Assembly: GCA_026395895.1 (NCBI GenBank) | Contig: JAPLXV010000021.1 | Coordinates: 1 to 54,700 of the forward strand | Origin: Candidatus Nomurabacteria bacterium | GTDB lineage: Bacteria > Patescibacteriota > Minisyncoccia > Phycocordibacterales > UBA9973 | DNA: 54,700 nt | Direction of reading: 5' to 3' | Part shown: positions 1 to 54,700 of the stretch, piece after piece | Numbering within the stretch: position 1 is the first letter of the stretch | Layout of the letters: every line of letters starts with the position of its first letter | Position numbers and translations under genes: made by a program | The notes under the pieces: model-generated | The model's input: the letters and a program-made list of their open reading frames with translations, nothing else | What the model was told of the DNA's origin: nothing | Databases searched by the model: none

Positions 1-998
1 TACCAAGCGGGGGAGAAAGTGACTATACCGCTCCCACCATAAGTGGTAATTATTCTAAAGGAATAGAAGGAAAAATAACTGTTTCAATTTATTACACTGG
101 AAATGGTGTTAGCTTTAGTGTAGGTGGAATTGCAAGCGGTGGCGGTATTGTTACTACTACCACACCTCAACCGATTGGAGACTCTGGTTTGTATATAAAA
201 TTTCCAAGTACTACCTCTTCTAATGTTACTGAATGGGTCATCAATATTCCTAACAAAAAAGCATCCGACTATTTAACTAATTACAATGCATACCAAGTAG
301 CCCTAGAAAATCAAAATCAAACGGTAAAAAATGCGCAAGCATCTCTTGACCAAGCTAACGCTTCCTTGGCTGCATTATTGACTCCTGCTCGCTCAGAAGA
401 TATCGCACAAGCGCAAGCGAATGTAGATAGTATAATTGCTAAAATTCAAAATGCTAAAATTATCGCGCCTATCAGTGGCGTCATTACGCAGTTTGATGCA
501 AAAGTTGGTCAATTTGCATCTTCAAGTGTGCCTCTCGTTTCCATAATATCAAGTGGTGGTTATGAAATAGATTCAGGTGTTTCTGAAACTGATATTGGAA
601 AAATTTTGATTGGTAATAAAGTTACAATGACACTTGATGCTTTTCCGAATGAAACTTTTACTGGGACAGTATTTTATATTGCCCCGTCGGAAACAAATGT
701 ACAAGGAGTGGTGGACTATCAAGTTAAAATTTCTTTTGACAAATCTGACCCGCGATTAAAAAGTGGATTAACCACCAATATTGATATCCAAACAAAACAC
801 AAAGATAATATTTTAGTTCTTCCACAATATGCTATTCTGCAAAACGACCAAGGAACATTTGTGGAGACACTTGAAAATAATGTAATTAAACAAAATCCTG
901 TAACACTTGGCATCGCAGATCAAAAAGGAAATGTTGAAATAATCTCCGGTGTTACTTTAGGCGAACAAGTTCTAAACATTGGACTTAAAGCGCAATGA
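1..998 (+). CDS. HlyD/MacA-type periplasmic adaptor subunit of an ABC efflux system (5' end outside window)
   Basis: The frame is open from nt 3 with no stop. It has a coiled-coil segment (QASLDQANASLAALL...AQAQANVDSI) followed by adaptor beta-barrel-like motifs (IIAPISGVITQ). An ATGA overlap joins it to the downstream ABC ATPase. Confidence 0.8.
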   Translation, partial: PSGGESDYTAPTISGNYSKGIEGKITVSIYYTGNGVSFSVGGIASGGGIVTTTTPQPIGDSGLYIKFPSTTSSNVTEWVINIPNKKASDYLTNYNAYQVALENQNQTVKNAQASLDQANASLAALLTPARSEDIAQAQANVDSIIAKIQNAKIIAPISGVITQFDAKVGQFASSSVPLVSIISSGGYEIDSGVSETDIGKILIGNKVTMTLDAFPNETFTGTVFYIAPSETNVQGVVDYQVKISFDKSDPRLKSGLTTNIDIQTKHKDNILVLPQYAILQNDQGTFVETLENNVIKQNPVTLGIADQKGNVEIISGVTLGEQVLNIGLKAQ

Positions 999-1702
999 TT
1001 GAAGTAAGTGATTTAAAAAAAGAATACCTAGAAGAAGAAACACCGACTAGAGCTCTCCGTGGAGTAACTTTTTCTATTGAAAAAGGGGAGTTCGTTTCCG
1101 TGATGGGACCTTCCGGTTCCGGTAAATCTACTCTTCTTCATATCTTGAGTTTTCTCGATCGGCCAACTGGCGGATCCTATAAATTTCAAGGAAAAAGTAT
1201 TGATGAGATGACAGATAAAGAGCTCGCCCAAGTTCGCAATAAAGATATGGGCTTTGTTTTTCAATCATTCAATTTACTTTCTCGATTGACGGTATATGAC
1301 AACGTTGAAATACCACTTCTTTATTCCGATATTCCACCTAGCAAGCGCGCTACTCTGGTGGAAGAAGCGGTTCGGTCTGTCGGACTTGAAGAAAAATTAC
1401 ATACTGAAGCTGGCAAACTCTCCGGTGGTCAAAAACAACGTGTAGCTATTGCCCGAGCGCTGGTAACCGACCCCAATATTATTTTTGCTGATGAGCCCAC
1501 AGGTAATCTTGATTCGGAGTCAGGTTTGCAAGTTATGGAAATACTTGAATCACTAAATGACAAAGGTCGCACTGTGGTATTAGTAACGCACGAAACTCAA
1601 ACTGCCGAATTTGCTAATCGCATTATTAGAATAAAGGATGGCATGATTGAAAGTGATAAAGAAATTATCGCCAATCGTCATCATCGTGGTAATTTAAAAT
1701 AA
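995..1702 (+). CDS. ABC transporter ATP-binding protein (MacB/LolD type)
   Basis: Walker [13 protein letters not shown] signature LSGGQKQR and Walker B IIFADEPT are all present. Confidence 0.95.
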
Positions 1703-1703
1703 T

Positions 1704-2951
1704 ATGCTTTTTAGAGATGCTTTTAAAACTTCTACCCGCAGTCTGACACATGGAAAAATGCGTTCGATTTTAACCATGCTTGGTATCGTTATTGGTATCG
1801 CTTCGGTAATCATTCTTATGTCCATCGGACAATCAGCTCAGGATTTAATTATAAATCAAGTGCAGAGCGTCGGTTCTAATCTTATTGTGGTTATACCCGG
1901 TACACCTTCTAATGGTAAATTTTCTCCTTCTGCCGCTGAACAAGGTATTGTCGTTACTACTTTAAGACAAAAAGATATTGATGCCTTGGAGCGTGAACCT
2001 TCTATAGATGCGGCTGCACCTTTGGTTAGCGGACAAGCCGAAATTGTTTATGGAAATAATAATAAAATAGTAAGTTACCAAGGAGTAACTGCTAATATGT
2101 TTGTCATACGAAACCTTACTGTCGGAAAAGGGTTTGCTTTCACAAAAGCGGATGTTGATTCCGCAAATCATGTAATAGTAATCGGACCTGGTCTTGCCAC
2201 TACACTTTTTGGTCCTTACGTTAACCCTATAGATAAAATCATCCGAATGAAAAATATTTCGTTTCGGGTTGTAGGAGTGTTAGCGAAAGGTGGAACAGGA
2301 GCTTTCGGAGTTGACCAAGGAAATATTGCTATCATCCCTATAACTATTGCTCAGAAACAATTACTCGGAATTTCTTATTTCAGTACAGCTCTGGTTCAAG
2401 CAAATCAAAAATATGATATCACTTTTGCAGAATCACGTATAAGATTTACTTTACGTCAAAGCCATGGCATAACCGATCCGAACAAAGATGATTTCAATAT
2501 ACTAACGCAAGCGGATATTTTATCTATTCTTGGTACAATTACTTCAGTTCTGACACTTTTCTTAGCGGCTATTGCTTCTATTTCACTTATCGTCGGCGGT
2601 ATAGGTATTATGAATATTATGCTTGTCTCCGTTACAGAAAGAACCCGAGAAATTGGACTTCGCAAGGCGGTTGGGGCAACAAATAATGACATCTTGCAAC
2701 AATTTCTTATTGAATCGGTTTTACTAACTTTTATAGGCGGAATAATAGGTATTGCCATAGGCGCAGGTATTGTAGGGCTTATTTATTTTGTGCTTTCAAC
2801 TTTCTTTTCTATCGGCTGGGTTTTTGCTTTTCCGATTTCAGCTGTAATTTTAGGACTTGCGGTATCTGGTATTGCCGGTATGGCTTTTGGAATTTATCCG
2901 GCTTATCAAGCTGGCAAAAAAAATCCAATTGATGCATTACGATATGAATAA
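1704..2951 (+). CDS. ABC transporter permease, FtsX/MacB family with extracytoplasmic domain
   Basis: N-terminal TM helix, ~230 aa non-membrane domain and a C-terminal FtsX-type TM bundle (GIMNIMLVSVTERTREIGLRKAVGA). It starts 2 nt after the ATPase stop. Confidence 0.9.
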   Translation: MLFRDAFKTSTRSLTHGKMRSILTMLGIVIGIASVIILMSIGQSAQDLIINQVQSVGSNLIVVIPGTPSNGKFSPSAAEQGIVVTTLRQKDIDALEREPSIDAAAPLVSGQAEIVYGNNNKIVSYQGVTANMFVIRNLTVGKGFAFTKADVDSANHVIVIGPGLATTLFGPYVNPIDKIIRMKNISFRVVGVLAKGGTGAFGVDQGNIAIIPITIAQKQLLGISYFSTALVQANQKYDITFAESRIRFTLRQSHGITDPNKDDFNILTQADILSILGTITSVLTLFLAAIASISLIVGGIGIMNIMLVSVTERTREIGLRKAVGATNNDILQQFLIESVLLTFIGGIIGIAIGAGIVGLIYFVLSTFFSIGWVFAFPISAVILGLAVSGIAGMAFGIYPAYQAGKKNPIDALRYE

Positions 2952-2960
2952 AAATGGTAA

Positions 2961-3030
2961 ACCCGCACACTTACTTTTTGATTGCGTCAAAGACGCGTTT
3001 GTAAAACTATCAAAGAGTAAGTGTGCGGGT
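2961..3030. repeat. Long imperfect inverted repeat (22-bp arms, 1 mismatch) with an inner GCGTC-AAA-GACGC hairpin
   Basis: acccgcacacttactttttgat (2961-2982) pairs with atcaaagagtaagtgtgcgggt (3009-3030). It lies just after the permease stop, is followed by an A-run rather than a T-run, and a TATAAT sits at 3042-3047. Confidence 0.6.
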
Positions 3031-3127
3031 AAAAAAAGTAGTATAATAATTTTATGAGGAGTGAAACTAAAACTTGTCAAAACCCCGAACGAAAGCGTAG
3101 CTTCATACGGGGCAGGCTGTAAAAAAT

Positions 3128-4837
3128 ATGGAAACTAGAACATGTCAAAATTGTAAAATAGAGTTTGTAATAGAAAAGGAGGATTTCAAATTTTATGAAA
3201 AAATAAAAGTCCCTCCGCCAACTTTTTGTCCGGAATGCAGACTAATCCGACGACTTAGTTGGAGAAATGAACGCTCTTTGTTTCATGCAAAATGTGATAA
3301 TTGTGAGAAAAAAATATTTTCTTCATACGCCTCAGACAGTATTTCCCCCGTTTTTTGTAAAGATTGCTGGTTTTCTGATGCTTGGGATCCTCTTGCTTAT
3401 GGAAAAGAATATGATTTTTCTAAACCATTTTTCTTACAATTTAAAGAATTATTTAATAAAGTTCCAAAACTTAATCTTTTTCATATAAATTCTAAAAATT
3501 CTGATTATTCTAATATAATTAGGGATTGTAAAAATGTATATCTTTCATATTCTATAGTAGAAGGAGAAGATATTTTTTATTCTAAAGATATCGATCATTC
3601 GAGACAAATTTTTGATAGTCTTACCATAAATGATTGTGAAAAATCAGCTTTTCTCGTTTATTGTGCAAACGATTACAACGTCATTTATTCTATAACTGTC
3701 TTAGATTGTTTTGATTCAATGTTTTTATATGATTGTCGAAACTGCTCTAATTGTTTTATGTCAGCCAATTTACGTAATCAACAATATGTATTCAGAGAAA
3801 AAAAATATCCAAAAGAAGAATATTTTAATTTAATAAGTAAAATTAATACCGGTAGTTATGAAGAATTCGAGAAATTGATTGTGGAATTTGAAAAAATGAA
3901 AGAAAGAGCAATTCATCGATATTCTCAAGTGGGTAAATTAGTTATTAATTCGACAGGCGATGCAATTTCTAACACTCGAAACTCTAGAGAATGTTTCAAC
4001 GCATATGATATGGAAAATACTAAATGGACTTATCGATGTTTTGCCTTAAAAGATGCCTATGATTCTAATTACGGAGGACTTAATTCGGAATTGGTGTATG
4101 AATTTATTTCTGGAGGAAAAGAACAGAGTAAAGCTTTTTTTACAGTAGCTGCTATGAATTTTTTGCGTGATACTTACTATACTGGTTGGAGTAATGGATT
4201 TAAACTTTTTGGTTGTTTTGGTGTTAGAAATGGAAAGTATTGTATTCTAAATAAACAATACACAGAGGAACAATATGAGGAACTGGTTCCAAAGATAATA
4301 AAACATATGGTTGAGATACCATTTGAAGGAGAAGACGGAAGAAAATACTATTTTGGTGATTTTTTTCCATTTGAATTATCTTTTTATGCATATAATGAAT
4401 CTGCAGCTCAAGAAATTTTTCCACTGACCTTTGAACAAATAAAAAATAAAGGTTATATTTATAGAGAAAGTGAAAAGAAAAAATATGAAATAACTAAAAG
4501 AACAGAAGACCTACCAGATAATATTTTTGAAATAACTGATAACATTTTAAAAGAAATTATTGAATGTGAACATAAAGGGAGATGTTTGCATCAATGTACT
4601 ACTGCTTTCAAAATACATCCAGAGGAACTTTCTTTTTATCGTAACTTTAAACTTCCAATTCCTCGTTCATGTCCAAATTGTAGATTTTATAAAAGATTAG
4701 AATATCGTAATCCTTGGAAATTGTGGCATAGAAAGTGTATGAAAGAAGGATGTCAAAATGAATTTGAAACTAGTTATGCTCCTGACAGACCGGAGATTGT
4801 TTATTGTGAGAGGTGCTATCAGCAGGAGGTTTATTAG
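3128..4837 (+). CDS. Cys-rich multi-zinc-ribbon protein, paralogue A (function unknown)
   Basis: 569 aa. N-terminal CQNCK...FCPECRLIRRLSWRNE, central repeats ending CRNCSNCF...NLRNQQY, and C-terminal CPNCRFYKRLEYRNPWKLWHRKC...CQNEFETSYAPDRPEIVYCERCYQQEVY. It is clearly homologous to 47167..48903 and 51831..53582. Confidence 0.85.
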   Translation: METRTCQNCKIEFVIEKEDFKFYEKIKVPPPTFCPECRLIRRLSWRNERSLFHAKCDNCEKKIFSSYASDSISPVFCKDCWFSDAWDPLAYGKEYDFSKPFFLQFKELFNKVPKLNLFHINSKNSDYSNIIRDCKNVYLSYSIVEGEDIFYSKDIDHSRQIFDSLTINDCEKSAFLVYCANDYNVIYSITVLDCFDSMFLYDCRNCSNCFMSANLRNQQYVFREKKYPKEEYFNLISKINTGSYEEFEKLIVEFEKMKERAIHRYSQVGKLVINSTGDAISNTRNSRECFNAYDMENTKWTYRCFALKDAYDSNYGGLNSELVYEFISGGKEQSKAFFTVAAMNFLRDTYYTGWSNGFKLFGCFGVRNGKYCILNKQYTEEQYEELVPKIIKHMVEIPFEGEDGRKYYFGDFFPFELSFYAYNESAAQEIFPLTFEQIKNKGYIYRESEKKKYEITKRTEDLPDNIFEITDNILKEIIECEHKGRCLHQCTTAFKIHPEELSFYRNFKLPIPRSCPNCRFYKRLEYRNPWKLWHRKCMKEGCQNEFETSYAPDRPEIVYCERCYQQEVY

Positions 4838-4843
4838 ATTTTT

Positions 4844-4884
4844 CCCTTAAGCTGGGCTTAGGGGACAGAAGCCCAGCTTAGGGG
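4844..4884 (+). terminator. GC-rich hairpin downstream of paralogue A (non-canonical terminator candidate)
   Basis: cccttaagctgggc (4844-4857) pairs with gcccagcttagggg (4871-4884). It is followed by aaaggggtgaggtg and has no U-tract. Confidence 0.4.
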
Positions 4885-4915
4885 AAAGGGGTGAGGTGTA
4901 TGTTATAATAAAAAC

Positions 4916-5734
4916 ATGACTTTTAAAAAACTTTGTATTGTTTTATTTTTGATATTTTCTTTACTGCCAATGCAAAAAATATCGGCACAAAGCTCTAATA
5001 CTGGTTTCGTATCAGGAAATATTTGGTATTCAAAAGATCCATTTGAAGAAGGGGATAAGATAAAGATTTATACATTAATTTTTAATCCAGATTCAAAACA
5101 ATTATCAGGTACTGTAAATTTTTTTGATAATACAGTCTTGTTGGGTAAAAAAGATTTTTCTGTAGCTGCAAATGCATCAAGCGCTATATCTATCAGCTGG
5201 ACTGCAACTGCGGGAGATCATAGTATTTTTGGCAAGATTGAAAATGCTAAATTTTTATTAGAAAATGGAAATTATCAAACAGTGTCTCTCGTTGAAAATC
5301 AAACAGAGAAAAGTTTGAGGACTGTTCCTAAAAAAATAATTCCCAAACCAGCAGATACGACTATAAATACCACTAGCACATCCGTTTCGGATATAGCAGG
5401 AAAAATTCCCACTTTTATTACTGGACCAATAATTTCTGCTGCAGGTGGTTTAGAAACATTTCGAAATAATTTAAATACCACAACAAATGATAAAAAAGAA
5501 GCAATACAAAAAGAAATAAAAGCTTTAGACAATTCTAATTTGGTAGTTGGACTATCAAAAGGAAATGCAACTATAAAGACTGACACAAATCCATTATTGA
5601 AACCATTTAAATATGTAGAAATATTTTTTCTTTCTATTTTCTCTTTTATTCTAAATAATAAAATTATATTTTATGGTATCTTGATTGTTGTTGTTTTCTT
5701 TATTCTACGTTTTATCTGGAAAAAGATATTTTAA
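4916..5734 (+). CDS. Hypothetical secreted protein with C-terminal membrane anchor
   Basis: Signal-peptide-like N-terminus (LCIVLFLIFSLLPMQKISAQ) and a C-terminal hydrophobic helix. No family was recognised. Confidence 0.6.
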   Translation: MTFKKLCIVLFLIFSLLPMQKISAQSSNTGFVSGNIWYSKDPFEEGDKIKIYTLIFNPDSKQLSGTVNFFDNTVLLGKKDFSVAANASSAISISWTATAGDHSIFGKIENAKFLLENGNYQTVSLVENQTEKSLRTVPKKIIPKPADTTINTTSTSVSDIAGKIPTFITGPIISAAGGLETFRNNLNTTTNDKKEAIQKEIKALDNSNLVVGLSKGNATIKTDTNPLLKPFKYVEIFFLSIFSFILNNKIIFYGILIVVVFFILRFIWKKIF

Positions 5735-5915
5735 AATACTAGGTGTTTCCAGGCTATTTGAATTCGGGTACGAAATGCTTGACAAATACATATAAATATG
5801 CTATCCTTTTTTTAGGTAACATATTATCATAAAAGTCATTTAAATTCTTTGATAAAAAAATACTTATCCAGTTATAAAAATAAAAAACAATAAAAAAAAC
5901 CTTTAGGAGGCAAAA

Positions 5916-6917
5916 TTGAACAGAAAAATAGTAACCCTAGTAATCTTTGGTTTGTTTTTAAGTTATAGTTTTACATCTGCACAAAACAGCCATTTCGCAG
6001 TTGGATATGCTGCTGAACAAGAAGGAAAATACTTGATAGCAATAAAAGAATACAACAAAGCTGTCAGTAATTTCCCTGGAGCAGAGAAAGACTTAAAAAG
6101 AGTTTTAAATATTTTGTTGAAAAAATATCAACATAATAGAGATAAAAATATTGAAGTTTTTATCTTAAAAACTTACAACGAAACAAAAAATTCAATCTTT
6201 AATGATTGGCTTAATGCTATCTATAAAAAAATAGTATTGTCAATTTCTAAAAAAGGAGGAAGTAAAGAATTAACTAGAAATGATGTAGAATTTCTTTGTA
6301 AATTTTGTAATCAAATATCCTGGAAAGAAAAAGCAAAGAGTTGGGATATCGTCAGAGCTCAAATATATGAAAAGGAGGCTAAAACTTCATACAACCTTAA
6401 GGAAAAAGTATATAAATTGAGAAATTCTTATGGTATATATTCAAAATACAATACTGATACAAAAAAAATATCATCTAAATTATCAGAGTTGTATCTGTCT
6501 GCTTTTCTTTTTGGTTCTTATATTGAAATAGATAATGAAGGATATTATATGGAAATTTACGAAGGAGGAAATGAAAATCTTCTTGACTCTGCAAAGTTTT
6601 TTGCAAAAAAAATTAATAATTTTTTAATTTTTAAATCTATGGCAGATAAAGCAATGAGGGATAAGGTTCATGAATATTCTTTAGGAGTATGGGTAAAAAT
6701 AAAAGTAGGAAATCCACGAACTCATTTATTAGAGTGGGAAACAGAATTTGTAAAAGCAGAAAATATACTTTGGCTAAGGACTAGTGCTTCAGAACACGAA
6801 TTCATGGAAGACAAAGTAAGGAAAGTTAATCCTATAAAAAATGCATTAGCGGTATATGAATTAATAGGCGACAAAGAAAATGCTACACGATGTAAATTAA
6901 TTTTAGGCATCAAATAA
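5916..6917 (+). CDS. Hypothetical secreted protein
   Basis: TTG start preceded by AGGAGG. Signal-peptide-like N-terminus (LVIFGLFLSYSFTSAQ). A terminator-like hairpin follows at about 6935-6960. Confidence 0.6.
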   Translation: MNRKIVTLVIFGLFLSYSFTSAQNSHFAVGYAAEQEGKYLIAIKEYNKAVSNFPGAEKDLKRVLNILLKKYQHNRDKNIEVFILKTYNETKNSIFNDWLNAIYKKIVLSISKKGGSKELTRNDVEFLCKFCNQISWKEKAKSWDIVRAQIYEKEAKTSYNLKEKVYKLRNSYGIYSKYNTDTKKISSKLSELYLSAFLFGSYIEIDNEGYYMEIYEGGNENLLDSAKFFAKKINNFLIFKSMADKAMRDKVHEYSLGVWVKIKVGNPRTHLLEWETEFVKAENILWLRTSASEHEFMEDKVRKVNPIKNALAVYELIGDKENATRCKLILGIK

Positions 6918-7009
6918 AAAATAATTAAAAAAAGGGCGGTCAGAATTGATCGCCTTTTATTGTGTAAATTTCTATTTGTTTTTTTAATTTAAGCGTGTAA
7001 AATAAGGTT

Positions 7010-7267
7010 ATGGTTCTCAGAATTTTAGCTTCTTTAATACTCCTTTTATCTATATTATATATGCCTTTCTGGGTATCTGTGATATTGGCATTGGCTGGAA
7101 TGATTTATTTCTCTTTTTTCTGGGAAGGCGTCGCCTTATTTTTTCTTTCAGACTTACTTTATGGAACAAGTGAGGCTAGATTCTTTAATATATTCTTTAT
7201 TTCAACCATCATTTCTTTTATAGTTTTAATCATAATAGAATTATCAAAAAAGAAACTACGAACTTAA
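7010..7267 (+). CDS. Small integral membrane protein (3 predicted TM segments)
   Basis: 85 aa, strongly hydrophobic, directly upstream of mrdA. An MreD-like role is only a positional guess. Confidence 0.5.
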   Translation: MVLRILASLILLLSILYMPFWVSVILALAGMIYFSFFWEGVALFFLSDLLYGTSEARFFNIFFISTIISFIVLIIIELSKKKLRT

Positions 7268-7301
7268 CGCCACAATATTATAACAGAATTCAAAATAAAT
7301 C

Positions 7302-8944
7302 ATGATTAGAAAAATATTATCAAAACAAAAAATCAAAAATGCTAATTTCTTTGTAGAACCAGACGAGATTTTTCTTGATTCAAAAAATCTACAAAATTTT
7401 GACCGCCAACAATTTGAAGGCCGAATAGAAAAACCAATTTCCAAGAAAGCTATCTTTTTTGTTGGTATTTTTTTCTTATTATTTTTGGGAGCATTTTCAA
7501 CTAGACTGGGATATCTTCAAATACAAAAAGGAGAAGCATATTTAAATAGAAGTAATAATAATGTGTTAGAAAAACAAATTATTTTTAGCGATAGGGGAAT
7601 TATTTATGATAGAAATAAAGTAGAACTTGCTTGGAATAAAAAAGGAGCAGATTTACCTACCACCATTCGTACATACTTAGCGCCCGGATTTTCACATCTT
7701 TTGGGTTACGTCAGTTATCCAATGCAAGATAGCTCTGGAAATTATTGGCAAAGTGAATTTATAGGTAAGGATGGCCTTGAAAAACAATACAATCAATCAT
7801 TAAAAGGAGAAAATGGCTCAAAAATAGTGGAGATAGATGCGCGCAAAATAGTTCATTCTGAAAATATTGTAAATGCTCCAAAACGTGGAGCTGATTTAGT
7901 AACTAGCCTTGATTCACGTATTCAGAAAGAATTGTATACTTTAATTAAAAATTTATCTGAAAGCAATTCTTTCTCGGGCGGACAGAATATAACTCTGAAA
8001 TTCTTTCCTTAGGTAAAGATGCGAACCAAATTCAAAATTATTTAGATGATAAAAGAAAAGTTTTTTTGGATAGAACCATTTCTGGTTTATATACTCCCGG
8101 TTCTATTGTAAAACCATTTTTTGCCATGGGAGCTTTAACCGAAAATGTAATTGATCCTTATAAAAAAATACTATCAACTGGTTCTATCTCAATTCCAAAC
8201 CCATATTTTCCCAATCAAAAGACTGTTTTTAAGGACTGGAGAGTTCAAGGATGGGTAGATATGCGACAAGCCATAGCTGTATCAAGTGACGTTTATTTTT
8301 ATGAAATTGGTGGTGGATTTGAAAGTCAAAAAGGTCTAGGTATAGTAAATATTGAAAAATATGCCAGACTTTTTGGTATCGGAGGAAAAACTGGAATTGA
8401 TTTGCCAGATGAAAAAGGAGGTGTAATTCCTAGCCCCGAATGGAAAATTAAAAATTTTAAGGGCGAACCGTGGCGTGTTGGAGATACTTATCATACTGTT
8501 ATCGGACAATATGGATTCCAAGTAACTCCGATGGAAATGCTGCGTGCTGTTTCTGCTATCGCAAATTATGGCACTCTTGTCACGCCACATTATATTTTAG
8601 GAGATAAAACAAAAGAAATTGCAATTTCAAAAATAGATTTGAAAAAAGAATATTTTGATGTCGTGCATGAAGGAATGAGACAAAGTGTTCTAGCGGGAAC
8701 TTCCACGGCAGTGAATGTGCCTTACGTTCAAGTTGCTTCCAAAACTGGAACAGCACAAGTTGGCGTAAGTAAAACCAAAGTGAATTCTTGGATTATTGGT
8801 TTCTTCCCATATGAAAATCCCAAATATGCTTTTACCATCATGATGGAATCTGGACCTTCTTCAGGAGGTGTAGGTGCCTCCTCTATAATGCGACAACTTT
8901 TAGATTGGATGTCAATTAATACTCCTGAATATTTTGTGCTATAA
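7302..8944 (+). pseudogene. mrdA: Penicillin-binding protein 2 (class B PBP) interrupted by a frameshift / internal lesion near nt 7980
   Basis: The N-terminal ORF (TM anchor plus PBP dimerisation-like region) stops at 8012. The transpeptidase part (SxxK in TPGSIVKP, KTG in ASKTGTAQ) is in frame +2, which is open from 7961. The conserved GG-x-MD-x-TGE-IL strand expected between ...SFSGG and EYNSEILSLG is missing. Confidence 0.8.
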
Positions 8945-8951
8945 TACCAAA

Positions 8952-9212
8952 ATGAGTAAAGTAAAAATAATTTTTGGATTGGGAATTTGGATAACAATAT
9001 TACCTTATTTAGGATTTCCATATTCTTTAAAAAATATCTTGTTTTCTATTTCCGGCTTAGGCATTATTTACTTTTGTTATCTATTATATAGAGATTTAAA
9101 AGTAGGGGAGACAGAAGAGAAGACTTTTGATAATTTTTCTGAAAATAGCAATTTTAATGAAAATGAAACAAAATCCCAAGAACATACTAATCCAAATGAG
9201 AAAGAAATTTAA
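8952..9212 (+). CDS. Small membrane protein
   Basis: ATG at 8952; two hydrophobic helices followed by an acidic tail. The longer TTG-started version at 8934 overlaps the mrdA stop. Confidence 0.45.
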   Translation: MSKVKIIFGLGIWITILPYLGFPYSLKNILFSISGLGIIYFCYLLYRDLKVGETEEKTFDNFSENSNFNENETKSQEHTNPNEKEI

Positions 9213-10437
9213 TAATTTGAATTTTATATTGGAATATTTTAAAGAAAGGCGTACTTCGGCCACTATTTTATTAGTAGCTCTTTTTTTTGGTTTAGGTGTA
9301 TATATAGGGTTTAACCAAAGACCAGAAATAAACAAAGTTGTCAATATCTCGGGAAAAGAAACTGCTGTTGCTACAGAAGCTGACTTTTCTCCGTTTTGGA
9401 AAGTTTGGAATAGTATTAATGAAAAATATCCTAACGCCATTAAAACAACCGACCAAAACAAGATTTATGGGGCTATTTCTGGGCTTGTAGGCTCTTTAAA
9501 TGACCCCTACAGCGTGTTTTTTAACCCAGATGATGCAAAGCTCTTTGAGGACGATATACAAGGTAGTTTTGGTGGAATTGGTATGGAAATTGGCATGAAA
9601 GATAAGGTACTGACAGTAATCGCTCCTCTTAAAAATACTCCTGCCTATAAAGCTGATATAAAGTCGGGTGATAAAATTCTAAAAATTGACAACCTAGTCA
9701 CTTCTGGAATGAGTGTAGAAAAAGCCATAAAATTAATTAGAGGAGATGTGGGTACGACAGTAACACTGACAATCTTTCGTGAAGGAGATCAGGATCCAAA
9801 AGAAATAAAAATCGTACGAGATATTATTAATATACCGACCCTTGATACAGAATTAAGAAAGGACGGAATTTTTGTAATAAAACTTTATAGTTTTTCGGCA
9901 AATTCAGCTGACCTATTTCGTAATGCATTAAAGGAATTTTCTACATCCAAGTCTGATAAATTGTTGCTAGACTTAAGAGGAAACCCTGGAGGATATTTAG
10001 ATGCGGCTGTTAGTATGTCTAGTTGGTTTTTAGAAGGAGGTAAAACTGTGGTGACAGAAGATTATGGAAATAATTTAAAACCAAAAATATACAGAAGCCA
10101 AGGTTATAATGTATTTTCTGACAAATTAAAATTTGTGATTTTAATTGATAGCGGTTCGGCCTCAGCTTCTGAAATACTAGCGGGCGCAATGCAAGACTAC
10201 AAAAAAGCGATACTGGTAGGAGATAAGAGTTTTGGTAAAGGTTCTGTCCAAGAAGTGGTAAAAGTGACACCAGACACTATTTTAAAAATTACCGTAGCCA
10301 AATGGTTGACTCCCAATGGCAATTCTATTTCCGAAAAAGGATTAACTCCAGATTATGAAGTATTATTTACAAAAAAAGATATTGAAAATAAAGTAGATCC
10401 ACAATTAAATAAAGCTGTAGAATTGTTATTAAAATAA
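9196..10437 (+). CDS. ctp: Carboxy-terminal processing protease (S41 family, PDZ-containing)
   Basis: TM anchor, PDZ-like GDKILKIDN, and S41 motifs LLLDLRGNPGGY and DSGSASASEILAGA. The start was chosen at MRKKFNN (9196) rather than the upstream ORF extension. Confidence 0.9.
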   Translation: MRKKFNNLNFILEYFKERRTSATILLVALFFGLGVYIGFNQRPEINKVVNISGKETAVATEADFSPFWKVWNSINEKYPNAIKTTDQNKIYGAISGLVGSLNDPYSVFFNPDDAKLFEDDIQGSFGGIGMEIGMKDKVLTVIAPLKNTPAYKADIKSGDKILKIDNLVTSGMSVEKAIKLIRGDVGTTVTLTIFREGDQDPKEIKIVRDIINIPTLDTELRKDGIFVIKLYSFSANSADLFRNALKEFSTSKSDKLLLDLRGNPGGYLDAAVSMSSWFLEGGKTVVTEDYGNNLKPKIYRSQGYNVFSDKLKFVILIDSGSASASEILAGAMQDYKKAILVGDKSFGKGSVQEVVKVTPDTILKITVAKWLTPNGNSISEKGLTPDYEVLFTKKDIENKVDPQLNKAVELLLK

Positions 10438-10462
10438 CGAGCGAAGTGAGTATATTTTTATA

Positions 10463-10553
10463 ACCCTGTTAAATAATTTTTGCAAAGCAAAAATTGCCGA
10501 AGGCATTTAACAGGGTGAAGATTTTCTAATCGCTTTGCTCAAGAAAATCAATC
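10463..10553 (+). promoter_or_regulatory. Structured upstream cassette, copy A (outer stem enclosing two hairpins, then a second conserved hairpin, ending at the rplI ATG)
   Basis: accctgttaaat...atttaacagggt encloses aatttttgc/gcaaaaatt and gcc/ggc hairpins. This is followed by gattttc...gaaaatc. A near-identical copy lies upstream of dnaJ (50060-50151, minus strand). Confidence 0.6.
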
Positions 10554-10997
10554 ATGAAAGTAATTTTTTTACAAGATGTGCCTAGGGTAGGTAAAAAATA
10601 CGATATCAAAGAAGTAAATGATGGTTATGCCATAAATTTTTTATTTCCTAAAAAATGGGCCACTCTCGCTACTCCTAAAGCTGTAGCAGAAATTGAAAAA
10701 TATAAAAAGAATATAATTATAGAGAGGGAAGTGCAAGAAGAACTTTTAATAAAAAATCTAGAGGAAATAAAAAATAAAACGATTACTATCAAAGCCAAAG
10801 CTGATGAAAAAGGTCATCTTTTTTCTGCTATTCATGAAAAAATGTTAGTGGAAGCGATGGAAAAAGAATATCACGCTCTAATAGATGAAAAATTTATTGT
10901 GCTAGAAAAACAAATAAAAGAAATAGGAGAATTTGAAATCCCGATTGTTATCAAAAACAAAAAATCTTCGTTTAAACTTATTGTGGAGAAATTATAA
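10554..10997 (+). CDS. rplI: 50S ribosomal protein L9
   Basis: MKVIFLQDVPRVGKKYDIKEVNDGYAINFLFPKK is a typical L9 N-terminal domain. Confidence 0.95.
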   Translation: MKVIFLQDVPRVGKKYDIKEVNDGYAINFLFPKKWATLATPKAVAEIEKYKKNIIIEREVQEELLIKNLEEIKNKTITIKAKADEKGHLFSAIHEKMLVEAMEKEYHALIDEKFIVLEKQIKEIGEFEIPIVIKNKKSSFKLIVEKL

Positions 10998-11026
10998 AAA
11001 ATCTTCACGAGAGGGGATTTTTAGTT

Positions 11027-11299
11027 TTAAATTACATTTACTATTTTTTTGACTACCGTTCTGCCATTAAATGATGTCTTTCGTCTGGAGCCAAATTTGA
11101 CTGTTCCGGGTTTAAGAGCAAAAAGAGTATGATCTTTGCCCATAGATACGTTATTACCAGCCATTATGACTGTCCCGCGTTGACGGACGATAATAGAGCC
11201 AGACTGCGCTTTCTGACCATCAGCAAGTTTAGTACCAAGGTACTTTGGGTTTGAATCTCTTAAGTTTTTCGCCGTTCCGCCGGCTTTTCTATGTGCCAT
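11027..11299 (-). CDS. rpmA: 50S ribosomal protein L27
   Basis: [22 protein letters not shown]...IIVRQRGT is a canonical L27 sequence. Confidence 0.97.
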
Positions 11300-11418
11300 T
11301 TAATTAGTTTGTTAGGTTCTAGGTTCTAGCTTCTAGTTAAAAATAAACAGAAAATAAAACAATAGACTAATATTTAAAAATTATTTATAATAAGACAATT
11401 AAGAGTATAAACAATTAT

Positions 11419-11790
11419 ATGGAAAAAATCAAGCAATTTACGGAAAGTGATAAAGGAAAAGATATATTAGTTATTATCATCATTATTTTAGTGGGTTTGG
11501 GCTCATTTGAGCTAGGTAGACTATCAAAAAACAGCTCTTCGGGCCTTAAAATTGAATATCCGAGCCAAGAAAGCAATGTCTTAGAGTCTATAAATCAAAA
11601 TCCGACTAAATTAGCTCAAAATTCAACAAAATCAAATTCAGGGAATTTTTTCGCCTCAAGTAGGGGAACAAAATATTATTCTATAAGTTGTTCAGCGGGG
11701 AAAACTATTAAAGAGGAGAATAGAATATATTTTAATACATCTACAGAAGCACAAAGTGCCGGATATGAACTTTCTAGCGCATGTAAGTAA
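11419..11790 (+). CDS. Membrane-anchored hypothetical protein with C-terminal Ada-like Cys motif
   Basis: N-terminal TM helix. The C-terminus, YYSISCSAGKTIKEENRIYFNTSTEAQSAGYELSSAC, fits the YY-x3-C...EA-x2-AGY...C small-domain pattern common in CPR proteins. Confidence 0.55.
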   Translation: MEKIKQFTESDKGKDILVIIIIILVGLGSFELGRLSKNSSSGLKIEYPSQESNVLESINQNPTKLAQNSTKSNSGNFFASSRGTKYYSISCSAGKTIKEENRIYFNTSTEAQSAGYELSSACK

Positions 11791-11861
11791 TATCACCCTA
11801 CCGGAAAGATATATTGTGGGACACGATACTAATTAAAATATAAGGCCCAAAAGACCCTTCC

Positions 11862-12185
11862 CTACGGCCTATTGACGGTAGGTGCATTCAATTCGTAGTC
11901 TGTTGGCTGACCGTCACGAATTCTTTCCATATTATTTATAAAAGATTTCCAAAAAATATTTATAAAAATATCATTCCATAAATATGATGCAGGCGCTTTA
12001 AAATAATCATTCCATAAATTTCTAGTCCCTCCCCCGACATAGGTTATGTTCTCTTGCGCAGTAGGGCTTTCTACGACCGATTTAACACTTATATTAAAAT
12101 AACTAAGCACAAAAATAAGAATGACCGCCAAAAGTAAAATCCCTATAATACTTATTCCTCTTTCCAATTTATTAAAATTAAACAT
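11862..12185 (-). CDS. Hypothetical membrane-anchored protein
   Basis: 107 aa with one N-terminal TM helix. No family was recognised. Confidence 0.5.
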   Translation of the reverse strand: MFNFNKLERGISIIGILLLAVILIFVLSYFNISVKSVVESPTAQENITYVGGGTRNLWNDYFKAPASYLWNDIFINIFWKSFINNMERIRDGQPTDYELNAPTVNRP

Positions 12186-12196
12186 TTTAGTTTTGA

Positions 12197-12343
12197 TTAG
12201 AAAACACTATTAAATAACGTCTTTATCCAATTAAAAACGTCTGACAAACTAATCTTAAAATATTTCATTATAAATAAAGCGATAATAATAAAAATTATTA
12301 AACGTAAGAATCCTCCTTGTTCATTTTTTAAATTATTAATCAT
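12197..12343 (-). CDS. Possible 48-aa single-TM micro-protein
   Basis: It translates to MINNLKNEQGGFLRLIIFIIIALFIMKYFKISLSDVFNWIKTLFNSVF and lies in tandem just upstream of 11862..12185. It is below the ORF-track size cut-off and has only a weak RBS. Confidence 0.3.
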   Translation of the reverse strand: MINNLKNEQGGFLRLIIFIIIALFIMKYFKISLSDVFNWIKTLFNSVF

Positions 12344-12396
12344 CCTTTTATTTTACCACTTTTACTTATAAGGAGGCAAGCCCGCCTTGACTCGCA

Positions 12397-13689
12397 TTAT
12401 AGGCGAGGCAGGTAATACATAGGGTCAAGGTAAGCGTTGATTGGAGCGATAGGTTGCGTAAGGATTCTCCCTGGGCAAGACTTACTTGGCACACTTTTTA
12501 CTTCCACAGCGTCCTTAGCATAAATTGAAACATGTAGATGCGGTCCCGTAGAATAGCCAGTATTGCCACTATAACCAACAACTTGTCCACGAGATACCTT
12601 ATCCCCTATATTTACTTTTATAAGCGATAAATGCCCAAAAGTACTAGCTAGACCATCATTGTATTTAATTAAAATAAAACGTCCAAAAGAAACTCCTGGG
12701 CATTGAACATCCGTATTACCAGTACCAGCCACCACACCATCTGCAAGAGCCTTAACTGAAGTACCTATGGAAGCGCGAAAATCGACACCATTATGGCTAC
12801 CATTTGCATAAAGACGTTTTCCTGCCTCTGTTTTACCAAAAAGCTGAGTAATATAAATATCATCTAGTGGCCAACTTAATACTCCCCCGTTAGGAAGTTT
12901 AGAAGGATCAAGAACATATTGTAACTGTGATTCATAATCACGTAATTCTTTTTCAAATGCATCTTTTTTGGCTAATCTATCTTTTAATAATTTTTGATAA
13001 TTGGTTTCGCTGTTTTTTGTTTGGGTCAGAAGTTTCTTTTTTTCTGCAGTATTTTGATCTACAATTTTTTTCTGGTCTGCCAATTTAGATTTTAAGGCTA
13101 CTAATTCATTTTTAGCGTCTGTCGTTTCTTTTCTAGTGTCCTCTAAATCACTTTTCATTTGTTTTAATTCAACTATCATTTGTCGAATTTTATTACCAAC
13201 AGCAACCATGTTGTCTATATCATTCCAAACTACCGTAAAATTATTTTCTGATAAAATAGTGGCTAATACATCATTTTGTTCAAATTCGTTTATTTGTCTA
13301 ATACTTAAAGATATTGCATCTATGCTATTTGAGATACGTTCTTGTTTATTATTTATTTCCAGGCTTAATTCTCGTATTTTGAGATTCGTTTTATCTATTT
13401 TATTTTGAGTTAAAGAAATATCAGCCACTAATTTTTTTCTAGTCAAGTCTAACTGTTTGATAGAAACATTCAATGAATTTTTTTGTTTTCCTAAACCATC
13501 TAACTCTATTTGATATTGCTTGATTTCTTCTTCTAGTTTACTTATGTCTGTATTTTTTTGACTTATTTTATCGCTCAGTTCTTGAGCCGTTTGAGCATAA
13601 GAAAAAACAATAGGAATAGTTATCAAAATTCCTAAAAATAATACAAATATATATCTATATAGCCTTTTGTAATCGTAATAAAGTTTCAT
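12397..13689 (-). CDS. M23 family metallopeptidase with N-terminal coiled coil (EnvC-like)
   Basis: TM/signal segment, long coiled coil, and LytM motifs HNGVDFRA and GNTGYSTGPHLHVSIY. Confidence 0.9.
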   Translation of the reverse strand: MKLYYDYKRLYRYIFVLFLGILITIPIVFSYAQTAQELSDKISQKNTDISKLEEEIKQYQIELDGLGKQKNSLNVSIKQLDLTRKKLVADISLTQNKIDKTNLKIRELSLEINNKQERISNSIDAISLSIRQINEFEQNDVLATILSENNFTVVWNDIDNMVAVGNKIRQMIVELKQMKSDLEDTRKETTDAKNELVALKSKLADQKKIVDQNTAEKKKLLTQTKNSETNYQKLLKDRLAKKDAFEKELRDYESQLQYVLDPSKLPNGGVLSWPLDDIYITQLFGKTEAGKRLYANGSHNGVDFRASIGTSVKALADGVVAGTGNTDVQCPGVSFGRFILIKYNDGLASTFGHLSLIKVNIGDKVSRGQVVGYSGNTGYSTGPHLHVSIYAKDAVEVKSVPSKSCPGRILTQPIAPINAYLDPMYYLPRL

Positions 13690-15072
13690 TTTTTCCTAAA
13701 ATCTCGGCAATAATGAAAGGATCTGGTGATTTATCAAGTCCTGAAAGGGCGTAACGAATAGGGTGCAATACTTCTCCCCTGCTTTCTGATTTATTAGCTA
13801 TTTGCATCAAAATATTTTTTATATTTTCATTTGTAAAATCTTTTTCTTTTATCTCTTGAAGTGCATTTATAGCCAGTTTTAAATTTTCAGTTATTTTTTC
13901 TATAGAAGAATTCTTAAAGACTAGTTTTTCTTTTGCATATTTGGGTTCTTTATAAAAAAAGTCTAGTTCTCCCCTTTCTAACATCCCTTTTATATCTGAC
14001 CACTTGGAAATTCTCTCAAAAATTATTGGAACAATTTTCTCTATTTTTAATTCTTCCGGTAAATATTCAAAAATATTTTTTCTCAGCTCTTCAATCGAAA
14101 GTTTTTTCATATGCTCTTTATTTATCCAATCTAACTTATCATCATTCCATTGAGCCCCGGAATGCCCTACGCGAGAAATATCAAAAGCCTTTATTAATTC
14201 ATCCATTGTAAAGATTTCCCTATCATCTCCCGGATTCCAGCCTAAAAGTGCCAAGAAATTAATCATTGCTTCCGGCAAATATCCTTCATTTTTATATTCT
14301 AAAATATCTTTAGCGCCATCTCTTTTGCTTAATTTTTTATTCCCCCCTTCTCCCATAATTGGAGGTAAAGTAGCAAAAAGAGGAGGTTTGAAATCTAAAG
14401 CTTCATATAAAGACAAAAATTTGGGAACAGAAGAGATAAATTCTTGGCCACGCATTACGTGAGTCACACCCATTTCGATATCATCAACAATATGCGCAAA
14501 GTTATATGTTGGATAACTATCACTTTTTATTAAAATAAAATCATCTAAAGCTTCTGGCCCGGCAGATAAATCTCCATAAACCAAGTCATTCCATTTAAAA
14601 CTTTTTATTTCGGGTACTTTAAAGCGAAGCGGTTTAAGTACCCCGCCAGAGGACGGGCAAGCATCCCAAATATCAAATTTTTCTGGCCGATGTTCTCTAA
14701 ATAAAAATGGCTTTTTTTCTAATTCAGCTTTTTCGCGAAATTCATCAACTTCTTCTTCGGTATATGGATCAGGATAAGCTAAACCTTTATCTATTAAAAT
14801 CTGCGCGTATTTTTTATATAAATCCAATCTCTCTGATTGTAAATATGGGGCGTGTAGTCCTCCGATATTCGGTCCTTCGTCCCAATTAATTCCCAACCAT
14901 TTTAATGATTCAATAATATGGTCAATTGAACCTGCCACTTCCCTTTCTTTGTCATAAAGGTGCCTTTATTTTTCTTGGCCCAAAGCCAAGCATATAAAGC
15001 AGTGCGAACGCCACCTACATGCATAAAACCTGTCGGCGAAGGCGCAAATCTTGTAACAACTTTCTTTTCCAT
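13655..15072 (-). pseudogene. gltX: Glutamyl-tRNA synthetase interrupted by a short frame-breaking deletion near nt 14954
   Basis: The ATG at 15072 encodes [39 protein letters not shown] (HIGH motif). Two stray nt follow, then [28 protein letters not shown] in another frame. The near-universal ILRIEDTD block is absent. KLSKR is present downstream. Confidence 0.85.
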
Positions 15073-15088
15073 CTATCTATTTTAGCAT

Positions 15089-16219
15089 TTATTTTTCGTG
15101 ACTCAAAGCCATATCAACAAGCTCGCGGGCGATTTTGTAGGCAGCGTCAGGTTTGTTATATGCTTTAGCGCTTTGCGCCATTTTATTCCAAACATTTTTA
15201 TCATTCACGATTCTTTCAATTTCCGAACTCAAAATATTGGCCGTCATATTCATTTCTTCAATAACGTTACAAGCTCCAGTATGGGCATAACTAAAAGCAT
15301 TTTTCCTTTGATGATCTCCGTTGGTAGTGGTAATCGGAACAATAATAGACGGTACACCCCAAGAAGCTATTTCAAATATAGTTGACCCTGCCCTAGAAAC
15401 AATAATTGTTGCCACTCCAGCCGCCATTTTCATAGCAAGAGGATTTAAAAAAGCAAAAGGTAAATATCTCGATTTTTCTGGGCTAGGAGCAAGAATTACT
15501 TTTGCTTGTCCATTAACGCTTTTAAAATTATTCACTCCCGTTTGATGTATAATTTGAAAATTCTTTACAAGTCTTGGTAAAGCATCAAGTACCGTATTGT
15601 TTATAAGTTCTGCGCCCTGAGAACCACCTAAAATTAAAACAACTGGCAAATCTGATTCTAATTTAAAATATTGTAATGCTTCATTACGTGGAGCAGAATG
15701 TTCTATTTCGGTTCTGATTGGATGTCCCGTCCAAGCAACTGTTTTTTTAGGAAAATAATCGGCTGCTTCTTTAAAAGAAACAGCTACCCTTTTAGCAAAA
15801 TGTCCTGCCCATTTATTTACTCGGCCTGGTACAGAATCTGATTCATGAATAACCACAGGAATACGTAGAATTCTGGCTGCTAGAATAGCTGGGAATGACC
15901 CATAGCCACCTTTCCCAAAAACTACATCTGGATAAATTGAAAATATTTTATAAATGGCATTAATCGTACCAAAAAACATTTTAAAAATACCAATGAAATT
16001 TTTAAAAGAAAAATAAGTGCGTAATTTCCCTGCTTTTACTTCTTCATACGAAAGTCCATTTTCTAAAAGCATTTCTTTATCGTAAGGACTATCAGAAAAA
16101 TAATAAAGCTTGGCGCCTAATATTTTATCTTTATCTATTATTTGGTTGACTTTTTGAGCAACAGCGATAATTGGATAAAAATGTCCACCTGTTCCTCCTC
16201 CTGTAAATACTATTTTCAT
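15089..16219 (-). CDS. murG: Undecaprenyldiphospho-muramoylpentapeptide beta-N-acetylglucosaminyltransferase
   Basis: MKIVFTGGGTGGHFYPIIAVA plus a C-terminal GT28 domain. The start was chosen at 16219, just after the ftsW stop. Confidence 0.93.
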   Translation of the reverse strand: MKIVFTGGGTGGHFYPIIAVAQKVNQIIDKDKILGAKLYYFSDSPYDKEMLLENGLSYEEVKAGKLRTYFSFKNFIGIFKMFFGTINAIYKIFSIYPDVVFGKGGYGSFPAILAARILRIPVVIHESDSVPGRVNKWAGHFAKRVAVSFKEAADYFPKKTVAWTGHPIRTEIEHSAPRNEALQYFKLESDLPVVLILGGSQGAELINNTVLDALPRLVKNFQIIHQTGVNNFKSVNGQAKVILAPSPEKSRYLPFAFLNPLAMKMAAGVATIIVSRAGSTIFEIASWGVPSIIVPITTTNGDHQRKNAFSYAHTGACNVIEEMNMTANILSSEIERIVNDKNVWNKMAQSAKAYNKPDAAYKIARELVDMALSHEK

Positions 16220-16229
16220 AAATTTTTTA

Positions 16230-17333
16230 TTAATTATTTTTCTGCTGAAATTTTGATATCTGAAGCACCACACCCATGGCTATAAGATATATCATAAGCG
16301 AAGTACCTCCATGGCTCATAAAAACTAACGGCACCCCTGTCAATGGAAAAACTCCGGTCACAGAAGCGATATTCATAAACGATTGGGCTACAATCAGTAT
16401 AACAATTCCAGAAACCAAAAGTCTACTAAATAAATCTGGAGAATTTCTGGCAATACGAAGACCGCGCAGAAGAAAAAGCAAATAAAGTATTATTATGGCA
16501 ACGCTTCCCACAAAACCAAGTTCTTCACCTACTACAGCAAAAATAGAATCTCCTTGCGGTTCTGGTAAATAACTAAATTTTTGAATACTTTGACCATATC
16601 CCCTACCAAAAATCCCTCCGGAACCGATAGCGATTAATGATTGTTGAATTTGATATGAAGAACCTTGGGGATCTTGCGATGGATCAATAAAAGTTTTCAC
16701 TCGTTCCTGAAGATACGGAGTAAAATATACAAGAAATCCGAAAGCAATAATAGTGATTGTTCCTAACAATGTAATCCATTTTAAGGGTACACCAGAGATA
16801 AAAAGCATACAGGCTCCAGTAAGCACAATTAGAATAAAACTTTTTGTATCTGGTTGATTAAGTAAAATAAAAGCTATAATTGCCAGTAATACAATAAAAG
16901 GAAGAAACCCAAATTTGAAATCTTGCACTCTATTTTTTGCCCAAGAAAGCCAAGCAGCAAAATAAATGACAAATCCAAATTTTAAAAATTCAACTGGTTG
17001 GAATCTTACCGGTCCGAGTTGAATCCATCTTTCCGCTCCTAAATGACTCCATCCCAAACCCGGAACAAAAACTGCCGCAGTTAAAAATATTGACCCTAAA
17101 AAAATCCAAAAAGAATATTTGCGCCAAAATTTATAATCTATTTTAAAAGCAAAATACATGCCAATAAAACCAAGTCCAAATCCAAGAATTAATTGACTAA
17201 CCAGTACTGAATAAAAAGTGGTCTCACTTTTAGCTAAAATTCCTAGAGAGGCGGAAATAAAGATAGCCGCTCCGATAACAATCAAAAGAGTGACAACAGT
17301 TGCAAAAAATTTATCTACTTTTTTTTCTTTCAT
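16230..17333 (-). CDS. ftsW: SEDS family peptidoglycan polymerase (FtsW/RodA)
   Basis: About 10 TM helices and the conserved LPEPQGDSIFAVVGEELGF motif. It lies between mraY and murG. Confidence 0.9.
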   Translation of the reverse strand: MKEKKVDKFFATVVTLLIVIGAAIFISASLGILAKSETTFYSVLVSQLILGFGLGFIGMYFAFKIDYKFWRKYSFWIFLGSIFLTAAVFVPGLGWSHLGAERWIQLGPVRFQPVEFLKFGFVIYFAAWLSWAKNRVQDFKFGFLPFIVLLAIIAFILLNQPDTKSFILIVLTGACMLFISGVPLKWITLLGTITIIAFGFLVYFTPYLQERVKTFIDPSQDPQGSSYQIQQSLIAIGSGGIFGRGYGQSIQKFSYLPEPQGDSIFAVVGEELGFVGSVAIIILYLLFLLRGLRIARNSPDLFSRLLVSGIVILIVAQSFMNIASVTGVFPLTGVPLVFMSHGGTSLMIYLIAMGVVLQISKFQQKNN

Positions 17334-17334
17334 A

Positions 17335-18387
17335 TTATCGACTTATCACTGCTAAAATTATTCCTATAACAGAAAAAGCGGCAGAAAAAATCCAAAAACG
17401 CATAGTCACTTTATAAGATGGCCAGCCAAGCGCTTCAAAATGATGATGAATAGGGGCAAGTCTAAATATTTTTTTTCCGTTTCTTAATTTTTTTGAAATC
17501 ATTTGTAAAAGAACAGAACCAGAACTTATTACCAAAGGCATAGCCACAACTGGAAGAATTAAAACTGAATCAGTTAAAAATGCTAAAGTGGCTAAAGTAA
17601 TAGTAAGACCAATAATACCCGTCTCTCCCATATAAAATCTAGCTGGTGGAATATTAAACCAAAGGAAAGCTAAAATAGCTCCAGTGACAACAGCCGAAAA
17701 AGCGGCAATATCTATTTGATTATTGGCAAAAGCTATCATGGAATATGCGGCAAAAATTGAAGCAAATACTCCACCTGAGAGTCCATCTATTCCATCAATT
17801 ACTCCGCCCGAAAAAGTAGCCAAGGCAACTATGATGAAAAATGGAATAATTAAAACACCTAAATATAAATCTCCGTTAAAAGGAAGATGTATTGATACCA
17901 TTCCTAGTTTATAGTAAAACCAAAGTCCGATTAAAAAAGAAATAATTATAACCAATAATGCTTTCCATTTGCGCCAAGATTTATCATCGTGAGCAATTTT
18001 TCCTTGACCATAAATCTGTATCAAGTCATCCCAAAGTCCTAAAAATGATCCAAAAAGCAAAACAAAAAGAGGAATTAATGTTTGATTATTACTTAAGAAA
18101 TTAATTTTCTGTGTTAAATCAGAAGGAAAAAAAATAGAAAGCAAATAAAAAATCAAAGTCGATATAAGTATGGAAACCCAAATAATTATTCCACCTACTC
18201 TGGGTGTTTTTAGCTCATCATCCTCGTTGTGAATTTTTTGAAATTCAGTAAGAGTGGCACCATTGCGAGAATATTTTTTCCACATTTTGTACTTAAAGAA
18301 AAAATAGGTGGCAAATGGTGTAATAAAAAGCCCTATCAATAAGGCCACCACCGTTGGCAGAAAGATTTTAACCAAATTCAAAAGCAT
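17335..18387 (-). CDS. mraY: Phospho-N-acetylmuramoyl-pentapeptide transferase
   Basis: Polytopic membrane protein with MraY motifs (DGIDGLSGG, APIHHHFE). Confidence 0.93.
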   Translation of the reverse strand: MLLNLVKIFLPTVVALLIGLFITPFATYFFFKYKMWKKYSRNGATLTEFQKIHNEDDELKTPRVGGIIIWVSILISTLIFYLLSIFFPSDLTQKINFLSNNQTLIPLFVLLFGSFLGLWDDLIQIYGQGKIAHDDKSWRKWKALLVIIISFLIGLWFYYKLGMVSIHLPFNGDLYLGVLIIPFFIIVALATFSGGVIDGIDGLSGGVFASIFAAYSMIAFANNQIDIAAFSAVVTGAILAFLWFNIPPARFYMGETGIIGLTITLATLAFLTDSVLILPVVAMPLVISSGSVLLQMISKKLRNGKKIFRLAPIHHHFEALGWPSYKVTMRFWIFSAAFSVIGIILAVISR

Positions 18388-18394
18388 CCATACA

Positions 18395-19261
18395 TTATAA
18401 CACAGATATAATCTTTTCTACATCAGAAAATCTACCTTCTGAGCTTGAACCTAGAATGGTAATAGCGATATTATGACCATATTTATTCTTATATATTATC
18501 GTCAAATTACCTCCAGCTAGTGGAGTAAGTCCCGTTTTAGAAAATAAAATATCGGGGATTTTATCTAAAATATTACTCGTATTTTTTATATCATGATTAA
18601 CCCCAGATTCAGATTTTATATTTATTTCTGGCATTATACTCGCCCCAAAAATTTCTGGATATTCTTCAAATACATACAGAGCCATCACATTCACATCCTG
18701 AGCAGAGGCATAAGCACCGGCAAATTCATTATCAATATCTAAGCCCGTAAAATTAAAAAACAAAGTATTTTCCATCCCAATTTTTACTGCTTTGTCATTC
18801 ATTTTTTGTAAAAAATTATCTATATTTTCAGTCAGAGCATAAGCGCCATCATTAGCAGAACCCACTAAAGTAAATTTAGCTAAATCTTCAATCTTAAATT
18901 TCTCATTAACAAAAAATCCATACTCACCTTCTTGTTTGAGCGCTTCTGGAGAAATTGATATAACATCATTCATATTATGATTATTTAAGGCGGTAACAAC
19001 AGTCATTATTTTAACCAATGAAGCAATAGGCATTTCTATTTCATCATTCTTCCCATAAATTTTTATATTCGAGGTTTCGTCATAAATAGAAAAAGCTTTG
19101 GCTTGAACTGGAATATTCGCTAGAATATTTTGTATTTTGGTTAAATTGTTTTCATTATTAAAAAATGCAAGATTTAACTTATCATTTCCAACAGAAAATA
19201 AAATTGCCTCTAGGGCAAGAATAATTAAAATAACAAATAAATAATTATTTTTCTCAGGCAT
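18395..19261 (-). CDS. D-alanyl-D-alanine carboxypeptidase (S11, PBP5-like)
   Basis: SxxK (ASLVK), SxN (GSAND) and KTG (SKTGLT) motifs in the correct order, with an N-terminal anchor. Confidence 0.85.
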   Translation of the reverse strand: MPEKNNYLFVILIILALEAILFSVGNDKLNLAFFNNENNLTKIQNILANIPVQAKAFSIYDETSNIKIYGKNDEIEMPIASLVKIMTVVTALNNHNMNDVISISPEALKQEGEYGFFVNEKFKIEDLAKFTLVGSANDGAYALTENIDNFLQKMNDKAVKIGMENTLFFNFTGLDIDNEFAGAYASAQDVNVMALYVFEEYPEIFGASIMPEINIKSESGVNHDIKNTSNILDKIPDILFSKTGLTPLAGGNLTIIYKNKYGHNIAITILGSSSEGRFSDVEKIISVL

Positions 19262-19811
19262 CAGTTTCGTTCTTTAGCTCTTCTGCTAAATTTTGTGAGG
19301 CAGATTCAATTGAGTTATTAACCAACTCATAGTCTGGTAATTCTTGTACAGATTTCACTCCCATAAAAGAAAGCAGTTCAAATGTAGGGTGATAAATATA
19401 GCGCCTATTGTCCTCAGGGTCAATATTCTTCTCTATTAGCCCTCTAATAGAAAGAGCCCGTAAAGTAAAGCTGGAATTCACTCCTCGGATATAATCGATC
19501 AAAGATCGACTTACTCCATTTTTGTAAAGAATAATAGATAATGTTTCCAAGCTGGCTTTAGAAAGTTCTTTATTCAATTCTTCTTTCTGTAATTTTTCAA
19601 TTAAAGCAGAAAATTCCGGTGCTGTGCCGAGCGTAATATCGTTTTCTTTTTCCTGTAATACTATTCCCCTACTTTTCAAATTTTCTTTTAATTTTTCTAA
19701 ACCTTCGTTTATTTCTTTTTGCCCCACACCCAAAAATTCGGCTAGTTTTTTTCTAGACATCGGTTCTCCTTTGAAAAAAAGTATTGCTTCAATTTTTTGT
19801 TCTAAATTCAT
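19254..19811 (-). CDS. scpB: Segregation and condensation protein B
   Basis: IEAILFFKGEPMSRKKLAEFLG... shows ScpB tandem winged-helix features. It is adjacent to scpA. Confidence 0.9.
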   Translation of the reverse strand: MNLEQKIEAILFFKGEPMSRKKLAEFLGVGQKEINEGLEKLKENLKSRGIVLQEKENDITLGTAPEFSALIEKLQKEELNKELSKASLETLSIILYKNGVSRSLIDYIRGVNSSFTLRALSIRGLIEKNIDPEDNRRYIYHPTFELLSFMGVKSVQELPDYELVNNSIESASQNLAEELKNETDA

Positions 19812-19933
19812 GATTGATTTAAAATTAATAATAAAAGAAAAGATTTTGAGGGGTTTCGAGGCTGACGAGCCGAGAATTTCAGGATTTTTTAAGCTTCAAA
19901 AAATCCGTACCGGTAAAATTTTTTCTTTTGTTA

Positions 19934-20674
19934 TTAATTTTTTGAATTTTCAAAATTTTCCTCTTTCTTAATAATAATATCTTCAAAACTACCATTTTGT
20001 ACTGCGTGAAGTATTCCTTGCCTGACAAGTTCTAGCATAGCAAGAAAACCGATAATTACAACTATTTTCTCTTCTTTAGTTTTGGCATTGCCGGCAAAAT
20101 CTTTAAAATTCATCTGTAATGTTTTTTCAATTCTTTCCGTCAATTTAGAAATCATTTCTTCTATACTGATTACTTTCTTCACTTCTACTTCTGGCAAAAC
20201 AATTTTTTTAGGAATCCTACCTAATGCATCCTGAGCAAAAATCATCATGCTTTCTTTAGTAATCTGGTCATCCGGTAAAAATATCAATACTTCATTTTTT
20301 CTTTCAAGTGGCGCAAAAATTATTTTCTTCCCAAACATTTCTTTAATATTTTTTGCAAGTTTAGTATAAAGTTCGTAAAGTTTTAATCTTTCTTCTAAAT
20401 TATGGATATCTCCTTCTTCCTCAGTAGTTAAATTCAAATTCGGCAAAAGTGATTTTGATTTTATTAAAATGAGCGTAGCTACCACCACAATAAAACTGGA
20501 AATCTCAGATGGGTGAAGTTCCCCCAGTTTTTTTACATAATTCAAATAATCTTCGGTCACTTGTGCCAAGGACAAGTCATTAATAAAAAACTTTCTTTCT
20601 TCTATCAAAGAAAGCAATAAATGAAATGGCCCCTCAAAAGCCTCCGTTTTAATTTGATATGTTTCAGTTTCCAC
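19934..20674 (-). CDS. scpA: Segregation and condensation protein A
   Basis: FEGPFHLLLSLIEERKFFINDLSLAQVTEDYL is a canonical ScpA N-terminus. Confidence 0.9.
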   Translation of the reverse strand: METETYQIKTEAFEGPFHLLLSLIEERKFFINDLSLAQVTEDYLNYVKKLGELHPSEISSFIVVVATLILIKSKSLLPNLNLTTEEEGDIHNLEERLKLYELYTKLAKNIKEMFGKKIIFAPLERKNEVLIFLPDDQITKESMMIFAQDALGRIPKKIVLPEVEVKKVISIEEMISKLTERIEKTLQMNFKDFAGNAKTKEEKIVVIIGFLAMLELVRQGILHAVQNGSFEDIIIKKEENFENSKN

Positions 20675-20681
20675 CTTTGTA

Positions 20682-20939
20682 TTATAACATATTTATACCT
20701 TCTTTTCTCAATATTTCCTTCTTCTTTTGTCCTCCCTTATTATACCCGCCGGGTTTTCCATCGGAACGAATAACCCTATGACATGGGATTTTTGGGTTGT
20801 GGTTTTTATTTAGAATATTTCCAACAGCTCTACTTGCTTTCATATTCCCTGCCTTTCTTGCTACTTCCTTATACGTCAAAACCTTCCCTTTTGGTATTTT
20901 CTTCACAACCTCATAAACTTTTTCTGCAAAAGATTTCAT
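20682..20939 (-). CDS. MGMT-family methylated-DNA-protein-cysteine methyltransferase DNA-binding/active-site domain protein
   Basis: 85 aa with the PCHRV active-site motif (KIPCHRVIRSDG). Confidence 0.85.
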   Translation of the reverse strand: MKSFAEKVYEVVKKIPKGKVLTYKEVARKAGNMKASRAVGNILNKNHNPKIPCHRVIRSDGKPGGYNKGGQKKKEILRKEGINML

Positions 20940-20947
20940 AATTCTAT

Positions 20948-20975
20948 ATCCTTACAAACTCCAGTTTGTAAGGAT
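20948..20975. promoter_or_regulatory. Perfect 13-2-13 palindrome filling the arsR-like/MGMT intergenic gap
   Basis: The sequence is atccttacaaact-cc-agtttgtaaggat. It shares the TACAAACT half-site core with the palindromes at 21280-21313 and 21337-21374. Its 3' arm contains the AAGGA that would serve as the MGMT RBS. Confidence 0.55.
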
Positions 20976-20976
20976 G

Positions 20977-21264
20977 TTATTGTAGTTGTTGGAATGATTT
21001 TAAAAAATTAACAAATATTTTACCGTATGGAGATAAAGTATGTTCAACAAATTTACCTTTATATTTTTTATTAATCAATCCTGCTTGATTGAGTCTTCGA
21101 GTATGTTCCCCTATTGTTTTCGGATTTGCATTAAGTGTCTCAATAATACCATCAAGAGTTATCCCGTCTTCTTTAGCCACAAGAAGCAATATCTCAATAC
21201 GATGGTGATTTGCCATACCTTTGAGATGTCGTTCCATTTGTTTTGCTGTCTTAATTTTTCTCAT
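20977..21264 (-). CDS. ArsR/SmtB-family winged-helix transcriptional regulator
   Basis: HLKGMANHHRIEILLLVAKEDGITLDGIIETLNANPKTIGEHTRRLNQAGLI is a typical ArsR HTH. ATG 21264 is preferred because the upstream ATG (21279) lies inside a TATAAT-like box. Confidence 0.8.
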   Translation of the reverse strand: MRKIKTAKQMERHLKGMANHHRIEILLLVAKEDGITLDGIIETLNANPKTIGEHTRRLNQAGLINKKYKGKFVEHTLSPYGKIFVNFLKSFQQLQ

Positions 21265-21279
21265 ATTTATATTATACAC

Positions 21280-21313
21280 AATACCCCTACAAACTCCAGT
21301 TTGTAGGGGTATT
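21280..21313. promoter_or_regulatory. Perfect 16-2-16 palindrome immediately upstream of the ArsR-family gene
   Basis: The sequence is aatacccctacaaact-cc-agtttgtaggggtatt. It abuts a TATAAT (minus strand, 21271-21276). Confidence 0.55.
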
Positions 21314-21336
21314 ATTTATTTTATTTCGATGATAAT

Positions 21337-21374
21337 AAGACATCCTTACAAACTGGAGTTTGTAAGGATGTCTT
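21337..21374. promoter_or_regulatory. Perfect 18-2-18 palindrome between the SWIB gene and the ArsR-family gene
   Basis: The sequence is aagacatccttacaaact-gg-agtttgtaaggatgtctt. It has the same core half-site. It could also be a hairpin terminating the SWIB transcript, although no U-tract follows. Confidence 0.5.
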
Positions 21375-21407
21375 TGAGAGAGATTATTAAAATGATTCGG
21401 TGGTGAA

Positions 21408-21665
21408 TTATGAAAGATGCTTGGAAACAAGTTTCGTCATTTCAAACATATTTACTACGCTTTTACCACCAAACACTTTCTTTAATGCAGCATCAGCATT
21501 GATATTACGCTTATTCTTTGGATCTTGAAGATTGTTCTTCTTGATATATACCCACAATGCTTTTACCACCTCAGATCTAGGCATAGGACCCTTGCCTACT
21601 ACTTCTGCCAACTCAGCGCTTATAATCATTGGCTTCATAAATGCGGAAACTTTTTTATCTGCCAT
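21408..21665 (-). CDS. SWIB/MDM2 domain protein
   Basis: MIISAELAEVVGKGPMPRSEVVKALWVYIKKNNLQDPKNKRNINADAALKKVFG matches the SWIB domain pattern. The start was chosen at MADKK (21665). An extended -10 (TGcTATAAT) lies at about 21735-21743 on the minus strand. Confidence 0.85.
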   Translation of the reverse strand: MADKKVSAFMKPMIISAELAEVVGKGPMPRSEVVKALWVYIKKNNLQDPKNKRNINADAALKKVFGGKSVVNMFEMTKLVSKHLS

Positions 21666-21800
21666 ATATTTTTCTTGTTTTGTTAATTTCAGCCATAAGC
21701 TGATCCGCCTCTGGCGGAAATTTATAATGTATCTATTATAGCACATATTGCCGAATCTTTCTCCCTTTTCTCGTATTTTTAGATCCAAACTTTAACCTTA

Positions 21801-22094
21801 TTATTGTTTGATTCTAAATGGTCGCTTATTAACTTCTTTAAGAATTTTAAGCGTTGCTTGTACTGAAAGATTATCACTAGGTAATAAAACCAAGCGATCA
21901 CCAAGGAGATTAAGTAGTGGGCTTAAAAATTCATCAGACCAAGAAGGTGATAATGTTAATACGTCAGAAAAATCTATTTCAAGCTCTTCGTTCTTTGAAA
22001 ACTCACGTAGAGTGGGTTGAAATGCCTTTAGAGCCTCACTGCCTAATTCCCGAGATATTAATGTTTTGCCAAATTTTCCTAATTGTAATTTCAT
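21801..22094 (-). CDS. STAS-like (DUF4325-type) small protein
   Basis: 97 aa. GKTLISRELGSEALKAFQPTLREFSKNEELEIDFSDVLTLSPSWSDEFLSPLL follows the DUF4325/STAS_2 pattern (R-x2-G ... DF-x-V ... S-x-S-x-DEF). It starts 20 nt after the GHKL gene. Confidence 0.7.
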   Translation of the reverse strand: MKLQLGKFGKTLISRELGSEALKAFQPTLREFSKNEELEIDFSDVLTLSPSWSDEFLSPLLNLLGDRLVLLPSDNLSVQATLKILKEVNKRPFRIKQ

Positions 22095-22114
22095 ATTTTT
22101 TACTAGTTAATATT

Positions 22115-22834
22115 TCAAAATTCTATTTTTGCTAAACATCCTCGCACAATACGCTGACCACGCGTAACACGAAATGCTTTATCAGAACCTTTCATACGTA
22201 CTTCAGCATCACCAGTAGTATAAAATAAATCAATTGGATTTTCAGTAATTACCTCTCGAACGAGTTTAAGCCCATTTCCTCGTTTTTCTGGTGCCCTGCC
22301 AGAAATAAATTCAGTAAAAGCAACTGTTACTGCAGCAACATGGTTTGAAAGTTCTGGCCGAACCTGACGTAATGTTTCTAAAATACCTAATCCTCTATCG
22401 GCAAGTATAATAATTCTTTTTTCTAAATTATAACCAAAAAAGATTCCTATTGTATCAGGCCATTTTCCTATATTATGAGCAAATGAATTATCGCCAATTT
22501 CTCCAGTAACGAGAACAATCAAAGAATATAATTTTTCAAATCCTGGCTGTTGCATTAGCGCATACTCCATTTTAGTCAATCTTGCATTAAAAATTGAGCT
22601 TGTTGAACAATAAAATGTGCTAGGAAATTCAACACCATCTTCTATCCATTCGGAAGCAAATTTCATTATATCACTGGTAAAAATTTCTAAATCTTTTTCA
22701 CGATAATATCGATGAGTTCCACCATCTTTTTTAATAGCAATTAATTTACCACTTTCATCCCAACGACGTAATGTGTTCAAAGAAACCCCAAGATATTCAG
22801 CTGCTTGGCTAATTGTTAATAATTTTTCATCCAT
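22115..22834 (-). CDS. MerR/excisionase-type HTH fused to a GHKL (anti-sigma-factor/RsbW-like) ATPase domain
   Basis: The N-terminus, LTISQAAEYLGVSLNTLRRWDESGKL, is a MerR-type HTH. The C-terminus has GHKL boxes: N-box EIGDNSFAHN, G1 DRGLGI and G2 GNGLKL. Confidence 0.75.
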   Translation of the reverse strand: MDEKLLTISQAAEYLGVSLNTLRRWDESGKLIAIKKDGGTHRYYREKDLEIFTSDIMKFASEWIEDGVEFPSTFYCSTSSIFNARLTKMEYALMQQPGFEKLYSLIVLVTGEIGDNSFAHNIGKWPDTIGIFFGYNLEKRIIILADRGLGILETLRQVRPELSNHVAAVTVAFTEFISGRAPEKRGNGLKLVREVITENPIDLFYTTGDAEVRMKGSDKAFRVTRGQRIVRGCLAKIEF

Positions 22835-22856
22835 ATTTATATAATATCATATTATC

Positions 22857-22906
22857 TAAATCTACACAAATAACCATTAAATCTACCCAAAAATACATAA
22901 ATCTAC
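22857..22906. promoter_or_regulatory. Three direct TAAATCTAC repeats phased at 21/20 bp upstream of the HTH-GHKL gene
   Basis: Copies lie at 22857-22865, 22878-22886 and 22898-22906, which is 23-72 nt upstream of the start codon at 22834. Confidence 0.5.
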
Positions 22907-23018
22907 TCATTTATCGTCCATAACTGTACATTTTACTATTTATTGTCAAGTAAAACGTAAATTTGAGGTAAAAATAGACTATATTTACGTTAAATTACAT
23001 TAAACAATTTCTGAGTCA

Positions 23019-25046
23019 TTAAAACCAAATCTCATTTTTATCTAAAACCCTAACAACTACCCCCTGCATTCTAACTTCTTCGTTTGTTTTAAACTTTAAT
23101 GGTTTATGTTCCGAGTTACTAGAGTTGGGTTTTAAAACTAAGTAACCATTTTCTCTACGATATTCCTTTATTGTAGCATCATCGCCAATAAGTGCTACTA
23201 CCTTTTTCCCTTCTTCTGGACGGTAATTTTTCACACATAAAACTAGGTCTCCATCATTAATTCCAGCTTTATTCATAGAATCCCCTTTCGTCCTCAAAAC
23301 AAAATATTTTGATCCTTTTGACATATAATCTTTTCTAACTGAAATCATTTCTTGAACTGTCGGATCAGCATACATTAACTCTCCACAACCAACTGATTCA
23401 AACAACGGAACGCTAACCATTTCAAATTTATCAGCATATGGCGACCTAACCAGACTAATTATTTTTTCTTCTTTCTCTTTATTGTTTATTTTATTTTTAA
23501 AGTATTCTGCAAGTTTTTTATCTACTGCATAAATAAAAGTCCCTTTTATACCTCTCGTCAAAAGAGTTTTATATATATTTATAATATATCTTTCTAATTC
23601 CAAGGGATCAGTAATACCCCTCCAGCCATTCGTATCCATGTAATTATCTGAGTTTATAATTAATTTATTATTTTCTTCATCATATGAGAGTTCTGGTCCA
23701 ATAATTACACCAACATAATTTAAGTCATATCCCTGCACCGTGTGAATACAACCAACCTCATTTATTGCATTTTTCGAATTTACCCAATCTTGATTTGTAC
23801 TATTCCAAAACAATTTCAAACCATCAATTTCAATATCATGGATATTCGGATTATTTTTGCTTTTCCATTCCCACGCATATCCAGCAACTATTCTACAAAG
23901 CTTTAATTCCAAATCTTTTTTCTTTATATCGTCTACCATTTTATGTATATCTTCATAAAACCTTAAATCATAGTTCGGAAAACTGTATTTACTTAAATTT
24001 TTTAAATCAAACAAATCATCAATAAAATTAATATATTCTTCGCCAGCACTTATTCTTTGTTGGCTAGTTAAATCATAATGAACAGCATTCATTTGAGTAA
24101 ACTTTCTAGGTCTTACATCGGCTGGTTTAATTGTCTGATTTTTATCATAAAAAAATATTTGATGCTTAGATGATTTTAAAATCCAATCCAACTCAGTTCC
24201 AGAATTATCAAGATCTAATTTTTTATTTGTTATATCAAAAGACTGATAATTAGCTATATTTTTTCTTTGTTTTAATCTATGTGCTTCATCAACGATCAAA
24301 ATATCATAATTTTTATTTACAACTTCATTTGGACCAATCACCATACTTGTTTTTAGCCCTTTTACTTGAGAAAAAACTTTTCTTATTGTTTTCCTAAGAG
24401 ATGTCATGGGTACAACCAAAGCTATCTCAAGATTTTTTGTTTCTTCTTTTTCTTTTAAAAATTTGGCCAAATACACCGCTAATATCGTTTTTCCTGTTCC
24501 TGGTTTACCATTTACTACAAAAGTTTTTTCTTTATTCTCTTTTATATCTTTAAATATACTTCTGGCAACAATTATTTGATCTTCTGTAAGGGATTTATAC
24601 GGTGAATATTTAAATAAATCACTATTCTTTATTTGTACCAAATCTTTTTTTACGAGAGACATTTCCTGTAACTTTTGCCAAATAGTTTCAAACTTTGCTT
24701 GATATTTTTGTCTATCATAATAATTATGATTCAATAAACCTTGGTTCCCATTTTGTAATACAAAAGAACCTTCAGCAGACATATATTGGATAAGGGAAGA
24801 TTCAATGTCCAATGTAGCTGACTTGTTGTATTCTTCATCGCTAATTATATGTATCCTTTTTAACTTTTTTCTTTCTGGGTTTTCGTAATGCTGATTACTT
24901 CTACCATAAATATTAACTGTTTCTCCAATATATATTTCTCTGCCATCTTCAATAAGATAAACAACTGGCCAATTAATACCAAAATGATATGACCTCATCT
25001 GATCAAATTCCTTCTTATCAAACAATAAGGTCTTTATCTCAGCCAT
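23019..25046 (-). CDS. GIY-YIG nuclease / DUF2075 (SF1-like P-loop helicase) / LexA-UmuD-type S24 peptidase fusion protein
   Basis: The N-terminus, VVYLIEDGREIYIGETVNIYGRSNQH, is GIY-YIG-like. The core has Walker A GKPGTGKT, Walker B ILIVDEAHRL and HTVQGYDLNYVGVII. The C-terminus has PLFESVGCGE (cleavage-site-like C-G as in UmuD), GDSM (Ser nucleophile) and ATIKEY (Lys). Confidence 0.8.
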   Translation of the reverse strand: MAEIKTLLFDKKEFDQMRSYHFGINWPVVYLIEDGREIYIGETVNIYGRSNQHYENPERKKLKRIHIISDEEYNKSATLDIESSLIQYMSAEGSFVLQNGNQGLLNHNYYDRQKYQAKFETIWQKLQEMSLVKKDLVQIKNSDLFKYSPYKSLTEDQIIVARSIFKDIKENKEKTFVVNGKPGTGKTILAVYLAKFLKEKEETKNLEIALVVPMTSLRKTIRKVFSQVKGLKTSMVIGPNEVVNKNYDILIVDEAHRLKQRKNIANYQSFDITNKKLDLDNSGTELDWILKSSKHQIFFYDKNQTIKPADVRPRKFTQMNAVHYDLTSQQRISAGEEYINFIDDLFDLKNLSKYSFPNYDLRFYEDIHKMVDDIKKKDLELKLCRIVAGYAWEWKSKNNPNIHDIEIDGLKLFWNSTNQDWVNSKNAINEVGCIHTVQGYDLNYVGVIIGPELSYDEENNKLIINSDNYMDTNGWRGITDPLELERYIINIYKTLLTRGIKGTFIYAVDKKLAEYFKNKINNKEKEEKIISLVRSPYADKFEMVSVPLFESVGCGELMYADPTVQEMISVRKDYMSKGSKYFVLRTKGDSMNKAGINDGDLVLCVKNYRPEEGKKVVALIGDDATIKEYRRENGYLVLKPNSSNSEHKPLKFKTNEEVRMQGVVVRVLDKNEIWF

Positions 25047-25048
25047 AA

Positions 25049-25396
25049 TTATAATTTATTATATTTAGTATGTTTCCCTTTTGCTTTTTTTACTGGATAT
25101 TTTTTAGCATTCTTTTTTATTTTTTTATCTAAAGCATCTAAAATATCAATTTTCAAATCATGACTCATTAATAATATCCAATAAAAAACATCAGCTAGTT
25201 CTTCGCCAATATGCTCTTTGTGAGTTTTTATATATTCTTCAACTTCTTCTTTTGATTTCCATTGAAAATGTTCTAAAACCTCAGCAGCTTCTAGAGATAA
25301 AGAAATTGCTAAATCTTTTGCATTATGAAACTGTTTCCAGTTTCGTGCATCTCGAAACGCTAGTATTTTTTTAGTCAATTTTTTTGTATCTATCAT
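25049..25396 (-). CDS. MazG-like all-alpha nucleoside triphosphate pyrophosphohydrolase
   Basis: ILAFRDARNWKQFHNAKDLAISLSLEAAEVLEHFQW...GEELADVFYWILLMS shows the E-x2-E...E-x2-D pattern of small MazG/YpjD-type enzymes. Its stop lies 2 nt before the start of the next gene. Confidence 0.8.
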   Translation of the reverse strand: MIDTKKLTKKILAFRDARNWKQFHNAKDLAISLSLEAAEVLEHFQWKSKEEVEEYIKTHKEHIGEELADVFYWILLMSHDLKIDILDALDKKIKKNAKKYPVKKAKGKHTKYNKL

Positions 25397-25445
25397 AAAC
25401 TTATTTCTCTAACTTTTTGTACAAAGTCCCAGTTATTATTAAAAT

Positions 25446-26207
25446 TTACAATCCACTTAATTGACTATTTAGCTCGCGTTCGAGTGTCGCAGAAAAATCT
25501 CTTATAATCCCTTGTTGATCAATCGGTAAAAATGCACTAAGCTCATTTTTAAAATTTATTTGTTTTGCCTCCGCAATAATAATGTCTTTAATCGGACCAA
25601 GTTTTTTCTTTTGTTCAATAGAAAGCATTCCTTTGCGCATTATAATATAAAGATCATAAAAATCACGTGGTTTTTTGCGTTCAAGTAATGCACCAAAAAT
25701 TTTTTCATCAATTAATTCATTTTGTGGCAAGTGAGTAATTGTATATGTAGGCGCAAAATTATTTGAAATACTATCAACTTCACCTTTTATAATCACATCA
25801 CTTCGTGTCGAAATGTTTATCTCTACACCAATTGGTTGATAATCAAACATTTGAAATGTAGCAATTCCCAAATAACCGCCACTTGTCGCACCAAATCTAT
25901 CTCCAAGCTTAACTTTTATTCCCATTTTTTCTATTTCGGAAAGTGTTTTTAAAAACAACTCCTCAATAAATGATTTAACTTCATGCGGAACAACACCAAA
26001 AAGAGAAAAATCTAAATCTTCAGAAAAACGCGGGCTGCCATAAACAATACGAAGTGCAGTGCCTCCTTTAAAAAGTAATTTTTCAGAATTTGGTAATTTA
26101 TATAACTCTCCCAAAAAAATATGTTGAAAATATTCTCGAACTACATTCGGAAATATTCCCATTTGATATTGCCTGCTCAATTTTTCGAGTGTTTCTATAG
26201 ATATCAT
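25446..26207 (-). CDS. AbiEii/AbiGii-family nucleotidyltransferase toxin (DUF1814)
   Basis: LLFKGGTALRIVYGSPRFSEDLDFS is the signature region of AbiEii NTases. It overlaps the upstream AbiEi-like gene by 4 nt. Confidence 0.85.
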   Translation of the reverse strand: MISIETLEKLSRQYQMGIFPNVVREYFQHIFLGELYKLPNSEKLLFKGGTALRIVYGSPRFSEDLDFSLFGVVPHEVKSFIEELFLKTLSEIEKMGIKVKLGDRFGATSGGYLGIATFQMFDYQPIGVEINISTRSDVIIKGEVDSISNNFAPTYTITHLPQNELIDEKIFGALLERKKPRDFYDLYIIMRKGMLSIEQKKKLGPIKDIIIAEAKQINFKNELSAFLPIDQQGIIRDFSATLERELNSQLSGL

Positions 26208-26803
26208 TGTAGCGTTGTTGTTATTATGCTTAAAAGTTTTTTATTACCAAATAGTGAAGCATATTTTTTCGCCCTAATGGGATTAATTTTTTCTTTATTG
26301 AAACGAGAAATCGGTTTTTGCCCATTCATCAATCTTAAATAATTTGTATCTACAAAAGCTTTTTCAGCATCAGCAATATTAAAACTGAGATTCTTTTGTT
26401 TTTGAATTTCATACCCAGTATAAGCAATTTTTTTAATTTTACGATAAGAAAAAATTTTTCCTAACGCTTCAAATCTACGTGTGGCTTTAGTAGTTACTGA
26501 AGTAATTTCATAAACCGTTTCTGGAATAACTCCATGGTATGAAAGCGCAAATTCAAGAGAAATATAAGATGGAGTGTAAAGTTTGCTAGCAACATAAACA
26601 TCGGGAGGCAAAATATCTGGAAAAGAATAAAATCCTTTCTTAAGTTGCACTACAAATCCTTGTTTTTTATACCTATGAAGTAGCGCGGATGCAGCAACAG
26701 AAGAAACTCCAAAAAGGGAGCGAATATCACTTGCGTTGAATATATATAACTTTTTACCCTTTATTTTTAAAGCAAAAAGTGTCTGATTCACCAATTTGAC
26801 CAT
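26204..26803 (-). CDS. AbiEi-family antitoxin-like transcriptional regulator
   Basis: N-terminal winged-helix-like region (IFNASDIRSLFGVSSVAASALLHRYKKQGFVVQLKKGFY), about 200 aa, immediately upstream of and overlapping the AbiEii gene. Confidence 0.75.
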   Translation of the reverse strand: MVKLVNQTLFALKIKGKKLYIFNASDIRSLFGVSSVAASALLHRYKKQGFVVQLKKGFYSFPDILPPDVYVASKLYTPSYISLEFALSYHGVIPETVYEITSVTTKATRRFEALGKIFSYRKIKKIAYTGYEIQKQKNLSFNIADAEKAFVDTNYLRLMNGQKPISRFNKEKINPIRAKKYASLFGNKKLLSIITTTLQ

Positions 26804-26853
26804 ATTGTCAATTTACCAAAACATGATGGAATTGTCAATTATCAATTGTTAAT
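26804..26853. promoter_or_regulatory. Repeated near-palindromic AATTGTCAATT boxes at the abiEi start (operator candidate)
   Basis: attgtcaattt lies at 26804-26814, aattgtcaatt at 26830-26840, and a degenerate aattgttaat at 26844-26853. All are directly 5' of the ATG at 26803 on the minus strand. Confidence 0.5.
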
Positions 26854-26950
26854 AACCTATCTTACTATATTCTTATTTCTCCAATTTCTTATATAAACAT
26901 TTTTTATTAAAACCAATAGATCGATTAGAAACACACTAATTATACCATTT

Positions 26951-27175
26951 TTAGTCCTCCACCACCAAAAGCTTGCTTGGGCTACGATGTCCATTTATAA
27001 TTCTAACCTTGGATAAAGGAATTTTAAAATGCAGAGCAAAAAGTTCCAATACTCGCTTATTGGCCAAATTATGTTCCGCTTTTTCTTTTACCGAAACTTC
27101 AAAATGATCTCCTGATTTTTGTTTCAAAAATTCTTTTTTCGCTCCAGCCGTGACCTTCACATGTATATAACGCAT
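26951..27175 (-). CDS. DUF167 (YggU) family protein
   Basis: 74 aa. It has the typical HVKVTAGAKKE...ANKRVLELFALHFKIPLSKVRIINGHRSPSK pattern. Confidence 0.8.
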   Translation of the reverse strand: MRYIHVKVTAGAKKEFLKQKSGDHFEVSVKEKAEHNLANKRVLELFALHFKIPLSKVRIINGHRSPSKLLVVED

Positions 27176-27233
27176 TATTCAGGATTATATCATTTTATTA
27201 TAAAAAATGGATGAAATATGCTAAATTAGATAA

Positions 27234-28454
27234 ATGCAGGAAAAAGTCAAAAATAAATTCAATTTTTCGCCAAAAATTATCATACTTTCTACGGTCTTTT
27301 TGGATGTGCTTGGTATAGGATTGATTGTACCAATACTTCCCTATTATGTGGAATCTTTTAACGTGCCAGATATTGTGGTCACTTTGCTTTTCGCTGTATT
27401 TTCTTTGTGCGCATTTTTTAGCGCGCCAATATTGGGAATGATTTCTGATAGAAAAGGACGTAGACCAGTGTTGTTGGTCAGTTTAGCATCAAGCGCTATT
27501 GGCTGGTTGGTTTTTGCTTTTTCCAGAACAATTTGGGGACTTTTCTTGGGAAGAATAATCGACGGATCGGCGGCCGGAAATATTTCTACCGCCCAAAATT
27601 ATCTTGTGGATATTTCTAAAGATCCAAAAGAACGAACGCACAATTTGAGTTTGATTGGAGCCATTTTTGGAATAGCTTTTATCGTTGGTCCACTCGTCGG
27701 CGGAGTACTTTCTAGCATCAGTATGAAAATGCCTTTTATTGTTGTCGGTATTTTAGCAACCATAAATACTGTGCTCGCTTATTTCTTTTTGCCGGAAACA
27801 AATCACAACCGAAATACCGGAAAAATTTCCTTAAATCCTTTCTCGCCAATTATTAAAGCTCTCAAAAGTAAAAATATTTTGCCACTTTATCTAGCGTGGC
27901 TTTTCTTTGGTATTGCCGTATCGCTGAACCAATCCATTTTCGCTTTATATATTACAAAAGTATTTTCTTGGACAGTGGTCGCCGCTGGTTTTATTATGGC
28001 CTTCATGGGAGTAATCATTTCTTTGAATCAAGCTTTCTTCCTTCGTAAAGTGTGGCTGAAATATTTTAAAGAATCCGTGCTCATGATATGGCTCTGGCTT
28101 CCTTTCGCTTTCGGATATTTAGTGATGGCTTTGCCTTTCAAAGTAGCTTTCATTTTGGGGCTCGTCATCACCGCCTTCGGACAATCCACTATGCGTGTGG
28201 TCATGAATAGTCAGATTATTGGTTTCTCCGATAAAAAAGAACAAGGCGAAATGATGGGAATACTCGCTTCGATAATGTCTCTCTCCATGATCTTGGGCCC
28301 ACTCATCGGCGGAGCTATTTATACTATCGGTGCTGCTTTACCATATGCGCTCGCTGGAGTGATTTTATTTGTCACATTTATTTTCGTCTTCAAAACTTAC
28401 AAACACGTCGCGCCAAAAGAACACGTCGACATCGAGCCGGTGGAAACTTTATAA
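27234..28454 (+). CDS. MFS transporter (12 TM, drug/H+ antiporter-like)
   Basis: It has the MFS loop motif GMISDRKGRRPVLL and 12 hydrophobic segments. Confidence 0.9.
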   Translation: MQEKVKNKFNFSPKIIILSTVFLDVLGIGLIVPILPYYVESFNVPDIVVTLLFAVFSLCAFFSAPILGMISDRKGRRPVLLVSLASSAIGWLVFAFSRTIWGLFLGRIIDGSAAGNISTAQNYLVDISKDPKERTHNLSLIGAIFGIAFIVGPLVGGVLSSISMKMPFIVVGILATINTVLAYFFLPETNHNRNTGKISLNPFSPIIKALKSKNILPLYLAWLFFGIAVSLNQSIFALYITKVFSWTVVAAGFIMAFMGVIISLNQAFFLRKVWLKYFKESVLMIWLWLPFAFGYLVMALPFKVAFILGLVITAFGQSTMRVVMNSQIIGFSDKKEQGEMMGILASIMSLSMILGPLIGGAIYTIGAALPYALAGVILFVTFIFVFKTYKHVAPKEHVDIEPVETL

Positions 28455-28464
28455 AAAGTCGCAC

Positions 28465-28559
28465 TATTTCACAGAAATAATCCTTTTTTCGGGTCCTCGG
28501 TTCCCCGGGGCCACGAACCCCGGCCAGACCAGCTCAAAAAAGACAATTTCTGAGAAATA
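28465..28559. repeat. Imperfect ~25-bp AT-rich inverted repeat enclosing a locally GC-rich core with a 6-bp GC hairpin
   Basis: The arms are tatttcacagaaataatcctttttt and aaaaaagacaatttctgagaaata. The core hairpin ccgggg-ccacgaa-ccccgg lies at 28505-28523. The element sits between the convergent MFS and pepA genes. Confidence 0.5.
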
Positions 28560-28751
28560 TTATAAAAACTCGCCGAGAGCACACTTTTTAGAAAACATTG
28601 CGCAGGAGTTTAGAAAATAAAAATGGTACTCCATTTATTATTTTCTTGAACGACGAGCATAGCAATTCACAAGCTTGTGAATATGCGTGTTTTATAAAAA
28701 GTTGTGCTAAGAAAGAGTTTTTAATTTAAAAATATTGATTCTTGAGGTTTT

Positions 28752-30155
28752 TCAATAATTCTTCTCAATAAACCTATATAAAAGCCTTACTGGAGAGCCT
28801 AGGGCGCCCTGAGAGAGATTTTCCCCTACTATTGATGTCATACGAGAAGCAATGTCTAAATGTACCCATTTCGGAGCTTTCTCGCCTTCGGCTTTTGCTT
28901 TTATAAATTGGTGTAAAAAGACAGCAGCAACACTTGCTCCTCCATAACTATTTCCTTTATTATTAGCATTAGCCCAATCACCAAGAGTACCTTTTATATC
29001 ATTTTCATATTCTTCCCATAAAGGTAACCTCCAAAGATATTCCCCTGTTTCTTCTCCAATTTTCTCCATCATTTTTGATAATTTATCATCCTCAGTAAAA
29101 ATTCCTGATGCTCGCTCACCTAATGCTATAAGTACTGCACCAGTGAGTGTTGCAATATCTATTACAACTTCCGGATTATACTTTTGTGAATAAGTTAAGG
29201 CATCCGCCAGAATTATTCGTCCTTCTGCGTCGGTATTTAATACTTCAATCGTTTTGCCTGACATTGAACGAATAACATCTCCGGGACGATAACTTTTCCC
29301 AGATGGCATATTTTCAATCGAAGGAATCAAACCGATGACATTCTTTTTTAATTTCATTTTAGCGACGAGAGCGAGAGTGTGAATAACAGCAGCCCCACCA
29401 GACATATCCATATTCATTCCAGCCAAACCATTTGAAGGTTTCAAATTTATTCCACCTGTATCAAATGTCACACCTTTACCAACAAGCACAATCGGTTTTT
29501 CATTTTTTTTACCACCAAAATATTCCATAATAATAAATTTAGATTCTTCATCTGAACCACGACCGACAGAAAGTATTGCCCGCATATTTTGTTTTTTCAT
29601 TTCTTTCTCGCCCAATATTGTGACTTTTACCGGCAAATTTTTTACCACTTCTTTTGCTTTTCGCGCCAAAATTTGTGGGGTCATATCTCCACCCGGAGTA
29701 TTAGCTAGCGAACGAGTTTTATTTACTTCTTCTGCAATTATTTGTCCTTTCAAAATGCCCCTTCGGCCATGCTCAGGGCAAGCAGAAATTATTACTTCTT
29801 TTACAAAATTAAAACCTTCTTCGGTTGGTGTTTTATATTCCACAAATTCATAATTTGCAAAATCAAGTTGCGAACCAATTAATTCTCCAAGTTCTTCGTC
29901 ACTTAATTTAATAGATTTGAATTTGAAATCAGAAAAATTGAAGCCCAATTTTTCTGATTTCACTCCTTTTGCCATAATTATCATTTTGCGCACAAGCAAA
30001 AAAAGCTTACGTAAATTCATTTTCTCATCGCATTTTAAATAAAGAGTTCTTACGCCATTTTCTTTTACAATTTCGTCCTTATTTTTAGGTCCGACAGACA
30101 CAAAAAGCACTTCTTTCTCCATATTTTTTAGATTATTTTTAAAACTTATTTTCAT
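28752..30155 (-). CDS. pepA: Leucyl aminopeptidase (M17)
   Basis: It has the M17 signature NTDAEGRIILADAL and metal ligands in VGKGVTFDTGG. Confidence 0.93.
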   Translation of the reverse strand: MKISFKNNLKNMEKEVLFVSVGPKNKDEIVKENGVRTLYLKCDEKMNLRKLFLLVRKMIIMAKGVKSEKLGFNFSDFKFKSIKLSDEELGELIGSQLDFANYEFVEYKTPTEEGFNFVKEVIISACPEHGRRGILKGQIIAEEVNKTRSLANTPGGDMTPQILARKAKEVVKNLPVKVTILGEKEMKKQNMRAILSVGRGSDEESKFIIMEYFGGKKNEKPIVLVGKGVTFDTGGINLKPSNGLAGMNMDMSGGAAVIHTLALVAKMKLKKNVIGLIPSIENMPSGKSYRPGDVIRSMSGKTIEVLNTDAEGRIILADALTYSQKYNPEVVIDIATLTGAVLIALGERASGIFTEDDKLSKMMEKIGEETGEYLWRLPLWEEYENDIKGTLGDWANANNKGNSYGGASVAAVFLHQFIKAKAEGEKAPKWVHLDIASRMTSIVGENLSQGALGSPVRLLYRFIEKNY

Positions 30156-30255
30156 GCTTATATTATATACTTTTTTATAAAAAATACAAAAATCTAGGAT
30201 AGCACCTACTTTATCTAACTAAAGAAGATTAAAAGTTATCCACATCCCACCCTCT

Positions 30256-30291
30256 ACTTTACTTGACTAAAGTACTTTACTTTGATAAAGT
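30256..30291. promoter_or_regulatory. Two abutting ACTTTA-N6-TAAAGT palindromes just upstream of the YerC-like gene
   Basis: actttacttgactaaagt lies at 30256-30273 and actttactttgataaagt at 30274-30291. A third copy is at 31757-31774. Confidence 0.55.
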
Positions 30292-30298
30292 GGCTAGT

Positions 30299-30697
30299 AT
30301 GAGCAAAGGAATGAATAAAAATACTTCAATAAAGACAGTTAGGTTAATCCAAGAAATTGGGTCAGACATAGACTGGAATGAAAAGAAAAACAAGCAATTT
30401 ATTGAAGCAATTTTGGCTTTGGAAACTGCTGACGAGACTGAACGTTTCTTGCGAGATATAATGACAGAACAAGAAATATTAGATTTTTCAAACCGCCTAG
30501 AAGCTGCTTCCCTGCTTTCGCAAGATGTTCAATATAATTTTATTACTGAAAGCACGGGCCTTTCTTCTAAAACTATCGCCAGAATAGCAAAATGGCTTAA
30601 TGGTTCACTCGGTGGATATCGCTTAATACTTAATCGTATTTCAAGTCATCATCACAACTCCCCTAAAATTGGGAAAGGGTTGTCTTTGAGCTCGTAA
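30299..30697 (+). CDS. TrpR-related YerC/YecD-family DNA-binding protein
   Basis: FLRDIMTEQEILDFSNRLEAASLL...ITESTGLSSKTIARIAKWLNGSLGGY follows the YerC/YecD pattern. ATG 30299 is preferred over the TTG at 30263. Confidence 0.75.
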   Translation: MSKGMNKNTSIKTVRLIQEIGSDIDWNEKKNKQFIEAILALETADETERFLRDIMTEQEILDFSNRLEAASLLSQDVQYNFITESTGLSSKTIARIAKWLNGSLGGYRLILNRISSHHHNSPKIGKGLSLSS

Positions 30698-30732
30698 TTA
30701 TTTTATTTATATTTTATAAAATTTTCGAAACC

Positions 30733-30765
30733 AACCCCTTCCTAAGTTTAGGAAGGGGTTTTGCA
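30733..30765 (+). terminator. Intrinsic terminator after the YerC-like gene
   Basis: aaccccttccta-agtt-taggaaggggtt is followed by a T-rich tract. Confidence 0.75.
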
Positions 30766-30807
30766 TTTTGCGAAACTTTAATGTTCTTTGAAAAAAGGAG
30801 GTAAAAA

Positions 30808-30864
30808 ATGAAAAGAAAATATTTTAATTGTTTTTCTTTAGGAGGTTGTGGCCCTCACAAATAA
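30808..30864 (+). CDS. Candidate 18-aa Cys-containing micro-ORF (MKRKYFNCFSLGGCGPHK)
   Basis: A strong SD (AAGGAGG) lies 7 nt upstream of the ATG. An 18-bp-stem palindrome starts 7 nt after the stop. Confidence 0.4.
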   Translation: MKRKYFNCFSLGGCGPHK

Positions 30865-30870
30865 AAATCA

Positions 30871-30908
30871 AAATAGAGAAACTAAAATAAATTTTAGTTT
30901 CTCTATTT
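30871..30908 (+). terminator. Perfect 38-nt palindrome (18-bp stem) following the micro-ORF
   Basis: The sequence is aaatagagaaactaaaat-aa-attttagtttctctattt. Confidence 0.55.
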
Positions 30909-30937
30909 CTCTTACAATCTAAAAAGGAGATAAAAGT

Positions 30938-31735
30938 ATGTTGCGACAAACTATCGAAGTAATGAAGAAACTTAGAGAATTAAATAAATTTTTAAAAAAT
31001 TCTTTAAGAATAAACGAATTCGTTGATACATATATCAATGAATGTATGTTAAATAGTGAACCAGTTGTTTTTATTACTCCTTGGTCACTATCACCACGTT
31101 TTAAAACACGATATATTGAGCAAAGAAATATTTTCATTCCAACACAAAAAGAAATTGATTTATTTAATAAAGAAATACCAAACATTGTAAATTTATTTAA
31201 AGAAAATGGATTTACGATAGAATGGTGGATAATCTTTTCTAGGGCATACTTAAATGTTAGGCTTCTTGAAAAAAATATAGAAAACCAATATGTCGATATG
31301 ATAAAAAATATCATCAAAAGATATGACTCACCGGTAGTAATAATTAATTGGGAAGATGATGTAATCAATAAACGTCATACTCCAAATGCAGATTTACTTA
31401 TAGATAAAAACTTTGATGAACTTATTGATAAAGAAAATTATTTTTATGAATTAACAAGATGGACAAATTGGGTTCAAGAAGAGAATATAAATATTACAAA
31501 AGAGGAATTAGCAACACAAACAAAATATCAAATAGCTTGTGAGGCAGAAGAAGGAAAATTTCTTATGAAAAACTTCAATAATCCTCTTTGTAAACCTGGT
31601 AATTTCTTATTTGTTCCCTTAGGAAATCCAGAACGATATATCTTTTTTTCTACCTTGGTTCCTGAATTTAAAAAACGGATATTAAATGTATTAAAACTAT
31701 ATCCGTGGAGATTAGAAAAAACCCCTGCTCTTTAG
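30938..31735 (+). CDS. Hypothetical protein (265 aa, no recognised family)
   Basis: Good RBS (AAAAGGAG) and its own terminator. The composition is coding-like, and the antisense ORF 30919..31368 looks spurious. Confidence 0.65.
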   Translation: MLRQTIEVMKKLRELNKFLKNSLRINEFVDTYINECMLNSEPVVFITPWSLSPRFKTRYIEQRNIFIPTQKEIDLFNKEIPNIVNLFKENGFTIEWWIIFSRAYLNVRLLEKNIENQYVDMIKNIIKRYDSPVVIINWEDDVINKRHTPNADLLIDKNFDELIDKENYFYELTRWTNWVQEENINITKEELATQTKYQIACEAEEGKFLMKNFNNPLCKPGNFLFVPLGNPERYIFFSTLVPEFKKRILNVLKLYPWRLEKTPAL

Positions 31736-31757
31736 TCCAGGGGTTTTATTTTTTTAC
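31718..31757 (+). terminator. Intrinsic terminator
   Basis: aaaacccctg...caggggtttt is followed by a T-run. The stop codon of 30938..31735 lies in the loop. Confidence 0.8.
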
Positions 31758-31774
31758 TTTACTTAACTAAAGTA
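31757..31774. promoter_or_regulatory. Third ACTTTA-N6-TAAAGT palindrome, upstream of the EamA-riboflavin kinase gene
   Basis: actttacttaactaaagt lies about 20 nt upstream of a TATAAT (31794-31799) and 31 nt upstream of the ATG at 31805. Confidence 0.5.
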
Positions 31775-31804
31775 TCCATTAAAAAAAAATGATATAATAA
31801 TTTC

Positions 31805-33070
31805 ATGAAAATCCTAAATGGAAAAATAACTGCTAATAAAATTTTTATTGGAGTTTTGGCAGTCGTAGTAGCGGCTTTGCTTTGGAGTTTGGATGGGATT
31901 TTTTTACGCCCACAATTGTCATCCGTATCACCTACTCTAGTGGTGTTTTTAGAACATAGTTTGGGATTTATCATTCTTTTGCCGTTTTTGTTTATCTATA
32001 AATCAGAACTAAAAAAAATCACCAAAAAACAGTGGGGAACAATTTTTTGGGTAGCTCTATTCGGAGGCGCACTGGGTACTACCTTTTTTACTAAAGCATT
32101 ATTTCTAACCGGTTTTGTTGATGTTTCAGTAGTTATTCTTTTACAAAAATTTCAGCCAATTTTCGCTATTTTATTATCGGCCATTATTTTAAGAGAACGC
32201 TTTCCTGCCAAATTTTACATTTACGCTTTTTGCGCTCTGATTGGCGGATATTTTGTAACATTTAAAGATCCGAGTTCAATAAATTTTGGTAACGCTACTA
32301 CTATGATGGCTGTCTTTTCTTTATTGGCTGCTTTCTCTTGGGGCTCATCCACTACTTTCGGAAAATACTCTCTGAAAAATATAAATTACGGATTACTGGC
32401 TGCTCTGCGATTCGGCTTCACTATAATTATTATGCTCATTCCAGCTATAAAATATTTCTCCACATTATCTTCGGTTGAGCCAAACGTTTGGAGAACTTTA
32501 ACCATCATCGTTTTCACTTCCGGAGCCGTGGCGATGTATCTGTATTATTACGGCTTGAAAAAAATTCCGGCTTCTTTGGCAACCTTGTGTGAATTGGCCT
32601 GGCCTTTTTCCGCGGTTATTTTCGATTATTTCTTTAATCACAATATTTTGTCGGCAACTCAAATTATCGGCGCTATCCTCTTATTTATCGCTGTCGCTTT
32701 GGCTACTCGTTTGAACAAAACACACATTATCAGCGGAATAGTTTTAACCGGAAATAACAACGGCGAAAAAACAGGCGCCAGAACTGCAAATCTAGATATT
32801 GGTTTAGCAAAAGATTTGGCTAAAGGACTTTACTCCTGCAAAGTTGATTTAGATGGTGTATTTTATCGAGGACTTTTGTATTACGGAATTAATTCACTAA
32901 CCAACAAGGATTGTCTAGAAATTCATATTCTGGAATTCAACGGAGATCTTTACGGCAAAAAAATTACCGCCAGTACGGAGCGATATCTGCGTTTTCCAAA
33001 AAAATTCAAGAGCGTGGAAAAATTAAGCGAACAAATAAAAAGAGACTTAGCTCAATCATTTAACGAGTAA
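31805..33070 (+). CDS. EamA/DMT-family transporter fused to a C-terminal riboflavin kinase domain
   Basis: About 300 aa with 10 TM helices (two EamA repeats). This is followed by GIVLTGNNNGEKTGARTANLDI...GLYSCKV...YYGINS...EIHILEFNGDLYGKKI...YLRFPKKFKSVEKLSEQIKRD, which fits the RibF C-terminal kinase pattern. Confidence 0.8.
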   Translation: MKILNGKITANKIFIGVLAVVVAALLWSLDGIFLRPQLSSVSPTLVVFLEHSLGFIILLPFLFIYKSELKKITKKQWGTIFWVALFGGALGTTFFTKALFLTGFVDVSVVILLQKFQPIFAILLSAIILRERFPAKFYIYAFCALIGGYFVTFKDPSSINFGNATTMMAVFSLLAAFSWGSSTTFGKYSLKNINYGLLAALRFGFTIIIMLIPAIKYFSTLSSVEPNVWRTLTIIVFTSGAVAMYLYYYGLKKIPASLATLCELAWPFSAVIFDYFFNHNILSATQIIGAILLFIAVALATRLNKTHIISGIVLTGNNNGEKTGARTANLDIGLAKDLAKGLYSCKVDLDGVFYRGLLYYGINSLTNKDCLEIHILEFNGDLYGKKITASTERYLRFPKKFKSVEKLSEQIKRDLAQSFNE

Positions 33071-33073
33071 AAA

Positions 33074-34413
33074 TTATTTGCTAAGTTTTATTCCTAATTC
33101 TTTCAACTGTTTTTCGGTAATCGAAGCAGGAGAACCCATCATTAAATCTCTACCCTCGCCGGTCTTTGGAAAAGCAATCACTTCACGAATATTTGGCTCA
33201 TTTTGTAAAATCATCACGATACGATCAATGCCAGGAGCAAAACCACCATGAGGAGGAGCACCAAAAGTAAAGGCTTCCAACATATGCCCAAATTTCTTTT
33301 GTTGTTCTTCTTCGGAAATGTTTAACAATTTGAAAACTTGTTTTTGAACTTCACTTTCATGGATACGGATAGATCCAGAAGAAAGCTCGTAACCATTCAA
33401 AACTAAATCATAAGCATTTGCTCGAATTGAGAATAAATCTTCCCCTTTCAAAAATTTTTCTTTATCTTCCTCTTTGATTGAACAGAATGGATGATGCACC
33501 GCCTGCAACTCGCCATCGTCTGTTTTTTCAAACATTGGAAAATCTAAAATCCAACAAAATGCTAATTCGTTCGGATCATCTTTATTTTTTCGTAAATCAG
33601 GTTTATCGGAACCATATTTTTTAATAGATTCGGCATAAGATATTCGTGGAAAAGGAATCTCGGTAATCTTTTTCTCTGGATAAACGTTTTTTACAAGTTC
33701 TTTAAACATGGCTTCGGTATATTCCAAAACTTCTTCTTGGGTAACAAAAGACATTTCATAGTCCAGTTGAGTAAACTCCAGTTGTCTGTCTCCTCTGGTA
33801 TCTTCGTCGCGCATACAACGAGCAATTTGAAAATATTTTTCAAAACCGGCCACCATAATAATCTAGAAGGAACAACGTATTCTCGTGAGCCTTCTGGAGT
33901 ACCTTTCATCAGTATTGGTGTTTCAATTTCGATAAAACCATTATCGTGCATATATTTGCGAAAAAAAGTAATTATCTTGTCTCGCATACGAATATTTTTT
34001 TGCATTCTTTCGGAGCGCAAATCTAAATATTTATATTTCATTCTGGTATCTTCATTCACTCCAATAGTATTTTCATTAAGTTGAAATGGCGTAGTTTCTG
34101 CTTTATTTAAAATTTCTATACCTGTCACTTCAAGTTCAACATCGCCATTTAAGACATCAACTTTTACATTTTTATCTGGACGTTTGTTTACAATACCCGT
34201 GATTTTTAAAACCCATTCTGGACGAATCTCTTTGGCCTTTTCTGTCGCTTCTGCGTGACTTGCTAAAGCAACACATTGCACCATTCCCGTCATATCGCGC
34301 ATATCAAAAAACACCATTTTGCCTTGATCTCGTCGAATATTTACCCATCCGGCGATAATAATTTCTTTACCAACATTCTCTTTTAAATCTTTAATATAGA
34401 CTCTGTTTTTCAT
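33074..34413 (-). pseudogene. aspS: Aspartyl-tRNA synthetase interrupted by a frame-breaking internal lesion near nt 33862
   Basis: The N-terminal ORF has an OB-fold anticodon domain and reaches ...TPEGSREYVVPSR. The C-terminal ORF starts at (I)IMVAGFEKYFQIARCMRDEDTRGDRQLEFTQLD, which is class II motif 2. About 17 codons equivalent to the conserved G-x-FYALPQSPQ-x2-KQ segment are missing and the frame shifts. Confidence 0.85.
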
Positions 34414-34461
34414 ACTGTTATTTTAACATATATTAAAAATAAAAACAGCGGAAAAAAAGTA

Positions 34462-35667
34462 CTATATTTTTAATAACTTAGCAACATAATCTATATCTTT
34501 ATCTCCACGACCGGAAAGATTTACAATTATAATCTTATTTTTATCTAATGTGGGAGCCAATTTTATAGCTTCTGCTACAGCATGACTACTTTCAAGGGCT
34601 GGAATAATCCCTTCAACTTTTGACAATTCAAGAAAAGCCTCAATCGTTTCATCATCAGAAACTGAAGTATAATTTACTCTTCCAATATCTTTTAAATAAG
34701 CATGAATGGGTCCGACACCAGGATAATCTAGACCTGAAGCGATAGAATGTACCGGATTTGGCTGACCTTTTTCATCTTGCAAAACAATAGTTTTCATGCC
34801 GTGAATTATTCCCTCAGAACCGTAGGTAATGGTAGCAGCATGTTGACCAACAGCCGAACCTTTTCCAGCTGGTTCAACGCCAATAAGTTTTACTGGATCA
34901 TCAAGAAATTCATTAAATAATCCAATAGCATTAGAACCACCACCGACACAACCGATAATATAGTCTGGCAATCTATTTTCCATTTTTAAGATTTGTTCTT
35001 TCGCTTCTTTTCCAACAATAGATTGAAAATCTCTCACCATCATCGGATACGGATGAGGTCCAACTACTGATCCTATCGCAAAGAAAGTAGTTTGATATTC
35101 ATCCATAAATTTTGTGAAAGCACTATCAACAGCATCTTTAAGACATTTACCACCTGTATTGACCTCTACAACTTTTGCTCCAAGTAATTTCATACGAATT
35201 ACATTGGGGTGTTGTTTTACTATATCAATTGAACCCATATGAATTTCACATTTAAGACCAAGTAAGGCTGCTGCGGTAGCTAATGCTACTCCATGTTGTC
35301 CGGCACCTGTTTCTGCTAAAAGTTTGGTTTTGCCCATTCTTTTTGCAAGCAATGCCTCCCCAATACAATGATTTATTTTATGTGCGCCAGTGTGATTCAA
35401 ATCTTCACGCTTAAGATAAATTTTTGCTCCGCCGAGTTTTTTTGTTAAATTCTTTGCAAAGTACAAGGGCGAAGGACGACCAGCATAATTTGTGAGCAAA
35501 TCTAAATATTCTTTTTGGAAAGCTGGGTCTTTTTTTGCGATTAAATATTCTTTTTCTATTTCTTGTAACGGTTTTTCTAATTGAGGAGGAACAAATCGTC
35601 CTCCAAAAGAACCATAATAACCTTTTTCGTCTGGCAAATTTTTTAATGATTTTATGTTTTTTTTCAT
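34462..35667 (-). CDS. trpB: Tryptophan synthase beta chain (stand-alone)
   Basis: It has [14 protein letters not shown] (PLP lysine) and GGGSNAIG. No trpA is adjacent. Confidence 0.93.
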
Positions 35668-35693
35668 ATAATTAATCCAGTTTTAAAAGTGAT

Positions 35694-35718
35694 AATAAAA
35701 AAAGCGCTTATTGCGCTT
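35694..35718 (-). terminator. Intrinsic terminator within the trpB leader (attenuator candidate)
   Basis: On the minus-strand RNA, aagcgc-aataa-gcgctt is followed by an 8-nt U-run. It lies about 27-50 nt upstream of the trpB ATG. An upstream ttgcgct (plus-strand coordinates 35761-35767) can pair with the 5' arm of the terminator. Confidence 0.5.
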
Positions 35719-35830
35719 CTTAGTGGACTCCTTCACTTAGAAAAAAGAAATCAACAAAATAGCGCAAAAACGAGAGTTCCTACGTTTCGCCAAGATTTAG
35801 TTGATTTATTAGTTTTTTGTTTTTTATTTA

Positions 35831-35856
35831 ATACTAGCATACTAGTATGCTAGTAT
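35831..35856. promoter_or_regulatory. Perfect 26-bp palindrome with CTAG-N4-CTAG-N4-CTAG phasing: TrpR-type operator candidate
   Basis: The sequence is ATACTAGCATACT|AGTATGCTAGTAT. It lies between the trpR-like gene and trpB and resembles the E. coli trp operator ACTAGTTAACTAGT. Confidence 0.65.
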
Positions 35857-35905
35857 ATACAAAAAAGAAAAGCAAGAGTAAAATTTGTTTGGCTGTGGAT
35901 AACTT

Positions 35906-36196
35906 TTATTTAAGAATTTTTAAGGCTCGTCTAAATCCCCCCTCTTTTTTGCGCATCTCTCGAGACCCACGAGTAACGGTTGCTACTCCAAGATGTAAAT
36001 CTTCTGCAATAGTTTGTTGATACTCCCCTTTCGCTAGGCGCTTCACTATTTGCCATCGAACTCCAACGTTATCAAATTCTCTAGGTGTTAATATATCTTT
36101 GACAAAATCACCCAGAAGTTCTTTATCTTTGGCTATTTTATAAATTACTTCAACAACTTCTTTTTTGTATTGTCCAGAATTATTTTTCATAATCAA
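35906..36196 (-). CDS. trpR: Trp repressor family protein
   Basis: ILTPREFDNVGVRWQIVKRLAKGEYQQTIAEDLHLGVATVTRGSREM parallels E. coli TrpR (LLTPDE...GIATITRGSN). Confidence 0.8.
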   Translation of the reverse strand: MIMKNNSGQYKKEVVEVIYKIAKDKELLGDFVKDILTPREFDNVGVRWQIVKRLAKGEYQQTIAEDLHLGVATVTRGSREMRKKEGGFRRALKILK

Positions 36197-36210
36197 TATA
36201 TTATACTATA

Positions 36211-36249
36211 AAACAAATAAAAAAAGCGAAGAAATTATATTTCTTCGCT
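36211..36249 (-). terminator. Intrinsic terminator downstream of the 70-aa ORF
   Basis: On the minus strand, agcgaagaaat-ata-atttcttcgct is followed by TTTTTTATTTG. Confidence 0.75.
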
Positions 36250-36286
36250 TTTGAAAATGTTCTGTCTCTTTTGAAGACAGAAAAAC

Positions 36287-36499
36287 TTATGGCGCAAGAC
36301 GCCAGTGTCTTTTTTCTTTGTTTTTAGCTTCCTCTACTGTTGTTGGAGGATTAGAAAATGTTGTTTTTGTAGAAACTTTTTTCTTATCCTTTCCTATCTT
36401 TTTATTTTCATTTAAAGACAACAAATTTTCTCTGTCTTCGTCAGAAAAAAAAGCTGGAAAATCGTTTCCCCCAAAAGTATTACCTAAAATCTTTCCCAT
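36287..36499 (-). CDS. Hypothetical 70-aa protein
   Basis: A strong RBS (TAAGGAG) lies 8 nt upstream and two hairpins follow. No family was recognised. Confidence 0.5.
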   Translation of the reverse strand: MGKILGNTFGGNDFPAFFSDEDRENLLSLNENKKIGKDKKKVSTKTTFSNPPTTVEEAKNKEKRHWRLAP

Positions 36500-36808
36500 A
36501 AAAATACTCCTTATTAATTATTTAAAGAACAATCCATTCCCTAAAATATCATTTATTTATTCAAGGCTGGTGTATATGTTTCAGATTAGCAACACATACA
36601 TCAACCCAAAACAAAACTGGCTTCGATTTTATGCGGAGCCAGTTTTGTTTTTATATTTTAATTAAATTAATTTATACAAAAACAGACGGCTCCTTCTTAA
36701 TAAAGATAATGTGGAAGAAACGATTGATTTGTATATTTTTGAAATTTTTCATATTTGAACCTTAATTATAGCATATTTTAAAAATACAACAACAGACCTG
36801 TGGAAAAC

Positions 36809-37756
36809 TTATAGACTAACCCCAATATTTTCTCTAACTTCTTCCATTTTTTTGGATGCTATTACTTTTGCTTTGGCGCTACCTGCTTTTAAAATTTCTA
36901 ATGCTTTTGGAATATCTTTGGAAAATTCTTTTCTTTTCTCTCGCAACGGTGCAACAAATTTTTCTATATCTTCAACTAATATTTCTTTTAACTCTTTATA
37001 TTTCCCTTCTTTCTCTTTATAAATCTTTTTTAGTTCATCCTCACTTCGGAAAAGTTTATGAATGGCATAAACATTTTTTGGTACTCCTCCGCTCGAATCA
37101 GTCACTATAGCCATTACACATTTTTTTACCTCATCATATTCGGCAAAAAGTGGAATGATATTATTATAACTTTTAGACATCTTGCGTCCATCCAGACCCG
37201 GCACTATTTCCATATTTTTTATAATCATCGGTTCGGGCAATTTGAATGTATCGCCGAAAATTCGGTTGAATTTTTCGGCTGTATCACGGGCAATTTCTAC
37301 ATGTTGTTTTTGATCTTGTCCTACTGGCACAATATCTGGGCTATACAGCAAAATATCGGCAGCCATCAGCATCGGGTAATTAAAAGTACCGACATCAATT
37401 TCTTTATTTTTCGCTTCAGCATCCTTGAAGGCATGCGCTCGCATTAGATATGGCATGGTGGTGATGGTATCAAAAACCCAAGCAAGCTCAGTGTGTTCAG
37501 AAATATCAGACTGTTTAAACAAAGTTACTTTTTTGGGGTCAAGGCCTATAGCTAAATAATCAAGCAGAACATTGATAATATTTTCCTTCATTTCTTTCTT
37601 GTTTTTAAGTGAATGAAGAGCGTGATAGTCAGCTATAAAAATATAGCTATCATAGCTGTCTTGTAGGTCCACAAATTGCTTCATGGCGCCAAAATAGTTG
37701 CCAATATGAGGTTTGCCTGAAGGTTGAACGCCTGACAATAACACTTTTTTAGACAT
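36809..37756 (-). CDS. trpS: Tryptophanyl-tRNA synthetase
   Basis: It has the HIGH-type motif (GKPHIGNYFG) and the KMSKS motif. Confidence 0.95.
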   Translation of the reverse strand: MSKKVLLSGVQPSGKPHIGNYFGAMKQFVDLQDSYDSYIFIADYHALHSLKNKKEMKENIINVLLDYLAIGLDPKKVTLFKQSDISEHTELAWVFDTITTMPYLMRAHAFKDAEAKNKEIDVGTFNYPMLMAADILLYSPDIVPVGQDQKQHVEIARDTAEKFNRIFGDTFKLPEPMIIKNMEIVPGLDGRKMSKSYNNIIPLFAEYDEVKKCVMAIVTDSSGGVPKNVYAIHKLFRSEDELKKIYKEKEGKYKELKEILVEDIEKFVAPLREKRKEFSKDIPKALEILKAGSAKAKVIASKKMEEVRENIGVSL

Positions 37757-37773
37757 GCCTTAATTTTACAAGA

Positions 37774-37872
37774 AAGAAGTAGATTTTGCAAAGAATTTCT
37801 GAGCCTTCGCCCTCGGAGTCATAAGGACAGGGAACCCACGACTCTTAAAATTCTTTGCAAAATCTACTTCTT
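37774..37872. repeat. Perfect 25-bp inverted repeat flanking a 49-nt GC-enriched core, between divergent trpS and dnaB
   Basis: aagaagtagattttgcaaagaattt (37774-37798) is the exact reverse complement of 37848-37872. The core contains ccctcgg and ggagtc...gactc pairings. Confidence 0.7.
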
Positions 37873-37948
37873 AATTCTCCACATTTTAATAACATACTTA
37901 TGCATTTTGGGGCTTGGACTATTTTTTTACTATGCTAGAATGTCCCTA

Positions 37949-39340
37949 ATGGCTAAAATAAAGAAAGATAATTTACGTATTCCCCCTCAGAGTATTCCAT
38001 CAGAACAAGCAGTGCTTGGATCTATTATGCTTCGTAAGGATGCTATTCACGAAGTAGAGGACGTCATCAGTCCAGATTCTTTTTACGTTGAAAAACATAA
38101 ATTAATTTTCAAAGCGATGCTTGACCTCTCTCTTAAGAATGAACCAATTGATATGCTTTCTCTTTCCACTAAATTGGGCGAACAAAAATTATTGGAAAGA
38201 ATCGGAGGTAATCAATATTTAGCAGAAATAGTAAACACTGTTCCCTCTTCTACTAACGTTAAGCATTATGCTGAAATTGTGCAGAAAAAATTTGTTTTGA
38301 GAAGTTTGATAGAAGCGGCTGATTATGTTTCCGAACTTGGTTTTGAAGAAGGCGATGATCATATGACTGATATTTTAGATATGGCGGAGAAAAAAATCTT
38401 CAGCGTAATTTCCTCTCCTAAAAGTCAAAAATATATAAATTTGAAAGATGCTTTGCCTGAAGCTTGGGAACGATTGGAAAGATTACATGAGCACAAAGAT
38501 GCTTTCCGAGGATTGCAGACTGGTTTTCGAGATTTAGATAATACTCTTTCCGGTTTACAAAAATCTGATTTGGTTATTTTAGCTGCCCGCCCTTCCATAG
38601 GTAAGACCACACTAGCGCTTGATATTGCTCGTATGTCTTCAGTAAAAAATGGAAAATCGGTTTTAATATTTTCTTTGGAAATGTCTTCTCAGCAATTGGT
38701 GGATAGAATGCTCTCAGCTCAATCTAGAGTGAATGCTTGGAATTTACGTACCGGACACTTGTCGTCTGATAGAGATTTTTCGCAACTTCGAGATTCTTTA
38801 GATAAATTGGCTAAAGCAAAAATATATATTGACGATACACCTGGCAATTCGATAGTCAGAATGAAGGCTTTGGCCCGCAGGTTAAAAGCTGAAAAAGGAC
38901 TCGACCTTATTGTTGTTGATTATCTACAGCTTATGACCACTTCTAAAAATTATGATTCTATGGTCAATCAAGTGACAGAAATTTCAAGGTCATTAAAAAG
39001 TCTAGCCAAAGAATTGGATGTGCCAGTGCTTGCTCTCTCACAGCTTAATCGTGCTGTAGAGTCTCGTGGCGGTAAACCAAGATTGTCAGACCTCCGTGAT
39101 TCAGGTTCTATTGAACAAGACGCAGATGTGGTAATGTTCATTCATCGAGAAGATATGGGTAAAGATGAATCAGAAAAAACAAATGTGGCTGAAATTTTGA
39201 TTGAAAAACACCGCAATGGTCCAACCGGAAAAGTTCAACTTTATTTCGATGCAAAAACAACCACTTTCTTAGATCTAGAAAAGAGTAGCATGAGTGAATT
39301 TTCTCAAGCCAAAGCAAGCGGAGAATTGGATGAATTTTAA
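37949..39340 (+). CDS. dnaB: Replicative DNA helicase
   Basis: IPPQSIPSEQAVLGSIML, Walker A ARPSIGKTT and SLEMS are present. The start was chosen at MAKIKK (37949). Confidence 0.95.
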   Translation: MAKIKKDNLRIPPQSIPSEQAVLGSIMLRKDAIHEVEDVISPDSFYVEKHKLIFKAMLDLSLKNEPIDMLSLSTKLGEQKLLERIGGNQYLAEIVNTVPSSTNVKHYAEIVQKKFVLRSLIEAADYVSELGFEEGDDHMTDILDMAEKKIFSVISSPKSQKYINLKDALPEAWERLERLHEHKDAFRGLQTGFRDLDNTLSGLQKSDLVILAARPSIGKTTLALDIARMSSVKNGKSVLIFSLEMSSQQLVDRMLSAQSRVNAWNLRTGHLSSDRDFSQLRDSLDKLAKAKIYIDDTPGNSIVRMKALARRLKAEKGLDLIVVDYLQLMTTSKNYDSMVNQVTEISRSLKSLAKELDVPVLALSQLNRAVESRGGKPRLSDLRDSGSIEQDADVVMFIHREDMGKDESEKTNVAEILIEKHRNGPTGKVQLYFDAKTTTFLDLEKSSMSEFSQAKASGELDEF

Positions 39341-39341
39341 A

Positions 39342-39953
39342 ATGAACACCATAGAAAAACTAACTGAAATTTTTAAAGAATTTCCTGGCATCGGCGAAAG
39401 ACAAGCTAAACGCTTTGTTTATTTTTTGATGTCTAAAAATGGAAGTTATTCTGAAAATTTATCTTTGATGATAAAAGAATTAAAAAAGGACACTGCCCAA
39501 TGTACCGAATGTTTTAAATTTTTTCTTTCCGATAATAAAAAAGAAGACGTATGCGAAATCTGCACGGATGCAAATGCTGATACTTCTGTACTTTTGGTTG
39601 TGGAAAAAGATTCTGATTTAGAAAGTATTCATAAGAGTAGAATATATAATGGAAAATATTTTATTTTGGGAGGGCTAGTGCCGATTGTTGAAAAAAATAC
39701 AAATACAAAAATAAGAATAAGTGAGCTAATTAGTAAAATAAAAAAGGAGAAAAATTTAAAAGAAATAATTTTGGCTTTTTCATTAAATCCTCAAGGCAAT
39801 CACACTGATTTCTACGTCCGAAATCAATTAAAACCTGTTACCGAATCTCTTGGTATCAAAATATCTTCTTTGGGCAAAGGCCTTTCCACTGGCACCGAAT
39901 TAGAATATTCTGACAACGACACCCTCAAAAACGCCCTAAAAAATAGACAATAA
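39342..39953 (+). CDS. recR: Recombination protein RecR
   Basis: It has the HhH (FPGIGERQAKR), a C4 zinc finger (CTEC...CEIC) and a Toprim domain (VVEKDSD). It starts 1 nt after the dnaB stop. Confidence 0.93.
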   Translation: MNTIEKLTEIFKEFPGIGERQAKRFVYFLMSKNGSYSENLSLMIKELKKDTAQCTECFKFFLSDNKKEDVCEICTDANADTSVLLVVEKDSDLESIHKSRIYNGKYFILGGLVPIVEKNTNTKIRISELISKIKKEKNLKEIILAFSLNPQGNHTDFYVRNQLKPVTESLGIKISSLGKGLSTGTELEYSDNDTLKNALKNRQ

Positions 39954-39982
39954 AAAAAATTCCTGACAATCAGGAATTTTTT

Positions 39983-40309
39983 TTATTTTATAGCTAGAAT
40001 TTTTACTTTAAAGAATGGCTGGCGGTGGCCGTTGCGCTTTAGATAACGAGATTTTTGTTTATATTTTACAACCATCACTTTTCGAGAACGGCCGATTTGC
40101 ACCAATTCAGCTTCTACACTAGCGTCTTTAATATAAGGAGTACCGATAGTGGTATTTTTGCCATCATCAACTAAAAGAACCTTATCAAAGGAAATCTTGT
40201 CTCCCACTTTATATTCCCCCGTAATTTTCTCAATAGAAACTAAGCCATCTTTTGAGACTTTATATTGTTTCCCGCCTGTTTGTATAACTGCAAATTTCAT
40301 ACTTTTCAT
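39983..40309 (-). CDS. rplU: 50S ribosomal protein L21
   Basis: FAVIQTGGKQYKV...KYKQKSRYLKRNGHRQPF is typical of L21. Confidence 0.95.
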   Translation of the reverse strand: MKSMKFAVIQTGGKQYKVSKDGLVSIEKITGEYKVGDKISFDKVLLVDDGKNTTIGTPYIKDASVEAELVQIGRSRKVMVVKYKQKSRYLKRNGHRQPFFKVKILAIK

Positions 40310-40362
40310 ATTATATTACTTTTGTTGAAAAAGCAACTCTTAGGTGTTATAATAAGGCTTAT

Positions 40363-41379
40363 ATGCAATCAAAAATTATTGAAAGATATTTTTTCTTTAT
40401 TTTATTATTCGTTACCTTTATTTTTTCTTTTTTAATTTTTCGCCCTTTTTGGGTGGTGTTAGTACTAGGTGTTTCTTTCTCTATCGTGTTTTCCCCTGTT
40501 TATGAATGGCTCAATAAAAGATTATCAAATTGGCTATCAGCCCTTTTAACCGTGCTTCTCTTCATCATCATAATTGGCGGATTACTTTTTGGCATAAGTA
40601 TTATACTTTTAAATCAAAGTCAAAGTGTTTACAATATGTTTGCAAATACTGGAGACACTTCCCCTTTTATAGATTCAATAAATAATTCTATCAATAAAAT
40701 ATTACCTTCAGGTATATCTTTTAATCTATACGAAAAAATCACAAATGTTATTTCTGTTATAACAAATAATATAGCTAGTGTTTTTACTTCCACTTTATCT
40801 ACTCTTTTTTCTCTTTTTCTTACCTTCTTATCTATGTTCTTTTTCCTAAAGGACAACAAAGTATGGAAAAGAGCAATCAAAATATTAAGTCCACTTTCTG
40901 ATACAGATGATGAAAAAATAATAAACAAACTTTCTCTAGCAGTAAATGGCATTATCAAAGGATATCTTTTTGTCGTTATTATCCAAGGAACATTGGTCAG
41001 TATTGGATTTGCTATATTTGGAGTGCCAAATCCAGCACTGTGGGGTTTGGTAGCAATGGTCACTGCCCTTGTCCCGACTATCGGTAGCGGTCTTGTTTCC
41101 ATTCCAGCTATAATATTTCTTGTGGCAACAGGACACACAATGAGTGCTCTAGGTCTTCTGGTTTGGGCAGTAGCCATGGTTGGAACAATTGATAATATCT
41201 TAAATCCAGTTATCGTTGGCAGTAAAATAAATTTACCTCCTTTGATAATTTTATTTTCTGTTCTAGGTGGAATTTCGCTTTTGGGTCCAGTCGGCATTTT
41301 GGTCGGACCTTTAACCATCAGTTTGCTTTATACTCTCATCTCAATATATAGAAACGAATTTCAGCATAGTAGTTCATAA
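40363..41379 (+). CDS. AI-2E family transporter (PerM/YhhT-like)
   Basis: It has 8 TM helices and the characteristic C-terminal G-x-IDNIL-x-P-x-VVG motif (GTIDNILNPVIVGSK). Confidence 0.85.
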   Translation: MQSKIIERYFFFILLFVTFIFSFLIFRPFWVVLVLGVSFSIVFSPVYEWLNKRLSNWLSALLTVLLFIIIIGGLLFGISIILLNQSQSVYNMFANTGDTSPFIDSINNSINKILPSGISFNLYEKITNVISVITNNIASVFTSTLSTLFSLFLTFLSMFFFLKDNKVWKRAIKILSPLSDTDDEKIINKLSLAVNGIIKGYLFVVIIQGTLVSIGFAIFGVPNPALWGLVAMVTALVPTIGSGLVSIPAIIFLVATGHTMSALGLLVWAVAMVGTIDNILNPVIVGSKINLPPLIILFSVLGGISLLGPVGILVGPLTISLLYTLISIYRNEFQHSSS

Positions 41380-41388
41380 CTAATTTTT

Positions 41389-42744
41389 ATGTCATTAAAA
41401 TTTTACAATACTCTGACTAGAGAAAAAGAAGATTTCTCCCCTATTGATTCAAAGGAAGTCCGAATGTATACTTGCGGACCGACGGTTTATAACTATCCGC
41501 ATATCGGAAACTATCGCGCTTATATTTTTGCTGACATATTGAAACGTGTTTTAGTATATGAAGGCTTTAATGTAAAGCACATAATGAATCTGACTGATAT
41601 AGATGATAAAACCATTCTTAATTCGCAAAAAGAAGGAAAAACATTAAAAGAATTTACAGAATTTTATACTCAGGAATTTTTTAAAGATATAAAATCTTTA
41701 AATATTTTGAATCCAACTAAGTTTACGAAGGCTACCGATTATATCGACCAGATGGTTAGTATTATAAAAAAATTAATGGAAAATGGTTTGGCTTATAAAA
41801 GTGCCGACAACAGTATTTATTTTGATATCAAAAAATTCAAAAATTATGGGAAACTTTCACATCTTGTTTTAGAAAACCAAAAAGAAAATGCCTCCGGTAG
41901 AATTAAAACCGATGAATACGAAAAAGATAATGTTCAAGATTTTGCCCTTTGGAAAGCATGGGACAAAAAAGATGGAGATGTTTTTTGGGAAACAGAAATA
42001 GGCAAGGGTCGTCCAGGCTGGCACATAGAATGTTCTGCTATGTCTATGACAAATCTAGGAGAACAAATAGATATTCATACTGGCGGAGTGGATAATATAT
42101 TCCCCCATCACGAAAATGAAATCGCTCAATCCGAGGGCGCTACCGGAAAAGAATTTGTAAAATATTGGATGCATAATGAATGGGTACTGGTTGATCAGAA
42201 AAAAATGGCAAAATCTTTTAATAATTTCTATACCCTAAAAGATATAACAGACCGAAAAATTGACCCCATTGCCTATAGATTTTGGCTCTTAATGGCAAAT
42301 TACAGAACCAGGGTAAACTTCGTCTGGGAAGCCTTAGAAGGCTCAGAAATAGCCTTAAAACGCCTATATAAGCTCTATATGGAGCTGGGCAAGGACATAG
42401 GTGAAATAAGCACTAAATACCAGCAAAAGTTCAAAGAATACCTAGAAGATGATCTAGACACACCGAGGGCACTTTCCTTGCTTTGGGACGTAATAAAAGA
42501 TGAAAATCTTTCTCCCGCAGACAAAAAAGCAACTATTTTAGATTTTGATAAAGTATTAGGACTTGGTTTTGAAAATTTAAAAGAAGAAAAAATTCCAAAA
42601 GAAATTATAAAATTAGCCGAAGAACGCGAAGAGGTGCGTAAAAATAAAGATTTTAAAAAGTCCGATGAATTGCGAGATAAAATAAATTCTCTTGGTTATG
42701 AAATAAAAGACTCTTCCGACGGATATAAAATAAATAAAATCTAA
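41389..42744 (+). CDS. cysS: Cysteinyl-tRNA synthetase
   Basis: MYTCGPTVYNYPHIGNYR (HIGH), GWHIECS and KMAKS are present. Confidence 0.95.
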   Translation: MSLKFYNTLTREKEDFSPIDSKEVRMYTCGPTVYNYPHIGNYRAYIFADILKRVLVYEGFNVKHIMNLTDIDDKTILNSQKEGKTLKEFTEFYTQEFFKDIKSLNILNPTKFTKATDYIDQMVSIIKKLMENGLAYKSADNSIYFDIKKFKNYGKLSHLVLENQKENASGRIKTDEYEKDNVQDFALWKAWDKKDGDVFWETEIGKGRPGWHIECSAMSMTNLGEQIDIHTGGVDNIFPHHENEIAQSEGATGKEFVKYWMHNEWVLVDQKKMAKSFNNFYTLKDITDRKIDPIAYRFWLLMANYRTRVNFVWEALEGSEIALKRLYKLYMELGKDIGEISTKYQQKFKEYLEDDLDTPRALSLLWDVIKDENLSPADKKATILDFDKVLGLGFENLKEEKIPKEIIKLAEEREEVRKNKDFKKSDELRDKINSLGYEIKDSSDGYKINKI

Positions 42745-43710
42745 TTATTTATCCCAATTAAATCCTCTGCCAAAATGACCCCATTTTGCAGTTTCGGCAA
42801 ATTTTATATTTTCCAAATTCAACATTTTTTTAATTCCCCTTGGAGTTAAATCATACCCTTCTATTTTTATTTCTTTTCCATCCAAAATAGCCACCGCCAT
42901 CACCGGTTCAGGTTTGCCGATAGCATAAGCGAGTTTTACAAATACTTCCTTAGCTTTACCATTTTTTACGTAATCTACTGCTATCTTTCTAGCAATATAT
43001 GCCCCACTTCTATCTACTTTGGTACAATCTTTTCCAGAAAAAGAGCCACCACCAATCGACATTTGAGGTCCATAATTATCTACTACGAGTTTTCTACCTG
43101 AAAGACCACTGTCCGCTTCAAAATTGCATAAGCCATTTGCATCACAACTACCGATGCTCCATTCTCCAGCTGGATTAATTAAATATTCATCCGCTTTAAT
43201 AATACTTTTTACTAACGGTAATAAGTCAGTATTTTTTGTATTTTGAAAACTTACTACTACTGTCTTTATTTTATCTCCATCAATAGTAACCTGCGTTTTT
43301 CCGTCATAAGGATATTTTTCATAAACTTTCATACAAAGATTTCGAGCCAATTCATATTCTTTCGGCATCATATTTTTTGTTTCGGCAGTAGCATAGCCTT
43401 TCATTATTCCTTGATCACCTGCCCCGCCTGTATCTACACCCTGAGCAATTTCCGGACTTTGTTTAGTAAGATTAATATTGATTTTACAATTTTTTCCGAT
43501 TATTTTTCTAATAACTGACTCTAAATCTGGATTGGCTTTACTTGTCACTTCACCATTTACAGTAAGAAGATTGTGTCCACCAGTTACTTCTATCCCTGCT
43601 CGAGTATCTTTATCTTCTACTAGATATGCGTCTAAAATTGAATCAGCAATAAAATCACAAATCTTATCTGGATGCTTAGGACTCACAAATTCTGCTGTTT
43701 TTATACTCAT
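42745..43710 (-). CDS. metK: S-adenosylmethionine synthetase (compact form, 321 aa)
   Basis: It has SPKHPDKICD, GAGDQGIM and GGGSFSGKDCTKVDRSGAY. Loops are shorter than in E. coli MetK. Confidence 0.88.
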   Translation of the reverse strand: MSIKTAEFVSPKHPDKICDFIADSILDAYLVEDKDTRAGIEVTGGHNLLTVNGEVTSKANPDLESVIRKIIGKNCKININLTKQSPEIAQGVDTGGAGDQGIMKGYATAETKNMMPKEYELARNLCMKVYEKYPYDGKTQVTIDGDKIKTVVVSFQNTKNTDLLPLVKSIIKADEYLINPAGEWSIGSCDANGLCNFEADSGLSGRKLVVDNYGPQMSIGGGSFSGKDCTKVDRSGAYIARKIAVDYVKNGKAKEVFVKLAYAIGKPEPVMAVAILDGKEIKIEGYDLTPRGIKKMLNLENIKFAETAKWGHFGRGFNWDK

Positions 43711-43785
43711 AAATGAATTTATATTTTAATTTCTAACGTAATTCATTATAACGGAAATTTATATTTCTGACAACCTAAAAACTTA

Positions 43786-44304
43786 TTATTTTAAAAATAA
43801 ATTTTTAACTTTTGCTAATCGTTCTTCTGGTGTACCAACTATCTTAATAAATGGAATTTCGTGCTTTTCTAAAATGTCTCTAATGCGCTGGTCTATATCT
43901 TGTTGAAATTTTATATCCGTTGTTCGAACACCATCATCTTCAATAGAAAATTCTCCACTTGGCAAATACAAAACCAAATCATAATTACTAAATTTCGGCA
44001 CCAAAGTTTTAGTTGCAAATTCAATCAGGTCCGATTCTTCAGAAAACAAATGATGTATGTATGCCAGTATATCTATGCCACATCGATCAGCCACCCACTT
44101 TCCCTCTCCGTTTTCTAACTCAATTTGTTTGGCAATTAACCAAAGTTCTGTCTCTGCCGTCGCAGTTTGATCAAGGTTGTATCCTGATTCCTTGGCCAGT
44201 CGTGCCGCTTCAGGTAAAATTTTGAAATCAGGGTAATCTTTATTTATTTGTTTGGCTAAAGTGGTTTTACCCACACCTTGAGCGCCAGTAATTGCAATTT
44301 TCAT
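43786..44304 (-). CDS. AAA_28/NadR-like P-loop ATPase or small-molecule kinase
   Basis: Walker A GAQGVGKTT. The start was chosen at MKIAITG (44304), 1 nt after the ahcY stop. Confidence 0.7.
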   Translation of the reverse strand: MKIAITGAQGVGKTTLAKQINKDYPDFKILPEAARLAKESGYNLDQTATAETELWLIAKQIELENGEGKWVADRCGIDILAYIHHLFSEESDLIEFATKTLVPKFSNYDLVLYLPSGEFSIEDDGVRTTDIKFQQDIDQRIRDILEKHEIPFIKIVGTPEERLAKVKNLFLK

Positions 44305-44305
44305 T

Positions 44306-45565
44306 TTATTTAGTTCCATCTCTCCATTCATTCATATATTTTTTTTGTTTAGATGTTAATTTATCTATTTTCATTCCAAAATTTTTTAACTTTAATTCAG
44401 CGATTTTTTGGTCAAGCTTTTCTGGTAAAATATGCACGTCTTTAGAAAGATTTTTATAATTTTTCAAAATAAATTCAGCCGCTAAAGCTTGATTAGCAAA
44501 ACTCATATCCATCACTTCTGCCGGATGGCCTTTAGCACAACTAAGATTTACTAATCGTCCACCAGCTAATATATAAATAGTTTTACCATTTTTAAGTTTA
44601 TACATTTCTACAAAATCACGAAGAATTTTTTTGGTTTTTGTTATTTTTTGTAAAGCTGGTAAATCAATTTCCACATCAAAATGTCCAGAATTGGACACAA
44701 TACATCCATTTTTAATAGTCTTAAAAGTTTCAGCGTTGACAACACTCGTATTACCAGTAACTGTACATATAAAATCAGCTTCGCTTGCCGCTTTTGCCAT
44801 TGGCATTACACGAAAGCCATCCATCAAAGCTTCTAGGGCTTTGACTGCATTTACTTCAGTAATTATTATATTGGCTCCCATTCCACGCGCCCGCATGGCA
44901 AGACCCTTACCACACCAACCATAGCCTGCGATAACAAAAACAGAACCAGCAATAAGTTTATCGGTTGCTCGAATTATTCCATCTAGCGTAGATTGACCAG
45001 TGCCATAACGATTATCAAAAAGATATTTCGTGGTGGAATTATTAACTGCAATTATTGGGAAAAGCAGTTTTTTTTCTTTTGCCATAGATTTTAAACGAGT
45101 GACTCCTGTTGTTGTTTCTTCTGTTCCTCCTTTCACCTTACGTATTTGATCCTTTCTAGATTTATGTAACATTGAAACTAAATCAGCTCCATCATCCATA
45201 GTTATATCAGGTTTAGCATCAAGTACAGAATTTATATGAGAAAGATATTTTTTGTTACTTTCCCCTTTTATAGCAAAAACTGGAATTTTAAAATATTTTA
45301 CAAGTGCAGCCGCCACATCATCCGATGTAGAAAGTGGATTGGAAGCACATAATACTATATTGGCACCACCTTCCTTGAGGGCTATCATTAAATTGGCAGT
45401 TTCTGCTGTTACATGAAGACATGCGCCAATGGTAATTTTTTTGAATAATTTTCTTTTCTTAAAATCTTTTGCAATTTCCGCTAATACGGGCATATCTTTA
45501 CTGGCCCAATTAATTTTCTTTATCCCTTCAGATGCTAAATTTATATTTTTTATATCATATTTCAT
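44306..45565 (-). CDS. ahcY: Adenosylhomocysteinase
   Basis: It has an NAD-binding GYGWCGKG motif, and DDGAD and EETTTG motifs. Confidence 0.95.
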   Translation of the reverse strand: MKYDIKNINLASEGIKKINWASKDMPVLAEIAKDFKKRKLFKKITIGACLHVTAETANLMIALKEGGANIVLCASNPLSTSDDVAAALVKYFKIPVFAIKGESNKKYLSHINSVLDAKPDITMDDGADLVSMLHKSRKDQIRKVKGGTEETTTGVTRLKSMAKEKKLLFPIIAVNNSTTKYLFDNRYGTGQSTLDGIIRATDKLIAGSVFVIAGYGWCGKGLAMRARGMGANIIITEVNAVKALEALMDGFRVMPMAKAASEADFICTVTGNTSVVNAETFKTIKNGCIVSNSGHFDVEIDLPALQKITKTKKILRDFVEMYKLKNGKTIYILAGGRLVNLSCAKGHPAEVMDMSFANQALAAEFILKNYKNLSKDVHILPEKLDQKIAELKLKNFGMKIDKLTSKQKKYMNEWRDGTK

Positions 45566-45624
45566 TTAGTCATTATAACAAATATTTTGCAAAAGTGAGA
45601 GTTATTTAGTACTATTAAACCAAC

Positions 45625-46518
45625 ATGATAGACAGGATAATAAACACGGAAGATATAAAAGATGCTGACACTGTTTTGTTTAGCGTGCCATATGAAAATG
45701 GTATTTCTTTTATGAGTGGCACAGCTAAAGCTCCTGCAAAAATTATAGATTGCCTAGATAACTATCTAGAGCTTTTTGATGTGGATTTACTTTGCGAACC
45801 AGCGAAATTGTTAAAAACAGCTCATCAGGAAATTACTGGATTAGAAAAATTTATTCCCGAAGAGGCAATGAAAAAGATTAGTTCTGTATATCAGAAATTT
45901 ATTGATCTTAAAAAATTCACTATTCTTTTAGGTGGTGCCCATACAGTTTCTTTTGGGGCATTAAAAGCAATTTCTCAAAAAGAAAACCCAAAAGACATAA
46001 CCATATTACAAATAGATGCTCATCAAGATTTACGTGATAATAATTGTGATTACGATGAAAAATGCGAAAAATTCGCTCATTCTTGCGTAATGCGCAGAGT
46101 GCATGATCTTGGTTTTAACTTGGTGCAAGTGGGAATCAGAACTTTTTCCAAATACGAATATAATTTTGAAATGGAAAATAAAAAAACAATCACTGTTTTT
46201 CCATGGACTAAAAACAGCAAAATACCAAAAATTGAAGATATCATAAAATCAATTAAAACAGAAAAAGTTTATCTATCTCTTGATGTGGATGGCATAGATC
46301 CGAGTTTTATGCCAGGTACCGGCACACCCGTGCAAGGAGGACTCGATTGGAACTATACTCTCAATTTGATGGAAAAATTATTTGAGAAAAAAAACGTGAT
46401 AGGGGCAGATATTGTAGAAGTTTCTCCGCAACAAAATTCTGTTCTCACTGAATTCGGTGCATCATTGCTTTGTTATAAAATGATGACCTATAAATTTAAG
46501 AAAAAACTTCTTTCTTAA
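45625..46518 (+). CDS. speB: Arginase-family ureohydrolase (agmatinase-like)
   Basis: GGAHTV, IDAHQDLRD and SLDVDGIDPSFMPGTGTP are the metal-binding motifs. Confidence 0.85.
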   Translation: MIDRIINTEDIKDADTVLFSVPYENGISFMSGTAKAPAKIIDCLDNYLELFDVDLLCEPAKLLKTAHQEITGLEKFIPEEAMKKISSVYQKFIDLKKFTILLGGAHTVSFGALKAISQKENPKDITILQIDAHQDLRDNNCDYDEKCEKFAHSCVMRRVHDLGFNLVQVGIRTFSKYEYNFEMENKKTITVFPWTKNSKIPKIEDIIKSIKTEKVYLSLDVDGIDPSFMPGTGTPVQGGLDWNYTLNLMEKLFEKKNVIGADIVEVSPQQNSVLTEFGASLLCYKMMTYKFKKKLLS

Positions 46519-47086
46519 AAAACTTTTTGTGAAGAATAGTAAAACTAATTATTGAGTTAATCACTATGAAATAAATACCCAAAGAGTATATAGAAAAGCT
46601 CCATTCCTTTATTATTAATAATCCTATTATATTATTAAAAATTCCCAGTAGATAAAGATAAGCATTTTCTGTTTCCGGGAATTTCCAAGATTTAACAATA
46701 GTTGGTATAGCAGCTAGCCCATCGCTTAAAATTACAAAAAGAATAGAAATTTCTAAACTATGCGTAAATACATAAAGTACTAGAGCCAATAAAGCAAGAA
46801 TCCCGCATACTAAATCAAAAAGTGTAATTTTCCAATAACCATTTTTCAAAATTAAAGAATAAATAATAACTAAAAGCGGACAGAAACCTGCCGCAAATAC
46901 AGGAAATACAGAAAAGCCTGCTCCTGCTTTTAATTGAAAATATACTCCCAAAAATGGAGCCAACATCCAAATAAACCAAGAAACTAAATTTGGTTTAGCG
47001 TGTCCCAAATACATGCTTCTCAAATAAATAAAATCTCCTACAAAACTTACCATAACTGCAATGATGATTATTTTTTCAGGCAACAT
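46496..47086 (-). CDS. Hypothetical polytopic membrane protein (about 6 TM)
   Basis: 196 aa and strongly hydrophobic. No family was recognised. Confidence 0.55.
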   Translation of the reverse strand: MLPEKIIIIAVMVSFVGDFIYLRSMYLGHAKPNLVSWFIWMLAPFLGVYFQLKAGAGFSVFPVFAAGFCPLLVIIYSLILKNGYWKITLFDLVCGILALLALVLYVFTHSLEISILFVILSDGLAAIPTIVKSWKFPETENAYLYLLGIFNNIIGLLIIKEWSFSIYSLGIYFIVINSIISFTILHKKFFKKEVFS

Positions 47087-47166
47087 AAATTTTACTACTT
47101 ATCACTTTTACACACCTGTTAAAAATTGATAATGTTTCAATCTACGTCATGGCGTAGATGCATTTT

Positions 47167-48903
47167 TTAGTAAACCTCTTGCTGATAACATTTTTCACAA
47201 TACACAATTTCTGGTCTCTCGGGAGCATAAGAAGTTTCAAATTCATTTTCACAGCCTTCTTTCATACAATGTCTATGCCAAAGTTTTAGAGGATTTCTTT
47301 GTTTTAATCTATTATAGTGTCTACAGTTAGGACAGAGGTGAGGAATGGGTAGATTCATCCTTTGGTAGAACTTTAGTTCATCTGGAATGATTTTGAAGGC
47401 TTCAGTGCATTGTTCATTACAAGTGCCTTGATGTTCGCATTCTATTACTTTGTTGATGATAGAATCATCTACTTCTTTGATATCTAAGAGTATATTCTCT
47501 GTTTTGATGTCTATTTGATAGTTTCTTTCTTCTTTCTCTTTCCATTTATAACCTTGTTTTAAAGCTTCTTCTTTGGTTAATGGAAAGTATTCTTGAGCTA
47601 TGGTTTCGTTGTAACAAAAGGGACTTAATTCTGGAGGAAAGAACTCTCCGTATTTGTATATTCTACCTTTACTATCTATATAGGGCATATCATTCATGTG
47701 CTTGATGATTTTGGGGACCAAGGCCCCATACTCTTCCTTGGTGTATTGTTTGTTTAGGATGCAGTAGGATTTGTTTTTTAGGCCAACACAGGCAAATAAA
47801 TCATGAGAAGAAATACAATTATATGAATAAAAAATCCTATTACTTCCTTTTATAAAATTACTAAAATAATAATCAGCATTTTCGTTAGATTCAAAGCCTA
47901 TAGCAATGGTTTCATAAACTCTTTCAGCGGTAGGCATACCATAATTATCATATGAATCTTTTACTCCTAAAACAACATAATGGGTATATTTACAATTCTC
48001 CGACCCTGTTCCAAAAATATCAAAACAATTGTTACAATTTCTAGTGTTTAAAAGATTATCCCCAGATGAATTTTGGGTATTTATTAAGTTTGCATATTTG
48101 TGAATTGACTTTTCGTAAAAATCTTCAAATTTTAATTTAAATTTTTGAAGATTCTCGAATTTATCTAAATTAAATTCCCTAATCTTTTCTAAATATTCTT
48201 CTCTCTTATATTGTTCATTCCAAATGCAATAACTTTTATTTCTTAAATTAGTGCAACCAAAACAGTTCAAGCAATTTCTGCAGTCATATAAAAACATAGA
48301 GTCGCTGCAATTCACACATTGTTTACTAAAAATTAACTTAAAAGAACCTTCACATTCTATATTTTCATAACAAAGCTCCAACTTATCTCCACTGAAAATA
48401 TCCATCGACTCTTTGCAAAAAGAAGCATTTTTGGCATATAAAACTCGCTCATCATCTTTACCCCCAAAACAAAGATAACAATCCTTGTTATTAGCAGTGT
48501 AATTACAATAATCAGAATTCATTTGTCTGCCTCCAGAAAATAAACTAATCACTGGAACTTTTTTAAATAAAGACTGAAATTGTTCAAAAAATAATTTAGA
48601 AAATTCATAATCTATTCCACTAGTCATCGGATTCCAATCATCGCCCCACCAGCATTCATAACAATAAACATCATGAGGAAAACTAGAGTTATACATAGAG
48701 ATAATATTTTTACCACAATTAGTGCATTGTCTTTTATAAAAAGTCCTTTCATTTCTCCATATTAACCTTCTTACCAACCTGCATTCCGAACAAAAGGTCG
48801 GTGAAGGAACTTTCATTTTTTCATAAAATTTTAAATCATCTGGCTCGATTGTGAAGTCTTTTTTACAGTTTTGACATGTTCTGTTTTCGCTGACATTATT
48901 CAT
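47167..48903 (-). CDS. Cys-rich multi-zinc-ribbon protein, paralogue B
   Basis: 578 aa. Its termini are near-identical to paralogue A (CPNCRHYNRLKQRNPLKLWHRHC...CENEFETSYAPERPEIVYCEKCYQQEVY). Confidence 0.85.
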   Translation of the reverse strand: MNNVSENRTCQNCKKDFTIEPDDLKFYEKMKVPSPTFCSECRLVRRLIWRNERTFYKRQCTNCGKNIISMYNSSFPHDVYCYECWWGDDWNPMTSGIDYEFSKLFFEQFQSLFKKVPVISLFSGGRQMNSDYCNYTANNKDCYLCFGGKDDERVLYAKNASFCKESMDIFSGDKLELCYENIECEGSFKLIFSKQCVNCSDSMFLYDCRNCLNCFGCTNLRNKSYCIWNEQYKREEYLEKIREFNLDKFENLQKFKLKFEDFYEKSIHKYANLINTQNSSGDNLLNTRNCNNCFDIFGTGSENCKYTHYVVLGVKDSYDNYGMPTAERVYETIAIGFESNENADYYFSNFIKGSNRIFYSYNCISSHDLFACVGLKNKSYCILNKQYTKEEYGALVPKIIKHMNDMPYIDSKGRIYKYGEFFPPELSPFCYNETIAQEYFPLTKEEALKQGYKWKEKEERNYQIDIKTENILLDIKEVDDSIINKVIECEHQGTCNEQCTEAFKIIPDELKFYQRMNLPIPHLCPNCRHYNRLKQRNPLKLWHRHCMKEGCENEFETSYAPERPEIVYCEKCYQQEVY

Positions 48904-48964
48904 AATTTTGACTCCTCAAGGCCTTACCTTTGGGCTCTTTTTAAGGCAAGGCCTTTTCCCGCCA

Positions 48965-50059
48965 TTATATCCCCTCTTTTTTAAGCTGTTCAAAAAGTTC
49001 GCGGGATTTACGAGAAACTTTGGAAGGAAGTTTTATTTTGAGTTTAATTAACAAATCGCCACGTTTGTTTTTAGAAAAAGGAACGCCTTTTCCTTTGACT
49101 CGAAGAATTTCGTTAATGGACACCCCTTCCGGAATCTTGACGCTTATTTGTCCGTCTAACGTTTGAATAGGATATTCCGTGCCCAAAAGAGCATCAGAAA
49201 GTCTCAAATCCAAATTCATTACTAAATCATTGCCCTCTCTTTTAAATATCGCATGCGAAGCAACATTTACTTTTATATATAAATCGCCAGCTGTTCCTTT
49301 TGTAATTGCTTCACCACCTCCTGTCATGCGAATCATTTCTCCATCTCGCATACCAGCTGGAATATTTATAGAAATCTCTTCTTCACGACGCAATACTCCT
49401 TTACCTTTACAATTTTCACATTTTTCTTTTGGCACTTCTCCGGAACCTAAACATTCCTCACAAATTTTTGTGCTAGAAATAGTTCCAAGAATTGTCCTTT
49501 TAGCTTCGCGAATTTTTCCTTGACCATTACAATATTTACAGGTTTCCATTTTGGTTCCAGGTTTTGCTCCGGTTCCACTACAAGTAGCACAATTTGATGT
49601 TTTGGTAATTAAAACTTTTCTGCTAGTACCAAAAACAGATTCAGAAAAAGAAATCTGTATTTCAGTAGAAATATCGCGTCCACGTCTGGCTTGGGTTCTT
49701 CCCCCTCCCATTCCGCCGGTAAAGAAATCACTAAAGATATCATTCAAATTTCCAAAATCAAAATCTGCACTGCCATTTTGAAAACCAGAGAAGTCAAACC
49801 CTTCAAATCCTCCTTGTCTAAAACCTCCATATCCTTGCCCTTGTCTCATGTTTTCAAAACCAGATCCAAACTGATCGTATTTTGAACGTTTAGAATCATC
49901 CGAAAGCACCTGGTAAGCTTCATTCACTTCTTTGAATTTAGTTTCATTTCCCTCTTTTTTGTCAGGATGATATTTGTGCGCCAACTTATAAAAAGCCTTC
50001 TTTATTTCATCTTTAGAGGCACCTTTATTAACGCCCAAAACATTATAATAATCTTTCAT
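48965..50059 (-). CDS. dnaJ: Molecular chaperone DnaJ
   Basis: J domain with HPD, a G/F-rich linker and four CxxCxGxG zinc-finger repeats. Confidence 0.95.
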
Positions 50060-50151
50060 AGATTTTTAAAGAGTAAAACGATTATAAAAATCATGACCCT
50101 GTTAAATGCCCTTAGGCAATTTTTGCAAAAGCAAAAATTATTTAACAGGGT
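50060..50151 (-). promoter_or_regulatory. Structured upstream cassette, copy B (same orientation relative to dnaJ as copy A is to rplI)
   Basis: The minus strand reads accctgttaaataatttttgcttttgcaaaaattgcctaagggcatttaacagggt-catgatttttataatcgttttactctttaaaaatct-ATG. Stems match copy A while loops differ, and it contains a TATAAT. Confidence 0.6.
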
Positions 50152-50187
50152 AATGAAAACCATAGTCGCCCTGCTCCTTGGTTTTCA

Positions 50188-51708
50188 TTATATCATAGGT
50201 TCGGCTTCTCCAGAAGTTTTACCTTTTGTTTTTGTTTCAGAAACTTCTTTCGCTCCTGTTTCTTCTCCCTCTTTTTCTTCAGCCTCTTCTTTATCTTTCT
50301 TTTTTCCCTTTCCTTCAATTATTGCTTTCTCTTCTGCACTTCTAATAATTGTAGCCTCCTCTTCTTCTATTAGTTTTTGAGCATCACCTTTTGGTATTGA
50401 ATATTTCCTGCGAGATGCGTCTAAGATTTCTTGACGATATGATTGATGGGTTGGAGGAAGAACTCGAAGAGTCTCTGCTGAAAATGGGTCATAAGATTCT
50501 CCATCAATAGTCATTTTAATATAAAATTCTGCCACGGCAAGGTTAATCATGTCCTTCACACCGAATAAAGGTTCAAACTCTGGTTTTAATTTAACTGCAT
50601 CTTCCCCACCCACTCTAAAACAAATCAAACTTCCTGTGTTTCCTAGCACCGCATGTTGCACTTGTGGAATAAGTTGGCCGATGTATTGGTGCGCTATCGT
50701 CAAATTAAGAGCATATTTTCTAGCTTCTGATAAAATATTTTCAAATGTTTGAGTAACGATATTATGAAACTCGTCTATGTATAAATAAAAATCTCTACGT
50801 TCTTCTTCTGGAATACTGGCCCGCTCCATTCCTGCCTGTTTTATTTTAGTTAAGAACATGGAACCGAAAAAACTGGAATTTTCTTCCCCGATACGCCCTT
50901 TGGAAAGGTTGATAAAAATTATTTTTCCCTGATTCATTAAATCACTGATATCAATTTTATTTTGTTTTTGACCGAAGATATTTCGCAGTAATGGATCGGA
51001 CAAAAATTGTCCAAGTTTATTAACCAATGGAATGATGGCGTCCGTATCAAATTTTTCAGACCAATCCGCAAATTCAATAGCGAAGAATCTTTTAACCATG
51101 TCATCGGTAATATATTCCACCACTTTTTGTCTGTAATTTCTGTCTGTCAACATTGAGATCATCCCGCGCATGGTAGCGTGCGGATAATCCAACAAAGCCA
51201 AGCAGGTAAAACGAAAAACGTGTTCCAAGCGGGGCGTCCAGTTGGCCCCGAATTGTTTCTGTAAAACTTCAATCAACCCTTGAGTTAATTGAAATTTAAA
51301 CATCGGGTCCACATTAGCAAGTGGATTGAAAGACGCCGGAAAATCAACATCACCCGGATCTATTACACAAACATCCTCTATGCGTTCCTTTGGTATAAAA
51401 TCAAGCATGGCTTCGATAACATCGCCGTGCGGATCAATAAAACATAAACCATGATTATAGGTCACATCTTGACGCATTAAAAGTTCCAATAATTTACTTT
51501 TTCCAACTCCGGATTTTCCGACAATATAAAGATGTCGTCTGCGGTCTATTCGCTTGATACCGAAAATAAATTTTTTCTCCTCCAGAGAAGCAACATAATT
51601 CGTGCGTCCAATAAAAGAAACCTCTTCGGGTTTCACTTTTCCAAACACCGGCAATTCTGGTGGCGGTGGTCCATATTTGATTATTTGCACTCGATTCTGT
51701 CTTAGCAT
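50188..51708 (-). CDS. VirD4/TraD-like (type IV coupling protein family) P-loop NTPase, copy 1
   Basis: Walker A GKSGVGKS and Walker B FYLYIDEFH, then SEARKYALNLTIAHQY, with an acidic/lysine-rich tail. Confidence 0.75.
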   Translation of the reverse strand: MLRQNRVQIIKYGPPPPELPVFGKVKPEEVSFIGRTNYVASLEEKKFIFGIKRIDRRRHLYIVGKSGVGKSKLLELLMRQDVTYNHGLCFIDPHGDVIEAMLDFIPKERIEDVCVIDPGDVDFPASFNPLANVDPMFKFQLTQGLIEVLQKQFGANWTPRLEHVFRFTCLALLDYPHATMRGMISMLTDRNYRQKVVEYITDDMVKRFFAIEFADWSEKFDTDAIIPLVNKLGQFLSDPLLRNIFGQKQNKIDISDLMNQGKIIFINLSKGRIGEENSSFFGSMFLTKIKQAGMERASIPEEERRDFYLYIDEFHNIVTQTFENILSEARKYALNLTIAHQYIGQLIPQVQHAVLGNTGSLICFRVGGEDAVKLKPEFEPLFGVKDMINLAVAEFYIKMTIDGESYDPFSAETLRVLPPTHQSYRQEILDASRRKYSIPKGDAQKLIEEEEATIIRSAEEKAIIEGKGKKKDKEEAEEKEGEETGAKEVSETKTKGKTSGEAEPMI

Positions 51709-51741
51709 ATATCATTATTCTAACATATTTTTTGTTTTAAT

Positions 51742-51824
51742 TCCCTTCTTGAGGGGTGGCTCGCTTACGAGACGGGGTGGAAAATTTATCCACCTCCCCC
51801 TAAGGGTTACTCCTCAAGAGGAGA
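51742..51824 (-). terminator. Compound GC-enriched hairpin downstream of paralogue C
   Basis: The outer pairing is tcccttcttgagg/cctcaagaggaga. The inner pairing is ggggtgg-aaaatttat-ccacc(t)cccc. There is no clean U-tract. Confidence 0.4.
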
Positions 51825-51830
51825 ATAATG

Positions 51831-53582
51831 CTAGTAAACTTCTTTATTATAACAATTTTCACAGTAAATTGTTTCCGGTCTATTGGGAGGGTAAGCAGTT
51901 TCAAATTCATTTTGACATTTTCCATTGTGCTCATGATTTAATTTATCACACATACAAACCCTGTGCCACAATTTCATCGGATTGCGTTTTCTTAATCGAG
52001 CTTCATGACGACAAATAAAACAAAGACATGGTAATGGAACTCCTAATTGTCTATATAAATTAAGCTCATTTTCTGTTATTTTATATGCTCCTAAACAGCG
52101 TTCCTGACATTTTCCTTTATGCAAGCAACCTATGATTTCTCCCGTAATAGAATTGGATACATCTTTTAAATCATCTGGCAAATCTTCGGCTTGCATAGTT
52201 GTTACATATTCGCTTACTTTTTTGTCTCTCCATCGATATCCTTTTTTTAATGCCTCTTCCTTGGTTATGGGAAAATAATCTAGAGCCACTGTTTCATTAT
52301 AGGCAAAGGTAGATAGTTCAACTGGAAAAAATTCTCCATATTTGTAAATAATTCCCCTCTTGTCTACATAAGGCATATCCATCATATGTTTAATAATTTT
52401 TGTCCTGAGTTCATCGAAGGATTCTTTAATATATTGTTTATTTAAAATACAATATTTTTTGCTTCTTAGCCCGATACATCCAAATAAATCGGAACAGCCG
52501 TGGCAATTGAAAGAATACTCTATATTGTGAGAACTATAAACCACACTGGTAAATAAATTGCGATAATTTCCTATTCCTGTATCAAATACTTCATACATCA
52601 TTTCCCCTTCTCCTACTCCGGGACCAGAATCGTATAAATCTTTCGCCTGAAGAGCTATCCAATGGGAATATTTGCAGTCATCAATACGCGTTCCCGTCGC
52701 ATCAAAACAAATTTTGCAATTTTTTACTCCATCCAAATTGTCACCGGTTGAATTCACTATTTTTGAATGATTCATATAACGGTGTATCGATTTAAAGTAA
52801 AGTTCGTCAAACTTTTCTTTCAATTTTGAAACAGTTTCATAACTTTTTAAATTTATTTCTGCCAAACGACTGAGATATTCATCTCTCCCGAGTTGTTCAT
52901 TCCACATGCAATATGATTTATTGCGAAGATTAGTACAGCCAAAACAATCTATACAACCATGGCAATCATATAAAAAATATGAATCTACACAACTTTTGCA
53001 ATTGAAAGAATATAAAGTGTGATAGCAGTCCGAACAGAATAATGATTCATAACAAAGCTCGCAACGATGAGCAACATAAAGATCAGAACAATCTTTGGTG
53101 TACGATATTCTGTTTGAATAAAATGTTCGATCGATGCGCCAAGACCCAGAACACAGATAGCTGTCTTTGCTCCCTTCGGCTACATTACAATAATCACTAT
53201 TGGTAGCTTTTATATTTGAAAGACATTGAATTGGAACACTATTTCGGAGTTCTTTCCATTGTTCAAAAAAGGGCTTCGAAAAATCATATGGTTTACCGTA
53301 AGAAAGAGGATTCCATTCGTCTCCCCACCAATATTGGGAATCGCATACATTAAGTTTTTCGTCCGGATGAATGAAAGAAATCAGAATTTCATCGTGACCT
53401 GAAACATTACACTTTCTTCTAAAAAAAGACATCTCGTTTCGCCAACATAAGCGTCGAACAGTCCGACATTCTGGGCAGAATGTCGGCGCAGGTACTTTTA
53501 TTTTTTCGTAGAAAGAAAAATCCTCAGTTTCTATAGTGAAGTCTTTTTTACAATTTTGACATTGTCTGACTTCGTTTTTCAT
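51831..53582 (-). CDS. Cys-rich multi-zinc-ribbon protein, paralogue C
   Basis: 583 aa with the same architecture as paralogues A and B. Its start lies only 5 nt after the stop of the upstream ATPase gene. Confidence 0.85.
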   Translation of the reverse strand: MKNEVRQCQNCKKDFTIETEDFSFYEKIKVPAPTFCPECRTVRRLCWRNEMSFFRRKCNVSGHDEILISFIHPDEKLNVCDSQYWWGDEWNPLSYGKPYDFSKPFFEQWKELRNSVPIQCLSNIKATNSDYCNVAEGSKDSYLCSGSWRIDRTFYSNRISYTKDCSDLYVAHRCELCYESLFCSDCYHTLYSFNCKSCVDSYFLYDCHGCIDCFGCTNLRNKSYCMWNEQLGRDEYLSRLAEINLKSYETVSKLKEKFDELYFKSIHRYMNHSKIVNSTGDNLDGVKNCKICFDATGTRIDDCKYSHWIALQAKDLYDSGPGVGEGEMMYEVFDTGIGNYRNLFTSVVYSSHNIEYSFNCHGCSDLFGCIGLRSKKYCILNKQYIKESFDELRTKIIKHMMDMPYVDKRGIIYKYGEFFPVELSTFAYNETVALDYFPITKEEALKKGYRWRDKKVSEYVTTMQAEDLPDDLKDVSNSITGEIIGCLHKGKCQERCLGAYKITENELNLYRQLGVPLPCLCFICRHEARLRKRNPMKLWHRVCMCDKLNHEHNGKCQNEFETAYPPNRPETIYCENCYNKEVY

Positions 53583-53587
53583 TTTTT

Positions 53588-54700
53588 TTATTCCAGAATT
53601 TTTCTCAAAACATCTTCTGGAACTTCTTTTGTTTTATTTTCCGGAGCTTTTTGCGAAATTAAATCTTTCAACTTATCCATATCTTCTTTGCTGGCAGATC
53701 TATCTTTTAATGTGGTATTTGGTGAAGGCTTTGGATTTTTTAACTCATTTAAAGATATGGCTGGTTGGACCTCACCCCTTGCTTTCCCCTCTCCTTGATA
53801 AGGAGAGGGGTTGGGGAGAGGTGAATTTGTTTCTTTTTTTTCTTCATTTAACGTTTTATTTAAAATCTCCCTTAAAGCTGTATTATCTCTAGGTTTTTCT
53901 GTCGAAACAGAACTTTTTGTAAAAACTTTTTTAATTGTTGAAAATATTTTTGGACCCGAAGATGGAATATTTTTTTGAATTGAAGTTTGAACTGGGATTT
54001 TTTTATCAAAACTTTGAGGTTTATCAATTCTTTCCGGATATCTTTCTGTCTCCCCGTTTCCATCTTTTTGTTTAAATTCTATACCTAAATCTGCCAAAGG
54101 TTTGTAAAATAGAGTTTCATCTTGTTTAATTTGTTTTATGGATCCGGCAATGGGTTTTATTTCTCCAGATTTTATCTTAGCAATACAATCTTTACAATAA
54201 ACTGCTCTGCCTAGTTCTGGTTTAAAAGGTACGGTTGTATCTTTTTTACATATATCACATGTGGTTGGAAATCTTTCCACTCCGCCGATATTGCTGTCAT
54301 CGCTCCAATCATTTATCTCTCGTTCTACCACTTCTCTTGATCTGCAATATAAAGCGCGAGAAGAATTAATAACTTCTTCCTCCACTTTTTTATTTCCGGA
54401 TTTAACCATAGGCGGAATAGTTTTAGCGGAAAAAGGGCGAGAAGACACTCCATCTATCATTAATTTCAAATAAACTTTAAAGTTCGGTAAATTAACAATA
54501 TCTTGAGGAGTAAATTCCGGCTCGAATTCCTTTTCTAAAAATTCCGCGTCATCTGCACCTACTCTAAAAACTATCATCGTCCCAACGTTTCCAAAAATAG
54601 CATCCCGAACACTTGAATTTTTCTCCGTTACAAGTTGAGCAGTGTATTGATGAGCCACAGTAAGATTTAACCTATATTTTCTAGCCTCAGATAAAATACC
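53588..54700 (-). CDS. VirD4/TraD-like P-loop NTPase, copy 2 (5' end outside window) with a C-terminal zinc ribbon and disordered tail
   Basis: The frame stays open to the window edge (GILSEARKYRLNLTVAHQYTAQL, compare copy 1 ILSEARKYALNLTIAHQYIGQL). The tail contains CDICKKDTTVPFKPELGRAVYCKDC. Confidence 0.8.
   Translation of the reverse strand, partial: GILSEARKYRLNLTVAHQYTAQLVTEKNSSVRDAIFGNVGTMIVFRVGADDAEFLEKEFEPEFTPQDIVNLPNFKVYLKLMIDGVSSRPFSAKTIPPMVKSGNKKVEEEVINSSRALYCRSREVVEREINDWSDDSNIGGVERFPTTCDICKKDTTVPFKPELGRAVYCKDCIAKIKSGEIKPIAGSIKQIKQDETLFYKPLADLGIEFKQKDGNGETERYPERIDKPQSFDKKIPVQTSIQKNIPSSGPKIFSTIKKVFTKSSVSTEKPRDNTALREILNKTLNEEKKETNSPLPNPSPYQGEGKARGEVQPAISLNELKNPKPSPNTTLKDRSASKEDMDKLKDLISQKAPENKTKEVPEDVLRKILE
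53786..53810. repeat. GC-rich palindrome embedded in-frame in the ATPase-2 tail
   Basis: cccctctcctt-gat-aaggagagggg is followed by ttggggagaggtga. It is translated as PLPNPSPYQGEGKARGEV. Confidence 0.6.

Follow-up and report, generated by a model that had tools for sequence, protein, structure and literature searches.

The cassette described here comprises two adjacent genes, K and S, on the minus strand of a 54,700-nucleotide stretch of a Candidatus Nomurabacteria genome (contig JAPLXV010000021.1, positions 1 to 54,700; hereafter, the window). K comes first and S follows after a gap of 20 nt; both open reading frames proposed in the first-pass annotation are present among the window ORFs, with the sizes and the spacing it gave. 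The features of the locus, all on the minus strand, are as follows.

22115-22834, minus strand: gene K, HTH-GHKL protein of 239 aa (ORF)
22685-22822, minus strand: winged HTH of the HTH_17/MerR/excisionase/BldC type, K residues 5-50 (Pfam)
22520-22672, minus strand: helical connector, K residues 55-105, with helices 56-66 and 79-94 (AF2 secondary structure)
22118-22519, minus strand: compact GHKL (Bergerat-fold) ATP-binding domain, K residues 106-239 (invariant motifs, Foldseek, hhalign)
22472-22501, minus strand: N box, E112-N121 (EIGDNSFAHN)
22385-22399, minus strand: G1 box, D146-G150
22265-22282, minus strand: G2 box, R185-K190
21801-22094, minus strand: gene S, DUF4325/STAS-like partner of 97 aa (ORF)
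21942-21950, minus strand: candidate phospho-acceptors S49/S51 (LSPSW) at the N-terminus of helix 50-67 (conservation, AF2)
22857-22908, minus strand: putative operator of three direct repeats, minus-strand reading (T/A)TGnGTAGATTTA (conservation, covariation)
22898-22908, 22878-22888 and 22857-22868, minus strand: repeats R1, R2, and R3, respectively, at spacings of 20 nt (R1-R2) and 21 nt (R2-R3)
22920-22926, minus strand: possible degenerate fourth copy, CAGTTAT
22835-22869, minus strand: promoter, with -35 TTGTGT at 22864-22869 (inside R3) and a 17-nt spacer
22841-22849, minus strand: extended -10, TGATATTAT

K residues 5-50 match the Pfam models HTH_17 (E 8e-12), MerR_1 (E 2.9e-10), and MerR (E 1.9e-9), all above Pfam thresholds, in agreement with the MerR/excisionase-type HTH originally proposed; NCBIfam excisionase-type (TIGR01764) and BldC-type (NF033787) models also match, and the K family profile retrieves a MerR-like protein and BldC from the PDB (entries 6amk/6ama). 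K shares the N-terminal winged HTH of the MerR family but lacks its coiled-coil dimerisation helix and effector domain, having a GHKL domain after the HTH instead. Small, winged, and lacking the MerR coiled coil, this HTH resembles the BldC/Xis type; BldC, however, is a stand-alone protein of 68 aa, whereas in K an ATP-binding signalling domain is joined to the HTH. N21 (in SLNTLRRW) is a candidate specificity determinant of the HTH. The PADLOC mad1 model also matches K residues 1-55 (E 1.9e-14). Membership of the cassette in MADS can be ruled out, as the match is limited to the generic mad1 HTH, the only feature that Mad1 and K have in common; none of the other seven MADS genes (mad2-mad8, including the methylase gene mad2 and the genes for the mandatory Mad6, Mad7, and Mad8) is found at the locus. 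Mad1 is itself a generic regulator, and MADS defence works without it.

The evidence for the GHKL domain is structural as well as sequence-based. Window K has no HATPase_c match in Pfam or NCBIfam, and the K family profile retrieves only HTH matches, and no GHKL entry, from PDB sequences; among 51 relatives, HATPase_c_2 matches weakly and below threshold in 10, and HATPase_c below threshold in three. The AF2 model of K (pLDDT 89.7, pTM 0.80), in contrast, matches GHKL folds only: the top 50 Foldseek hits in the PDB are all Hsp90, TRAP1, GRP94, or GyrB/ParE-type ATPase domains (probability 0.85-1.0), the best with probability ~1.0 and E ~2e-4. K is assigned to the GHKL superfamily because the AF2 structure supports it, though sequence profiles miss HATPase_c in the window protein. 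The three motifs first taken as GHKL boxes (EIGDNSFAHN, DRGLGI, and GNGLKL) are real and coincide with columns that are invariant in the 51-sequence family alignment (E112, N116, H120, N121, D146, G148, G150, R185, G186, G188, L189, and K190); the superfamily boxes E-x3-N, D-x-G-x-G, and G-x-G-L are all present and align to the same motifs of SpoIIAB. Profile alignment with hhalign matches the whole domain to E. coli VapK (probability 90.6%, E 1.3e-6, 30% identity), beginning only at profile column 108 with nothing aligned upstream, while the alignment to SpoIIAB is weak (E 0.12), with the N, G1, and G2 boxes in register. By these alignments, VapK is much nearer to the K GHKL domain than SpoIIAB is. 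The connector, of ~50 residues and two helices in the AF2 model, is too short for the internal STAS domain of CapK/VapK; its residues W63 and F82 are near-invariant in the K family alignment. In relatives, the same GHKL core is joined to other DNA-binding domains (MarR/HTH_24/HTH_11).

Window S scores 17.8 bits against Pfam DUF4325 (PF14213), under the 23-bit cut-off, whereas all 44 S family members examined match the model (best E 2e-6) and PF14213 appears in the precomputed annotation of many 85%-identical homologues; the DUF4325 signal made out from the sequence is below the cut-off in the window protein and recurs across the family. The AF2 model of S (pLDDT 93.1) finds its best PDB matches in RsbS, RsbR-STAS, and SpoIIAA (TM 0.5-0.68), with weak Foldseek E values of 0.15-1. 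Across loci, S is 94-108 aa long and consists of the STAS-like domain only, with no DNA-binding domain. S51 is invariant, distant relatives included, and the close family has Ser or Thr at position 49. An alignment of the S profile to VapS spans the region of phospho-Ser48, although E values are marginal in the two alignments made (0.3 and 0.0055); because Ser48 aligns to P50, between S49 and S51, the acceptor residue of S is ambiguous. Together, the HTH_17 match, the AF2/Foldseek GHKL fold, and the family-level DUF4325 match bear out the original domain reading of an HTH-GHKL protein with a STAS-like partner next to it, including the direct joining of a kinase-like and a DNA-binding domain in one protein. 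K is probably a DNA-binding serine kinase.

The DNA upstream of K is conserved over 75 nt. TAAATCTAC occurs at 22857, 22878, and 22898, and four times in the whole window against 0.92 copies expected by chance. A promoter of the form TTGnnT-17-TGnTAnnnT is found in 78 of 80 unique loci, and in 62 of these 78 the distance from the end of the -10 to the ATG is 6-7 nt; in the window the ATG lies 6 nt past the -10, so that a leaderless mRNA is predicted. The position of the repeats is kept in nearly all loci, and in 1.17 Mb of flanking DNA, phased repeat pairs number 93 at the cassette's own promoters versus three elsewhere. An apparent second operator site in locus L090 is in fact a 5-kb tandem duplication of the cassette; this aside, no further phased operator sites that would indicate a regulon were found in the window or in the 1.17 Mb of flanks. 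The repeat sequence co-varies with HTH residue 21 in 74 of 74 loci, with all copies changing together: N21 occurs with xGTAGATT (37/37 loci) and D21 with GCATAG(A/T)TT (37/37), and Q21 is found with GTATAG in one locus and T21 with GTAGGTT in L105. At least 14 operator/HTH state switches are inferred on a tree built without the HTH, itself a poorly resolved neighbour-joining tree. This covariation points to autoregulation by K, and the repeats, already suspected to be an operator, are likely the (putative) operator of K, given their fixed position at its own promoters and their covariation with residue 21. MerR operators lie inside a 19-20-nt spacer, whereas the K promoter has a 17-nt spacer in 78 of 78 loci and direct repeats over and upstream of the -35. 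Phased direct repeats are the binding sites of Xis proteins. HTHs of the BldC type line up head to tail on direct repeats, and the predicted targets of K are, like those of BldC, phased direct repeats (PMC5859096).

At least 596 Patescibacteria species genomes carry the K-S pair, with identities of 66-90%. S lies directly after K in 93 of 94 loci; the pairing seen in the window is thus essentially universal, extending to distant, HTH-less relatives of K (31-40% identity), which are also followed by an S gene. These distant relatives are all annotated as "hypothetical." The existence of HTH-less pairs implies a core function of the pair without DNA binding, in which case the HTH might serve autoregulation only. 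Across the family, dN of K is 0.06-0.28 and dS is saturated, which rules out recent horizontal transfer as the family-wide cause of the high identity; the window and its close relative L014, however, have unusually similar copies of the cassette. Where K and S are 98-99% identical, the neighbouring ScpB, ScpA, and S11 are 92%, 88%, and 76% identical, respectively; in these sequence comparisons, K-S is among the slowest-evolving gene pairs in its host genomes. Protein identity of 66-90% across class-level lineages, combined with saturated dS, indicates that the cassette must have an important role, and such extreme conservation suggests one that is central to Patescibacteria physiology rather than strain-specific defence.

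The first-pass annotation recognised no named system in this arrangement; named relatives do exist in CapK/CapS and VapK/VapS/VapC, which are pairs of a GHKL kinase and a STAS protein (Chambers et al., EMBO J 2026, PMC13373217), and the K GHKL domain is homologous to that of VapK. CapK, a serine kinase by experiment and activated by DNA damage, phosphorylates a conserved STAS serine of the STAS-wHTH repressor CapS and so alters its DNA binding; VapK activity could not be assayed (PMC13373217). Like VapK-VapS, the cassette consists of a GHKL kinase gene followed by a small DUF4325/STAS gene with a Ser/Thr conserved at the start of helix 2, and all VapS homologues belong to PF14213, the model that the S family members also match. 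However, VapK carries a STAS domain at its N-terminus and lacks an HTH, whereas K combines an HTH with only a short helical connector; VapS carries a C-terminal tail that inhibits the adjacently encoded PIN nuclease VapC, whereas S has no tail, and neither a PIN gene nor any other effector gene after S is conserved among loci. On plasmids, a search for VapS returned only a 35-aa DUF4325 fragment on a Leptotrichia plasmid.

With CapK-CapS, the cassette shares an HTH-bearing GHKL kinase followed by its STAS partner, an autoregulated promoter (most likely so for K-S), occasional location beside restriction-modification (R-M) or other defence genes, and, as proposed here for K-S by analogy, a logic in which phosphorylation of a STAS serine alters DNA binding. 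The differences lie in the wiring. CapK has the order HTH-STAS-GHKL, with an HTH of no detectable role and a single-stranded DNA site between the STAS and GHKL domains, whereas K lacks the STAS domain and its HTH co-evolves with direct-repeat operators; CapS binds palindromes through a C-terminal wHTH, whereas S has no DNA-binding domain; and CapKS lies upstream of an immune operon under its control, whereas no downstream operon is conserved with the cassette. SpoIIAB-SpoIIAA and RsbW-RsbV offer a further likeness, namely a minimal GHKL serine kinase of ~140 aa with a single-domain STAS substrate or antagonist, and the best structural matches of S include SpoIIAA and RsbS. Here, too, there are differences: the hhalign match of SpoIIAB to K is marginal, K carries a DNA-binding domain, the pair is of DUF4325 type rather than canonical STAS (PF01740/PF13466), and no sigma-factor or PP2C phosphatase gene is conserved as a neighbour in 85 loci; nor was a phosphatase for K-S found. 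Judged by homology, K-S is a distant, differently wired relative of CapK/CapS and VapK/VapS. A kinase-STAS switch with the DNA-binding domain on the kinase is a new wiring of a known principle, one that reaches beyond the proteobacterial defence loci of CapK/VapK.

We favour, with moderate confidence, the reading of K-S as a self-contained, autoregulated switch of the CapK/CapS kind in which the kinase is itself the DNA-binding regulator. The BldC/excisionase-like winged HTH of K would bind the three or four direct repeats, which lie two helical turns apart; since the proximal repeat overlaps the -35 of the K promoter, K most likely represses its own K-S operon. Comparative data support this part of the model. 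The C-terminal GHKL domain is predicted to bind ATP, and S may dock on it as SpoIIAA does on SpoIIAB or VapS on VapK. Homology, universal pairing, and motif conservation suggest that K phosphorylates S at the conserved serine that opens its second helix (S51 or S49). Bound or phosphorylated S could then alter the oligomerisation of K on the phased repeats and thereby change transcription. By analogy with CapK, the input could be single-stranded DNA or DNA damage; by analogy with SpoIIAB/RsbW, it could be the ATP/ADP ratio. The covariation of operator and residue 21 makes a specificity swap a sharp prediction of this model.

Genomes of Patescibacteria are small and contain few recognisable regulators, and genetics in this group is almost lacking, so the cassette offers a rare handle on its regulation. 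A broader version of the favoured reading is tentative, and we regard it as possible but doubtful: over a large part of Patescibacteria, a DNA-bound serine kinase that is itself the transcription factor would, with its STAS partner, act as a central regulator of stress responses or physiology, with DNA damage, single-stranded DNA, or energy state as possible input. On this version, N, D, Q, or T at residue 21, paired with GTAG, CATAG, TATAG, or GTAGG in the repeat, would constitute an HTH recognition code.

Classical partner switching would assign the output differently: the K GHKL domain would sequester a sigma factor or another conserved component of RNA polymerase, S would act as an anti-anti-sigma factor, and the HTH would autoregulate or tether K. 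The GHKL-STAS pairing and the weak HATPase_c_2 matches point toward the SpoIIAB/RsbW Pfam family, the HTH-less pairs must have an output other than DNA binding, and extreme conservation would fit binding to a partner as conserved as sigma-70; in Azambacteria, K-S lies just downstream of dnaG-rpoD. That neighbourhood, however, is confined to one lineage and no sigma-factor gene is conserved beside the pair, VapK is a much closer relative of the K GHKL domain than SpoIIAB is, and the co-evolution of HTH and operator is stricter than a tether should need. We consider this explanation unlikely.

The fact that the best structural matches of K are Hsp90 and GyrB rather than protein kinases makes an ATPase-only role possible. 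K would then be a GHKL ATPase of the Hsp90/MutL/MORC type, S a regulatory or adaptor subunit that is not phosphorylated, and an ATP-driven conformational change would alter DNA binding or DNA structure; that Hsp90, TRAP1, and GyrB lead the structural matches, and that no kinase-family profile exceeds threshold on window K, is consistent with this. The K domain is nonetheless minimal, at ~134 aa comparable to SpoIIAB and without the transducer domain of GyrB/MutL/Hsp90; its best sequence relative is VapK, whose homologue CapK is a shown serine kinase; and the invariant serine of S falls in the canonical STAS phospho-site region. We regard a purely ATPase role as improbable.

The genomic context of the cassette bears on whether K-S controls defence. 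In the window, the cassette has a variable island on one side and a conserved SWIB-ScpA-ScpB block on the other, and variable defence cargo adjoins it both here (an SLFN-helicase/S24 fusion, MazG, and AbiEii) and in close relatives (type III R-M or MTase and ResIII genes in L014 and L015). The first-pass annotation had placed the pair inside the accessory island; that placement is contradicted by its slow evolution and by its contexts, unrelated and often housekeeping, across at least 596 species genomes. Neighbours vary from locus to locus and at most loci are housekeeping genes; the commonest families are of R-M or toxin-antitoxin types (HsdM, HsdS, Fic, RadC, and GIY-YIG), at six to 10 of 85 loci each, and there is no conserved third gene, the best neighbour family reaching 10 of 85 loci. 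Neighbourhood statistics confirm the K-S pairing (93/94 loci) but not a constant defence neighbour. Control of the CapK/CapS type, in which K-S would sense DNA damage or phage infection and switch on adjacent defence genes, would explain the adjoining cargo and the prominence of R-M and toxin-antitoxin families among neighbours, and 20% of capKS loci adjoin R-M systems (PMC13373217). However, most loci have housekeeping neighbours instead; the phased repeats lie at the cassette's own promoter, with none at the island promoters or elsewhere in the 1.17 Mb of flanks; and in the window the island genes are upstream of K, the gene downstream of the cassette being the conserved SWIB gene. The suggestion that K-S regulates the neighbouring defence genes is therefore not indicated, and we judge such control distinctly improbable. 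Between relatives the cargo is replaced while the cassette is conserved, a pattern less suggestive of a dedicated regulator than of an integration hot spot beside a conserved gene.

It is very improbable that K acts as a recombination directionality factor of the excisionase kind, or that K-S is a toxin-antitoxin or abortive-infection system of a mobile island: the excisionase-family HTH match, the Xis-like phased direct repeats, the position at island borders and, in L105, directly after a large serine recombinase, and the toxin-antitoxin nature of the relative VapKSC (PMC13373217) are outweighed by the lack of any recombinase, PIN, or other effector gene conserved as a neighbour, by the overlap of the repeats with a promoter whose spacer is fixed at 17 nt, and by saturated dS and strong purifying selection across Patescibacteria classes, unlike mobile or addiction modules. 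A single match among 2.9 million viral contigs (IMG/VR) argues in the same direction and against a phage origin of the cassette. The high conservation of its DNA may make the cassette a site where defence islands and prophages land, and its position may suggest why defence cargo gathers beside it.

Two adjacent minus-strand open reading frames, 20 nt apart in the window, were found as the first-pass annotation described them:

21801-22094, minus strand: S, STAS-like (DUF4325) partner, 97 aa
22115-22834, minus strand: K, HTH-GHKL protein, 239 aa

The annotation had read this pair as a kinase-like domain wired to DNA binding within an accessory island, possibly controlling neighboring defence genes; its reading frames and domains hold, and its DNA-binding wiring gains comparative support, but not its island placement or the defence-gene control. 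K carries a winged HTH at residues 5–50, of HTH_17/MerR/excisionase type (Pfam E 8e-12), with NCBIfam matches to TIGR01764 and BldC-type models. Membership of K in MADS was rejected, as a PADLOC "mad1" match is confined to the HTH and the seven further required MADS genes are absent.

Profile searches that recovered the HTH did not recover HATPase_c for the window protein itself in Pfam or NCBIfam, and a profile from the 51-sequence family alignment of K, run against PDB sequences, matched only MerR- and BldC-type entries and no GHKL. Support for a GHKL domain comes from invariant motifs, an AlphaFold2 model, sub-threshold family matches, and profile comparison. The boxes named by the first-pass annotation correspond to invariant columns of the alignment (Bergerat motifs): E112, N116, H120, and N121 in the N box; D146, G148, and G150 in G1; and R185, G186, G188, L189, and K190 in G2. 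Top PDB matches of the K model (pLDDT 89.7, pTM 0.80) are all GHKL ATPase domains (Hsp90, TRAP1, GyrB; probability ~1.0, E ~2e-4), and sub-threshold matches to HATPase_c_2 and HATPase_c occur in 10/51 and 3/51 family members, respectively. Profile comparison aligned the N, G1, and G2 boxes weakly with SpoIIAB (E 0.12), and the whole GHKL domain strongly with that of E. coli VapK (probability 90.6%, E 1.3e-6, 30% identity). This GHKL core family is small: a search of 1.8 billion proteins gave 292 cluster representatives (E ≤ 1e-3).

DUF4325 is matched by 44/44 members of the S family; window S itself scores 17.8 bits, under the cut-off of 23 bits. The AlphaFold2 model of S (pLDDT 93.1) best matches RsbS, RsbR-STAS, and SpoIIAA (TM 0.5–0.68, with weak Foldseek E-values); the S profile reaches a single PDB sequence, VapS (9z7o; E 0.3), among whose homologues PF14213 is uniform. 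The VapS phospho-serine is Ser48 in native numbering (PMC13373217). It aligns to P50 of S, which is flanked by S49, Ser or Thr within the close S family, and S51, invariant even in relatives at ~35% identity; this region opens helix 50–67, the canonical STAS acceptor position.

Synteny of the pair is kept in relatives: S follows K, with a gap of a few tens of nt, in 93 of 94 loci, and also follows HTH-less K relatives. Clustered at 90%, relatives of K number >4,000, and the top 120 are all Patescibacteria and 85–91% identical; S behaves the same way. Scanning one genome per GTDB species found K in at least 596 species genomes; the matches listed are 66–90% identical and include Nomura-, Taylor-, Azam-, Giovannoni-, Uhr-, Falkow-, Doudna-, Kerfeld-, Andersen-, Berkel-, and Peregrinibacteria. 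A few records carrying other phylum labels probably come from mis-binned contigs, and 2.9 million viral contigs yielded one relative only. It is this extreme conservation across Patescibacteria that makes the cassette (K plus S) notable. Relative to the window gene, dS is saturated (1 to infinity) and dN is 0.06–0.28, indicating that, for the family as a whole, K identity stems from long-lasting purifying selection rather than recent transfer. Median identity to the window is 80–84% for K and S; other proteins shared with these loci are 29–56% identical. Likewise, the pair is 98–99% identical between the window and a closely related locus, L014, as compared with 92% for ScpB, 88% for ScpA, and 76% for the S11 peptidase. 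Comparative evidence shows the pair to behave as a functional unit under strong constraint.

Upstream of K, 75 nt are kept wherever the gene occurs; sequence farther upstream is not. In 78 of 80 unique loci, TTGnnT, exactly 17 nt, and TGnTAnnnT form an extended −10 promoter. The −10 ends 6–7 nt before the ATG in 62 of these 78 loci, including most Parcubacteria-type loci, predicting a leaderless mRNA, whereas Berkelbacteria-type loci (L090–L097) have the same promoter followed by a 15–19-nt leader with an AAGAGG Shine-Dalgarno-like motif; this is a predicted lineage-specific switch in translation initiation mode for the K gene. The window promoter carries three direct repeats, (T/A)TGnGTAGATTTA, spaced 20–21 nt, the proximal of which contains the −35:

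22857, plus strand: start of 9-nt TAAATCTAC core
22878, plus strand: start of 9-nt TAAATCTAC core
22898, plus strand: start of 9-nt TAAATCTAC core

A degenerate fourth repeat may lie upstream. Over all loci, spacings are 20 nt (n = 62) or 21 nt (n = 82), and cassette promoters hold 93 phased repeat pairs versus 3 at other positions in 1.17 Mb of flanking DNA, two of these 3 being part of a tandem cassette duplication in L090. The two 5-kb copies there (L090:5843-10855 and 10840-15852) are 99.7% identical with the whole cassette inside, and are either real or a co-assembly artefact.

Between lineages, the repeat copies change in concert, tracking one recognition-helix residue of K (S-x-[N/D/Q/T]-TLRRW):

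N21: xGTAGATT, 37/37 loci
D21: GCATAG(A/T)TT, 37/37 loci
Q21: GTATAGATT, one locus
T21: GTAGGTT, L105 (a 50%-identical relative)

Residue 14 (Y vs. I) shows the same split as residue 21. On a neighbor-joining tree from the GHKL domain and S, with the HTH excluded, N and D states are clearly interleaved; parsimony gives at least 14 changes, a count that is indicative only, the tree being poorly resolved in its shallow part. This co-variation argues strongly, on comparative grounds, that the HTH of K itself reads the phased repeats overlapping the −35 of K, and the putative recognition code is notably clean. The closest solved HTH by profile is BldC, whose cooperative multimers sit head to tail on direct repeats (PMC5859096).

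Two related kinase-STAS systems have been described (Chambers et al., EMBO J 2026; PMC13373217). CapK (HTH-STAS-GHKL), activated by ssDNA, phosphorylates CapS (STAS-wHTH) at Ser54; the CapS dimer then comes apart, which lifts repression from the capS promoter and from an immune operon downstream. For VapK-VapS-VapC, VapS phosphorylation is proposed to release the PIN toxin, based on phosphomimetic and S48A mutants, VapK not being directly assayable (PMC13373217). In common with these, the window pair has a VapK-like GHKL domain, a DUF4325 partner bearing the conserved serine, strictly adjacent genes, and an autoregulated promoter (here predicted). However, the internal STAS domain that makes up the ssDNA groove of CapK is missing from K, S lacks both the wHTH of CapS and an effector-binding tail, and neither effector nor regulated operon is conserved beside the pair. 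Furthermore, the HTH of K co-evolves with its operator, whereas deletion of the CapK HTH gave no phenotype (PMC13373217). The cassette is a new architectural variant of CapK/VapK-type pairs. Other K relatives carry different DNA-binding domains (MarR/HTH_24/HTH_11) or none, so this kinase core has been linked to DNA more than once.

By homology, K would bind ATP and phosphorylate S on S51 or S49; the state of S might then alter K oligomerisation on the repeats, with K acting as an autorepressor. An additional protein target, such as the sigma factor of classical partner-switching modules, is a serious alternative because HTH-less K-S pairs exist and show that the core pair does not need DNA binding to act.

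Apart from K-S, cassette surroundings are unrelated between lineages. Neighbors include dnaG-rpoD (L001–L004); Fic upstream and RadC, ParE, and type I R-M downstream (L005–L006); NYN and trpS (L007–L009); MacB (L010–L013); and def-fmt (L103). Clustering 912 neighbor ORFs from 85 loci recovered no conserved third gene, and no family extended beyond 10 loci; most frequent were HsdM, a small GIY-YIG protein, BipA, a LexA-S24-methylase fusion, Fic, RadC, and HsdS. Fusions of a LexA DNA-binding domain, S24 peptidase, and N6/N4 DNA methylase lie ≤6 kb from the cassette in 8 of the 85 loci (e.g., L041:12221-13654). The window neighbors are:

21408-21788, minus strand: SWIB/MDM2-domain protein (E 2e-31), directly downstream of S
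23019-25046, minus strand: 675-aa SLFN-helicase/S24 fusion protein
25049-25396, minus strand: MazG-like pyrophosphatase, variable defence cargo upstream of the cassette
25446-26207, minus strand: AbiEii nucleotidyltransferase toxin, variable defence cargo
26204-26803, minus strand: 199-aa ORF overlapping AbiEii, probably its AbiEi partner, variable defence cargo

The K-S-SWIB block is constant in the window and close relatives, with ScpA and ScpB further downstream in L014, beyond different intervening genes. What differs is the cargo just upstream of the K promoter: the SLFN-helicase/S24 fusion, MazG, and AbiEii in the window, type III R-M in L014, and D12 methylase with ResIII in L015, another close relative. 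A constant block beside swapped cargo places the pair at the island edge, not inside it as first annotated. The cassette is not an accessory gene of the defence island; evidence for regulation of the adjacent defence genes is absent, with no second phased operator site found in the window.

The SWIB gene keeps its position after S in L014 and not in other lineages; its translation probably starts at an internal ATG, since the L014 gene call is 85 aa. Window 21406-22991, spanning the cassette and SWIB gene, has 96.4% nucleotide identity to L014:7104-8687, and adjoining genes 85% (ScpA) and 82% (ScpB/S11), which points to recent recombination of the segment or unusually low synonymous change. 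On L105, an IMG/VR contig, a large serine recombinase gene (4191-5861) ends ~25 nt before the cassette operator, with a terminase gene farther upstream. Considered alongside the cargo exchanged among the window, L014, and L015, this arrangement suggests that prophages and islands have an integration hot spot at the cassette's conserved upstream edge. The 675-aa fusion joins a Schlafen group 3/DUF2075-type helicase (E 5e-66) to a LexA-like S24 peptidase at the C-terminus (E 5e-24), matches GIY-YIG weakly at the N-terminus, and has weak Nhi/AbiO-like PADLOC matches; this unusual domain combination suggests a self-cleaving, damage-responsive defence helicase.

What the first reader, a model, noticed from the sequence alone, without database searches (positions are those of the whole stretch)
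23019..25396. MazG-like pyrophosphohydrolase coupled to a GIY-YIG / DUF2075-helicase protein carrying an apparently intact LexA/UmuD-type self-cleaving domain
Seen in sequence: two minus-strand genes are separated by only 2 nt (TAA-TT-ATG), which suggests translational coupling. The 675-aa product combines three parts. The first is a GIY-YIG-like nuclease head (VYLIEDGREIYIGETVNIYGRSNQH). The second is a P-loop helicase core (GKPGTGKT, ILIVDEAHRL). The third is a C-terminal ~130 aa module with all three hallmarks of S24 autoproteases in the right order and spacing. Those hallmarks are a cleavage-site-like PLFESVGC-GE (UmuD cleaves at Cys-Gly, LexA at Ala-Gly), the Ser nucleophile in GDSM, and the Lys in ATIKEY. 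Established knowledge: S24 domains self-cleave when activated by RecA-ssDNA filaments. Inference: this could be a nuclease-helicase effector licensed or released by a DNA-damage or phage-ssDNA signal, with a MazG enzyme acting on a nucleotide pool or signal. The pair sits next to AbiE in an accessory block. I know of no named defence system with this composition.
Basis: partly seen in the sequence, partly recalled or inferred. Interest (0 to 1): 0.85.

Follow-up and report, generated by a model that had tools for sequence, protein, structure and literature searches.

The report
Nuclease-helicase with detachable LexA-type cap
A widespread two-gene cassette (a small nucleotide pyrophosphatase plus a DNA-cutting helicase) carries here a portable, apparently functional LexA-type self-cleaving domain, which may let a DNA-damage signal switch nucleases directly.

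Summary
The 675-aa protein has a divergent GIY-YIG head, a DUF2075/Schlafen-type helicase (Pfam 5e-66) and a LexA-type S24 domain (Pfam 5e-24). Its modelled S24 fold matches LexA (TM 0.85-0.88). Its Cys-Gly, Ser and Lys align with LexA A84-G85, S119 and K156.

The fusion is not a chimera: more than 110 full-length clusters share it.

MazG is a fixed partner. It lies next to the helicase gene in 79 of 80 genomes, usually 0-5 nt away, including Bacillus plasmids. No third gene is conserved. Neighbours are rich in toxin-antitoxin and restriction genes.

Only 42 of 80 loci carry S24, nearly all in Paceibacteria. The module occurs in several types that do not track the helicase tree. The same 'SPY-linker + S24' cap also sits on Sau3AI-type restriction enzymes that keep their methylase.

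The MazG + DUF2075 pairing is not new. Millman et al. 2022 tested it as candidate SG192 and saw no protection.

My reading is a Nhi-like defence-type cassette whose nuclease gained a portable self-cleaving switch, probably RecA-responsive. Whether cleavage activates or stands down the enzyme is unresolved. No defence phenotype is known. It is a new variant of known kinds.

The parts
25397..25445 (-). Short intergenic region upstream of MazG; presumed promoter of the pair
   Evidence: 49 nt between the AbiEii stop and the MazG ATG. In many related loci an extended -10-like element (TGTGGGATAAT / GTGGTAGAAT) lies 7-12 nt before the MazG ATG. No conserved LexA-box-like palindrome was found. The window itself has only a 10-bp palindrome, TTTGTACAAA.
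25049..25396 (-). MazG-like all-alpha NTP pyrophosphatase (115 aa), DCTPP1/RS21-C6 type
   Evidence: Pfam PF12643 4.2e-19. PDB sequence hits: 4qgp 1.5e-19, DCTPP1/RS21-C6 4.8e-13. E36/E39/E42, E66/D69, W20, F23, H24 and W46 are >=95% conserved in 81 sequences. The gene lies next to the helicase gene in 79/80 loci. It is 57% and 53% identical to the Bacillus partners.
25044..25051 (-). Gene junction TAA-TT-ATG (2-nt spacer)
   Evidence: Read directly. The gap is -1 to +5 nt in 62/70 related loci.
23019..25046 (-). 675-aa GIY-YIG / DUF2075 helicase / S24 fusion protein
   Evidence: ORF. Domains. More than 110 full-length homologous clusters at 57-88% identity. AF2 model with mean pLDDT 85.8.
24732..24971 (-). 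N-terminal GIY-YIG-like nuclease head (residues ~26-105)
   Evidence: Pfam GIY-YIG 5e-4, below cut-off. Y30, Y39, G41, R49, H53, E82 and N99 are invariant. Profile hits to T4 EndoII, I-TevI and UvrC-N at E 0.09-0.3. The model has beta-beta-alpha-beta-alpha order. PADLOC PDC-S14 hits this region.
23520..24593 (-). DUF2075 / Schlafen-group-3-type SF1 helicase core (residues ~152-509), with Walker A GKPGTGKT and DEAH box
   Evidence: Pfam PF09848 5.4e-66. G180, G183, T184, K186, D253, E254 and H256 are invariant. Foldseek matches RecD2, Upf1, SLFN11/14, Dna2 and Dda. PADLOC Nhi 3e-17 and AbiO 1e-15, helicase part only.
23409..23477 (-). Disordered linker (residues 524-546) containing the 'SPY' motif (S536-P537-Y538)
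   Evidence: pLDDT <50 for residues 524-539. The SPY motif is shared by all fused S24 types and by the REase-S24 fusions, but is absent from free LexA proteins. Natural short forms end at about residue 520-527.
23043..23408 (-). LexA-type Peptidase S24 domain (residues 547-668)
   Evidence: Pfam 4.6e-24 with full profile. NCBIfam lexA 5.9e-22. PDB LexA 9e-10. Foldseek TM 0.85-0.88 and rmsd 2.3 A to LexA CTD 1jhe, 8gms and 8s7g. Nearest free relatives are LexA-sized proteins at 40-46% identity.
23382..23387 (-). Predicted scissile bond Cys554-Gly555
   Evidence: Aligns with LexA Ala84-Gly85. It is >=90% conserved and kept in all S24 types and in the REase fusions.
23277..23279 (-). Predicted nucleophile Ser590 (in GDSM)
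   Evidence: Aligns with LexA Ser119. G588, D589, S590 and M591 are >=90% conserved.
23166..23168 (-). Predicted general base Lys627 (in TIKEY)
   Evidence: Aligns with LexA Lys156. T625 and K627 are >=90% conserved.

Best explanation
This is a self-contained, horizontally mobile two-gene cassette of defence-island type.

Gene 1 encodes a DCTPP1-like all-alpha NTP pyrophosphatase (MazG-like). Gene 2, translationally coupled to it, encodes a Nhi-like nuclease-helicase: a GIY-YIG nuclease head on a DUF2075/Schlafen-type SF1 helicase.

In a Paceibacteria-centred subset, which includes this window, the nuclease-helicase has gained a portable C-terminal cap. The cap is a disordered 'SPY' linker followed by a LexA-derived S24 domain with an intact Cys-Gly scissile site and Ser/Lys dyad.

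The following steps are inferred, not shown. The cap dimerises as LexA's C-terminal domain does. It cuts itself off at C554/G555 when stimulated, most probably by RecA-ssDNA filaments. That leaves an N-terminal product almost identical to the natural cap-less enzyme. The cap would then act as a post-translational DNA-damage/ssDNA switch on a DNA-cutting enzyme.

The direction is unresolved. I lean slightly to a stand-down, restriction-alleviation-like role: losing the dimerising cap weakens or ends nuclease action while the host repairs or recombines its own DNA (about 0.35). The licensing/activation reading is close behind (about 0.30).

MazG's role is also inferred. It probably hydrolyses a (modified) pyrimidine dNTP pool in concert with the nuclease-helicase.
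For: Shown:
- Domain identities.
- The catalytic residues of all four modules are conserved.
- The fusion recurs in more than 110 clusters, and at least 595 genomes encode a relative.
- MazG is adjacent in 79/80 loci, with a -1 to +5 nt gap in 62/70. It is also adjacent on a Bacillus plasmid at 34% helicase identity, and after an order flip in viral contigs.
- There is no conserved third gene: 269 neighbours fall into 216 clusters.
- Neighbours are enriched in NYN, Fic/SoFic, Mrr/NucS/YhcG nucleases, McrB-N, AbiEii, PemK, Panacea, methylases and PDC candidates.
- S24 is present in 42/80 loci, and natural short forms end at about residue 520-527, just before the disordered linker.
- S24 identity is uncoupled from core identity (r = 0.13). 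There are at least three types, and the core tree needs at least 56 type changes.
- The same SPY-linker + S24 module caps Sau3AI-type REases that keep a cognate C5 methylase. Those modules are 62-77% identical to helicase type T3.
- All types keep Cys-Gly, GDSM and TIK despite 35-52% divergence from one another.
- The nearest free relatives are annotated LexA repressors.

From the literature: Nhi is a validated nuclease + DUF2075 defence enzyme that dimerises.
Against: - No experiment shows cleavage, RecA dependence, nuclease or helicase activity, or phage defence for this family.
- The only tested MazG + DUF2075 candidate (SG192, with a different nuclease head) gave no protection against 26 phages. 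SG193 could not be cloned.
- The GIY-YIG assignment rests on sub-threshold scores.
- No recA or lexA lies in the window, and no LexA-box-like operator is conserved upstream, so the link to the SOS response is by homology only.
- The cleaved product would resemble natural, presumably active short forms. That argues against simple inactivation.
- The ancestral short enzymes are evidently tolerated, and the REase has its methylase. That argues against any need for licensing.
- The NJ tree behind the gain/loss counts is rough.
Confidence: 0.55

Rival explanations
1. Licensing. The S24 cap holds the nuclease-helicase inactive. RecA-ssDNA formed during phage replication or DNA damage triggers self-cleavage and releases an active enzyme, giving an abortive-infection-like or inducible defence.
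For: The cleavage product (1-554) is almost the natural short form, which ends at about residue 520-527 and is presumably active. UmuD is a precedent for activation by S24 cleavage (established knowledge). Several defence systems respond to DNA damage; Hachiman and AbpAB appear in the literature search.
Against: The short forms and Nhi-type enzymes are tolerated without any inhibitor, so licensing is not obviously needed. The cap is joined by a disordered linker. It is swapped freely between cores and between two unrelated nuclease families. That is hard to square with a specific auto-inhibitory docking surface. The REase-S24 fusions keep a cognate methylase and so need no licensing. Ordinary DNA damage would unleash the nuclease on the host's own DNA.
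Confidence: 0.3
2. Housekeeping DNA-repair module. MazG sanitises the dNTP pool and the GIY-YIG helicase repairs DNA in a UvrC-like way, with S24 tying its level to the SOS response. On this view it has nothing to do with phages.
For: MazG/DCTPP1 enzymes are house-cleaning pyrophosphatases (for homology; function from established knowledge). GIY-YIG is the UvrC incision domain. S24 is the SOS module. SG192 gave no phage protection. Only 5 of 2.9 million viral contigs carry the pair.
Against: Distribution is patchy and cross-phylum (CPR, Clostridium, Bacillus plasmids), and flanks are never conserved. Neighbours are enriched in toxin-antitoxin, restriction and defence genes. The local GC dips to 0.28-0.31 against 0.33-0.40 in the flanks. 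The closest characterised architecture, Nhi, is a defence enzyme. The same cap sits on a restriction enzyme.
Confidence: 0.15
3. The S24 domain does not cleave. It serves only as a dimerisation domain or as a RecA-filament-targeting domain.
For: LexA's C-terminal domain is a constitutive dimer and binds in the RecA filament groove. The model's best fold matches include LexA-RecA complexes 8gms, 8s7g and 8trg. Nhi and SLFN11 act as dimers.
Against: Cys-Gly, Ser590 and Lys627 stay fixed while the rest of the module has diverged to 35-52% identity between types and has moved to another protein family. That indicates selection on catalysis, not only on the fold.
Confidence: 0.1
4. Assembly chimera, or a mis-called fusion of two adjacent genes.
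For: None found. CPR MAG assemblies can be fragmentary.
Against: The same uninterrupted ORF occurs in more than 110 distinct protein clusters from NCBI, JGI, ENA and Logan assemblies, on contigs up to 633 kb, and in 42 species-representative genomes.
Confidence: 0.01

Closest known systems
Nhi (nuclease-helicase immunity, S. epidermidis SERP2475; Bari et al.) and 'Nhi-like' (Millman et al. 2022, SG141)
   Same: A single polypeptide with an N-terminal nuclease and a DUF2075 SF1-type helicase. It has a defence-island context, and Nhi dimerises. The PADLOC Nhi model hits the helicase core at 3e-17.
   Different: Nhi's head is PD-(D/E)xK, while this one is GIY-YIG-like. Nhi is a single-gene system with no MazG partner and no S24 domain. 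Only the helicase part aligns.
Millman et al. 2022 candidate family 'Pyrophosphatase' (SG192 B. firmus LK28; SG193 B. thuringiensis Lr3/2)
   Same: The same two-gene logic: a ~100-aa MazG-like pyrophosphatase next to a DUF2075 protein. The window's MazG is 53% identical to SG193's.
   Different: Their DUF2075 partner has a different, PD-(D/E)xK-like head and shares only the P-loop core (28% over 149 aa). It has no S24. SG192 was tested and marked 'x' (no protection), and SG193 failed at cloning. The family was never named or discussed in the text.
LexA / UmuD (MEROPS S24 self-cleaving proteins)
   Same: Fold (TM 0.85-0.88), the Ser/Lys dyad, the scissile X-Gly in the same position, and the same overall layout: functional N-terminal part, flexible linker, cleavage site, dimerising catalytic domain.
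   Different: The N-terminal part is a 520-aa enzyme (nuclease-helicase), not a DNA-binding repressor domain or a 24-residue arm. There is an extra conserved 'SPY' linker motif. Neither cleavage nor RecA dependence has been tested.
Human Schlafen group 3 proteins (SLFN11, SLFN14)
   Same: A homologous helicase domain (Pfam SLFN-g3_helicase 5e-66; Foldseek hits 7zep, 7zel, 9uie, 9nyy) fused to an N-terminal nuclease. SLFN11 acts at damaged or stalled replication.
   Different: The nuclease domains are unrelated. Schlafens have no S24 and no MazG partner. The resemblance in DNA-damage coupling is by analogy only.
Restriction alleviation of type I R-M systems after DNA damage (ClpXP degradation of HsdR; established knowledge, not tested here)
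   Same: A nuclease of a defence system is switched off post-translationally when the host's DNA is damaged or being repaired. This is the stand-down reading of the S24 cap on both the helicase-nuclease and the Sau3AI-type REases.
   Different: The mechanism would be self-cleavage of an in-built LexA-type domain, not targeted proteolysis by ClpXP. There is no experimental support yet.

Membership tests
Peptidase S24 (LexA/UmuD) | S24 catalytic-domain fold | tested here: met
   Pfam PF00717 4.6e-24 over profile positions 1-116/116. The AF2 model superposes on LexA CTD 1jhe_A at TM 0.88 and rmsd 2.3 A, and on 8gms_A and 8s7g_A at TM 0.85-0.87.
Peptidase S24 (LexA/UmuD) | Ser nucleophile and Lys general base | tested here: met
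   S590 and K627 align with LexA S119 and K156. Both are >=90% conserved in 119 homologues and in all S24 types.
Peptidase S24 (LexA/UmuD) | Ala/Cys-Gly scissile bond N-terminal to the catalytic core | tested here: met
   C554-G555 aligns with LexA A84-G85. It is conserved. Related free LexA proteins mostly also have Cys-Gly.
Peptidase S24 (LexA/UmuD) | Self-cleavage, stimulated by RecA-ssDNA | not testable with these tools
   Requires biochemistry. No recA or lexA lies in the window.
DUF2075 / SLFN-g3 helicase (PF09848) | Pfam model above gathering score, with intact Walker A and B | tested here: met
   223.7 bits against a cut-off of 24. GKPGTGKT and DEAH are invariant. The fold is SF1B-like.
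GIY-YIG nuclease superfamily | Pfam/profile match above threshold | tested here: inconclusive
   PF01541 scores 20.7 bits against a cut-off of 22.6. Seven homologues carry a precomputed PF01541 hit. A family profile ranks T4 EndoII, I-TevI and UvrC-N on top, but only at E 0.09-0.3.
GIY-YIG nuclease superfamily | GIY...YIG motifs, catalytic Arg, Glu and Asn in order; beta-beta-alpha-beta-alpha core | tested here: met
   Y30, Y39-x-G41, R49, E82 and N99 are invariant. The model shows E28-33, E37-43, H46-54, E64-69 and H75-92.
MazG-like all-alpha NTP pyrophosphatase (PF12643; DCTPP1 type) | Pfam above gathering score; ExxE...ExxD metal ligands | tested here: met
   69 bits against a cut-off of 27. 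E36/E39 and E66/D69 are >=95% conserved. PDB hits: 4qgp 1.5e-19 and DCTPP1 4.8e-13. Substrate not tested.
Nhi defence system (Bari et al.) | PD-(D/E)xK nuclease head plus DUF2075 helicase in one protein; single-gene system | tested here: not met
   The head here is GIY-YIG-like, not PD-(D/E)xK. The PADLOC Nhi model aligns only at positions 171-434/470, the helicase part. A MazG partner is obligatory here. It works like Nhi but is not a member.
Millman 2022 'Pyrophosphatase' candidate (SG192/193) | Adjacent MazG-like pyrophosphatase and DUF2075 genes | tested here: met
   Adjacency holds in 79/80 loci. MazG is 53% identical to SG193's. The helicases share only the core.
Millman 2022 'Pyrophosphatase' candidate (SG192/193) | Anti-phage phenotype | not testable with these tools
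   SG192 is marked 'x' and SG193 'Cloning failed' in the authors' table. 'v' corresponds to 'Verified' for SG141.
AbiE toxin-antitoxin (neighbouring genes) | AbiE genes co-occur with the MazG-helicase pair | tested here: not met
   The window's AbiEii gave no tblastn hit in any of the 80 loci, and AbiEi gave one weak hit, in L015. Two of 137 immediate neighbours are AbiEii-family by Pfam. AbiE is a separate module.

The most novel reading that the evidence does not exclude
The 'SPY-linker + LexA-type S24' cassette is a portable, RecA-filament-sensing proteolytic switch. Paceibacteria (CPR) bolt it onto unrelated DNA-cutting defence enzymes: a Nhi-like nuclease-helicase and a Sau3AI-type restriction enzyme. 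That would make it the first case of LexA-type autoproteolysis controlling enzymes directly instead of repressors or UmuD. In effect it would be a post-translational branch of the SOS response that either alleviates restriction during repair or recombination, or licenses nucleases during infection.
Probability: 0.45. Interest if true: 0.8.

Novelty: new variant of a known kind. Interest (0 to 1): 0.65.

Why it matters
As far as I know and could find in the searched library, LexA-superfamily self-cleavage has been described for transcription factors and UmuD. In this family, an intact LexA-type module sits on the C-terminus of two unrelated nucleases and moves between them. That suggests a general way of wiring a DNA-damage/ssDNA signal directly to nuclease activity.

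It also gives a simple, testable handle on two open questions. The first is how sequence-independent Nhi-type nuclease-helicases avoid attacking host repair intermediates. The second is whether type II restriction can be alleviated post-translationally.

The work further defines MazG + nuclease-DUF2075 as one of the most tightly coupled two-gene cassettes in candidate-phylum bacteria and Bacillota. No function for it is known. The Schlafen-type helicase makes it of comparative interest for SLFN11-like DNA-damage responses.

Tried and rejected
- Assembly chimera: rejected because the fusion recurs widely.
- AbiE as part of the system: rejected, not conserved.
- A conserved third gene: none. All-vs-all clustering of 269 neighbours gave 216 clusters, the largest with 5 members.
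- UmuD-like origin of the Cys-Gly site: rejected. The nearest relatives are LexA-sized proteins annotated as LexA, and most also have Cys-Gly.
- A separate S24 gene next to the short forms: not found. The only hits, in L042 and L044, are distant and on the other strand.
- SOS box upstream of MazG: no conserved palindrome, only an extended -10-like element.
- recA or lexA in the window: none.
- Phage origin: only 5 of 2.9 million IMG/VR contigs and a few unverified faecal 'Bacteriophage sp.' scaffolds carry relatives.
- Membership of PADLOC Nhi or AbiO: only partial helicase-core matches.
- Free 'LexA' proteins nesting inside the family's S24 types (P0127, P0134): these turned out to be fragments of the fusion.
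- Rooting the gain/loss tree on the Bacillus protein: it mis-scored that protein's unrelated C-terminal tail as S24, so the inferred root state is not used.
- Literature searches for DUF2075+MazG, DUF2075+S24 and LexA-like+S24+helicase+anti-phage: no description of the fusion. DefensePredictor lists MazG only as a predicted, unvalidated defence domain.
- Position of the cleavage loop relative to Ser590 in the model: could not be examined, because coordinates and PAE are not returned.


Full report
**What is there.** Two minus-strand ORFs occupy 25049-25396 (115 aa) and 23019-25046 (675 aa). They are separated by TAA-TT-ATG.

The small protein is a MazG-like all-alpha NTP pyrophosphatase (Pfam PF12643, 4.2e-19). 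Its closest solved relatives are the pyrophosphatase 4qgp (1.5e-19) and mammalian dCTP pyrophosphatase DCTPP1/RS21-C6 (4.8e-13). Its ExxE...ExxD metal ligands and aromatic pocket residues are at least 95% conserved in 81 family members.

The large protein has three parts:
- A DUF2075/Schlafen-group-3 helicase core (PF09848, 5.4e-66) with invariant Walker A and DEAH motifs.
- A complete Peptidase_S24 domain (4.6e-24; NCBIfam lexA 5.9e-22).
- An N-terminal region that scores just below the Pfam GIY-YIG threshold (20.7 against 22.6 bits).

The GIY-YIG reading has further support. Y30, Y39-x-G41, R49, E82 and N99 are invariant. The model has beta-beta-alpha-beta-alpha order. A family profile ranks T4 EndoII, I-TevI and UvrC-N as its best PDB hits, though only at E 0.09-0.3. 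I treat the nuclease head as probable, not proven.

**The S24 domain.** phmmer against PDB sequences aligns residues 543-669 with LexA proteins (best hit 3k2z, 9e-10). In the alignment with E. coli LexA, C554-G555 falls on Ala84-Gly85, S590 (GDSM) on Ser119 and K627 (TIKEY) on Lys156.

An AlphaFold2 model built on 119 homologues has mean pLDDT 85.8. It shows a disordered linker at 524-539 and a confident S24 domain. That domain superposes on LexA catalytic domains at TM 0.85-0.88 and 2.3 A rmsd (1jhe, 8gms, 8s7g). The helicase resembles RecD2, Upf1, SLFN11/14, Dna2 and Dda.

In the 116 S24-bearing homologues, the Cys-Gly, GDSM and Lys are essentially fixed.

A phmmer search of 1.8 billion representatives with the S24 module alone shows where it came from. 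Outside the fusion family, the nearest relatives are 200-215-aa proteins at 40-46% identity. Those that carry names are annotated 'repressor LexA', from candidate-phylum MAGs. Most of them also have Cys-Gly. The module is therefore LexA-derived, and the Cys-Gly is not a UmuD signature.

**It is a real, recurrent protein.** The word-indexed search returned more than 110 distinct full-length clusters (57-88% identity), all with PF00717 + PF09848. They come from NCBI, JGI, ENA and Logan assemblies, on contigs up to 633 kb. At least 595 species-representative genomes encode a relative. An assembly chimera is excluded.

**The MazG partner is the strongest signal.** In 80 fetched loci, a MazG homologue lies directly upstream on the same strand in 78. 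It is divergent in one (L080). The last locus (L068) has no upstream sequence to assess.
- The stop-to-start gap is -1 to +5 nt in 62 of 70 measurable cases.
- The pairing persists at 34% helicase identity on Bacillus cereus-group megaplasmids, where RefSeq annotates 'nucleotide pyrophosphohydrolase' next to 'DUF2075 domain-containing protein'. There the MazG is still 57% identical.
- It also persists after an order flip in two viral contigs.
- No third gene is conserved: 269 flanking proteins fall into 216 clusters.
- AbiE, the window's neighbour, is not part of the module.
- Roughly a fifth of the 137 immediate neighbours belong to toxin-antitoxin, restriction or defence families (my estimate from the partly overlapping Pfam member counts). 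These include NYN, Fic/SoFic, Mrr/NucS/YhcG nucleases, McrB-N, AbiEii, PemK, Panacea, methylases and several PADLOC 'PDC' candidates.
- The window's block is also lower in GC than its flanks.

Together this describes a mobile, self-contained accessory cassette in defence-island-like contexts. No LexA-box-like operator is conserved upstream. An extended -10-like element sits 7-12 nt before the MazG ATG in many loci.

**S24 is an optional, exchangeable cap.** Only 42 of the 80 loci carry it. Those with informative names are Paceibacteria/Parcubacteria-type CPR lineages. The exceptions are three short contigs binned to Bacteroidota, which I suspect are misbinned; this was not tested.

The other 38 loci have ~520-545-aa forms that end just before the disordered linker. 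They include other CPR classes, Clostridium and Bacillus.

Within the S24-bearing proteins, S24 identity is almost uncorrelated with core identity (r = 0.13). The module falls into at least three sequence types. These are only 35-52% identical to each other, yet sit on cores that are equally related within and between types. On a rough NJ tree of the core, at least 17 presence/absence changes and at least 56 type changes are needed, against about 91 when types are shuffled.

**The same cap on a second nuclease family.** The closest S24 relatives with a different N-terminus are Sau3AI/MutH-type restriction endonucleases of 611-638 aa (P0129, P0280-P0283, P0128). The usual length in that family is ~461 aa. 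Where named, they again come from Paceibacteria-type MAGs. They lie next to a divergent C5 DNA methylase, with Vsr in one locus, so they are ordinary R-M systems.

Their linker + S24 is 62-77% identical to the helicase family's type T3, but only 35-54% to the other helicase types. All fused forms share an 'SPY' motif about 15 residues before the Cys-Gly, which free LexA proteins lack. A single 'SPY-linker + S24' cassette has therefore moved between two unrelated DNA-cutting enzymes.

**Prior knowledge.** Nhi (Bari et al.) is a validated single-gene defence enzyme. It has a PD-(D/E)xK head and a DUF2075 helicase, it dimerises, and it appears to attack phage replication intermediates. Millman et al. 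validated a 'Nhi-like' protein.

PADLOC's Nhi and AbiO models hit only the helicase core of the window's protein, and MazG hits nothing. The cassette works like Nhi but is not a member.

Millman et al.'s table of tested candidates contains a family called 'Pyrophosphatase'. SG192 (B. firmus; MazG-like 98 aa + DUF2075 643 aa) is marked 'x'. SG193 (B. thuringiensis) is marked 'Cloning failed'. 'v' corresponds to 'Verified' elsewhere in their tables.

The window's MazG is 53% identical to SG193's. The SG192 helicase shares only the P-loop core and has a different head. The MazG + DUF2075 pairing had therefore been noticed and tested once without success, but never discussed.

I found no paper that mentions DUF2075 with MazG. 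I also found none describing an S24-helicase or S24-restriction-enzyme fusion. MazG appears only as a predicted, unvalidated defence domain in DefensePredictor.

**Mechanism.**
- *Shown:* the composition, the conservation of catalytic residues, the coupling of the two genes, and the optional, mobile nature of the cap.
- *Inferred from LexA biology:* the cap dimerises, and it cuts at C554/G555 when bound to RecA-ssDNA. That would sever a ~14-kDa C-terminal domain from a ~63-kDa enzyme nearly identical to the natural short form.

The direction of the switch cannot be decided from sequence.
- *For licensing:* the product resembles a presumably active short form, and UmuD is activated by the same chemistry.
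- *For a stand-down switch:* the cap-less enzymes are evidently tolerated. The capped restriction enzymes already have a protecting methylase. The cap hangs on a disordered linker and tolerates swapping between cores and families. That fits a generic effect, such as LexA-like dimerisation-dependent DNA engagement or cleavage-exposed instability, better than a bespoke inhibitory interface. RecA filaments are, first of all, a sign that the host is repairing or recombining its own DNA.

I rate a functional self-cleaving switch at about 0.6-0.65. Within that, I put stand-down at about 0.35 and licensing at about 0.30 of the total.

MazG's role is unknown. Its DCTPP1-like pocket suggests hydrolysis of a (modified) pyrimidine dNTP. 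That could starve or unmask phage DNA, but this is inference only.

**Verdict.**
- The coupling and the intact S24 hold.
- AbiE is incidental.
- The pair was already an unvalidated candidate.
- 'Licensing' is one of two live options.

The new element is the portable LexA-type cap on nucleases. I class it as a new variant of known kinds, with above-average interest because it is simple to test.

Noticed in passing
L083:5001-6836, L086:2199-4115 (proteins P0282, P0283; also P0129, P0280, P0281, P0128): Sau3AI/MutH-type restriction endonucleases from Paceibacteria-type MAGs carry the same 'SPY-linker + S24' C-terminal cap (611-638 aa against the usual ~461 aa). They sit next to a divergent C5 DNA methylase, plus Vsr in L086. 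Smr (L083) or ClpS (L086) lies just downstream.
   Followed up: partly
proteins P0257 (500 aa), P0259 (444 aa), P0256 (761 aa): Other unusual S24 fusions turned up in the S24 search: a complete LexA (wHTH + S24) fused to an N6/N4 DNA methylase, and a trypsin-like peptidase + pentapeptide repeats + S24.
   Followed up: no
window 22115-22834 (-) and 21801-22094 (-); L026:4554-5594: Directly downstream of the fusion lies a 239-aa protein with a MerR/excisionase-type HTH. By eye, its C-terminal part looks like a histidine-kinase-type ATPase. It is followed by a 97-aa DUF4325/STAS-like protein. The same pair (56% and 55% identity) sits just upstream of MazG in L026. It may be another small mobile two-gene module.
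   Followed up: partly
window 25446-26803 (-): An AbiEii (253 aa) / AbiEi (199 aa) type IV toxin-antitoxin pair overlaps by 4 nt. It lies immediately upstream of MazG but is not conserved with it elsewhere.
   Followed up: yes
L004, L006, L008, L012, L014, L016, L021, L031, L033, L036, L043, L046 (7-12 nt upstream of the MazG ATG): A recurrent extended -10-like element (TGTGGGATAAT / GTGGTAGAAT) lies so close to the MazG start codon that the transcript would be leaderless or nearly so. The window's own upstream region has a perfect 10-bp palindrome, TTTGTACAAA, about 20-30 nt before the MazG ATG (near 25417-25426).
   Followed up: partly
L025:5813-7786, L078:6203-8179: In two loci a second, unrelated DUF2075 protein lies immediately downstream of the S24-bearing helicase. 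It is a full-length match to PADLOC candidate PDC-S41 (1e-286).
   Followed up: no
L090:3188-5031, L091:3520-5363 (IMG/VR contigs): In two viral contigs the gene order is inverted (helicase, then MazG), yet the pair stays together. Only 5 of 2.9 million viral contigs carry a relative.
   Followed up: partly
L060, L068, L072 (Gracilibacteria-labelled or similar loci): In L060 and L072 the helicase ORF appeared interrupted under table 11. This may reflect the alternative genetic code (UGA = Gly) used by Gracilibacteria. L068 gave a complete 537-aa ORF. Not checked further.
   Followed up: no
window 20682-20939 (-), 21408-21788 (-): Flanking genes include an SWIB/MDM2-domain protein (Pfam 2e-31), which is unusual outside Chlamydiae and eukaryotes but is seen in CPR. 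There is also an 85-aa ORF that, by eye only (not scanned), resembles the DNA-binding domain of methylated-DNA-protein-cysteine methyltransferase.
   Followed up: no

Follow-up and report, generated by a model that had tools for sequence, protein, structure and literature searches.

Soluble VirD4/TrwB-like ATPases are recurrently linked to a family of cysteine-rich zinc proteins in Patescibacteria

A conserved module of Patescibacteria, made up of two soluble ATPases and a variable set of large zinc-scaffold proteins, is represented by one copy in the region described here. From their sequences the ATPases are predicted to be VirD4/TrwB-like and, by class, of the hexameric type. Linkage of the two families is found again in many other genomes, which suggests a motor-and-partner system not described before. 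A total of 5,713 VirD4-like homologues have been reported in 2,918 Patescibacteria genomes, approximately two genes per genome, of which only 148 are near virB4; they are almost never found beside a T4SS, their role is debated, and their exaptation is considered possible (PMC12102498). These orphan ATPases here gain a testable context: a fixed pair without membrane anchors, docking-like tail peptides, and a robust partner family. The partner family is large and unannotated, comprising approximately 4,500 clusters at 50% identity and reaching 9 or more tandem copies in ~1-Mb genomes. A streamlined genome spends 1 to 2% of its coding capacity on it, which argues for an important function, probably related to lifestyle. 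Should the two families interact, they would represent a new use of a coupling-protein motor and an entry point to protein or nucleic-acid handling in CPR bacteria.

The window, i.e., the whole stretch of 54,700 nucleotides that was analyzed, originates from an ultra-small bacterium, Candidatus Nomurabacteria; its features are collected in Table 1.

Table 1. Features of the module and related genes in the window
Feature	Position	Strand	Description
CysA	3128..4837	+	569 aa, 28 Cys; solitary third paralogue
Membrane protein "p192"	46496..47086	-	196 aa, polytopic, without Pfam match
CysB	47167..48903	-	578 aa, 37 Cys; CysC paralogue, post-dnaJ slot
dnaJ	48965..50059	-	Hsp40 co-chaperone; TIGR02349 397.4 bits (cutoff, 377.2)
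ATPase-1	50188..51708	-	506 aa; soluble VirD4/TrwB-like ATPase
CysC	51831..53582	-	583 aa, 40 Cys; uncharacterized Patescibacteria family
ATPase-2/CysC gap	53583-53587		5 nt
ATPase-2	53588..>54700	-	C-terminal 370 codons, runs off window end
Treble-clef zinc finger, ATPase-2 tail	54176..54277	-	CxxC-x17-CxxC; residues 142-175 of fragment

ORF coordinates confirm the gene order and spacings proposed in a sequence-only reading of the window: ATPase-2, CysC, ATPase-1, dnaJ, and CysB follow one another on the minus strand, with 122 nt between CysC and ATPase-1. The N-terminal ~280 residues of ATPase-2 fall outside the window (full-length orthologues have ~650 aa). DnaJ matches PF00226, PF00684, and PF01556 (J domain, CxxCxGxG zinc domain, and C-terminal domain), and p192 is the conserved final gene of the cluster in relatives. 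The two Cys-rich proteins, likewise proposed to be paralogues, are 49% identical over 585 aa. The third copy, CysA (43 to 48% identical to CysB and CysC), is located ~42 kb from the cluster, 3' of an HlyD/ABC ATPase/MacB-FtsX transporter operon.

Paralogy of the ATPases had been proposed from the block SEARKY-LNLT-AHQY...FRVG..DA..L..EFEP, present in both, and agrees with an identity of 47.5% across the 120 aa that fall within the window and of 46% over 429 aa between full-length orthologues on one related contig (L003). ATPase-1 contains a Walker A (GKSGVGKS) and a Walker B motif (FYLYIDEF) and scores above cutoff on PF02534 (27.5 bits; cutoff, 20.1) and PF10412 (24.6 bits; cutoff, 20.5). PF01935 (DUF87) scores 25.6 bits (cutoff, 23.2). 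Orthologues of ATPase-2 reach 40 to 58 bits on PF10412, and the full-length representative on L003 (653 aa) matches PF10412, PF01935, PF12696, and PF23477. The AF2 model of ATPase-1, of low confidence (pLDDT 52.9), places a helical block (residues 135 to 245) between the P-loop strand and Walker B; its top five Foldseek matches are Cagβ chains (probability 1.0, TM ~0.4), followed by SIR2-HerA at rank 6. The assignment to the VirD4/TrwB-like branch is thus supported by PF02534, PF10412, and the Cagβ matches. The description as VirD4/TraD-type proteins needs qualification: there is no N-terminal membrane anchor, and no T4SS or relaxase gene occurs among the window ORFs scanned or among 143 neighbors of Cys arrays. 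The maximum Kyte-Doolittle 19-residue mean is 0.96 to 1.13 for ATPase-1, ATPase-2, and the L087 long form, compared with 2.4 for membrane proteins of the same loci. Because they lack this anchor, the ATPases are not canonical coupling proteins.

Both ATPases have distinctive C termini. The acidic/lysine-rich tail of ATPase-1 ends in EAEPMI and the long, low-complexity tail of ATPase-2 in DVLRKILE, and both peptides are conserved across relatives, beyond variable linkers. The finger in the ATPase-2 tail scores 44.7 bits on PF23477 zf_Tbcl_2 (cutoff, 27) and 46.2 bits on TIGR04272 (cutoff, 36) and is a bona fide member of the zf_Tbcl treble-clef fingers (PF23477, PF13451, TIGR04272). Small CxxC-x17-CxxC proteins of M. 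mazei bind zinc (PMC12704099).

The Cys-rich proteins are 550 to 600 aa in length, contain 24 to 53 Cys each, and follow a pseudo-symmetric plan: zinc module, repeat A, repeat B, α/β domain, and zinc module, with internal duplications at hhalign probabilities of 99.7% and 99.9%. The terminal zinc modules are conserved and the interior is variable, its Cys positions being only 35 to 70% conserved; the C terminus is a structured zinc finger. Several CxxC...CxxC zinc modules are present, and neither a signal peptide nor a TM segment was found, which bears out the view of cytoplasmic proteins with multiple zinc ribbons. In each terminal module, the second finger shows the zf_Tbcl-like spacing C-x2-C...(V/I)YC-x2-C. 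Matches are weak: PF13451 in 20 of 36 proteins (best E 9e-4, below gathering score) and PF23477 in 3 of 36 (below Pfam thresholds), with no zf_Tbcl match at E ≤ 0.1 for CysA, CysB, and CysC. Unlike the known members of this finger type, which are small proteins or tails, the Cys family embeds these sub-threshold fingers in a multi-domain protein of 580 aa.

Beyond these fingers, Pfam and NCBIfam yield no match, sequence searches of PDB nothing better than E 0.4, and Foldseek with the AF2 model (pTM 0.81) a best E of 3.3 against PDB, in agreement with the earlier impression of an uncharacterized family. Matches in BFVD are confined to zinc ribbons of 44 to 67 residues, those in PADLOC and PHROGs are noise, and the family is absent from IMG/VR and plasmids. 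Judging from the model, its fold is apparently new.

Relatives were represented by 80 GTDB species representatives (species level). Their fixed backbone comprises grpE, a PaaX-like regulator, dnaK, ATPase-2, ATPase-1, dnaJ, and a small membrane protein. Within the Nomurabacteria-like clade the order is grpE ... PaaX-like regulator(-), dnaK ... ATPase-2, zero to four Cys genes, ATPase-1, dnaJ, zero to two Cys genes, and the membrane protein. We observe dnaJ directly 3' of ATPase-1 in 69/69 relatives with enough flanking DNA, and ATPase-2 upstream of ATPase-1 in 61/62 loci with room. The two ATPases are old paralogues, and almost every relative has retained each of them; identity between ATPase-1 of the window and its orthologues has a median of 85%. 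In 45 of the 61 related loci showing both ATPases, one or more Cys genes intervene (zero, one, two, three, and four genes in 16, 17, 21, 6, and 1 loci, respectively). Since 16 of the 61 have none between the ATPases, and approximately five relatives none within 10 kb, an adjacent Cys gene is not required by the ATPases.

The Cys genes at the locus are replaced quickly: only 11/64 loci contain a CysC orthologue of ≥65% identity, no CysB orthologue reaches 60% identity among the relatives, and the post-dnaJ slot occupied by CysB is filled in only 11 of 78 relatives scored. Three slots of the chaperone cluster can contain Cys genes, one of them between grpE and dnaK, away from the ATPases. Tandem duplication of a two-gene unit, as originally suggested, is therefore not borne out, since the ATPases are old and retained, the intervening Cys genes vary from zero to four with fast turnover, and CysB follows dnaJ rather than an ATPase. 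A single conserved promoter and palindrome were identified upstream of dnaK, and a scan for promoters and terminators yielded no support for operons above chance level.

The second sample consists of 80 Cys-anchored metagenome loci, 26 of them ≥15 kb. A VirD4-like ATPase is present in 22 of the 80 (2.0 expected) and in 12 of the 26 longer loci (1.1 expected; binomial P ~1e-10), an enrichment over chance of roughly tenfold or more. All adjacent Cys/ATPase gene pairs but one are co-directional, with short gaps, and tandem arrays reach 9 or more Cys paralogues. Six loci show the linkage without dnaK or dnaJ nearby, and it is also seen in a recoded (TGA-sense) lineage. In distant linked lineages the ATPases are 45 to 52% identical and the surrounding genes wholly different. 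Together with the 45/61 related loci, the synteny statistics show that the adjacency first noted in the window is conserved. Among the 143 neighbors of Cys arrays no family is comparable to the ATPases, the next being a TrmB-type regulator (11/143); ZIP zinc transporters (2/143) and GrpE (3/143) also occur. CutA1 genes repeatedly adjoin Cys genes.

Some functional coupling between the ATPases and the Cys-rich family is, in our judgment, probable. Counting against it, tandem families can build up at permissive sites without a functional tie, and the Cys family may be a self-amplifying one for which the ATPase locus is one of few such sites, with no shared function. The variable and often zero Cys copy number would fit, as would the scan's lack of operon-level support and the Cys genes or arrays remote from any ATPase (CysA in the window and seven other loci), some of them solitary. 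We nevertheless consider mere neighborhood unlikely, as the pairing recurs with diverged ATPases and entirely different flanking genes, at an enrichment and with a co-directionality that chance explains poorly, and as both families share a zinc-finger type, albeit through weak, sub-threshold matches on the Cys side.

As a specific mechanism, our tentative best guess is that the Cys-rich proteins serve the ATPase pair as adaptors or are its clients. They would dock on it via their terminal zinc modules and/or via the C-terminal peptides and treble-clef finger of the ATPases, and would act as interchangeable recognition/adaptor subunits or, alternatively, as clients, with the variable, solenoid-like interior possibly setting specificity. 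By analogy, such docking would resemble the recruitment of TraM, DotN/IcmSW, or CagZ by T4CP tails. The TraD tail binds TraM, and DotN is a zinc-binding protein seated on the DotL tail. CagZ regulates Cagβ (PDB 8dol title). Like DotL-DotN/IcmSW/LvgA of Legionella and Cagβ-CagZ of H. pylori, the module would combine a coupling-type ATPase with a dedicated partner; however, those partners are small, single-copy, and similar neither in sequence nor in fold to the Cys-rich proteins, which are several hundred residues long and form up to 9 tandem paralogues.

T4CPs such as VirD4, TrwB, TraD, and Cagβ are substrate receptors, and the Cys-rich proteins could be cargo, i.e., effectors recognized by the VirD4-like ATPases, kept unfolded and zinc-free by DnaK/DnaJ, and exported into host cells via the Patescibacteria T4SS, whose genes lie elsewhere in the genome. 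The ATPases resemble T4CPs in their P-loop NBD and Walker motifs and, going by the low-confidence AF2 model, may share the helical insertion; they also resemble them in above-threshold scores on the T4SS-DNA_transf and TrwB_AAD_bind profiles, in Cagβ as best Foldseek match, and in long tails that, like the tail of TraD, terminate in short conserved peptides. The Cys-rich proteins lack a signal peptide, and their great amplification and quick turnover in small genomes are reminiscent of effector repertoires. Epibiotic growth requires the T4SS, whose substrates are unknown (PMC12857230; PMC12102498). Yet the window ATPases, unlike T4CPs, have no N-terminal transmembrane domain, form two fixed paralogues per locus, and are core-chromosomal inside a chaperone cluster. 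Neither T4SS genes (virB4, MPF) nor relaxase genes occur among the window ORFs scanned or the 143 neighbors of Cys arrays, and few Patescibacteria homologues have virB4 nearby (PMC12102498). Moreover, the Cys-family C terminus is structured rather than a disordered signal, its architecture and length are more uniform than in usual effector sets, and the t4cp homologue of Ca. Southlakia is non-essential, whereas T4SS genes are essential there. Export as cargo therefore appears quite unlikely. Very unlikely, in our view, is the fuller scenario of a hitherto unrecognized system across the Patescibacteria, in which the VirD4-like pair, as exapted coupling motors aided by Hsp70/Hsp40, selects diversified zinc proteins of novel fold and passes them to the essential T4SS for delivery into host cells; were this true, CPR epibionts would have in the Cys-rich family the effectors or host-interaction factors that have long been sought.

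Under the preferred adaptor/client reading, DnaK/DnaJ co-expression in this clade may aid folding and metallation of these Cys-laden proteins, or pass substrates on. The genetic tie of a hexameric-type ATPase to Hsp70/Hsp40 recalls ClpB-DnaK by analogy only: the folds are unrelated (AAA+ versus FtsK/HerA/T4CP), only one clade shows the chaperone context, and protein threading is not indicated for the window ATPases. The Cys-rich proteins could instead be Hsp33-like redox holdases or zinc buffers co-regulated with grpE-dnaK-dnaJ, the ATPases being a separate remodeling motor within the same regulon. Their high Cys content, the three chaperone-cluster slots, the promoter and palindrome before dnaK, the recurrent CutA1, and the ZIP and GrpE genes near arrays are consistent with such a stress or metal module. 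We regard it as rather improbable, given that the ATPase link persists in distant lineages beyond the chaperone context that buffering alone poorly explains nine or more divergent paralogues, and that interior Cys positions are only 35 to 70% conserved.

The ATPases share with soluble HerA/FtsK ATPases their solubility, an above-threshold DUF87 score, and a strong match to the phage family phrog_5156 (E 3e-50 and 2e-63), but no partner nuclease (NurA, SIR2, etc.) is present in the neighborhoods examined. A defense system, pairing a HerA/T4CP-like motor with diversified zinc-finger sensors of invading nucleic acid, would suit this phage match, the repertoire-like Cys arrays, the weak PADLOC matches of ATPase-1 to mad8 (1.2e-11) and HerA, and SIR2-HerA behind the Cagβ chains, but is highly improbable considering the stable core-genome synteny beside housekeeping genes in 80 species, the lack of any nuclease or other effector domain, and the absence of the Cys family from PADLOC matches above noise, IMG/VR, and plasmids. 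Identity of the ATPases to plasmid homologues is only 26 to 39%. The phrog_5156 profile has ~390 extra N-terminal positions, and a third CPR ATPase paralogue (915 aa in L004, 745 aa in L087) carries a long N-terminal extension as well.

In the Nomurabacteria-like clade, two fixed soluble ATPases resembling coupling proteins (T4CPs) lie inside the grpE-dnaK-dnaJ cluster with members of a fast-turnover, amplified family of large cytoplasmic Cys-rich zinc proteins (the Cys family), and this linkage is real, conserved, and statistically strong. On the minus strand of the window, ORF listing and translation return the gene order proposed by the sequence-only reading, and the proposed paralogies hold in tblastn searches against the window: CysB and CysC share 49% identity along 585 aa, and ATPase-1 and ATPase-2 share 47.5% along the 120 aa that both have in the window (46% over 429 aa on one related contig). 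The third paralogue, CysA, is 43-48% identical to CysB and CysC and is followed 3' by two ORFs of 272 and 333 aa, neither matching Pfam. The remaining window is core chromosome (dnaB, cysS, gltX, murG, ftsW, mraY-like, M17 aminopeptidase, ABC/MacB transporter). An unusual architecture is seen in a 675-aa protein, possibly a self-cleaving sensor or defence protein, in which a Peptidase_S24 (LexA/UmuD-like) domain lies C-terminal to a Schlafen group-3-like DNA/RNA helicase domain (PF09848, E 5e-66).

Features of the window and of related loci (L-numbers: loci from other genomes or metagenomes)
Feature	Locus	Position	Strand	Details
HlyD-like / ABC ATPase / MacB-FtsX transporter operon	window	189-2951	plus	CysA directly downstream
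CysA	window	3128-4837	plus	third Cys-rich paralogue, solitary
Helicase-Peptidase_S24 protein	window	23019-25046	minus	
Polytopic membrane protein	window	46496-47086	minus	196 aa, without Pfam match
CysB	window	47167-48903	minus	578 aa; after dnaJ
dnaJ	window	48965-50059	minus	TIGR02349 397 bits, cutoff 377; genuine equivalog
ATPase-1	window	50188-51708	minus	506 aa; 122-nt gap from CysC
ATPase-1 C-terminal peptide codons	window	50188-50205	minus	cross-species conservation
CysC	window	51831-53582	minus	583 aa; 5-nt gap from ATPase-2
ATPase-2	window	53588 to >54700	minus	open at window end, 370 codons visible
ATPase-2 C-terminal peptide codons	window	53588-53614	minus	cross-species conservation
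Promoter + palindrome	L003	about 2623-2709		outside window; between PaaX-like gene and dnaK
Tandem Cys pair	L001	8001-11438		800-kb Nomurabacteria scaffold
TrmB-family regulator	L087	5469-6230	minus	also L088, L098, L111, L117, L139, L141
CutA1	L097	12838-13179		also L061, L067, L140, L157
Third T4CP-like paralogue	L004	15189-17936		
Third T4CP-like paralogue	L087	11849-14086		
Third T4CP-like paralogue	L130	11336-13576		
Nine-gene Cys array	L091			Ga0074195_1000011, 540-kb contig
Nine-gene Cys array	L151			AMFJ01000091.1

Across 80 loci from GTDB species representatives anchored on ATPase-1, which is 83-94% identical among them, dnaJ directly follows ATPase-1 in 69/69 loci with room and ATPase-2 lies upstream in 61/62. 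Farther upstream are dnaK and a divergently transcribed PaaX_M-domain regulator, beyond these grpE and two small putative ribosomal-protein-like genes, and the cluster ends in a 190-aa membrane protein. Between the two ATPases there are 0 (16 loci), 1 (17), 2 (21), 3 (6), or 4 (1) Cys genes, with extra copies in the slot after dnaJ (11/78 loci) or in the interval that separates grpE from the PaaX-like regulator. The Cys sub-families cA, cB, and cD occupy preferred slots, the commonest order being ATPase-2, cB or cD, cA, ATPase-1. Median identity in 64 of these loci is 85% for ATPase-1 and 77% for DnaJ; only 11 of the 64 retain a CysC orthologue with an identity of 65% or more, and in none does a CysB orthologue reach 60%. 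The sequence-only reading had explained the arrangement by tandem duplication of a two-gene ATPase plus Cys unit. We reject this origin, since the backbone is fixed and Cys copy number ranges from 0 to 4; as a recent event it is refuted by these copy numbers together with the low retention of Cys orthologues. The Cys genes change much faster than ATPase-1, and the split between the ATPases at about 46% identity must therefore be far older than the 49% split between CysB and CysC. The two ATPases are ancient, fixed paralogues around which Cys genes are gained and lost.

The association is also seen from the side of the Cys family. In 80 metagenome loci retrieved with a divergent Cys seed alignment, a VirD4-like ATPase is present in 22 against about 2.0 expected, on the basis of roughly 2 ATPase genes per 0.9 Mb; with the set restricted to loci of at least 15 kb, it is 12/26 versus 1.1 expected (binomial P about 1e-10). 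The ATPase/Cys adjacency first noted on a single contig is conserved in other genomes. The dnaK/dnaJ backbone is missing from 13 of the 22 ATPase-bearing loci, and all-against-all ORF clustering found no other neighbour family as frequent as the ATPases. Tandem arrays reach nine co-directional Cys paralogues within 20 kb (L089, L091, L151; further arrays in L084, L087, L098, L131, and L139). L091 carries a T4CP-like ATPase inside its array, and in L097 and L136 four Cys genes are flanked by both ATPase types. The only in-frame stop in the nine-gene arrays of L091 and L151 is TGA (88 and 151), and these loci therefore derive from recoded (TGA-sense) CPR lineages. Cys genes or arrays also stand without an ATPase (CysA, L001, L089, L106, L108, L116, L125, L137). 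The tandem pair of L001 has no ATPase within 8 kb and adjoins genes for a class II ribonucleotide reductase, a TerC-family membrane protein, and GH130, which places the family at unrelated chromosomal sites as well. Such loci are what one would expect if Cys genes were mere neighbours of the ATPases, a reading that we regard as unlikely given the enrichment over chance.

When 143 neighbours other than Cys and ATPase genes, all from outside dnaK-type loci, were scanned with Pfam, TrmB-type regulators were the only recurrent family (11/143). These winged-helix proteins of about 250 aa are encoded within arrays or at their edges, mostly on the other strand and often antisense inside the array. 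Genes for CutA1, a divalent-ion tolerance protein, recur beside Cys genes or between grpE and the PaaX-like regulator, and two ZIP zinc transporters are among the array neighbours, which may hint at a metal connection. Within the dnaK-type loci, a sigma-70-like promoter (TTGACAT...TATATACT) followed by a conserved 30-bp palindrome, ACAAGTATTTCG(C/T)GGTCGCGAAATACTTGT, occurs in 39 (+1) of the loci L003-L083, confined to the gap that separates dnaK from the divergent PaaX_M-domain regulator. A CIRCE/HrcA operator was not found; this different palindrome, upstream of dnaK only, is probably a lineage-specific heat-shock operator in its place. At window positions 46400-54700, promoter-like sites are no more numerous than in shuffled sequence, and there is no intergenic minus-strand terminator. 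The chaperone setting and metal-related neighbours would accord with Cys proteins being members of the chaperone regulon with a stress, redox, or zinc function; with ATPase-Cys loci also occurring away from dnaK and dnaJ, we consider this quite unlikely.

ATPase-1 exceeds the Pfam thresholds of T4SS-DNA_transf (27.5 versus 20.1) and TrwB_AAD_bind (24.6 versus 20.5), in agreement with its original VirD4/TraD-like assignment, and full-length ATPase-2 orthologues score 40-58 bits for TrwB_AAD_bind. The alternative of a HerA/FtsK clade was also raised at the outset, and the DUF87/HerA profile likewise scores above its threshold (25.6 versus 23.2). The five best Foldseek matches of the AF2 model of ATPase-1 are chains of Cagβ, the VirD4 homologue of H. 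pylori (probability 1.0), with SIR2-HerA next. This model is poor (pLDDT 53; shallow alignment, 83-92% identity) and offers only a weak pointer to Cagβ and HerA. Both ATPases lack a hydrophobic segment (maximum Kyte-Doolittle 19-residue mean, ≤1.13; membrane proteins of the ATPase loci, 2.4) and are therefore soluble, unlike canonical coupling proteins. They are related to T4CPs and would work alike, but two defining features of that family are missing: the membrane anchor, and linkage to a T4SS or relaxase, of which the window ORFs scanned and 143 array neighbours show none. The most fitting name for them is soluble T4CP-like ATPases. The 196-aa membrane protein of the window is conserved as the final gene of the dnaK...dnaJ cluster, a position it has in >50 relatives, and could be a membrane partner for these anchor-less ATPases.

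A third, long-form T4CP-like paralogue of 745-915 aa bears a soluble N-terminal extension of 300-500 aa. In L087, L130, and L139, its 745-aa version, only 45-52% identical to ATPase-1, directly follows the Cys array. Among library profiles, the ATPases match phrog_5156 best (E 3e-50 and 2e-63), a phage family of unknown function whose C-terminal half (positions about 387-818 of 824) aligns with the long-form core. Homologues on Sulfitobacter and Bacillus plasmids (best plasmid match, 39% identity, Sulfitobacter) and on Bacillus phages are orphan genes or have hypothetical neighbours, an uninformative context. After highly variable low-complexity linkers, the C-termini are near-invariant across species (...EAEPMI in ATPase-1, ...DVLRKILE in ATPase-2), which by analogy with TraD suggests short linear docking motifs on a flexible tail. 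In the F plasmid, the TraD tail binds TraM. Within their long low-complexity tail, ATPase-2 orthologues carry a zf_Tbcl_2 (CxxC-x17-CxxC) zinc finger; experiments on small proteins of M. mazei have demonstrated that CxxC-x17-CxxC domains bind zinc (PMC12704099).

In 2,918 Patescibacteria genomes, 5,713 VirD4-like homologues have been counted, only 148 of them near virB4 (Quiñonero-Coronel et al. 2025, PMC12102498), and exaptation of such genes is considered possible (PMC12102498). Kinship with VirD4 would also leave room for Cys proteins as T4SS cargo or effectors. We saw no T4SS, pilus, or relaxase genes among the window ORFs scanned and no T4SS components among the 143 neighbours, and hold this reading to be rather improbable.

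The Cys family is outside every described family, as had been supposed from its sequence. It gave no match above noise in Pfam, NCBIfam, PADLOC, or PHROGs, none among PDB sequences (profile searches included), and none on phages or plasmids in IMG/VR or PLSDB; our literature search found no description of the family, its arrays, or the dnaK / two T4CP / dnaJ arrangement. It is nevertheless large, with >7,000 matches in a 90%-clustered database, every named one a hypothetical protein, and organism labels pointing to Paceibacteria (Nomurabacteria, Paceibacterota, Niyogibacteria, and similar). At 50% identity it comprises 4,505 clusters (E ≤ 1e-3; 2,014 at E ≤ 1e-30), and nearly all of the 150 best clusters listed have proteins of 550-600 aa. 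AF2 models CysC with good overall confidence (pTM 0.81, pLDDT 79.5). Foldseek places no PDB structure near this model (best E 3.3), and its only BFVD matches are phage zinc-ribbon proteins of 44-67 residues; as modelled, the fold is apparently novel.

Profile-profile comparison of sub-alignments relates the N-terminal module (7-85) to the C-terminal module (485-578; probability 99.7%, E 4e-26) and repeat A (133-243) to repeat B (281-396; probability 99.9%, E 6e-36). These two internal duplications give the plan zinc module, repeat A, repeat B, α/β domain, zinc module. The multiple zinc ribbons read from the sequence are borne out in each bipartite terminal module, where a CxxC...CxxC ribbon precedes a finger with zf_Tbcl spacing, C-x2-C...(V/I)YC-x2-C; likeness to zf_Tbcl is confined to these terminal fingers. 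Sub-threshold matches to PF13451 occur in 20/36 Cys proteins and matches to PF23477, a finger type also present on the ATPase-2 tail, in 3/36. In an alignment of 298 members, the terminal cysteines are conserved at 97-100% along with two GCxxLRNKxYC motifs, the repeat interiors are variable, and no conserved histidine or recognisable catalytic motif is present; cysteines number 24 to 53 per protein (median, 34), and median pI is 6.3. The predicted lack of a signal peptide was confirmed, there being neither a TM segment nor a signal-like N-terminus.

It is likely that the ATPases and the Cys family are functionally coupled in some way. More tentatively, Cys proteins may interact with the ATPases by a specific adaptor or client mechanism: they would bind the ATPases, probably via the conserved terminal zinc modules and the ATPase tails, and would be interchangeable adaptors or clients, with specificity given by the variable interior. 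The closest functional analogies to the pairing are DotL-DotN, Cagβ-CagZ, and the TraD tail with TraM, and there is a modest chance that this motor plus partner is a categorically new system. A joint role as a defence system is highly improbable. Matches in defence-system libraries are weak and at the P-loop level only.

Finally, L014 (JAMPXW010000002.1) and many CAY*/CAZ* records contain the Nomurabacteria-type locus with an ATPase-1 that is 85-90% identical, under the public labels "Burkholderiales bacterium" or "uncultured Candidatus Saccharibacteria", probably through wrong taxonomic labelling or assignment of the contigs to the wrong bin.
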